DNA of 32,000 nt from Cupriavidus necator (GTDB taxonomy: Bacteria > Pseudomonadota > Gammaproteobacteria > Burkholderiales > Burkholderiaceae), in the NCBI RefSeq assembly GCF_016127575.1, contig NZ_CP066019.1, forward strand, positions 1,650,001 to 1,682,000, read 5' to 3'. The stretch's first letter is position 1. Each line of letters starts with the position of its first letter. The position numbers and the translations under genes were made by a program. A model generated the notes under the pieces. The model was not told where the DNA came from and did not search any database. It saw nothing but the letters and a program-made list of their open reading frames with translations. Below, piece after piece: positions 1 to 32,000 of the stretch.

Positions 1-900
1 CTGGCGGGCACCGTGGTGTTGCTGGCCGTGCTGAGCGCCCTGCTCAGCGGCGCCTACCTGCTGCAGGGGCAGGTGGAATCAATCGTCAACAGCCTGCCCG
101 AGACGGCCAGCAAGCTGTCGCGCTCGGTCGGCGCGCTGATGAGCGGCGACGATTCCATGTGGCAGAAGGTACGTCGCGCCGCCACCGTCCTCAGCGGCAC
201 CGGCCAGCCCCCGCCCGCACGCGGCACGCAGGTGGTGGTGGAGCAAGCGCCCGCCCAGATCCACAACATGCTGCTGGCCGGCTCGGTCAGCATCTTCACC
301 ATGGCCGGACAGGCAGTGGTAGTGGTCTTCCTGCTGTACTTCCTGCTGCTGGCCGGCGATACCTTCAAGCGCAAGTTCATCAAGATGGTCGGGCATACCA
401 TTTCCGAGAAGAAGATCAGCGTGCACATGCTGGACGAGGTCAACCGCTCCATCCGCCGTTACATGGGCATGCTGCTGGTGACCAATACGGCCCTGGGCGC
501 CTGTACCTGGCTGCTGCTCAAGTGGCTGGGCGTGCACAACGCCGGCAGCTGGGCAATCGCGGCCGCGGCGCTGCACCTGGTGCCCTACTTCGGCGCCCTG
601 GCAATCGCGGTCTGCCTGGGGGTGGTGACCTTCATGCAGTTCGGCACGCTCGGCATGGCAGCCGCGGCAACGGTCGGATCGCTGCTGATCGCCACGCTGA
701 TCGGGTCGGTCGTCACCACCTGGATGACCGGCCGCATGGCGCGCATGAACGCGGTGGCCGTATTTGTTGCACTGCTCCTGTTCACCTGGCTCTGGGGCGT
801 ATGGGGCATGTTGCTCGCCATCCCGCTGATCACCATCGCCAAGGTGGTTGCCGATCACATTGAAGGGCTCGAAGTGGTGGCAGAGTTCCTTGGCGAATAG
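1..900 (+). CDS. AI-2E family (PerM/UPF0118-like) membrane transporter, 5' end outside window
   Basis: The reading frame is open from base 1, so the listed GTG at 13 is probably internal. The protein is multi-TM and hydrophobic. Its C-terminal region (LHLVPYFGALA ... WLWGVWGMLLAIPLITIAKVV) is typical of AI-2E/PerM permeases. Stop at 898-900. Confidence 0.75.
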   Translation: MAGTVVLLAVLSALLSGAYLLQGQVESIVNSLPETASKLSRSVGALMSGDDSMWQKVRRAATVLSGTGQPPPARGTQVVVEQAPAQIHNMLLAGSVSIFTMAGQAVVVVFLLYFLLLAGDTFKRKFIKMVGHTISEKKISVHMLDEVNRSIRRYMGMLLVTNTALGACTWLLLKWLGVHNAGSWAIAAAALHLVPYFGALAIAVCLGVVTFMQFGTLGMAAAATVGSLLIATLIGSVVTTWMTGRMARMNAVAVFVALLLFTWLWGVWGMLLAIPLITIAKVVADHIEGLEVVAEFLGE

Positions 901-1004
901 CCGCCCGCCATCGCCCAACGGCACTATCGATCCGCCGCTATACTGGAAAAGCGAATGCTGCACCACAGCATTCTTGCTACGCCGGGATCGTGCGGAGGAA
1001 AACA

Positions 1005-1223
1005 ATGATGTCTATATGCGACCTGTGCGAGTCGCAGCTGGACCGGCCGGGCCACGTGCCGCCGCATCCCAGGCTGGTGATGTCGGCGACCTTGCGCACC
1101 GCCAGCGGCCAGAATGCGTTTGTGTACCGTTGCGCGCACTGCGGCCAGACACTGCTGCTGGCCTCGCCCGATGGCGAGGCGCCCGACCGCTGGACCCGGC
1201 TGGATGCCGACGGATGGGACTGA
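1005..1223 (+). CDS. Small (72 aa) zinc-ribbon-like hypothetical protein (CxxC ... CxxC)
   Basis: ATG at 1005 is preceded by GGAGGA (994-999). Two CxxC pairs are present (CDLC and CAHC). GC3-rich codon usage matches neighbouring genes. I recognise no family. Confidence 0.5.
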   Translation: MMSICDLCESQLDRPGHVPPHPRLVMSATLRTASGQNAFVYRCAHCGQTLLLASPDGEAPDRWTRLDADGWD

Positions 1224-1319
1224 GCGGGATGGCTCCCGGCTGACTTGTGCTTGCGGTTGCGCAAATCGACGGCTTGCGGGTGTGGGCATAATCGTCTCAG
1301 CAGTTCCCAACCGCAAGCC

Positions 1320-1523
1320 ATGGCCAAGAAATTTCCCCTTCATCCCCGCCACCCCGAGCGCATCTGCTGGGGCTGCGACAAGTACTGCTCCGTAGACGAC
1401 ATGGGCTGCGGCAACGGCTCCAGCCGCACGCAGCACCCGATTGAACTGCTCGGCGACGACTGGCTGGAGTACGGCGACTGGGGTATCGAAGCACCTGCCG
1501 GTCCGCCAGAGACCTCAACCTAG
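1320..1523 (+). CDS. Small Cys-rich protein resembling DUF3079
   Basis: MAKKFPLHPRHPERICWGCDKYCSVDDMGCGNGSSRTQHPIELLGDDW matches my memory of the DUF3079 N-terminal signature (KKFP.HP.HPERICWGCD.YC). The internal ATG at 1320 is chosen over the upstream start at 1245, whose N-terminus is Cys/Arg junk. Confidence 0.6.
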   Translation: MAKKFPLHPRHPERICWGCDKYCSVDDMGCGNGSSRTQHPIELLGDDWLEYGDWGIEAPAGPPETST

Positions 1524-1595
1524 ACCGCCGGATTACAATCGTTGTCTCAGGCTTCCACAAGACGTCCGGCACCGCCGGCATCCACCGAGACAACC

Positions 1596-3044
1596 ATGCT
1601 GAACCTCCAGGACTCCTCGCTGCTGCGGCAGCAGTGCTATATCGACGGCCGCTGGGTCGACGGCGAGCGCCGCATCGACGTCACCAACCCGGCCACCGGC
1701 GAGCGCGTGGGACAGGTCCCGCAACTGGGCGCCGATGAAACCCGCCAGGCCATCGAAGCCGCCAACCGCGCGCTGCCGGCATGGCGCGCCCGCACCGCCA
1801 AGGAGCGCTCGGCGCTGCTGCGCAAATGGTTCGAACTGATCATGGCCAACCAGGAAGATCTGGCGCGCATCATGACCGCCGAACAGGGCAAGCCGATCGC
1901 CGAAGCGCGCGGCGAAATCGCCTACGCGGCCTCGTTTATCGAATGGTTTGCCGAGGAAGGCAAGCGCGTCTATGGCGACACCATCCCGGCGCCGGTCAGC
2001 AACCAGCGCATAGTCGTGACCAAGGAGCCGGTGGGGGTATGCGCAGCCATCACGCCGTGGAACTTCCCCGCCGCCATGATCACGCGCAAGGCCGGCCCGG
2101 CCCTGGCGGTAGGTTGCACCATGGTGCTCAAGCCGGCATCGCAAACCCCGCTGACAGCGCTGGCGCTGGTGGCCCTGGCCGAGCGCGCGGGCATTCCGGC
2201 CGGGGTGTTGTCGGTGGTGACCGGCTCGGCCGGCGCCATCGGCGGCGAGATGAGCAGCAACCCGCTGGTGCGCAAGCTCACCTTCACCGGATCGACCGAG
2301 GTTGGCCGCGTGCTGATGGCCCAGACCGCGTCGACGATCAAGAAGGTGTCGATGGAGCTGGGCGGCAATGCGCCCTTTATCGTGTTCGACGATGCCGACC
2401 TGGACGCGGCGGTTGAAGGCGCGATCGTGTCCAAGTACCGCAATGCCGGGCAGACCTGCGTCTGCGCCAACCGCATCTACGTGCAGACGGGCGTGTACGA
2501 GGCGTTTGCGCAGAAGCTGGTGGCGGCAGTAGCGGCCCTGAAGGTCGGCAACGGCATGGAAGATGGCGTGCGCATCGGCCCGCTGATCGACGACAAGGCC
2601 GTGGCCAAGGTGGAAGAGCATATCGCCGACGCGCTCGGCAAGGGCGCGCGCCTGCTGCAGGGCGGCCAGCGCCATGCGCTGGGGCATTCTTTCTTCCAGC
2701 CGACCGTACTGGCCGACGTCGGCGCCGGCATGCTGGTCGCGCGCGAGGAAACCTTCGGCCCGCTGGCACCGCTGTTCCGCTTCGAAACCGAGGATGACGT
2801 CGTCGCCATGGCCAACGACACCGAGTTTGGCCTCGCCAGCTACTTCTATGCCCGCGACCTGGGCCGGGTCTGGCGCGTCTCCGAACGCCTGGAATACGGC
2901 ATGGTGGGCGTCAATACCGGCCTGATCTCCAACGAGGTGGCGCCGTTCGGCGGCGTCAAGCAGTCTGGCGTGGGCCGCGAGGGCTCGCACTACGGCATCG
3001 AGGATTACCTGGTCATCAAGTACACCTGCATGGCCGGCATCTGA
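1596..3044 (+). CDS. gabD: NAD(P)+-dependent succinate-semialdehyde dehydrogenase
   Basis: The product is full-length aldehyde dehydrogenase fold. It has the GabD-type N-terminus (LLRQQCYIDGRWVD), the catalytic region ELGGNAPFIVFDDADLD, the Cys motif GQTCVCANR and the C-terminal EGSHYGIEDYL. Start at ATG 1596 (MLNLQD) gives about 482 aa, the typical GabD length. Confidence 0.9.
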   Translation: MLNLQDSSLLRQQCYIDGRWVDGERRIDVTNPATGERVGQVPQLGADETRQAIEAANRALPAWRARTAKERSALLRKWFELIMANQEDLARIMTAEQGKPIAEARGEIAYAASFIEWFAEEGKRVYGDTIPAPVSNQRIVVTKEPVGVCAAITPWNFPAAMITRKAGPALAVGCTMVLKPASQTPLTALALVALAERAGIPAGVLSVVTGSAGAIGGEMSSNPLVRKLTFTGSTEVGRVLMAQTASTIKKVSMELGGNAPFIVFDDADLDAAVEGAIVSKYRNAGQTCVCANRIYVQTGVYEAFAQKLVAAVAALKVGNGMEDGVRIGPLIDDKAVAKVEEHIADALGKGARLLQGGQRHALGHSFFQPTVLADVGAGMLVAREETFGPLAPLFRFETEDDVVAMANDTEFGLASYFYARDLGRVWRVSERLEYGMVGVNTGLISNEVAPFGGVKQSGVGREGSHYGIEDYLVIKYTCMAGI

Positions 3045-3054
3045 TTGCCGCGAC

Positions 3055-3897
3055 TCAGTACGCCGTGTCCGCGCACACGGCGTGCCGGGGCTCGGGGCAG
3101 CGCCCGCCGTGCCGGCAGGTGTCGCGAAAGCGCGCGATCCGGTCATGGACACGCTGCATCTGCTCCAGCTGATAGCTGGCGCGCGCAGCGCTGTAACTGG
3201 CGCCGAACTCATACAGGGCGCCAGCCGCGGCGCGGGATAGTCCTTCCAATGCCTGCGCCAGCTCCCGCCCTTCCACGCTGCGGTGCCGGCGCAGGCGCCA
3301 GGACAAGGCCTCCTGGCCCTGCGCAAGCAGGCTCTGCTCAAGGTAGCCAAGCTGCTCGGCAACGGCCTGCGCGCCATGCAGCGCCGACAGGTAGGCGCAC
3401 ACCACCGCCAGGCGCTGGTTCATCTCCCCGCCGCGGCCCAGCAGTTCGCGGGCGCAGGTGCGCAAGGTATCCGCGTCAAACGCGTTGACTTCGTCGGTGG
3501 CTTCCTGTGCATAGGCGGCCAGCGGCAGCACCGTGACTGCCAGGCCCGGCGGCAGCACGCTGGTGAAACGGCTGGCGATCGCGTGCTGCACGGTGCAGTC
3601 CAGTTCGCAGCAGGTCGGCACAGCGGCATCGACATAGAATTCCAGCGCCGGCGGCCGCCCGTGGTCCATCGACACCACGGCGCGCGCAGGCGGGTGCCCG
3701 GCCATCGCAAGCACCTCGAGGCCGGCCTCGACACAGCGCTGCTCATCGGGCTCCGCCCCCAGTGCCTGGACAATATCCTGCATCTGCAGCGTGCCAGAGA
3801 GTTCCATGCGGGTTGGCCCGGGCGGGTGGTCCCCCCTGCGGCCGCGGTCGAGCGCCATCCGCTTCCATTCGACTTGCGTCATCGCATTGCCCGTCAT
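3055..3897 (-). CDS. Hypothetical 280-aa protein (unrecognised family) occupying the flhC position downstream of an flhD-like gene
   Basis: ATG at 3897 has a strong GGAGG 4 nt upstream. It lies 22 nt downstream of the FlhD-like stop on the same strand. Codon usage is GC3-rich. The N-terminal half looks alpha/beta and the C-terminal half is Ala/Leu/Gln/Arg-rich helical. The C-terminal Cys/His patch is DTCRHGGRCPEPRHAVC. I see no similarity to FlhC. Confidence 0.6.
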   Translation of the reverse strand: MTGNAMTQVEWKRMALDRGRRGDHPPGPTRMELSGTLQMQDIVQALGAEPDEQRCVEAGLEVLAMAGHPPARAVVSMDHGRPPALEFYVDAAVPTCCELDCTVQHAIASRFTSVLPPGLAVTVLPLAAYAQEATDEVNAFDADTLRTCARELLGRGGEMNQRLAVVCAYLSALHGAQAVAEQLGYLEQSLLAQGQEALSWRLRRHRSVEGRELAQALEGLSRAAAGALYEFGASYSAARASYQLEQMQRVHDRIARFRDTCRHGGRCPEPRHAVCADTAY

Positions 3898-3919
3898 ACA
3901 GCCTCCGATTTTGGTTCCA

Positions 3920-4273
3920 CTACCCGCGCTGCGCGGCCATCACGATGGCCGCGTGCATGTTCTGCAGGGCATGCAGCGGCTCGGCGCCGGTCAGCGCGGC
4001 CACCAGCATGCTGTCTTCCAGCCTGAAACGGCACAGCACCAGGTTGGAGCGCGCCAGTGCCACCATCTGCTGCGGCGTGAGCGCGGCCAGCACACGGCCC
4101 ACTTTGCGCTCGATGCCAAGCCGGAACAGGGCCTCGGGCTCGTTCTCGCGCATCAGCCGCTGCACCAGCAGCAGGTAGGAGAGGTTCAGGTCCGTGATTT
4201 CCCGCAGGCTCTCGCCGACCAGGTCGCTGGCCGTCTCTTCAGCCGCGGTGCCGGCCGGTGTTGCATGTTCCAT
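3920..4273 (-). CDS. FlhD-family transcriptional activator paralog (117 aa; alternative start at 4303)
   Basis: By-eye alignment to E. coli FlhD (recalled from memory): DLNLSYLLLVQRL vs DINLSYLLLAQRL, ALFRLGI vs AMFRLGI, LAALTPQQMVALA vs LAALTLPQMVKLA, LVLCRFRL vs LVCHFRF. ATG 4273 is preceded by GAGGA. An upstream in-frame ATG at 4303 forms an ATGA overlap with the fnr stop. Confidence 0.75.
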   Translation of the reverse strand: MEHATPAGTAAEETASDLVGESLREITDLNLSYLLLVQRLMRENEPEALFRLGIERKVGRVLAALTPQQMVALARSNLVLCRFRLEDSMLVAALTGAEPLHALQNMHAAIVMAAQRG

Positions 4274-4299
4274 TCGGTCCTCGCGCTGGCCGGGCTTGG

Positions 4300-5133
4300 T
4301 CATTCGGCTGCCACAGCCTGGCCACCGGCCGTGCGCGGTGCAAGCCGGCGGGCATCGTGCGGGCCGCGCCGGGGCACCTGCCGATCGCACGCAGGCGCGT
4401 GCGCGGAGATCATCGGGCGCTCGGCGATGGCCCGCAAGGCGGGCTTGTCGAGCAGCGAGATGGTGCGGTGCCTCACCCGGATCAGCCCGCAGTCCGCCAG
4501 CCGCGAGAACTGCCGGCTGACTGTTTCCAGCGTCAGGCCGATATAGCTGCCGATTTCCTCCCGGCTCATGCGCAGCACGAACTCCGAGGACGAGAAGCCG
4601 CGCGCCGCAAAGCCTTCAGCCATCCACAGCAGGAAGGTCACCAGCCGCTCTTCGGCGGTCATCAGCGCCAGCATGGTCTGCAGCGCGCGTGCGCGCTGCG
4701 CCTGTCCGCCGAGCGCCAGGAACAGCTGGTTGGCAAGCTCCGGCATGCCGGCGGCGGCGCCGCGCAGCGCGTCCATGCCGAGCATGCACAGCTTGGTGTC
4801 CTCCAGCGCGGTGGCGTAGGACGCATAGTGCGGATGCGCCAGGCTGTCCAGCCCGACCAGGTCGCCGGGGAAGTGGAAGCCGACCACTTGCGTGCGGCCG
4901 TCTTCCGTGGTCACGTGGGTCTTGACTGTGCCGACGCGGATTGCGTAGAGCGAGGTCACGGGGTCGCCCAGCAGGTACAGGCACTGGCCCTTGCGCAGGC
5001 GCACCGTGCGGTGGAAGCCCCGGGCGCCGCCCGGCAAGCCCCGGGCGCCTCCCAGGCAGAAGCGGGCCAGTTGGCAATCTGCGCTGCACGGCATGCCGTC
5101 GCACGGCAGGTGGCATTCGTCTAACTGTGTCAT
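4300..5133 (-). CDS. fnr: FNR-type (Crp/Fnr family) oxygen-sensing transcriptional regulator
   Basis: The N-terminal Cys cluster is CHLPCDGMPCSADCQLARFC, with a central Cys (TKLCMLG) at the FNR Cys122-equivalent position. The cNMP-like barrel shows SLYAIRVGTVKT and GFHFPGDLVGLD. The HTH carries the E--SR recognition motif (GLTLETVSRQF). ATG at 5133 is preceded by AGAGG. The longer ORF to 5445 has a junk N-terminus. Confidence 0.85.
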   Translation of the reverse strand: MTQLDECHLPCDGMPCSADCQLARFCLGGARGLPGGARGFHRTVRLRKGQCLYLLGDPVTSLYAIRVGTVKTHVTTEDGRTQVVGFHFPGDLVGLDSLAHPHYASYATALEDTKLCMLGMDALRGAAAGMPELANQLFLALGGQAQRARALQTMLALMTAEERLVTFLLWMAEGFAARGFSSSEFVLRMSREEIGSYIGLTLETVSRQFSRLADCGLIRVRHRTISLLDKPALRAIAERPMISAHAPACDRQVPRRGPHDARRLAPRTAGGQAVAAE

Positions 5134-5375
5134 TGGCGCCTCTGGATGGAAGAGCTGAAAGCCCTTGTGCAACCATTCTATGGAGCCAGTTTCCCCAGAC
5201 AATCCGCACATTCTGATTTGCAGTACAGAAGCTTCTGATCCGGACCTGCGCTGCCGGGGCCACCGGCATCCCCGGCCATTGGCCCTGCCAGGCTGCTTGC
5301 GGGGTATCCTTGCTACAAGACCAGCACCGGATGCGCTGGCGGGCCACGCCGGCAGGACGCCGTTCAGGACATGCC
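5134..5375. promoter_or_regulatory. Divergent promoter region between fnr operon and hybrid kinase gene
   Basis: This 242-bp non-coding gap lies between divergent starts. It contains TTCTG-N10-CAGAA (5211-5230) and a second TTCTGAT at 5233-5239. No canonical FNR box (TTGAT-N4-ATCAA) was found by eye. Confidence 0.35.
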
Positions 5376-7370
5376 ATGACAAGACCCCCCGAGGACCCGC
5401 AGCAACCCGCCGGAAGCGTACCTCGTCCCGACGCTGGCGAGCCATCGGGCGGGCGTTCGCAAGAGATCCGGGCCGACCTGCCCGATGTGCCTTACCAGAC
5501 CCTGGTGGACTCCGTGCAGGACTACGCCATCTTCACGCTCGACGTCGGCGGCCATGTCTCCAGCTGGAACAAGGGCGCGGCGCGCATCAAGGGCTATGCC
5601 CGCGAGGAGATCCTGGGCAAGCATTTCTCGCAGTTCTACACGCCGGATGCGATCGCCCGGAGTTGGCCGCAAGCCGAACTGAAGGCCGCGGCCGAACAGG
5701 GCCGGTTCGAGGACGAGGGGTGGCGCGTGCGCAAGGACGGCAGCCGCTTCTGGGCCAATGTCGTCATCACCGCCCTGAAGGACGCCGAGGGCCGGCTGAT
5801 CGGCTTCGCCAAGGTCACGCGGGACATGACCGAGCGGCGCCGCGCCGCCGAGGCCCTGCACCAGAGCGAAGAAACCCTGCGGCTGCTGGTGGAGGGGGTC
5901 AAGGATTACGCGATCTTCATGCTCGATCCCGGCGGCCATATCGTCAGCTGGAATTCCGGTGCCTCTTATATCAAGGGCTACCGCCGCGACGAGATCATCG
6001 GCCGTCATTTCTCGGTGTTCTATCCGCAGGAGGATGTTGCCGCTGGCAAGCCGTCACGGCACCTGGCACTGGCGCAGCGCGTCGGGCGCGTGGAAGACGA
6101 AGGCTGGCGCGTGCGCAAGGATGGGTCGCTGTTCTGGGCCAATGTCACCCTGACAGCGGTATACGACGAGTCACGCACGCTGCGCGGCTTTGCCAAGGTG
6201 ACGCGGGACATGAGCGAGCGCCGCCGCCGCGAAGAGCTGGAACGCTCCAGCCAGCGCATGAATGAGTTCCTGGCCACCCTTTCGCATGAACTGCGCAATC
6301 CGCTGGCGCCGGTGCACAGCGCGCTCGCGGCGATGCGGCTGGCGCCGGAGGATGCGGTGCTGGCAAACCGGAGCCTGGCCATGATCGAGCGCCAGGTGAC
6401 CCACCTGAGCCGGTTGGTGGACGACCTGCTCGACATCGGGCGCATCACCTCCGGCCGGATCGAGCTGCGCATGGAGCCGGTCGAGTTCAACGAGATCATC
6501 GCGCTCGGCGTCGAGGCAGCGCAGCCGGCGCTGGATGCCAAGTCGCAGTGCGTCGAAGTGCGGACCCATGCCGGCTCGATCCCAATGCGTGCCGACAAGA
6601 CGCGGCTGGTGCAGGTCATGCAGAACCTGGTGCTCAATGCATCGAAATTCTCGCCGCCCGGCTCGTCGGTGACGATCGCCACCACCATCCAGAACCGCAC
6701 ACTGCAGGTCCAGGTAATGGACCAGGGCTGTGGCATCGGGCCCCAGGCCATCGACGAGATCTTCAACCTGTTCATGCAGGAAAGCCGTCCGGGCACCGAC
6801 TTGCATGGCGGGCTGGGCATCGGCCTGTCGCTGTGCCGGTCACTGGTTGAGCTGCATGGCGGCACCATCTCTGCCGCCAGTGCCGGGGCGGGACAAGGCA
6901 GCACCTTCACGCTGCGGCTGCCGCTGACGGCCTCGCACAAGGAGGACCCCCGGCCAGGAGCCGCACTGCCGGCCCAGGGTCCGGTCGCACCCGAGTTGCA
7001 GGCGCAGCGCATCCTGCTGGTCGACGACAACCGCGACGCCGCCGACAGCCTGGCCATGCTGCTCGAGATATGCGGCCACGAGGTGACCATTGCCTACGAC
7101 GGCGCCGAGGCCCTGCATGTGGCGCCCCGCTGCCGCCCGCATATCGCGCTGATCGACCTGGCCATGCCCGGCATGGACGGCTTCGAAGTGGTGCGCGCCA
7201 TGCGCCTCGTGGCCGGCACCGAGCTGACGCGCTTCGTGGCGCTGACCGGCTTCGCCCAGCCGGCGGACCGGCAGCGTACCGAGGCCGCCGGCTTCGACGC
7301 ACACCTGGTCAAGCCGGTGGAGCTGGAAACGCTGTTCGGCACCATCGCCCGGCTGCGCCCGCCGGAATGA
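5376..7370 (+). CDS. Hybrid sensor histidine kinase: PAS-PAS-HisKA-HATPase-receiver
   Basis: Two near-identical PAS/PAC units are present (DYAIF.LD.GGH..SWN ... EGWRVRKDGS.FWANV ... GFAKVTRDM.ERRR). Other domains: H-box LATLSHELRNPLAP, N/G boxes (LNASKFSP, DQGCGIG, GGLGIGLSL), and a C-terminal receiver (ILLVDDNRDAADSL ... IALIDLAMPGMDGFE ... K). ATG 5376 is preceded by AGGA. Confidence 0.9.
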   Translation: MTRPPEDPQQPAGSVPRPDAGEPSGGRSQEIRADLPDVPYQTLVDSVQDYAIFTLDVGGHVSSWNKGAARIKGYAREEILGKHFSQFYTPDAIARSWPQAELKAAAEQGRFEDEGWRVRKDGSRFWANVVITALKDAEGRLIGFAKVTRDMTERRRAAEALHQSEETLRLLVEGVKDYAIFMLDPGGHIVSWNSGASYIKGYRRDEIIGRHFSVFYPQEDVAAGKPSRHLALAQRVGRVEDEGWRVRKDGSLFWANVTLTAVYDESRTLRGFAKVTRDMSERRRREELERSSQRMNEFLATLSHELRNPLAPVHSALAAMRLAPEDAVLANRSLAMIERQVTHLSRLVDDLLDIGRITSGRIELRMEPVEFNEIIALGVEAAQPALDAKSQCVEVRTHAGSIPMRADKTRLVQVMQNLVLNASKFSPPGSSVTIATTIQNRTLQVQVMDQGCGIGPQAIDEIFNLFMQESRPGTDLHGGLGIGLSLCRSLVELHGGTISAASAGAGQGSTFTLRLPLTASHKEDPRPGAALPAQGPVAPELQAQRILLVDDNRDAADSLAMLLEICGHEVTIAYDGAEALHVAPRCRPHIALIDLAMPGMDGFEVVRAMRLVAGTELTRFVALTGFAQPADRQRTEAAGFDAHLVKPVELETLFGTIARLRPPE

Positions 7371-7479
7371 CCCGTTCCGGCACCGAACCCGACCTTCGCC
7401 AATTCCAAACACGCGCCTGCCGGCGCTGCGACACACTGACGGCCATTCCATCGCAACAGATCACAGAAAGGAGACAGCG

Positions 7480-8460
7480 ATGCAGGGTTGGATCAGGCGT
7501 GCAGCCGCGGGGCTGGTATTTGCGTTCGCGGCCACGGCCGCCGGTACCGCGCTGGCGGACTATCCCGACAAGCCGGTGCGGCTGGTGGTGCCCTTTCCGC
7601 CCGGCGGCGCCACCGACCTGCTGGCGCGCGAGATCGGCAACGCACTGTCGGCGCGGCTGCACCAGCCGGTGGTGATCGACAACCGGCCCGGCGCCGGCGG
7701 CAACCTGGCGGCCATCGCGGTGGCGCGGGCCCCGGCCGACGGCTATACGCTGCTGTTCGGCACCTTCGGCTCGCTGGCGGTCAACAAAAGCCTCTATGAC
7801 AAGCCTGGCTACGATCCGCTGAAGGACTTCGCGCCGGTGGCTTCGGTCGCCTACCTGCCCAACGTGCTGGTGGTGCATCCCAGCGTGCCGGCGCGCACCG
7901 TGCAGGAGCTGCTGGCGCTGGCGCGCAAGGAGCCGGGCAAGCTGACCTATGGCTCGTTCGGCAACGGCTCGTCGTCGCACCTGGCGGGCGAGCTCTTCAC
8001 CCACCTGGCGGCTGTCAATATCACGCACATTCCGTACAAGGGCAGCGCCGCGTCGATGACCGACCTGATCGGCGGGCGCATCACCATGATGTTCGACAGC
8101 GTCTCGACCGCGCTGCCGTATATCCGCGACAACCGCGTGCGCGCGCTGGCGGTGACGACGCAGAAACCCTCTGACCAGCTCCCAGGCGTGCCCACGCTGG
8201 CCGCCGCCGGCGTGCCCGGCTACGAGCTGACCGCGTGGTTTGGCGTGGCCGCGCCGGCCGGCACGCCCAAGGCAGTGATCGACCGCCTCAACGGCGAGAT
8301 CGTGGCGGCGCTGAAGCAGCCTGACCTGGCCGCCAGGCTGGCCAGCCAGGGCACCGTGCCCTTCCCCGCCACGCCGGCGCAGTTCGGCAGCTATATCCGC
8401 GCGCAGTTCGAGAAGTGGGACAGCCTGATCAAGTCGGCCAACATCAAGCTGGACAACTGA
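7480..8460 (+). CDS. Bug-family (TctC-like) tripartite tricarboxylate transporter periplasmic binding protein, orphan
   Basis: AAAGGAGA Shine-Dalgarno precedes ATG 7480. The signal peptide ends ...TALA/DYPDKPVRLVVPFPPGG.TD, the Bug-family hallmark. Length is 326 aa. No tctA or tctB genes are adjacent. Confidence 0.9.
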   Translation: MQGWIRRAAAGLVFAFAATAAGTALADYPDKPVRLVVPFPPGGATDLLAREIGNALSARLHQPVVIDNRPGAGGNLAAIAVARAPADGYTLLFGTFGSLAVNKSLYDKPGYDPLKDFAPVASVAYLPNVLVVHPSVPARTVQELLALARKEPGKLTYGSFGNGSSSHLAGELFTHLAAVNITHIPYKGSAASMTDLIGGRITMMFDSVSTALPYIRDNRVRALAVTTQKPSDQLPGVPTLAAAGVPGYELTAWFGVAAPAGTPKAVIDRLNGEIVAALKQPDLAARLASQGTVPFPATPAQFGSYIRAQFEKWDSLIKSANIKLDN

Positions 8461-9301
8461 TAGCCTGAGCCCAGGCCGTGTCCGGCGCGCCGAAGCGCCA
8501 CGACAGCCGGCGCGCCGCCTGCCGCACCAGCGCGGCAGTGGCGCCCGCGGTGCTGCTGTCAAAGCTGCCGCTCGAGCCCATCACGGCGATCACCAGCGCC
8601 AGGCTGCCGGTGTGGTCGAATACCGGCGCCGCCAGCGTGTCGATGCCCGGCACCGGGTGGCTCAGCGCATTGTCGAGCCGGGCCGCGCGCACCTGCGCCA
8701 GGCGCCCGGCGTAGGCCGGCGCCAGCTTGCCGCCGGGTTCAAGCACTTCGGCCGCGGCAGCGCCGGCCATGCGCAAATCGTCCTTTTCCAGCAAGCCCGC
8801 CAGCACGTTGGCTGGCAGGTACGCAGCGGCGGTGCGGCCAATCGCGGTATGGACCAGCGACAGCACCGTGCCCACGCGCAGGCTTACGTGCTGGGGCCGC
8901 GCCGATTCCTCCAGCCGGACCACCGTGGGCCCCAGCGGCCCCAGCACTGCCATGGCCACGCTCAGGCCGGTGGCGCCGGCCAGCTCGATCACCTCCGGTT
9001 CCGCCTCACGCGTCGGCGACAGCCGCTGCAGCGCGATCAGCCCCAGTTCCAGTCCCAGCGGTCCGCACAGGTAGTTGCCCGCGGCATCGCGCGCCAGCAG
9101 GCCGGTCTTCTGCAGGCTGACCAGATGCGGGAACGCCTTGGCCGGCGGCATGCCCGCGGCCAGCGCCAGGTCGCGCAGCGCCAGCGGCCGGCCGGCAGCC
9201 ACCAGCGCCACCAGCAGCTGGCCGGTGCTGTCCAGCGACTGGATGCCGCGCTGCGGCTTGCCGCCTTCCAGGTCTTGCTGGGCTTCGGTCGCGCTGCTCA
9301 T
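8444..9301 (-). CDS. IclR family transcriptional regulator (downstream copy of a tandem pair)
   Basis: The N-terminal wHTH is GIQSLDSTGQLLVALVAAGRPLALRDLALAAGMPPAKAFPHLVSLQKTGLLARD, followed by an IclR effector domain. ATG 9299-9301 overlaps the upstream gene stop (ATGA). The 3' end overlaps the convergent Bug gene by 17 nt. Confidence 0.85.
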   Translation of the reverse strand: MSSATEAQQDLEGGKPQRGIQSLDSTGQLLVALVAAGRPLALRDLALAAGMPPAKAFPHLVSLQKTGLLARDAAGNYLCGPLGLELGLIALQRLSPTREAEPEVIELAGATGLSVAMAVLGPLGPTVVRLEESARPQHVSLRVGTVLSLVHTAIGRTAAAYLPANVLAGLLEKDDLRMAGAAAAEVLEPGGKLAPAYAGRLAQVRAARLDNALSHPVPGIDTLAAPVFDHTGSLALVIAVMGSSGSFDSSTAGATAALVRQAARRLSWRFGAPDTAWAQAISCPA

Positions 9302-10131
9302 GCCAGGCGCCCCTCTTCATCGCGCAGCGCGGCGCCGATGTCCGCCGCCGCGGCCAGCAGGGCCTGCGCCGCAGCGCCGCGCCAGTCCACCTCGATGGCA
9401 CCGGTCGATCCCACCAGCGTCAGCACCAGCCGCAGCACGCCAGCGGCGTCCAGCACCGGCACGCTGAGGCTGCTGACAGCCGGGCTGGGCGTGTCGATGC
9501 TGCGCTCGATGCCGCGCGCTCGGATTTCTCCCAGGCTGGCGCTGAAGGCGGCCAGGTCGGACTCGGCCGCGCCCGGCTGCTGTGCGCGCCACAGCGGCTG
9601 CCACAGTGCCGGCGGCTGGAAGGCACAGAACACGCGCCCGGTGGCCGTGGCGGCCAGTGCCATCACCGTGCCCACGTGCAGGTTGACATGCAGCGGCGCG
9701 CTGGCCGGCACATAGCGCACGATGGTCGGGCCCTGCGGCCCGGCAATGCTGATTGCCACGCTGAATCCGGACGACTGCGCCAGCGCATCCACCCGGGGCT
9801 GCGCGGCGCGCCAGGCGGCGTCCTGCTCCAGGTGCAGCATGCCCAGCTGCAGCGACAGCGGCCCGGGCTCGTAGCGGCCGGAGAGGTGGTCGCGCTTGAT
9901 CAGACCCAGCCGCGTCAGGCTGACCAGGTAGGCATGCGCCTGGGCCGGCGCCAGCTGCGCCGCCTCGGCCAGCGCGGCCAGCGGCATTGGCGCGCGCGCG
10001 ACCGCCAGCGCCACCAGCAGGCGCCCGCCCACCTCCACGCTCTGGATGCCGCGCTGCGCCTTGTCGGCACGCGCAGCGGGCTCGTCCGCCTGCGTTCCTG
10101 CTTCCCCAGCCTTGCGCCTGGCCATTGCCAT
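9298..10131 (-). CDS. IclR family transcriptional regulator (upstream copy of a tandem pair)
   Basis: The wHTH is GIQSVEVGGRLLVALAVARAPMPLAALAEAAQLAPAQAHAYLVSLTRLGLIKRD, followed by an IclR effector domain. It is a paralog of the downstream gene. The start is ambiguous between ATG 10131 and 10125; the ORF start at 10212 is unlikely. Confidence 0.8.
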   Translation of the reverse strand: MAMARRKAGEAGTQADEPAARADKAQRGIQSVEVGGRLLVALAVARAPMPLAALAEAAQLAPAQAHAYLVSLTRLGLIKRDHLSGRYEPGPLSLQLGMLHLEQDAAWRAAQPRVDALAQSSGFSVAISIAGPQGPTIVRYVPASAPLHVNLHVGTVMALAATATGRVFCAFQPPALWQPLWRAQQPGAAESDLAAFSASLGEIRARGIERSIDTPSPAVSSLSVPVLDAAGVLRLVLTLVGSTGAIEVDWRGAAAQALLAAAADIGAALRDEEGRLA

Positions 10132-10140
10132 CCTGTGTGA

Positions 10141-10435
10141 TCGGAAAACCCGGATATTAATCGAACGCCTCCCGTTGCCGTGTGCACGGGGGTTTACCCG
10201 AACAAACTCCACCTGCCTCCGATGGCGTTCGCGGCATGCCTCAATTATTTGTCATAGGCTAATCATTTCGCTATTGATTAATTTTTTAACGTTTCCTAAG
10301 ATTGCACTACCCCGTCCGAACACGGCGACCCACGCCGTCAGGCATCCATAGAAACGGGGCGAGACAGCCCGCGGCCAGCGCAACGCAGCCATCGTGCCGG
10401 TGCCGTCTCGCCTCCCCACACAAAGGAAAGACGCC
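10141..10435. promoter_or_regulatory. Divergent iclR / catabolic-operon control region with AT-rich core and inverted ATTAATC repeats
   Basis: This is the only strongly AT-rich stretch in the window (about 10246-10310, e.g. caattatttgtcataggctaatcatttcgctattgattaattttttaacg). ATATTAATCGAAC (10154-10166) is repeated in inverted orientation at 10271-10284 (reverse complement AAATTAATCAATAG), matching 9 of 11 core positions. Confidence 0.4.
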
Positions 10436-11395
10436 ATGTCCAAGGCATTCGCATCGCAGGCCGACCTGGAAGCCAAGCAGGTCACCTTCACCCAACTGTC
10501 AGAGAACGCCTGGGCCTACACCGCCGAAGGCGATCCCAATTCGGGCGTGGTCATCGGCGACGACGGCGTACTGATCGTCGACACCACCGCCACGCCGGCC
10601 ATGGCGCAGGACCTGATCGCCCGCATCCGCACCATCACCGACAAGCCCATCAAGTACGTGGTGCTGTCGCACTACCACGCGGTGCGCGTGCTGGGCGCGT
10701 CGGCCTACTTCGCGGAAGGCGCGCAGCAGGTCATCGCCAGCCGCGGCACCTACGAGATGATCGTCGAGCGCGGCGAGGCCGACATGAAGTCCGAGATCGA
10801 GCGCTTCCCGCGCCTGTTCGCCGGCGTCGAGACCGTGCCCGGCCTGACCTGGCCGACGCTGGTGTTCGAGAAGGAAATCACGCTGTTCCTGGGCAAGCTG
10901 GAAGTGCGCATCGCCCACCTGGGCTCGGGCCATACCAAGGGCGACACCGTGGTCTGGCTGCCGCAGCAGAAGGTGCTGTTCTCCGGCGACCTGGTCGAGT
11001 ACGACGCCGCCTGCTACTGCGGCGACGCCCAGCTGGAAGACTGGCCGGCCACGCTGGACGCGCTGCAGGCACTCAAGCCGGAAAAGCTGGTGCCCGGCCG
11101 CGGCCCCGCGCTGACCACGCCGGAGGAAGTGGACAAGGGTATCGCCTACACCAAGGACTTCGTCACCACGCTGTTCCAGGCCGGCAAGGAAGCCGTGGCC
11201 GAGAAGCTCGACCTGAAGGCCGCGATGGCGCACACCCGGCGCGCGATGGACCCCAAGTTTGGCCAGGTCTTTATCTACGAGCACTGCCTGCCCTTCGACG
11301 TCTCGCGCGCCTATGACGAGGCCAGCGGCGTCCGCCACCCGCGCATCTGGACGGCCCAGCGCGACAAGGAAATGTGGGCCGCACTGCAGGACTGA
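10436..11395 (+). CDS. MBL-fold protein with degenerate metal motif (HYHAVR instead of HxHxDH)
   Basis: AAGGAAAG precedes ATG 10436. The beta-lactamase fold pattern is VVIGDDGVLIVDT ... VVLSHYHAVRVLG ... HLGSGHTKGDTVVWLP ... LFSGDLV. Length is 319 aa. Confidence 0.8.
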   Translation: MSKAFASQADLEAKQVTFTQLSENAWAYTAEGDPNSGVVIGDDGVLIVDTTATPAMAQDLIARIRTITDKPIKYVVLSHYHAVRVLGASAYFAEGAQQVIASRGTYEMIVERGEADMKSEIERFPRLFAGVETVPGLTWPTLVFEKEITLFLGKLEVRIAHLGSGHTKGDTVVWLPQQKVLFSGDLVEYDAACYCGDAQLEDWPATLDALQALKPEKLVPGRGPALTTPEEVDKGIAYTKDFVTTLFQAGKEAVAEKLDLKAAMAHTRRAMDPKFGQVFIYEHCLPFDVSRAYDEASGVRHPRIWTAQRDKEMWAALQD

Positions 11396-11444
11396 CCTCC
11401 AAAAAGAATAAGTCGGGCAACAAGCTATGGATGGAGACACAGGC

Positions 11445-13169
11445 ATGAGCAGCATCGATTACCAGCGGCTGTCGTTCGAGTACCAGCCCTGCGCCGAGCA
11501 ACAGAAAGGGGCCGATCCGGCCGTCCACCCGGTCGTCGTGGTCGGCGCCGGGCCGGTCGGCCTGGCCACCGCCATCGACCTGGCGCAGCGCGGCGTGGCC
11601 GTGGTGCTGGTGGATGACGACTGCACGCTGTCCACCGGATCGCGAGCAATCTGTTTTTCCAAGCGCACGCTGGATATCTTCGACCGGCTTGGCTGCGGCG
11701 AGCGCATGGTCGACAAGGGCGTGCGCTGGCACGTCGGCAAGGTGTTCCTGCGCGACCAGCAGGTCTACAGCTTCGACCTGCTGCCCGAGAGCGGCCACCG
11801 CCGCCCTGCCTTCATCAACCTGCAGCAGTACTACCTCGAAGGCTACCTGCTGGAGCGCGCGCAGGCGCTGCCCAATATCGAGATCCGCTGGCGCAACAGG
11901 GTGGTCGGGCTGGAACAGCGCGGCACGTCCGAGGACGGCGTGATACTGACCATCGAGACGCCTGACGGCAGCTACCCGCTGGCGGCACGCTACGTGGTGG
12001 CCGCCGACGGTTCGCGCAGCCCGATGCGCAAGCTGCTGGGCCTGGACAGCAAGGGCCGCACCTTCCACGACCGCTTCCTGATTGCCGACGTGAAGATGGA
12101 AGCGGATTTCCCGAGCGAGCGCTGGTTCTGGTTCGACCCGCCCTTCCACCCGAACCAGTCGGTGCTGCTGCACCGCCAGCCGGACAACGTCTGGCGCATC
12201 GACTTCCAGCTCGGCTGGGACGCCGACCCGGAGCTGGAGAAAACGCCGGAGCGCGTGATCCCGCGGGTGCAGGCGCTGCTGGGCAAGGACGTGAAGTTCG
12301 AGCTGGAATGGGTCAGCGTCTATACGTTCTCCTGCCTTCGCATGGACAGTTTCCGCCACGGCAATATCCTGTTCGCCGGCGATGCCGCGCATGGCGTGTC
12401 GCCGTTCGGCGCGCGTGGCGCCAACAGCGGCATCCAGGACGCCGAGAACCTGGCCTGGAAGCTGGCCTATGTGCTGCAGGGCCATGCCTGCGACAAGCTG
12501 CTGGACACCTACGCCAGCGAGCGCGAATACGCCGCCGACGAGAACCTGCGCAACTCCACACGTTCCACCGACTTCATCACGCCCAAGAGCGCGGTCAGCC
12601 GCGTGTTCCGCGATGCGGTGCTGACCCTGTCCAGGCGCCATGCGTTTGCGCGCACCCTGGTCAACAGCGGGCGGCTGTCGGTGCCCGCGGTGCTGCAGGA
12701 TTCGCCGCTGAACACCGCTGACGATGCCCAGGACTATGCCTGCAAGCTGGTGCCTGGCGCGGTCTGCTGCGACGCGCCGGTATCCGGCGCGCAGGGCGCG
12801 GGCTGGCTGCTGTCGCACCTGGGCGGGGACTTCACGGTGCTGGTGTTCGGCAGCCCTGACACCATCGATGCAGCCACGCTCGCCGGCCTCGCCGCGCTGA
12901 AAGACAGCGGCGTGCCGCTGCGGCTGGTCTACGTGACCGACGCCGCGCAGCCGGCGGTGACCTGCACCAATGCCACCGTGCTGCGCGACGACGAGGGCCT
13001 GGCCGCCGCGCGCTACGGTGCCACGCCCGGCACCTGCTACCTGGTCCGCCCGGACCAGCATGTCTGCGCCCGCTGGCACCACCCCGACCCGGCCGCGATC
13101 CGCGCCGCGCTGGCGCGTGCCACCGGTGCCGACCTGCGCGCCCCGCAGCCCGGCCGCATGGCCGCCTGA
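11445..13169 (+). CDS. Group A FAD-dependent aromatic-ring monooxygenase (MhpA/PheA-like, with C-terminal thioredoxin-like extension)
   Basis: Motifs: GAGPVGLATAIDLAQRG (GxGxxG), AADGSRSPMRK (DG motif), FAGDAAHGVSPFGARGANSGIQDAENLAWKL (GD motif). Length is about 574 aa. ATG 11445 is preceded by GGAGA; the ATG at 11427 is also possible. Confidence 0.9.
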   Translation: MSSIDYQRLSFEYQPCAEQQKGADPAVHPVVVVGAGPVGLATAIDLAQRGVAVVLVDDDCTLSTGSRAICFSKRTLDIFDRLGCGERMVDKGVRWHVGKVFLRDQQVYSFDLLPESGHRRPAFINLQQYYLEGYLLERAQALPNIEIRWRNRVVGLEQRGTSEDGVILTIETPDGSYPLAARYVVAADGSRSPMRKLLGLDSKGRTFHDRFLIADVKMEADFPSERWFWFDPPFHPNQSVLLHRQPDNVWRIDFQLGWDADPELEKTPERVIPRVQALLGKDVKFELEWVSVYTFSCLRMDSFRHGNILFAGDAAHGVSPFGARGANSGIQDAENLAWKLAYVLQGHACDKLLDTYASEREYAADENLRNSTRSTDFITPKSAVSRVFRDAVLTLSRRHAFARTLVNSGRLSVPAVLQDSPLNTADDAQDYACKLVPGAVCCDAPVSGAQGAGWLLSHLGGDFTVLVFGSPDTIDAATLAGLAALKDSGVPLRLVYVTDAAQPAVTCTNATVLRDDEGLAAARYGATPGTCYLVRPDQHVCARWHHPDPAAIRAALARATGADLRAPQPGRMAA

Positions 13170-13200
13170 GACCGGCCAGACCTGCACCGCGGAGACTCCC

Positions 13201-13425
13201 ATGCCCAATACGCTCAACACCCAACCCAACCTGGCGCGGCCCGACGACTTCTACGAAGCGCTGATCGAGATGCACCGCGACCTCGACGAGGCAAAAAGCC
13301 AGGCCGCCAATGCGCAGCTGATCCTGCTGCTGGCCAACCATATCGGCGACCACGATGTGCTCCTGGCCGCCATGGCCGCCGCGCGCGAAGGCGTGACCGA
13401 AATGCCGGCCACCACGCCAGCCTGA
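13201..13425 (+). CDS. DUF2783-like small protein (74 aa)
   Basis: GGAGA precedes ATG 13201. The sequence NLARPDDFYEALIEMHRDLDEAKSQAANAQLILLLANHIGDHDVL matches my memory of DUF2783, a family usually found next to FAD monooxygenases. Confidence 0.7.
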   Translation: MPNTLNTQPNLARPDDFYEALIEMHRDLDEAKSQAANAQLILLLANHIGDHDVLLAAMAAAREGVTEMPATTPA

Positions 13426-13431
13426 CCTGAC

Positions 13432-13467
13432 ACAGGCGCGGTACCGCCGCGCCTGTCCTGTTCTTTT
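13432..13467 (+). terminator. Rho-independent terminator-like hairpin after the DUF2783 gene
   Basis: A perfect 10-bp stem, ACAGGCGCGG (13432-13441) / CCGCGCCTGT (13447-13456), has a 5-nt loop. It is followed by the T-rich tract CCTGTTCTTTT. It starts 7 nt after the stop codon. Confidence 0.6.
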
Positions 13468-13566
13468 CCCGGCACCATCGCGGGCCAACGCGCGCAAGAC
13501 GCTGCCCACTGGCGGAACCCTCCGGCTGCCCGCCGCCGCAGCCACCACCGTACGGAGACAACGTTC

Positions 13567-14925
13567 ATGAGCCATCCGGTCTCAGGGGATCTTTCGTCCC
13601 TATCCAGCCTGACGTCCCCCACCCTGCCTCCCGCAGCACTGGCTGCGCACGATGAGGATGCGCTCTACCGCAAGGTCTGGCTGCGCATCATCCCGTTCCT
13701 GTTCGTCTGCTACGTGGTGTCGTTCCTGGACCGCATCAACATCGGCTTCGCCCAGTTGCAGATGAAGCAGGACCTGGGCTTCAGCGACGCCATGTACGGC
13801 CTGGGCGCCGCGGTCTTCTACGTCGGCTACGTGCTGTGCGAAGTGCCCAGCAACATGCTGCTGGCGCGCTTTGGCGCACGGCGCACGTTCACGCGCATCA
13901 TGGTGCTGTGGGGCCTGGCCTCGGTGGCGATGATGGGCGTCTCCACCCCGGCGCAGTTCTATACGCTGCGCTTCCTGCTGGGCGTGTTCGAAGCCGGCTT
14001 CTTCCCCGGCATCGTGCTCTACCTGACCTACTGGTTCCCGGCGCGCCGCCGCGCCGCGGTGATGGCGATCTTCTTTGCCGGCGTGGCGGTGGCGGGTGTG
14101 CTGGGCGGGCTGGTGTCCGGCTGGATCATGCGCGACATGGCCGGCGTGCTCGGGCTGCAGGGCTGGAAGTGGATGTTTGCGATCGAGGGCGCGCCCGCGG
14201 TGCTGCTGGGCCTGCTGGCCGCGCGCTGCCTGGTTGATGGCCCGCAGCAGGCCAGCTGGCTGACCGACGGCGAACGTGCCCACCTGGCGCGCGACACGGC
14301 CGCGCAAGCACATGCCGGCGGCCATTCGCTGCACGCGTTGCGGCAGGTTCTGCGCAACCCGCGCGTGTACCTGTTCGCGTTTATCTATTTTTCGCTGACC
14401 TGTGGTTCGCTGGCGCTGAGCTTCTGGATGCCGCTGATGATCCGCGACTTCGGCATCACCGACGTGATGTCGGTCAGCCTGTATTCGGTGGTACCCAATG
14501 CCGTGGGCGCGGTCGGCCTGCTCCTGATCGCGCGCCACTCCGACCGCACCGGCGAGCGCCACCGCCACTTCCTGCTGTGCACGGCAGGCGGCGCGCTGGC
14601 CCTGGCGGCGCTGACCCTGCACCTGCCCAGCCTGGCGCTGATGCTGGCCATCCTGTCGGTGGCCGCGGTGCTGATCTTTGCCGCGCTGCCGGTGTTCTGG
14701 TCGCTGCCGCCCAGCTACCTGCCGGGCGCGGGCACGGCCGCCGGCATCGCCTTCATCAGCAGCATCGGCATCACCAGCGGCATCGTCAGCCCGTGGGTGA
14801 TTGGACAGATCAAGACCCGGACCGGCAGCCTGGACCATGCCCTCTACCTGCTGGCGGCGCTGCTGCTGGCCAGCGGCCTGGCCATGTGGCTGGGTGTGCC
14901 AAGGCAGCCCGCGCGGCCGGCCTGA
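13567..14925 (+). CDS. MFS transporter, anion:cation symporter (ACS) type
   Basis: About 12 TM segments are predicted. The N-terminal signature is SFLDRINIGFAQLQMKQDLGFSDAMYGLGAAVFYVGYVLCEVPSN, followed by RRTFTRIM, typical of the tartrate/phthalate/galactonate-permease ACS family. GGAGA lies upstream of ATG 13567. Confidence 0.9.
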   Translation: MSHPVSGDLSSLSSLTSPTLPPAALAAHDEDALYRKVWLRIIPFLFVCYVVSFLDRINIGFAQLQMKQDLGFSDAMYGLGAAVFYVGYVLCEVPSNMLLARFGARRTFTRIMVLWGLASVAMMGVSTPAQFYTLRFLLGVFEAGFFPGIVLYLTYWFPARRRAAVMAIFFAGVAVAGVLGGLVSGWIMRDMAGVLGLQGWKWMFAIEGAPAVLLGLLAARCLVDGPQQASWLTDGERAHLARDTAAQAHAGGHSLHALRQVLRNPRVYLFAFIYFSLTCGSLALSFWMPLMIRDFGITDVMSVSLYSVVPNAVGAVGLLLIARHSDRTGERHRHFLLCTAGGALALAALTLHLPSLALMLAILSVAAVLIFAALPVFWSLPPSYLPGAGTAAGIAFISSIGITSGIVSPWVIGQIKTRTGSLDHALYLLAALLLASGLAMWLGVPRQPARPA

Positions 14926-14980
14926 ACCGGGCCGCAGGCGTCTTCAAAACCGGAATGTCCGCACCCACGGGGTGCAGCGT

Positions 14981-15289
14981 TCAGTGGGATCGGCCGCAGG
15001 GGATGACGGAGGCGATTTCCTCGCGCATCACCTCGACCACGTCGTCGATCTCCAGCCCTTCGGCGGTGACCAGCACGTCCTGTCCGCGGCCGATCGCGTA
15101 GACCACGCCGCGCCAGCGGCCGGGCTCGACGGCCTCGCACAGGCGGATATTGAATTCGGTGTCCTGATCCTGGCTATACACCGTCACCAGGTCGCCCACC
15201 TGGGGAGTGCGCACCGCTTCTCCGTCGAACGCCCGGGCCACCACGGTCACCGGCGACTGCGTCAGCCCCCTGGCAAATCTTGCACGCAT
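14981..15289 (-). CDS. Hypothetical 102-aa soluble protein
   Basis: Strong AGAGGAG lies 6 nt upstream of ATG 15289. Codon usage is GC3-rich. I recognise no family; the content looks beta-rich. Confidence 0.5.
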   Translation of the reverse strand: MRARFARGLTQSPVTVVARAFDGEAVRTPQVGDLVTVYSQDQDTEFNIRLCEAVEPGRWRGVVYAIGRGQDVLVTAEGLEIDDVVEVMREEIASVIPCGRSH

Positions 15290-15462
15290 GGTCCGCTCCT
15301 CTTTTTGCGATCCAAGTCCAGCTTACAAGAGGCCCGACAAATAACCAGGGATTTCCATCGAAAAGTGGAACCCGGTGCCCTTTGCGGCTGTCAGACGGCG
15401 CCGGATAGACAGCGCGCGCAGATGCGCCACAATGAAAGCACCGATCATCGAGGAGACCCGAC

Positions 15463-15684
15463 ATGGGCAGCAACATACACGTCGTACCGCACGACGAAGG
15501 CTGGGATGTGATCCACGAGGGTGCGCGCTATGCGGAATCGCACCACGCCACCCAGGAAGAAGCGGTTGCGGCCGGCACCACGAAGGCGCAAAGCGAGCAC
15601 GTCGAGTTGCTGATCCACGGCCGCGACGGGCAGATCCGCTCGCGCAGCAGCTTCGGCCACGACCCGCGCACCATTCCGGGCTGA
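15463..15684 (+). CDS. DUF2188-like small protein (73 aa)
   Basis: AGGAGA lies 6 nt upstream of ATG 15463. The pattern HVVPHDEGWDV ... TQEEAV ... ELLIHGRDGQIRSRSSFGHDP matches my memory of DUF2188. Confidence 0.75.
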   Translation: MGSNIHVVPHDEGWDVIHEGARYAESHHATQEEAVAAGTTKAQSEHVELLIHGRDGQIRSRSSFGHDPRTIPG

Positions 15685-15749
15685 TCGCCGGCCACTCGTC
15701 AGGCCCCGCTGAAGACTCCGGCGCTGCTAATCCCGGATACCGATGCGAG

Positions 15750-17129
15750 ATGCCACACCACCGGGCTGCCCCCCGCGCCGCCGCCGCGATTGCGGCCGCG
15801 GCGGTTCCATTGCCGCCCATCGACGACCCGGCGGCAAGCCCGTTCCGCGGTCCGTTTGCCAATGCCACCGGCGTGCTGGCCGATTTGCTGGCCCGACACC
15901 GCGTGGTGCTCCTGGGCGAAAGTACGCACGGCACCGCCGAGTTCTATCATGCCCGCGCTGCCCTGACAGCGCACCTGGTGGCCCGGCACGGCTTCCGCAT
16001 CATCGCGGTCGAGGCAGACTGGCCAGATGCCGCGGCAGTCGACCGCCACGTGCGCGGCCGCCCGCCACAGCCGGCCGAATCGCCCGGCGCAGCCTTTACA
16101 CGCTTCCCGGTCTGGATGTGGCGCAACCTGGAGGTGGCGCGCTTTATCCGCTGGCTGCACACGCACAATGAAACCCTGGCGCCTGCGCAGCGCACTGGAT
16201 TCTTCGGCCTCGATATCTACAGCCTGCGCGCTTCCATGGCTGCAGTGCTGGCCTACCTGGAGGGCGTAGATCCACAGGCCGCCCGAGCGGCGCGCGAGCG
16301 CTATGGCTGCCTGGAACCGTGGGGCCGGGATCCGGCGCGCTATGGGCGTGCCGTGCTGCACGGCACGCATGCCGACTGCGAGGATGCCGTCGTCGCACAG
16401 CTGCAGGCGCTGCTGGACAAACGGCTGGCCTATGCCCGGGCGGGTCACGAGGACTTTCTCGATGCCGCGCAGAACGCGCGCCTGGTCGCTTCAGCCGAGC
16501 GCTACTACCGCGTGATGTATCACGGCAGCGACGACAGCTGGAACCTGCGCGACACACATATGTTTGAAACCCTGGCGCATCTGCTGCAGGCGCATGGCCC
16601 GCAAGCGCGCGCGGTGGTATGGGCGCACAACTCGCATATCGGGGATGCTTCGCAGACCGAGATGGGCGCCAGCCAGGGGCAGCTGAGTATCGGCCAGCTG
16701 TGCCGCGAGTCCTTCGGCGACGACGCCGCGCTGGTTGGCTTGAGCACTTACGACGGCACCGTCGCCGCGGCGACATCGTGGGACGGCCCGATGGAAATCA
16801 AGCAAGTGCGCCCTGCCCGTGCCGACAGCTACGAGCATCTGTTCCATGCGGCCGGCCATGCGCAAGCCTGGATCGACCTGCGGGGTCCGTCCGGCGGCGC
16901 CAACGGCGGCGTGCAGGCCGAAGTGCGTCAGCTGCTGATGCCGGCACGGCAAGAGCGCTTTATCGGGGTGATCTACCGCCCCGAGACCGAACTGCAGAGC
17001 CACTATGCGCGCGCCACGCTGCCGCGGCAATTCGATCTGCTGTTGTGGTTCGACCGTACGCGCGCGGTTCCGGCGCTGCCGGCGGAGCCCGCGCCGGGCG
17101 CGCCGGAGACCTGGCCTTACGGGCTCTGA
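15750..17129 (+). CDS. Erythromycin esterase (Ere/ChaN-like) family protein
   Basis: VVLLGESTHGTAEFYHARAALTAHLVARHGFRIIAVEADWPDA and VVWAHNSHIGD are characteristic of the erythromycin esterase family. The start is set at ATG 15750 because the longer ORF (15375) would overlap the DUF2188 gene and has a junk N-terminus. Confidence 0.8.
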   Translation: MPHHRAAPRAAAAIAAAAVPLPPIDDPAASPFRGPFANATGVLADLLARHRVVLLGESTHGTAEFYHARAALTAHLVARHGFRIIAVEADWPDAAAVDRHVRGRPPQPAESPGAAFTRFPVWMWRNLEVARFIRWLHTHNETLAPAQRTGFFGLDIYSLRASMAAVLAYLEGVDPQAARAARERYGCLEPWGRDPARYGRAVLHGTHADCEDAVVAQLQALLDKRLAYARAGHEDFLDAAQNARLVASAERYYRVMYHGSDDSWNLRDTHMFETLAHLLQAHGPQARAVVWAHNSHIGDASQTEMGASQGQLSIGQLCRESFGDDAALVGLSTYDGTVAAATSWDGPMEIKQVRPARADSYEHLFHAAGHAQAWIDLRGPSGGANGGVQAEVRQLLMPARQERFIGVIYRPETELQSHYARATLPRQFDLLLWFDRTRAVPALPAEPAPGAPETWPYGL

Positions 17130-17158
17130 AGTGGCCGCCTTGTCGCTTGCACGGACGC

Positions 17159-17431
17159 TCATCCGCCGGTGCGGTCCGGCGCAACCTGGATGCGATTGAC
17201 GATCTCGCGCACACCGTCACAGCCGCGGACGCAGGCTTCGACTGCATCGCAGTCGGCCTGCGCGCCGATCGCGCCGCGCAGCGTCACGCGGCCTTGCGCC
17301 ACGTCCACGGCAACCTCGCTCACGTCGAGGCCGGCGTCCCACAGGCGCGAGCACAGGGCCGCCTGCAGCGCCATATCCGCTGCCGTCGCGGCATTGCCAC
17401 GGTGATTGGCTGGGTTCGGGGAACCGGTCAT
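17159..17431 (-). CDS. Small BON-domain protein (90 aa)
   Basis: GGGAGAG lies upstream of ATG 17431. A single BON-like unit is present (LDVSEVAVDVAQGRVTLRGAI ... AVEACVRGCDGVREIVNRIQV). Confidence 0.65.
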   Translation of the reverse strand: MTGSPNPANHRGNAATAADMALQAALCSRLWDAGLDVSEVAVDVAQGRVTLRGAIGAQADCDAVEACVRGCDGVREIVNRIQVAPDRTGG

Positions 17432-17463
17432 GCGCGCACTCTCCCGTCCGTGGGAACAACGCC

Positions 17464-18030
17464 TCAGTAGGTACGCATGCCGTGGCCCGGATGCGCTTGC
17501 GCTGCGCCAGTGCGCGCCACGTGCAAGTGGTTGACCAGATCCTTCACGCCGAAAACCTCGTCGGCAATATCCTCGATCCGGTACTTCTGCAGCCGGTCCG
17601 GCACACTGCCCTCCAGCGTCACCACGCCCTGCTCGACCCGGACTTCGACATCGTTGAGGTCCAGCCGCGCGCTGCGCGAGAGCTGCTCGCACAGGTCTTC
17701 GAGAATGCGCTCGTCCGTGCGCTGGTAATTGCGCGGCCCCACCGGACGCGCCCGCTGCGGCCCGCCCCGGTAGAGATCCATGCGCTCGTTGTAGCCGGTG
17801 AACTGGCGGTAAGGATCGGTCTGGCCCCGGGCGCGCGGCGCCGGCGCGTCCGGCGGCAAGCGCTCCGGCCGCCATTCCCACGCCCCGCGGCGCCCGCCAG
17901 ACTCGTCCGGGTCCACCGGCTCGTCATAATCGTAGACCCCGTAGGCGCCCACGTAGTGACTGCGCATATCGGCTTCAGGCACCGCGCTCTCGTGCCATGG
18001 CTGGCCGCGCCAGTTGTCTCTGCGATCCAT
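17464..18030 (-). CDS. BON-domain protein with disordered N-terminal region (188 aa)
   Basis: GGAGA lies upstream of ATG 18030. The C-terminal region is GPRNYQRTDERILEDLCEQL ... DLNDVEVRVEQGVVTLEGSVPDRLQKYRIEDIADEVFGVKDLVNHLHV, a BON-domain pattern seen in osmotic and stationary-phase proteins. Confidence 0.8.
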   Translation of the reverse strand: MDRRDNWRGQPWHESAVPEADMRSHYVGAYGVYDYDEPVDPDESGGRRGAWEWRPERLPPDAPAPRARGQTDPYRQFTGYNERMDLYRGGPQRARPVGPRNYQRTDERILEDLCEQLSRSARLDLNDVEVRVEQGVVTLEGSVPDRLQKYRIEDIADEVFGVKDLVNHLHVARTGAAQAHPGHGMRTY

Positions 18031-18074
18031 CGTCGTCTCCGCTTGCCCCGATTCGTCAGTCAGTCAGCGTGCCG

Positions 18075-19217
18075 CTACTTCTGCCGCGGCGGCACCAGCC
18101 CGCGGTCCGGCGCGCGCAGTTCGCCCTTGCGCAACTGCCGCACCGCGCACGCCAGCGCGCGCGCCACGTTGTCCACTTCGCCCTGCACGCCAGTGTCTTG
18201 GTCCAGTGCCACGTGGCTGGTGGCATAGGGCTCGTAGTAGCCGATATACCGGTCCAGCCGCGCCTGCGGGCCCGCGTCGATCAGGCCCATCCAGTCGAGC
18301 CAGTCGGCCAGCGCGCGGCGCACGCCCTCGATGCCGGCCACGTCGCCGTGCACCACCAGCCCGTAGGCGCGCCCGGACAGATGCTTGGGATAGTCCCAGC
18401 CGGACAGCTCCATCGCCTTGGCGCGCACCACGTCCTTGCCATGCGTGGTGGTGGGGTCGGGATTGCCGCCGTCGGCGCAGACCAGCCGGTCCATCATCAG
18501 CTTCAGCGGGCTGGCGGCCTGGTACCAGTACACCGGCGTCACGATCAGCACGCCGTGGCAGGCCGCCCAGCGCGGATAGATTTCGTTCATCCAGTCGTTG
18601 ACCTGGCCCAGCGCATGGTTGGGATAGCAGCTGCACGGCCAGTGGCACAACGGCATTGCGGTCGACACGCACGCCTTGCACGGATGGATGCGCAGGTCGG
18701 CATCTGAGGCGAGGTGGCTCAGGTCGAGCAGGTCGACCTCGATGCCGTCCGCCTCCAGCCGTTCCCGTGCGCGCCCGGCCAGGCGCCAGGATTTCGACAC
18801 CTCGCCCGGGCAGGTGTAGTCGTTGCGCGCCGCGGCGCACACCAGCAACACGCGCGACGGTGTGGCGGGATCTGCCTGGCGCTGCTGTGCGCTGCGCACG
18901 GCCTCGCTGGCGGCGCGCCACTCGTCGGAGAGCTCGTAGTCCGGATCGGCATAGCCTGGCCCGGCCTTATGCGTGCGGGGTGCCTTGCGGCCTTCCTGAT
19001 AGGCATCCCAGGCAATGTGTTCGAGGCGGTCCAGCGCCTCATCCTCCTGCCGGTATGCGGGATCCGCGAAGCGCGCAAGAAAGCGCTGGCGGAACGTGTC
19101 GCGCGCCAGGGGAGTGGTCACCTGGCCCTTGCGCACATCCTCCGGGTTGCCGGGATGGCGCGGCGCACGCGGCGCATCCTGCGATGGCCGGGCTGGCTTG
19201 GGCGGGTGCTCGGGCAT
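18075..19217 (-). CDS. Flavodoxin-like / NADPH-dependent FMN reductase family protein with Cys cluster and ~120-aa N-terminal extension
   Basis: GGAGA lies upstream of ATG 19217. The flavodoxin-like core runs from RVLLVCAAARNDYTCPGEVSKSW, with VLIVTPVYWYQAASPLKLMMDRL. The Cys cluster CKACVSTAMPLCHWPCSC is at 18627-18680. Confidence 0.8.
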   Translation of the reverse strand: MPEHPPKPARPSQDAPRAPRHPGNPEDVRKGQVTTPLARDTFRQRFLARFADPAYRQEDEALDRLEHIAWDAYQEGRKAPRTHKAGPGYADPDYELSDEWRAASEAVRSAQQRQADPATPSRVLLVCAAARNDYTCPGEVSKSWRLAGRARERLEADGIEVDLLDLSHLASDADLRIHPCKACVSTAMPLCHWPCSCYPNHALGQVNDWMNEIYPRWAACHGVLIVTPVYWYQAASPLKLMMDRLVCADGGNPDPTTTHGKDVVRAKAMELSGWDYPKHLSGRAYGLVVHGDVAGIEGVRRALADWLDWMGLIDAGPQARLDRYIGYYEPYATSHVALDQDTGVQGEVDNVARALACAVRQLRKGELRAPDRGLVPPRQK

Positions 19218-19367
19218 GACGGTCTCCGTACGGGACGCATGTCCCGCAGACATGCAAGATGAGCGCCATCCCCCGCGGGCATGCATTGCGCGCCGCGCCC
19301 TGCGTGGCGGCCGGCCGCGCGTGCAATTCGTTCGTTGCCTTGTAAGAAATGCGGTCTCGGCCGGCGG

Positions 19368-19811
19368 CTACGGGCTTGCCTGCGGCGTCCGGTACTGCTG
19401 CTGCAGCACGCGAAACAACTCGTGGCTGACCTGCACCCCACGGTACTGGCGGCGCACCAGGGCGCGCAGGCGCGGGCCCAGCACCTGCGTGCGCAGCGCC
19501 CGCGCATAGCGTCGCTGCACGGCGTGTTCACGCTTGCTGACCGCCTGCAGGATGGACCGGTCCGAGCCGTGCTTGCCGATCGCGCTTCCGGCCGACGCAG
19601 CCGGGGCTGCCGTCATGTCGGGCAGCTGCCCCAGGTCAAGCAGGCACGCCTGCAGCTCCTGCGCCGCTTGCGCAAACGCATTGGCGCGGCTGGTGAGCAG
19701 CGATTTCAGGTGGGGATTGGCCGCGGCCAGCGCTGCGACGCGGCAGCCAAGCTCGCCTTCGCGCGATGCCGCAATCAGCGCATTGAGCAACAGGATCTTC
19801 TTCTTCGCCAT
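19368..19811 (-). CDS. PA2169-family (DUF2383) four-helix-bundle, ferritin-like protein (147 aa)
   Basis: The start is MAKKKILLLNALIAASREGE. The pattern NPHLKSLLTSRANAFAQAAQELQ ... ILQAVSKREHAVQRRY ... resembles my memory of the PA2169/DUF2383 family. Confidence 0.65.
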   Translation of the reverse strand: MAKKKILLLNALIAASREGELGCRVAALAAANPHLKSLLTSRANAFAQAAQELQACLLDLGQLPDMTAAPAASAGSAIGKHGSDRSILQAVSKREHAVQRRYARALRTQVLGPRLRALVRRQYRGVQVSHELFRVLQQQYRTPQASP

Positions 19812-19848
19812 GACACACCTGCCCTGGTCCGCGCGCGGACCCGTGAAG

Positions 19849-20220
19849 TCACCGATCGGGGCCGGCTGCCGCCGGCGGTTGCTCGCTCGCGCCGGACGTG
19901 CGCCGCACGCCGGGCTCGTGCAAGGATAGCGGCTCGTCCCGCGCGCCGCCAGTGGCCGCAAGCGCGCGCTGCGAGGCGGGCGGCCACGCCTTGCGGGCCT
20001 CGCGCATGCCGCGCAGGTTCATCGCGATCAGCGCCAGCTGCAGGACCACCAGCGCATTGGCGCCGCCGTGCCAGCCCCAGGCAATCCACAGCACGTTGCT
20101 GGCAAGAAAGACCCAGAAGCCGGCGCGCCGGCGCGCGCTCCGGCGTGAGCCGACCAGCCAGGTGGCCACCACCGTCACCACCATCGCCGGCCATTGCGCT
20201 GCCTCCAGCCACCAGTCCAT
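19849..20220 (-). CDS. Small 3-TM membrane protein with charged C-terminal tail (123 aa)
   Basis: Very strong AAGGAGA lies immediately upstream of ATG 20220. There are three hydrophobic segments (WPAMVVTVVATWLV, GFWVFLASNVLWIAWGW, ALVVLQLALIAMNL). The family is unknown. Confidence 0.55.
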   Translation of the reverse strand: MDWWLEAAQWPAMVVTVVATWLVGSRRSARRRAGFWVFLASNVLWIAWGWHGGANALVVLQLALIAMNLRGMREARKAWPPASQRALAATGGARDEPLSLHEPGVRRTSGASEQPPAAAGPDR

Positions 20221-20462
20221 GCGTCTCCTTCCGCGGCCTTCCCACCGTGCCGGGAACAACACGCGCTGCCAGACAGCGGCAAGAAGCGTACCGGCTGGAC
20301 ACCGCGCCCGCATCGGCCCCATTGCCCTGCGCGTTCTTTCCATCGGCACGGCGCGCGCCGGTAGTTTTTACAAGCAGTAAGGCATCGCGCACATAAGATG
20401 CCGCGGCGCTTGCCCTTGAGGTGCCTTGGCTGGGCGCGCAATTGGAGACTGGCCGGGCGCGC

Positions 20463-20478
20463 TGGCACGCACTTCGCA
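20463..20478 (+). promoter_or_regulatory. Possible sigma-54 (-24/-12) promoter upstream of glgE
   Basis: TGGCAC-GCACT-TCGCA compares with the consensus TGGCAC-N5-TTGCW. GG and GC have the correct 12-nt register, with one mismatch in the -12 element. It lies about 85 nt upstream of the proposed glgE start. No enhancer-binding protein gene is in the window. Confidence 0.25.
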
Positions 20479-20562
20479 TGGCTGTGCCATCCCGCCGGCT
20501 GGCCGCAAGGCGCCGGAGCGGGATTTTGTTGCTCCGTCGGAGCGAAACACCGGGAGGATTTT

Positions 20563-23979
<3,417 letters not shown>

Positions 23980-24000
23980 CAGGCATACGTGGAGACACGG

Positions 24001-29623
<5,623 letters not shown>

Positions 29624-29627
<4 letters not shown>

Positions 29628-31858
29628 GCCGACAGTTCGCGGACCGGCTGCTGCCGGGCAAGCCGTATCCCCTCGGGGCCCACTGGGACGGCCTGGGTGT
29701 CAATTTCGCGGTGTTCTCGGCCCATGCCTCGCGCATCGACCTGTGCCTGTTCTCCGACAACGGGCGCAAGGAGCTGGCGCGCCTGCAGCTGCCGGAACGC
29801 ACCGACGAGATCTGGCACGGCTACCTGCCCGATGCGGCGCTCGGCACGCTGTACGGCTACCGCGCGCACGGCCCCTACGATCCCGCGCACGGCCACCGCT
29901 TCAACCCGCACAAGCTGCTGCTCGACCCGTATGCGCGCCAGTTGAGCGGCCCGGTGCGCTGGTCCGATGCGCTGTTCGGCTACCGCCTGCAAAGCGCGCG
30001 CGGCGACCTGACACCGGACCGCCGCGACAGCGCCCCCACCATGCCCAAGGCGGTGGTGGTCGACGAGAGCTTCCACTGGGGCGACGACCGCCCGCCCGCG
30101 GTGCCGTGGCCGTCCACCGTCATCTATGAAGCCCACCTGCGGGGCCTGTCGATGCTGCGCGGCGATCTGCTGCCCAACCTGCGCGGCTCCTTCGCCGCGC
30201 TGTGCGACCCGCGCTTTATCGACCACCTGGTGCAGCTCGGCATCACCACCGTCGAGCTGCTGCCGGTCCACGCCATCCTGCAGGACCGCTTCCTGCTGGA
30301 GCGCGGACTGCGCAACTACTGGGGCTACAACACCATGGCGTACTTCGCGCCGGAGCCCGCTTACCTGGGCACCGGGCAACTGCAGGAGTTCAAGGTGGCG
30401 ATGCGGCGCCTGCACGCGGCCGGCATCGAAGTGATCCTGGACGTGGTCTACAACCATACCTGCGAGGGCAACGAGCTGGGGCCAACGGTGTCGTGGCGCG
30501 GGCTGGACAACGCCAGCTACTACCGGCTGGTGCCCGGCGACGAGCGCCACTACATCAACGACACCGGCTGCGGCAATACGCTCAACCTGTCGCATCCGCG
30601 CGTGCTGCAGATGGTGATGGACTCGTTGCGCTACTGGGTGCACTGCTACCACGTCGATGGCTTCCGCTTCGACCTGGGCACCACCCTCGGGCGCGAGGGC
30701 AACGGCTTCGATGCGGGCTCGGGCTTTTTCGATGCACTGATGCAGGATCCGGTGCTGAGCCGCGTCAAGCTGATCTCCGAGCCGTGGGACCTGGGCCCGG
30801 GCGGCTACCAGCTTGGCAACCACCCGCCCGGCTTTGCCGAGTGGAACGACAAGTTCCGCGACGTGGCGCGCCGCTTCTGGCGCGGCGACGCCGGCCACCG
30901 CGGCGAACTGGCGGCGCGGCTGGCGGCCTCGGCCGACCTCTTCGACCGCCGCCACCGGCGCCCGTGGGCCAGCATCAACTTCATCACCGCACACGACGGC
31001 TTCACGCTGGCCGACCTGGTCAGCTACAGCAGCAAGCACAACGAGGCCAACGGCGAAGACAACCGCGACGGCACCGACGACAACGCCAGCGCCAACTGGA
31101 GCCCCGACGGCAGCATCGAAGGCCCCACCGACGACCCCGCTATCCTGGCCTGCCGCGCGCGCGTGGCACAGGCACTGATGGCCACGCTGCTGCTGTCGCA
31201 GGGCACGCCGATGCTGACCGCCGGCGATGAATGGGGCCGCAGCCAGCAAGGCAACAACAACGCCTACTGCCAGGACGACGAGATCTCGTGGCTGGACTGG
31301 AAGCAGGCCCAGACGCCCGGCGCCCAGCCGCTGCAGCACATGGTGCGCCGCCTGCTGGACCTGCGCCGGCGGCTGCACTCCCTGGCCGGCGACCGCTTCG
31401 CGCACGGGCGCGAGGAACCGGCGCAGGGCATTGCCGATATTGCCTGGTTCGATACCGACGGCAAACCGCCCACCCCCGAGGAATGGGCCGACCCGGAGAT
31501 CCGCACGCTCGCGCTGCGCCGCGCGGCCGCGCCGCCCCAACCGGAGCGCGCGCAGCTGGGCTCGCTGGCGCAGGACGAAGAGAACGATGCCGGCGCCGTG
31601 CAGGTAACCTTGCTGCTGCTCAACGCCGGCGATGCCGAGGCCTCCTTCCTGCTGCCCGGGCCCACGCTGGCCTGGAAACTGCTGTTCGACAGCAGCCGGC
31701 CCGACGCCACCGAGGCCGAACTCGCGAGCGAGGCGGTCGCCGACAGCCAGGCGGTGGCGGGCCACTCGCTGGTGCTGCTGGCGGCCCAGGCCCGCAGCCG
31801 CCAGAGCGCGCCCCAGGAAAGCCCGCCGCTGGGCGCGCCGCAGGAGGCACAGGCATGA
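29624..31858 (+). CDS. glgX: Glycogen debranching enzyme GlgX
   Basis: ATG 29624 overlaps the glgB TGA (ATGA). Motifs: [63 protein letters not shown] and [10 protein letters not shown]. Confidence 0.93.
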
Positions 31859-32000
31859 GCCGGCGCGCCACCCGCCACGACACGCCCACGGCGCTGCATG
31901 CGCTGGCACTGCGCGCGGGCCTGCTGCCCCGGTGGACGGATGCCTGGAACCAGCCCCAGACCGTGTCGGACGCCGCACTGCGGCGCGTCCTGGACGGCCT
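31855..32000 (+). CDS. malQ: Probable 4-alpha-glucanotransferase (MalQ), 5' fragment only
   Basis: ATG 31855 overlaps the glgX TGA (ATGA), with AGGAGG upstream. The N-terminal pattern LHALALRAGLLPRWTDAWNQPQTVSDAALRRVL resembles proteobacterial MalQ N-termini. Only 48 codons are visible. Confidence 0.5.
   Translation, partial: MSRRATRHDTPTALHALALRAGLLPRWTDAWNQPQTVSDAALRRVLDG

What the first reader, a model, noticed from the sequence alone, without database searches (positions are those of the whole stretch)
3055..5133. Non-flagellar FlhD paralog in a compact operon behind an O2-sensing FNR, with no FlhC
Seen in sequence:
- Three same-strand genes with strong ribosome-binding sites are tightly packed.
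- The fnr TGA (4300-4302) overlaps an in-frame ATG (4301-4303) of the FlhD-like ORF. Alternatively, a GAGGA-preceded ATG at 4273 leaves a 26-nt gap.
- The next gene starts 22 nt after the FlhD-like stop.
- By my by-eye alignment the 117-aa protein matches E. coli FlhD at roughly 40-45% identity over the core: DLNLSYLLLVQRL, FRLGI, LAALTPQQMV, LVLCRFRL.

Established knowledge: FlhD is known essentially as the partner of FlhC in the FlhD4C2 flagellar master regulator, and the two genes form the flhDC operon.

What is unusual here:
- There are no flagellar or chemotaxis genes anywhere in the 32 kb.
- The upstream gene is an FNR with a full [4Fe-4S]-type Cys set.
- The flhC slot holds an unrelated 280-aa protein.

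Inference: this could be an uncharacterised oxygen-linked regulatory module in which an FlhD-like subunit works with a new partner.
Basis: partly seen in the sequence, partly recalled or inferred. Interest (0 to 1): 0.7.

Follow-up and report, generated by a model that had tools for sequence, protein, structure and literature searches.

The report
Orphan FlhD paralog after flhC loss
Cupriavidus necator H16 carries a second, fast-evolving copy of the flagellar regulator FlhD behind an FNR-type regulator; its own FlhC partner gene, still present in five sister species, has been deleted, so the 280-aa neighbour is an accessory protein and not a substitute for FlhC.

Summary
On the minus strand lie an FNR-like gene (5133-4300), an FlhD-family gene (4273-3920; Pfam FlhD E=3e-36) and a 280-aa gene (3897-3055), separated by 26 and 22 nt. 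The 32 kb contain no flagellar genes.

The trio is conserved in 21 other Cupriavidus species. In five of them a true FlhC paralog (Pfam FlhC E=6e-69) sits between flhD2 and the 280-aa gene, translationally coupled to flhD2. Trees and leftover intergenic sequence point to one deletion of flhC2 in the lineage leading to H16.

The 280-aa protein (P280) therefore coexisted with FlhC2. It is not FlhC-like (hhalign probability 0.15%). Its model shows a ferredoxin-like domain plus a HEPN-like helical bundle. Its few distant relatives sit beside phosphorelay regulators.

Orphan FlhD2 is still under purifying selection (dN/dS 0.42, against 0.10 where flhC2 remains). Canonical flhDC exists elsewhere in related genomes.

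The most likely role is a modulatory FlhD subunit acting through the canonical FlhC/FlhD, but this is inferred. A link to oxygen is untested. I rate it a new variant of a known kind, of moderate interest.

The parts
4300..5133 (-). FNR-like CRP/FNR-family regulator (277 aa), first gene of the operon
   Evidence: Pfam cNMP_binding + HTH_Crp_2 + Crp. NCBIfam Fnr 169 bits, below the cut-off of 228. Cys16-x3-Cys20-x5-Cys26 plus a central Cys, and an ETVSR helix. Conserved upstream of flhD2 in 21 other species at 64-94% identity. Disrupted in L009 and L012.
5175..5202 (-). Sigma-70-like promoter candidate upstream of the FNR-like gene
   Evidence: TTGTCT-16-TAGAAT, the only match in 2800-5600; 0.2 expected in shuffles. 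This is a consensus match only.
3920..4273 (-). FlhD2: orphan FlhD-family paralog (117 aa; an alternative start at 4303 gives 127 aa)
   Evidence: Pfam FlhD E=3.4e-36 and NCBIfam FlhD 116 bits. 52% identity to canonical Cupriavidus FlhD. Forms a monophyletic FlhD2 clade. dN/dS 0.42, p(<1)=3.5e-9. 37 of 97 columns invariant in 17 orphan species.
3898..3919 (-). 22-nt junction where flhC2 lies in sister species (deletion scar); carries the GGAGG ribosome-binding site of P280
   Evidence: In L013, L014, L015, L018 and L022 a 208-223-aa FlhC paralog fills this position. L009, L011 and L012 keep 76-84 nt including the flhC2-P280 intergenic hairpin.
3055..3897 (-). P280: protein of unknown function in a very narrow family, last gene of the operon
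   Evidence: No Pfam, NCBIfam, PADLOC or PDB-sequence hit. 36 close homologues, all Cupriavidus. Only 10 hits among 1.84 billion cluster representatives. AF2 model pLDDT 80: N-terminal beta-alpha-beta-beta-alpha-beta domain plus a HEPN-like helical bundle. Not FlhC.
5310..7370 (+). Divergently transcribed PAS-PAS-HisKA-HATPase-REC hybrid histidine kinase (conserved neighbour; membership of the module uncertain)
   Evidence: Pfam domains. Present next to the FNR-like gene in 17 of the 21 other loci (18 of 22 with the window). In L013 an EAL-domain gene lies there instead.
3048..3095 (.). Inverted repeat between the convergent aldehyde dehydrogenase and P280 3' ends (possible bidirectional terminator)
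   Evidence: Arms of 24 nt, 75% complementary. No T-run terminator was called.

Best explanation
The locus is what remains of a second, lineage-specific flhDC-type regulator operon: fnr-like, flhD2, flhC2, P280.

Origin. The pair arose by duplication of the flagellar master genes flhDC in an ancestor of one Cupriavidus subclade. It evolved much faster than the canonical copy.

Loss. In the branch leading to C. necator H16, and in 16 other sampled species, the flhC2 reading frame was deleted. This left flhD2 22 nt from P280.

What is shown: the paralogy, the deletion, continued but relaxed purifying selection on FlhD2, and that P280 is not FlhC.

What is inferred:
- FlhD alone does not bind DNA. 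The orphan FlhD2 therefore most likely works by protein-protein contact with the canonical FlhC and/or FlhD encoded elsewhere in the genome. It would act as an alternative or inhibitory subunit that tunes the flagellar regulon.
- It is expressed together with the FNR-like regulator from a single promoter upstream of that gene.
- P280 is a co-transcribed accessory or modulator protein, not the DNA-binding partner.
For: Conservation and the flhC2 gene:
- The trio is conserved between the same flanking genes in 21 further species.
- FlhC2 is present in five of them. It scores Pfam FlhC E=6e-69 and 1e-64, keeps the Zn-cysteine set and basic DNA-contact residues, and its start overlaps the flhD2 stop (ATGA) as in canonical flhDC.

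Phylogeny and the deletion:
- FlhC2 is sister to canonical Cupriavidus FlhC. FlhD2 is monophyletic. The flhC2-bearing and flhC2-less taxa form two sister branches.
- L009, L011 and L012 retain the flhC2-P280 intergenic hairpin without the ORF.

Canonical copies elsewhere:
- Canonical FlhC is on the same replicon as the trio in C. taiwanensis, C. nantongensis and C. necator A5-1, and canonical FlhD in Cupriavidus sp. TA19; C. necator H850 carries both FlhC and the trio.
- The canonical locus is MCP-DUF4088-flhD-flhC-motA-motB-cheA.

Selection:
- On independent sister pairs, FlhD2 has dN/dS 0.42 (p<1 = 3.5e-9) without flhC2 against 0.10 with it. The flanking aldehyde dehydrogenase has 0.05-0.08.
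- 37 of 97 FlhD2 positions are invariant in the 17 orphan species, including the family signatures NLSY, QRL, LFRLG, RFRL and HAAIV.

Literature:
- FlhD does not bind DNA on its own, FlhC does, and FlhD holds the ring together (PMC3510510).
- An FNR homologue (CydR) controlling flhDC has a precedent in Azotobacter vinelandii (PMC2885672).
Against: - No interaction, expression or phenotype data exist. No paper in the library mentions the locus.
- After about 50% sequence divergence, FlhD2 may no longer fit the canonical FlhC or FlhD.
- The four-fold relaxation of constraint, and the loss of the FNR DNA-binding domain in two species, also fit slow decay.
- The canonical flhDC of strain H16 itself could not be retrieved with these tools. 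It is inferred from close relatives and from my own recollection of the H16 genome.
- No FNR box lies near the operon, so oxygen control is unproven.
Confidence: 0.5

Rival explanations
1. One reading: FlhD2 and P280 form a new heteromeric regulator, with P280 replacing FlhC as the partner, under oxygen control by the FNR-like protein.
For: - FlhD2 and P280 co-occur in all 22 genomes and lie 22-28 nt apart in most flhC2-less species.
- Distant P280 relatives always lie within a few genes of a transcription factor, a GerE-type response regulator. The family may therefore act on regulators, as YdiV binds FlhD (PMC3510510).
Against: - P280 is already present together with FlhC2 in five species, so it did not replace FlhC.
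- It has no FlhC similarity, no recognisable DNA-binding domain and no conserved zinc-cysteine motif.
- Its distant relatives have no FlhD nearby.
Confidence: 0.15
2. The operon is a decaying remnant. After flhC2 was lost, FlhD2 (and perhaps the FNR-like protein and P280) has no function in H16 and persists only because decay is slow.
For: - dN/dS of all three genes is 1.4-4 times higher in the flhC2-less branch, and far above the flanking genes.
- The FNR-like gene is frameshifted in L009 and has lost its HTH in L012. P280 is interrupted in L022.
- The trio is far less conserved (51-94% identity) than its flanks (88-98%).
Against: - dN/dS stays significantly below 1 for all three genes: FlhD2 p=3.5e-9, P280 p=2e-54.
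- flhD2 is intact in all 17 flhC2-less genomes despite pairwise dS of about 0.36-0.7.
- FlhD family signature residues are invariant.
- Ribosome-binding sites and tight spacing are kept.
Confidence: 0.2
3. The database-annotation reading: this gene is simply the flagellar master regulator FlhD of the organism.
For: NCBIfam's FlhD equivalog model passes its cut-off, and public records name it 'flagellar transcriptional regulator FlhD'.
Against: - It is only 52% identical to the highly conserved canonical Cupriavidus FlhD.
- Related genomes carry the canonical flhDC-motAB-che locus as well.
- There is no flhC or flagellar gene nearby.
Confidence: 0.05

Closest known systems
FlhD4C2 flagellar master regulator (flhDC operon of Enterobacteria and Burkholderiales)
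   Same: - FlhD2 is a full-length FlhD-family protein with the family signatures and the Cys65 equivalent.
- In five sister species it is translationally coupled to an FlhC paralog, exactly as in canonical flhDC.
   Different: - It is a second, fast-evolving copy, 52% identical to the canonical FlhD of the genus.
- It lies behind an FNR-like gene, far from motAB, che and flagellar genes.
- In H16 it has no cognate flhC.
- It carries a 15-25-residue N-terminal extension that is absent from canonical FlhD and from FlhD2 of flhC2-bearing species.
Non-flagellar FlhDC-family activators of mobile elements (SetCD of SXT/R391, AcaCD of IncA/C plasmids, SgaCD of SGI1)
   Same: They show that FlhDC-type heteromers can be recruited to regulons other than flagella. 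These papers surfaced.
   Different: - Those are always D+C pairs on conjugative elements and are very remote in sequence.
- Here the pair is a close sister of the host's own flhDC.
- The 32 kb contain no genes for conjugation or integration.
- One partner has been lost.
Anti-FlhD4C2 factors that bind FlhD (YdiV/STM1344, STM1697)
   Same: A possible analogy for P280, or for the EAL-domain gene next to the operon in C. numazuensis: a non-DNA-binding protein that acts on FlhD (PMC3510510).
   Different: P280 has no EAL domain and no sequence or fold similarity to YdiV. Any interaction is wholly untested.
CydR (Fnr) control of flhDC in Azotobacter vinelandii
   Same: An FNR-family regulator is functionally coupled to an flhDC-type regulator (PMC2885672).
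   Different: - There the FNR homologue represses flhDC in trans through a CydR box.
- Here the FNR-like gene is the first gene of the same operon, and no FNR box was found.
HEPN-domain proteins (e.g. AF_0298, PDB 2hsb; HepT toxins)
   Same: The C-terminal half of P280 superposes on HEPN four-helix bundles: TM 0.74 normalised to the target, probability 1.0.
   Different: - Foldseek E-values are weak (0.011-0.3).
- The Rx4-6H catalytic motif is absent; the family-wide conserved residues are W200, R203, H205 and R211.
- There is no PADLOC or Pfam hit.
- The N-terminal domain is ferredoxin-like, not a minimal nucleotidyltransferase.

Membership tests
FlhD (PF05247) | Significant match to the family profile over its full length | tested here: met
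   Pfam E=3.4e-36, residues 21-115 against profile positions 5-99 of 102. NCBIfam equivalog 116 bits, above the cut-off of 90.
FlhD (PF05247) | Encoded in an flhDC operon, immediately upstream of and translationally coupled to flhC | tested here: not met
   No FlhC anywhere in the window by tblastn. The next gene starts 22 nt downstream and is unrelated. The feature is met in five sister species.
FlhD (PF05247) | Genomic association with motility genes (motAB, che, flagellar genes) | tested here: not met
   None in the 32 kb. The canonical Cupriavidus flhDC is followed by motA-motB-cheA.
FlhD (PF05247) | Forms an FlhD4C2 complex with FlhC and activates class II flagellar promoters | not testable with these tools
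   Needs interaction and reporter assays, or multimer modelling.
FlhC (PF05280), as a candidate identity of the 280-aa protein | Profile or profile-profile similarity to FlhC | tested here: not met
   No Pfam or NCBIfam hit at E<=1. hhalign of the P280 alignment against an FlhC alignment gives probability 0.15%.
FlhC (PF05280), as a candidate identity of the 280-aa protein | Conserved Cys4 zinc site (C-x2-C ... C-x2-C) | tested here: not met
   The C-terminal cysteines of the H16 protein are not conserved among homologues. FlhC2 of sister species does keep the site.
FNR (O2-sensing [4Fe-4S] CRP/FNR regulators) | cNMP-binding-like domain plus a CRP-type HTH with the E--SR recognition helix | tested here: met
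   Pfam domains. ETVSR is present.
FNR (O2-sensing [4Fe-4S] CRP/FNR regulators) | Three N-terminal cysteines (C-x2-C-x5-C) plus one central cysteine as cluster ligands | tested here: inconclusive
   H16 has C-x3-C-x5-C plus the central Cys. Most relatives have CC-x2-C-x5-C. L008 and L021 have Trp in place of the third Cys. Cluster binding itself is not testable here.
FNR (O2-sensing [4Fe-4S] CRP/FNR regulators) | Score above the curated Fnr model cut-off | tested here: not met
   NCBIfam NF008365 scores 169 bits against a cut-off of 228. It is FNR-like, not the housekeeping Fnr.
FNR (O2-sensing [4Fe-4S] CRP/FNR regulators) | FNR box (TTGAT-N4-ATCAA) at its own or the neighbouring promoter | tested here: not met
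   No match with up to 2 mismatches within 2800-5600. A 2-mismatch box about 245 nt upstream occurs only in four flhC2-bearing species.
HEPN domain (C-terminal half of the 280-aa protein) | Four-helix up-down bundle superposable on solved HEPN domains | tested here: inconclusive
   2hsb gives target-normalised TM 0.74 and probability 1.0, but E=0.011. Two independent models give the same result.
HEPN domain (C-terminal half of the 280-aa protein) | Rx4-6H catalytic motif | tested here: not met
   The conserved segment is W-[RQ]-L-R-x-[HQ], and one relative has Gln for the His.

The most novel reading that the evidence does not exclude
After losing its cognate FlhC, FlhD2 acquired an FlhC-independent function. 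It would work together with the ferredoxin-like/HEPN-like protein P280, and perhaps the FNR-like regulator, as a new kind of signalling module. That would make it a natural example of the long-debated FlhC-independent activity of FlhD.
Probability: 0.12. Interest if true: 0.7.

Novelty: new variant of a known kind. Interest (0 to 1): 0.4.

Why it matters
- **A natural experiment.** FlhD is understood only as the non-DNA-binding half of FlhD4C2. Here an FlhD has been kept under selection across at least 17 species after its own FlhC was deleted. This allows a direct test of whether an FlhD can act with a non-cognate FlhC, as a poison subunit, or without FlhC at all.
- **An annotation trap.** Public pipelines label this gene 'flagellar transcriptional regulator FlhD', and one source labels P280 'nucleotidyltransferase'.
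- **Practical relevance.** C. necator H16 is an industrial chassis, and motility regulation affects its resource budget, so a hidden modulator of the flagellar regulon would matter.
- **A new protein family.** P280 defines a very small family without any Pfam model that recurs beside transcription regulators of phosphorelay systems.

Tried and rejected
- **P280 as a divergent FlhC.** Rejected: hhalign probability 0.15%, different fold, no conserved zinc cysteines.
- **P280 as a minimal-nucleotidyltransferase + HEPN toxin or a defence gene.** No GS...DxD motif in the N-domain, no Rx4-6H motif, and no PADLOC hit.
- **P280 C-domain as an Hpt phosphotransfer domain.** The idea came from the neighbouring hybrid kinase and a conserved His. 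There is no Pfam Hpt hit, the His is Gln in one relative, and the distant relatives have separate Hpt genes beside them.
- **A conserved P280-kinase pair.** The kinases next to distant P280 relatives are only about 30% identical to the window's kinase, in the catalytic core only.
- **FNR autoregulation.** No FNR box was found near the operon.
- **Mobile-element origin like SetCD/AcaCD.** FlhD2 and FlhC2 branch next to the host's own copies.
- **Ancestral state from genomes lacking the trio.** The C. metallidurans chromid has only canonical flhDC. The only close ALDH orthologue in the plasmid collection (C. oxalaticus X32) lies in an unrelated context and was uninformative.
- **Literature.** Searches for the locus, for FlhD paralogs and for likely locus tags found nothing specific.
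- **Rfam.** The scan of the window gave no hit.
Full report
**Identity of the window and check of the observation**

The three proteins are exact matches to Cupriavidus necator H16 chromosome 2 entries CAJ96325-7 / QCC04167-9. All three genes lie on the minus strand.

| Gene | Coordinates | Length | Main evidence |
|---|---|---|---|
| FNR-like | 5133-4300 | 277 aa | cNMP_binding + HTH_Crp_2; NCBIfam Fnr 169 bits, cut-off 228 |
| FlhD-family | 4273-3920 | 117 aa (127 aa from the ATG at 4303) | Pfam PF05247 E=3.4e-36; NCBIfam FlhD equivalog 116 bits, cut-off 90 |
| P280 | 3897-3055 | 280 aa | no Pfam or NCBIfam hit |

- Identity of the FlhD-family protein to E. coli FlhD is 41.7% over 96 aa.
- The FNR-like protein has a Cys16-x3-Cys20-x5-Cys26 cluster, the central Cys and an ETVSR recognition helix.
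- Pfam scans of the other 20 main ORFs found no flagellar or chemotaxis gene.

**The 280-aa protein is not FlhC**

- It has 36 close homologues, all in Cupriavidus.
- A profile search of 1.84 billion cluster representatives found only 10 proteins.
- There is no hit in Pfam, NCBIfam, PADLOC or PDB sequences.
- Profile-profile comparison with an FlhC alignment gives 0.15% probability.
- Its C-terminal cysteines are not conserved.

Two AlphaFold2 models (pLDDT 75 and 80) agree on the architecture.
- Residues 29-125 form an N-terminal beta-alpha-beta-beta-alpha-beta domain, which is ferredoxin-like.
- Residues about 140-263 form a helical bundle. Its best Foldseek matches are HEPN domains: 2hsb with target-normalised TM 0.74, probability 1.0, E=0.011-0.039.
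- The HEPN Rx4-6H motif is absent. The residues conserved across the whole family are E158, R162, Y169, W200, R203, H205 and R211.

**The decisive comparative result**

A scan of one genome per species with the P280 alignment returned 21 Cupriavidus loci. In all of them the order is:

TctC <- (PAS hybrid kinase <-) | FNR-like -> FlhD2 -> P280 | <- aldehyde dehydrogenase

- The flanking genes are 88-98% identical to those of H16. The trio is only 51-94% identical.
- In five species there is about 730 bp more between flhD2 and P280: C. numazuensis (L013), Cupriavidus sp. IDO (L014), C. pinatubonensis (L015), C. laharis (L018) and UYMMa02A (L022).
- That extra DNA encodes a bona fide FlhC: Pfam PF05280 E=6e-69 and 1e-64.
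- This FlhC2 is 59-63% identical to canonical C. metallidurans FlhC. It keeps the Cys4 zinc site and the basic residues that PMC3510510 shows are needed for DNA binding.
- Its ATG overlaps the flhD2 stop (ATGA), as in canonical flhDC.

The operon in those species is therefore fnr-like, flhD2, flhC2, P280. P280 coexists with an FlhC and does not stand in for one.

**Direction of change**

- Neighbour-joining trees place FlhC2 as sister to the tight canonical Cupriavidus FlhC clade, whose members are 86-97% identical to the C. metallidurans FlhC.
- FlhD2 is monophyletic. The flhC2-bearing and flhC2-less taxa form two sister branches.
- In L009, L011 and L012 the flhD2-P280 spacer is 76-84 nt. 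It still contains the GCCCGG-CAG-CCGGGC hairpin that lies between flhC2 and P280 in the flhC2-bearing species. In H16 the spacer has shrunk to 22 nt.

A single deletion of the flhC2 reading frame is the simplest account. The trees are distance trees rooted on E. coli, so a rooted species tree is still needed.

**Canonical flhDC elsewhere**

- C. metallidurans carries flhD-flhC-motA-motB.
- Ten further Cupriavidus loci show MCP-DUF4088-flhD-flhC-motA-motB-cheA.
For canonical FlhC this holds in C. taiwanensis (2,827,766 bp), C. nantongensis HB4B5 (2,513,395 bp) and C. necator A5-1 (4,685,690 bp). For canonical FlhD it holds in Cupriavidus sp. TA19 (2,784,676 bp).
- C. necator H850, C. pinatubonensis and UYMMa02A also carry canonical copies.
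- Strain H16's own canonical flhDC could not be pulled out with the tools available. I recall it from the published genome, but that is not shown here.

**Selection**

dN/dS (Nei-Gojobori) on phylogenetically independent sister pairs:

| Gene | flhC2-less species | flhC2-bearing species |
|---|---|---|
| FlhD2 | 0.42 (Fisher p for <1 = 3.5e-9) | 0.10 |
| P280 | 0.28 | 0.11 |
| FNR-like | 0.30 | 0.21 |
| Aldehyde dehydrogenase (flank) | 0.08 | 0.05 |
| TctC (flank) | 0.10 | 0.02 |

- All-pairs medians show the same pattern.
- flhD2 is intact in all 17 flhC2-less genomes.
- 37 of 97 aligned FlhD2 positions are invariant there, including NLSY, QRL, LFRLG, RFRL and HAAIV.
- The FNR-like gene is frameshifted in L009 and has lost its HTH in L012. 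P280 is interrupted in L022.

The module is constrained, but clearly less so since flhC2 was lost.

**Mechanism**

Established knowledge (PMC3510510): FlhD does not bind DNA on its own, FlhC does, and FlhD maintains the ring of the complex. An orphan FlhD2 under selection therefore needs a protein partner.

- The obvious candidates are the canonical FlhC and/or FlhD. With them FlhD2 could form mixed complexes, either activating or inhibitory.
- Co-transcription with the FNR-like gene from the candidate promoter at 5202-5175 is suggested by the 26-nt and 22-nt spacings. It is not shown.
- There is no FNR box near the operon, so oxygen control is only a hypothesis. CydR (Fnr) control of flhDC in Azotobacter is a precedent for such a link (PMC2885672).
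- P280's distant relatives lie within a few genes of GerE-type response regulators, Hpt proteins and hybrid kinases in at least four unrelated contexts. None has an FlhD nearby. This suggests a general accessory role beside transcription regulators, perhaps as a modulator. It does not point to a specific FlhD partnership.

**Comparison with what is known, and novelty**

- FlhD2 is a member of the FlhD family by sequence. It fails the contextual features of the flagellar master regulator: there is no adjacent flhC and no motility neighbourhood.
- Extra flhDC pairs outside flagellar loci exist in other Burkholderiaceae, for example on Caballeronia grimmiae plasmid p1. FlhDC-type pairs of mobile elements (SetCD, AcaCD) regulate conjugation.
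- What is unusual here is an FlhD kept without its cognate FlhC, the fixed linkage to an FNR-like gene, and the uncharacterised P280 family.
- No paper in the searchable library describes any of this.

**Verdict**

- I rate this a new variant of a known kind, with moderate interest (0.4).
Its central inference, a new partner in the FlhC slot, is contradicted by the sister-species operons.
- The remaining open question is what an orphan FlhD does. It is real and testable.

Noticed in passing
L013:2326-3561 (minus strand): In C. numazuensis the PAS hybrid kinase next to the FNR-like gene is replaced by a 411-aa protein with an EAL domain (Pfam E=2.6e-12). tblastn also finds no PAS kinase in L015, L018 and L022, but their neighbour gene was not examined. 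EAL-like proteins (YdiV, STM1697) are known anti-FlhD4C2 factors, so this neighbour may be functionally linked to FlhD2C2.
   Followed up: partly
L023:5001-5792, L026:268-993, L027:6001-6789, L031:6001-6735: Distant homologues of the 280-aa protein (23-29% identity) from unidentified high-GC bacteria always lie within a few genes of GerE-type response regulators. They are usually accompanied by an Hpt protein and SBP_bac_3/PAS hybrid kinases. One sits beside a chaperone-usher fimbrial cluster and another beside a REC-EAL protein.
   Followed up: partly
L009:4761-5479 and L012:4889-5515: The FNR-like gene is frameshifted inside its recognition helix in 'Ralstonia pickettii' RAL3. It has lost the whole HTH region in C. 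necator A5-1. flhD2 and P280 stay intact in both, so the other two genes do not strictly depend on this regulator. Sequencing error is not excluded for RAL3.
   Followed up: partly
L009, L011, L012, L013, L015, L018 and L022, about 30-60 nt upstream of the P280 start: A conserved small hairpin (GCCCGG-CAG-CCGGGC) lies just upstream of P280. It is present both in species with flhC2 and in some without it, and is absent from H16. It could be a processing or attenuation signal between flhC2 and P280.
   Followed up: no
L004-L008 and L021 (FlhD2 column aligned to E. coli FlhD Cys65): In the C. alkaliphilus / C. nantongensis / C. neocaledonicus group the conserved Cys of LVLCRFRL is replaced by Tyr (LMLYRFRL). 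In E. coli this Cys forms the inter-subunit disulfide of the FlhD dimer. In UYMMa02A it is Ser.
   Followed up: no
WIN, L002-L012, L016, L017 and L019-L021 (N-terminus of FlhD2): FlhD2 of flhC2-less species carries a poorly conserved N-terminal extension of about 15-30 residues. It is absent from FlhD2 of flhC2-bearing species and from canonical FlhD.
   Followed up: no
L045:4977-5845 (Caballeronia grimmiae plasmid p1): A second flhD-flhC pair lies in a non-flagellar context (porin, hypothetical proteins, a PAS protein, a two-component system) on a 916-kb plasmid. The FlhD query hit two places in this record. Extra flhDC paralog pairs are therefore not unique to Cupriavidus.
   Followed up: partly
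window 20398-31858 (+ strand): A GlgE - TreS/amylase - GlgB - GlgX-type alpha-glucan/trehalose gene cluster fills the last 11 kb. The listed ORFs overlap (27288/27360 and 29330/29627), so some start codons are probably further downstream.
   Followed up: no
window 8444-10212 (minus strand): Two tandem IclR-family regulator genes overlap by 4 nt. They lie upstream of a divergent MBL-fold / FAD-monooxygenase / MFS cluster (10394-14925).
   Followed up: no
L044 (C. oxalaticus X32 plasmid unnamed1, 790586-810061): A 94%-identical orthologue of the aldehyde dehydrogenase lies in a completely different context, without the trio, the TctC gene or the kinase. The region is therefore rearranged, or the dehydrogenase gene is duplicated, in that strain.
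   Followed up: partly
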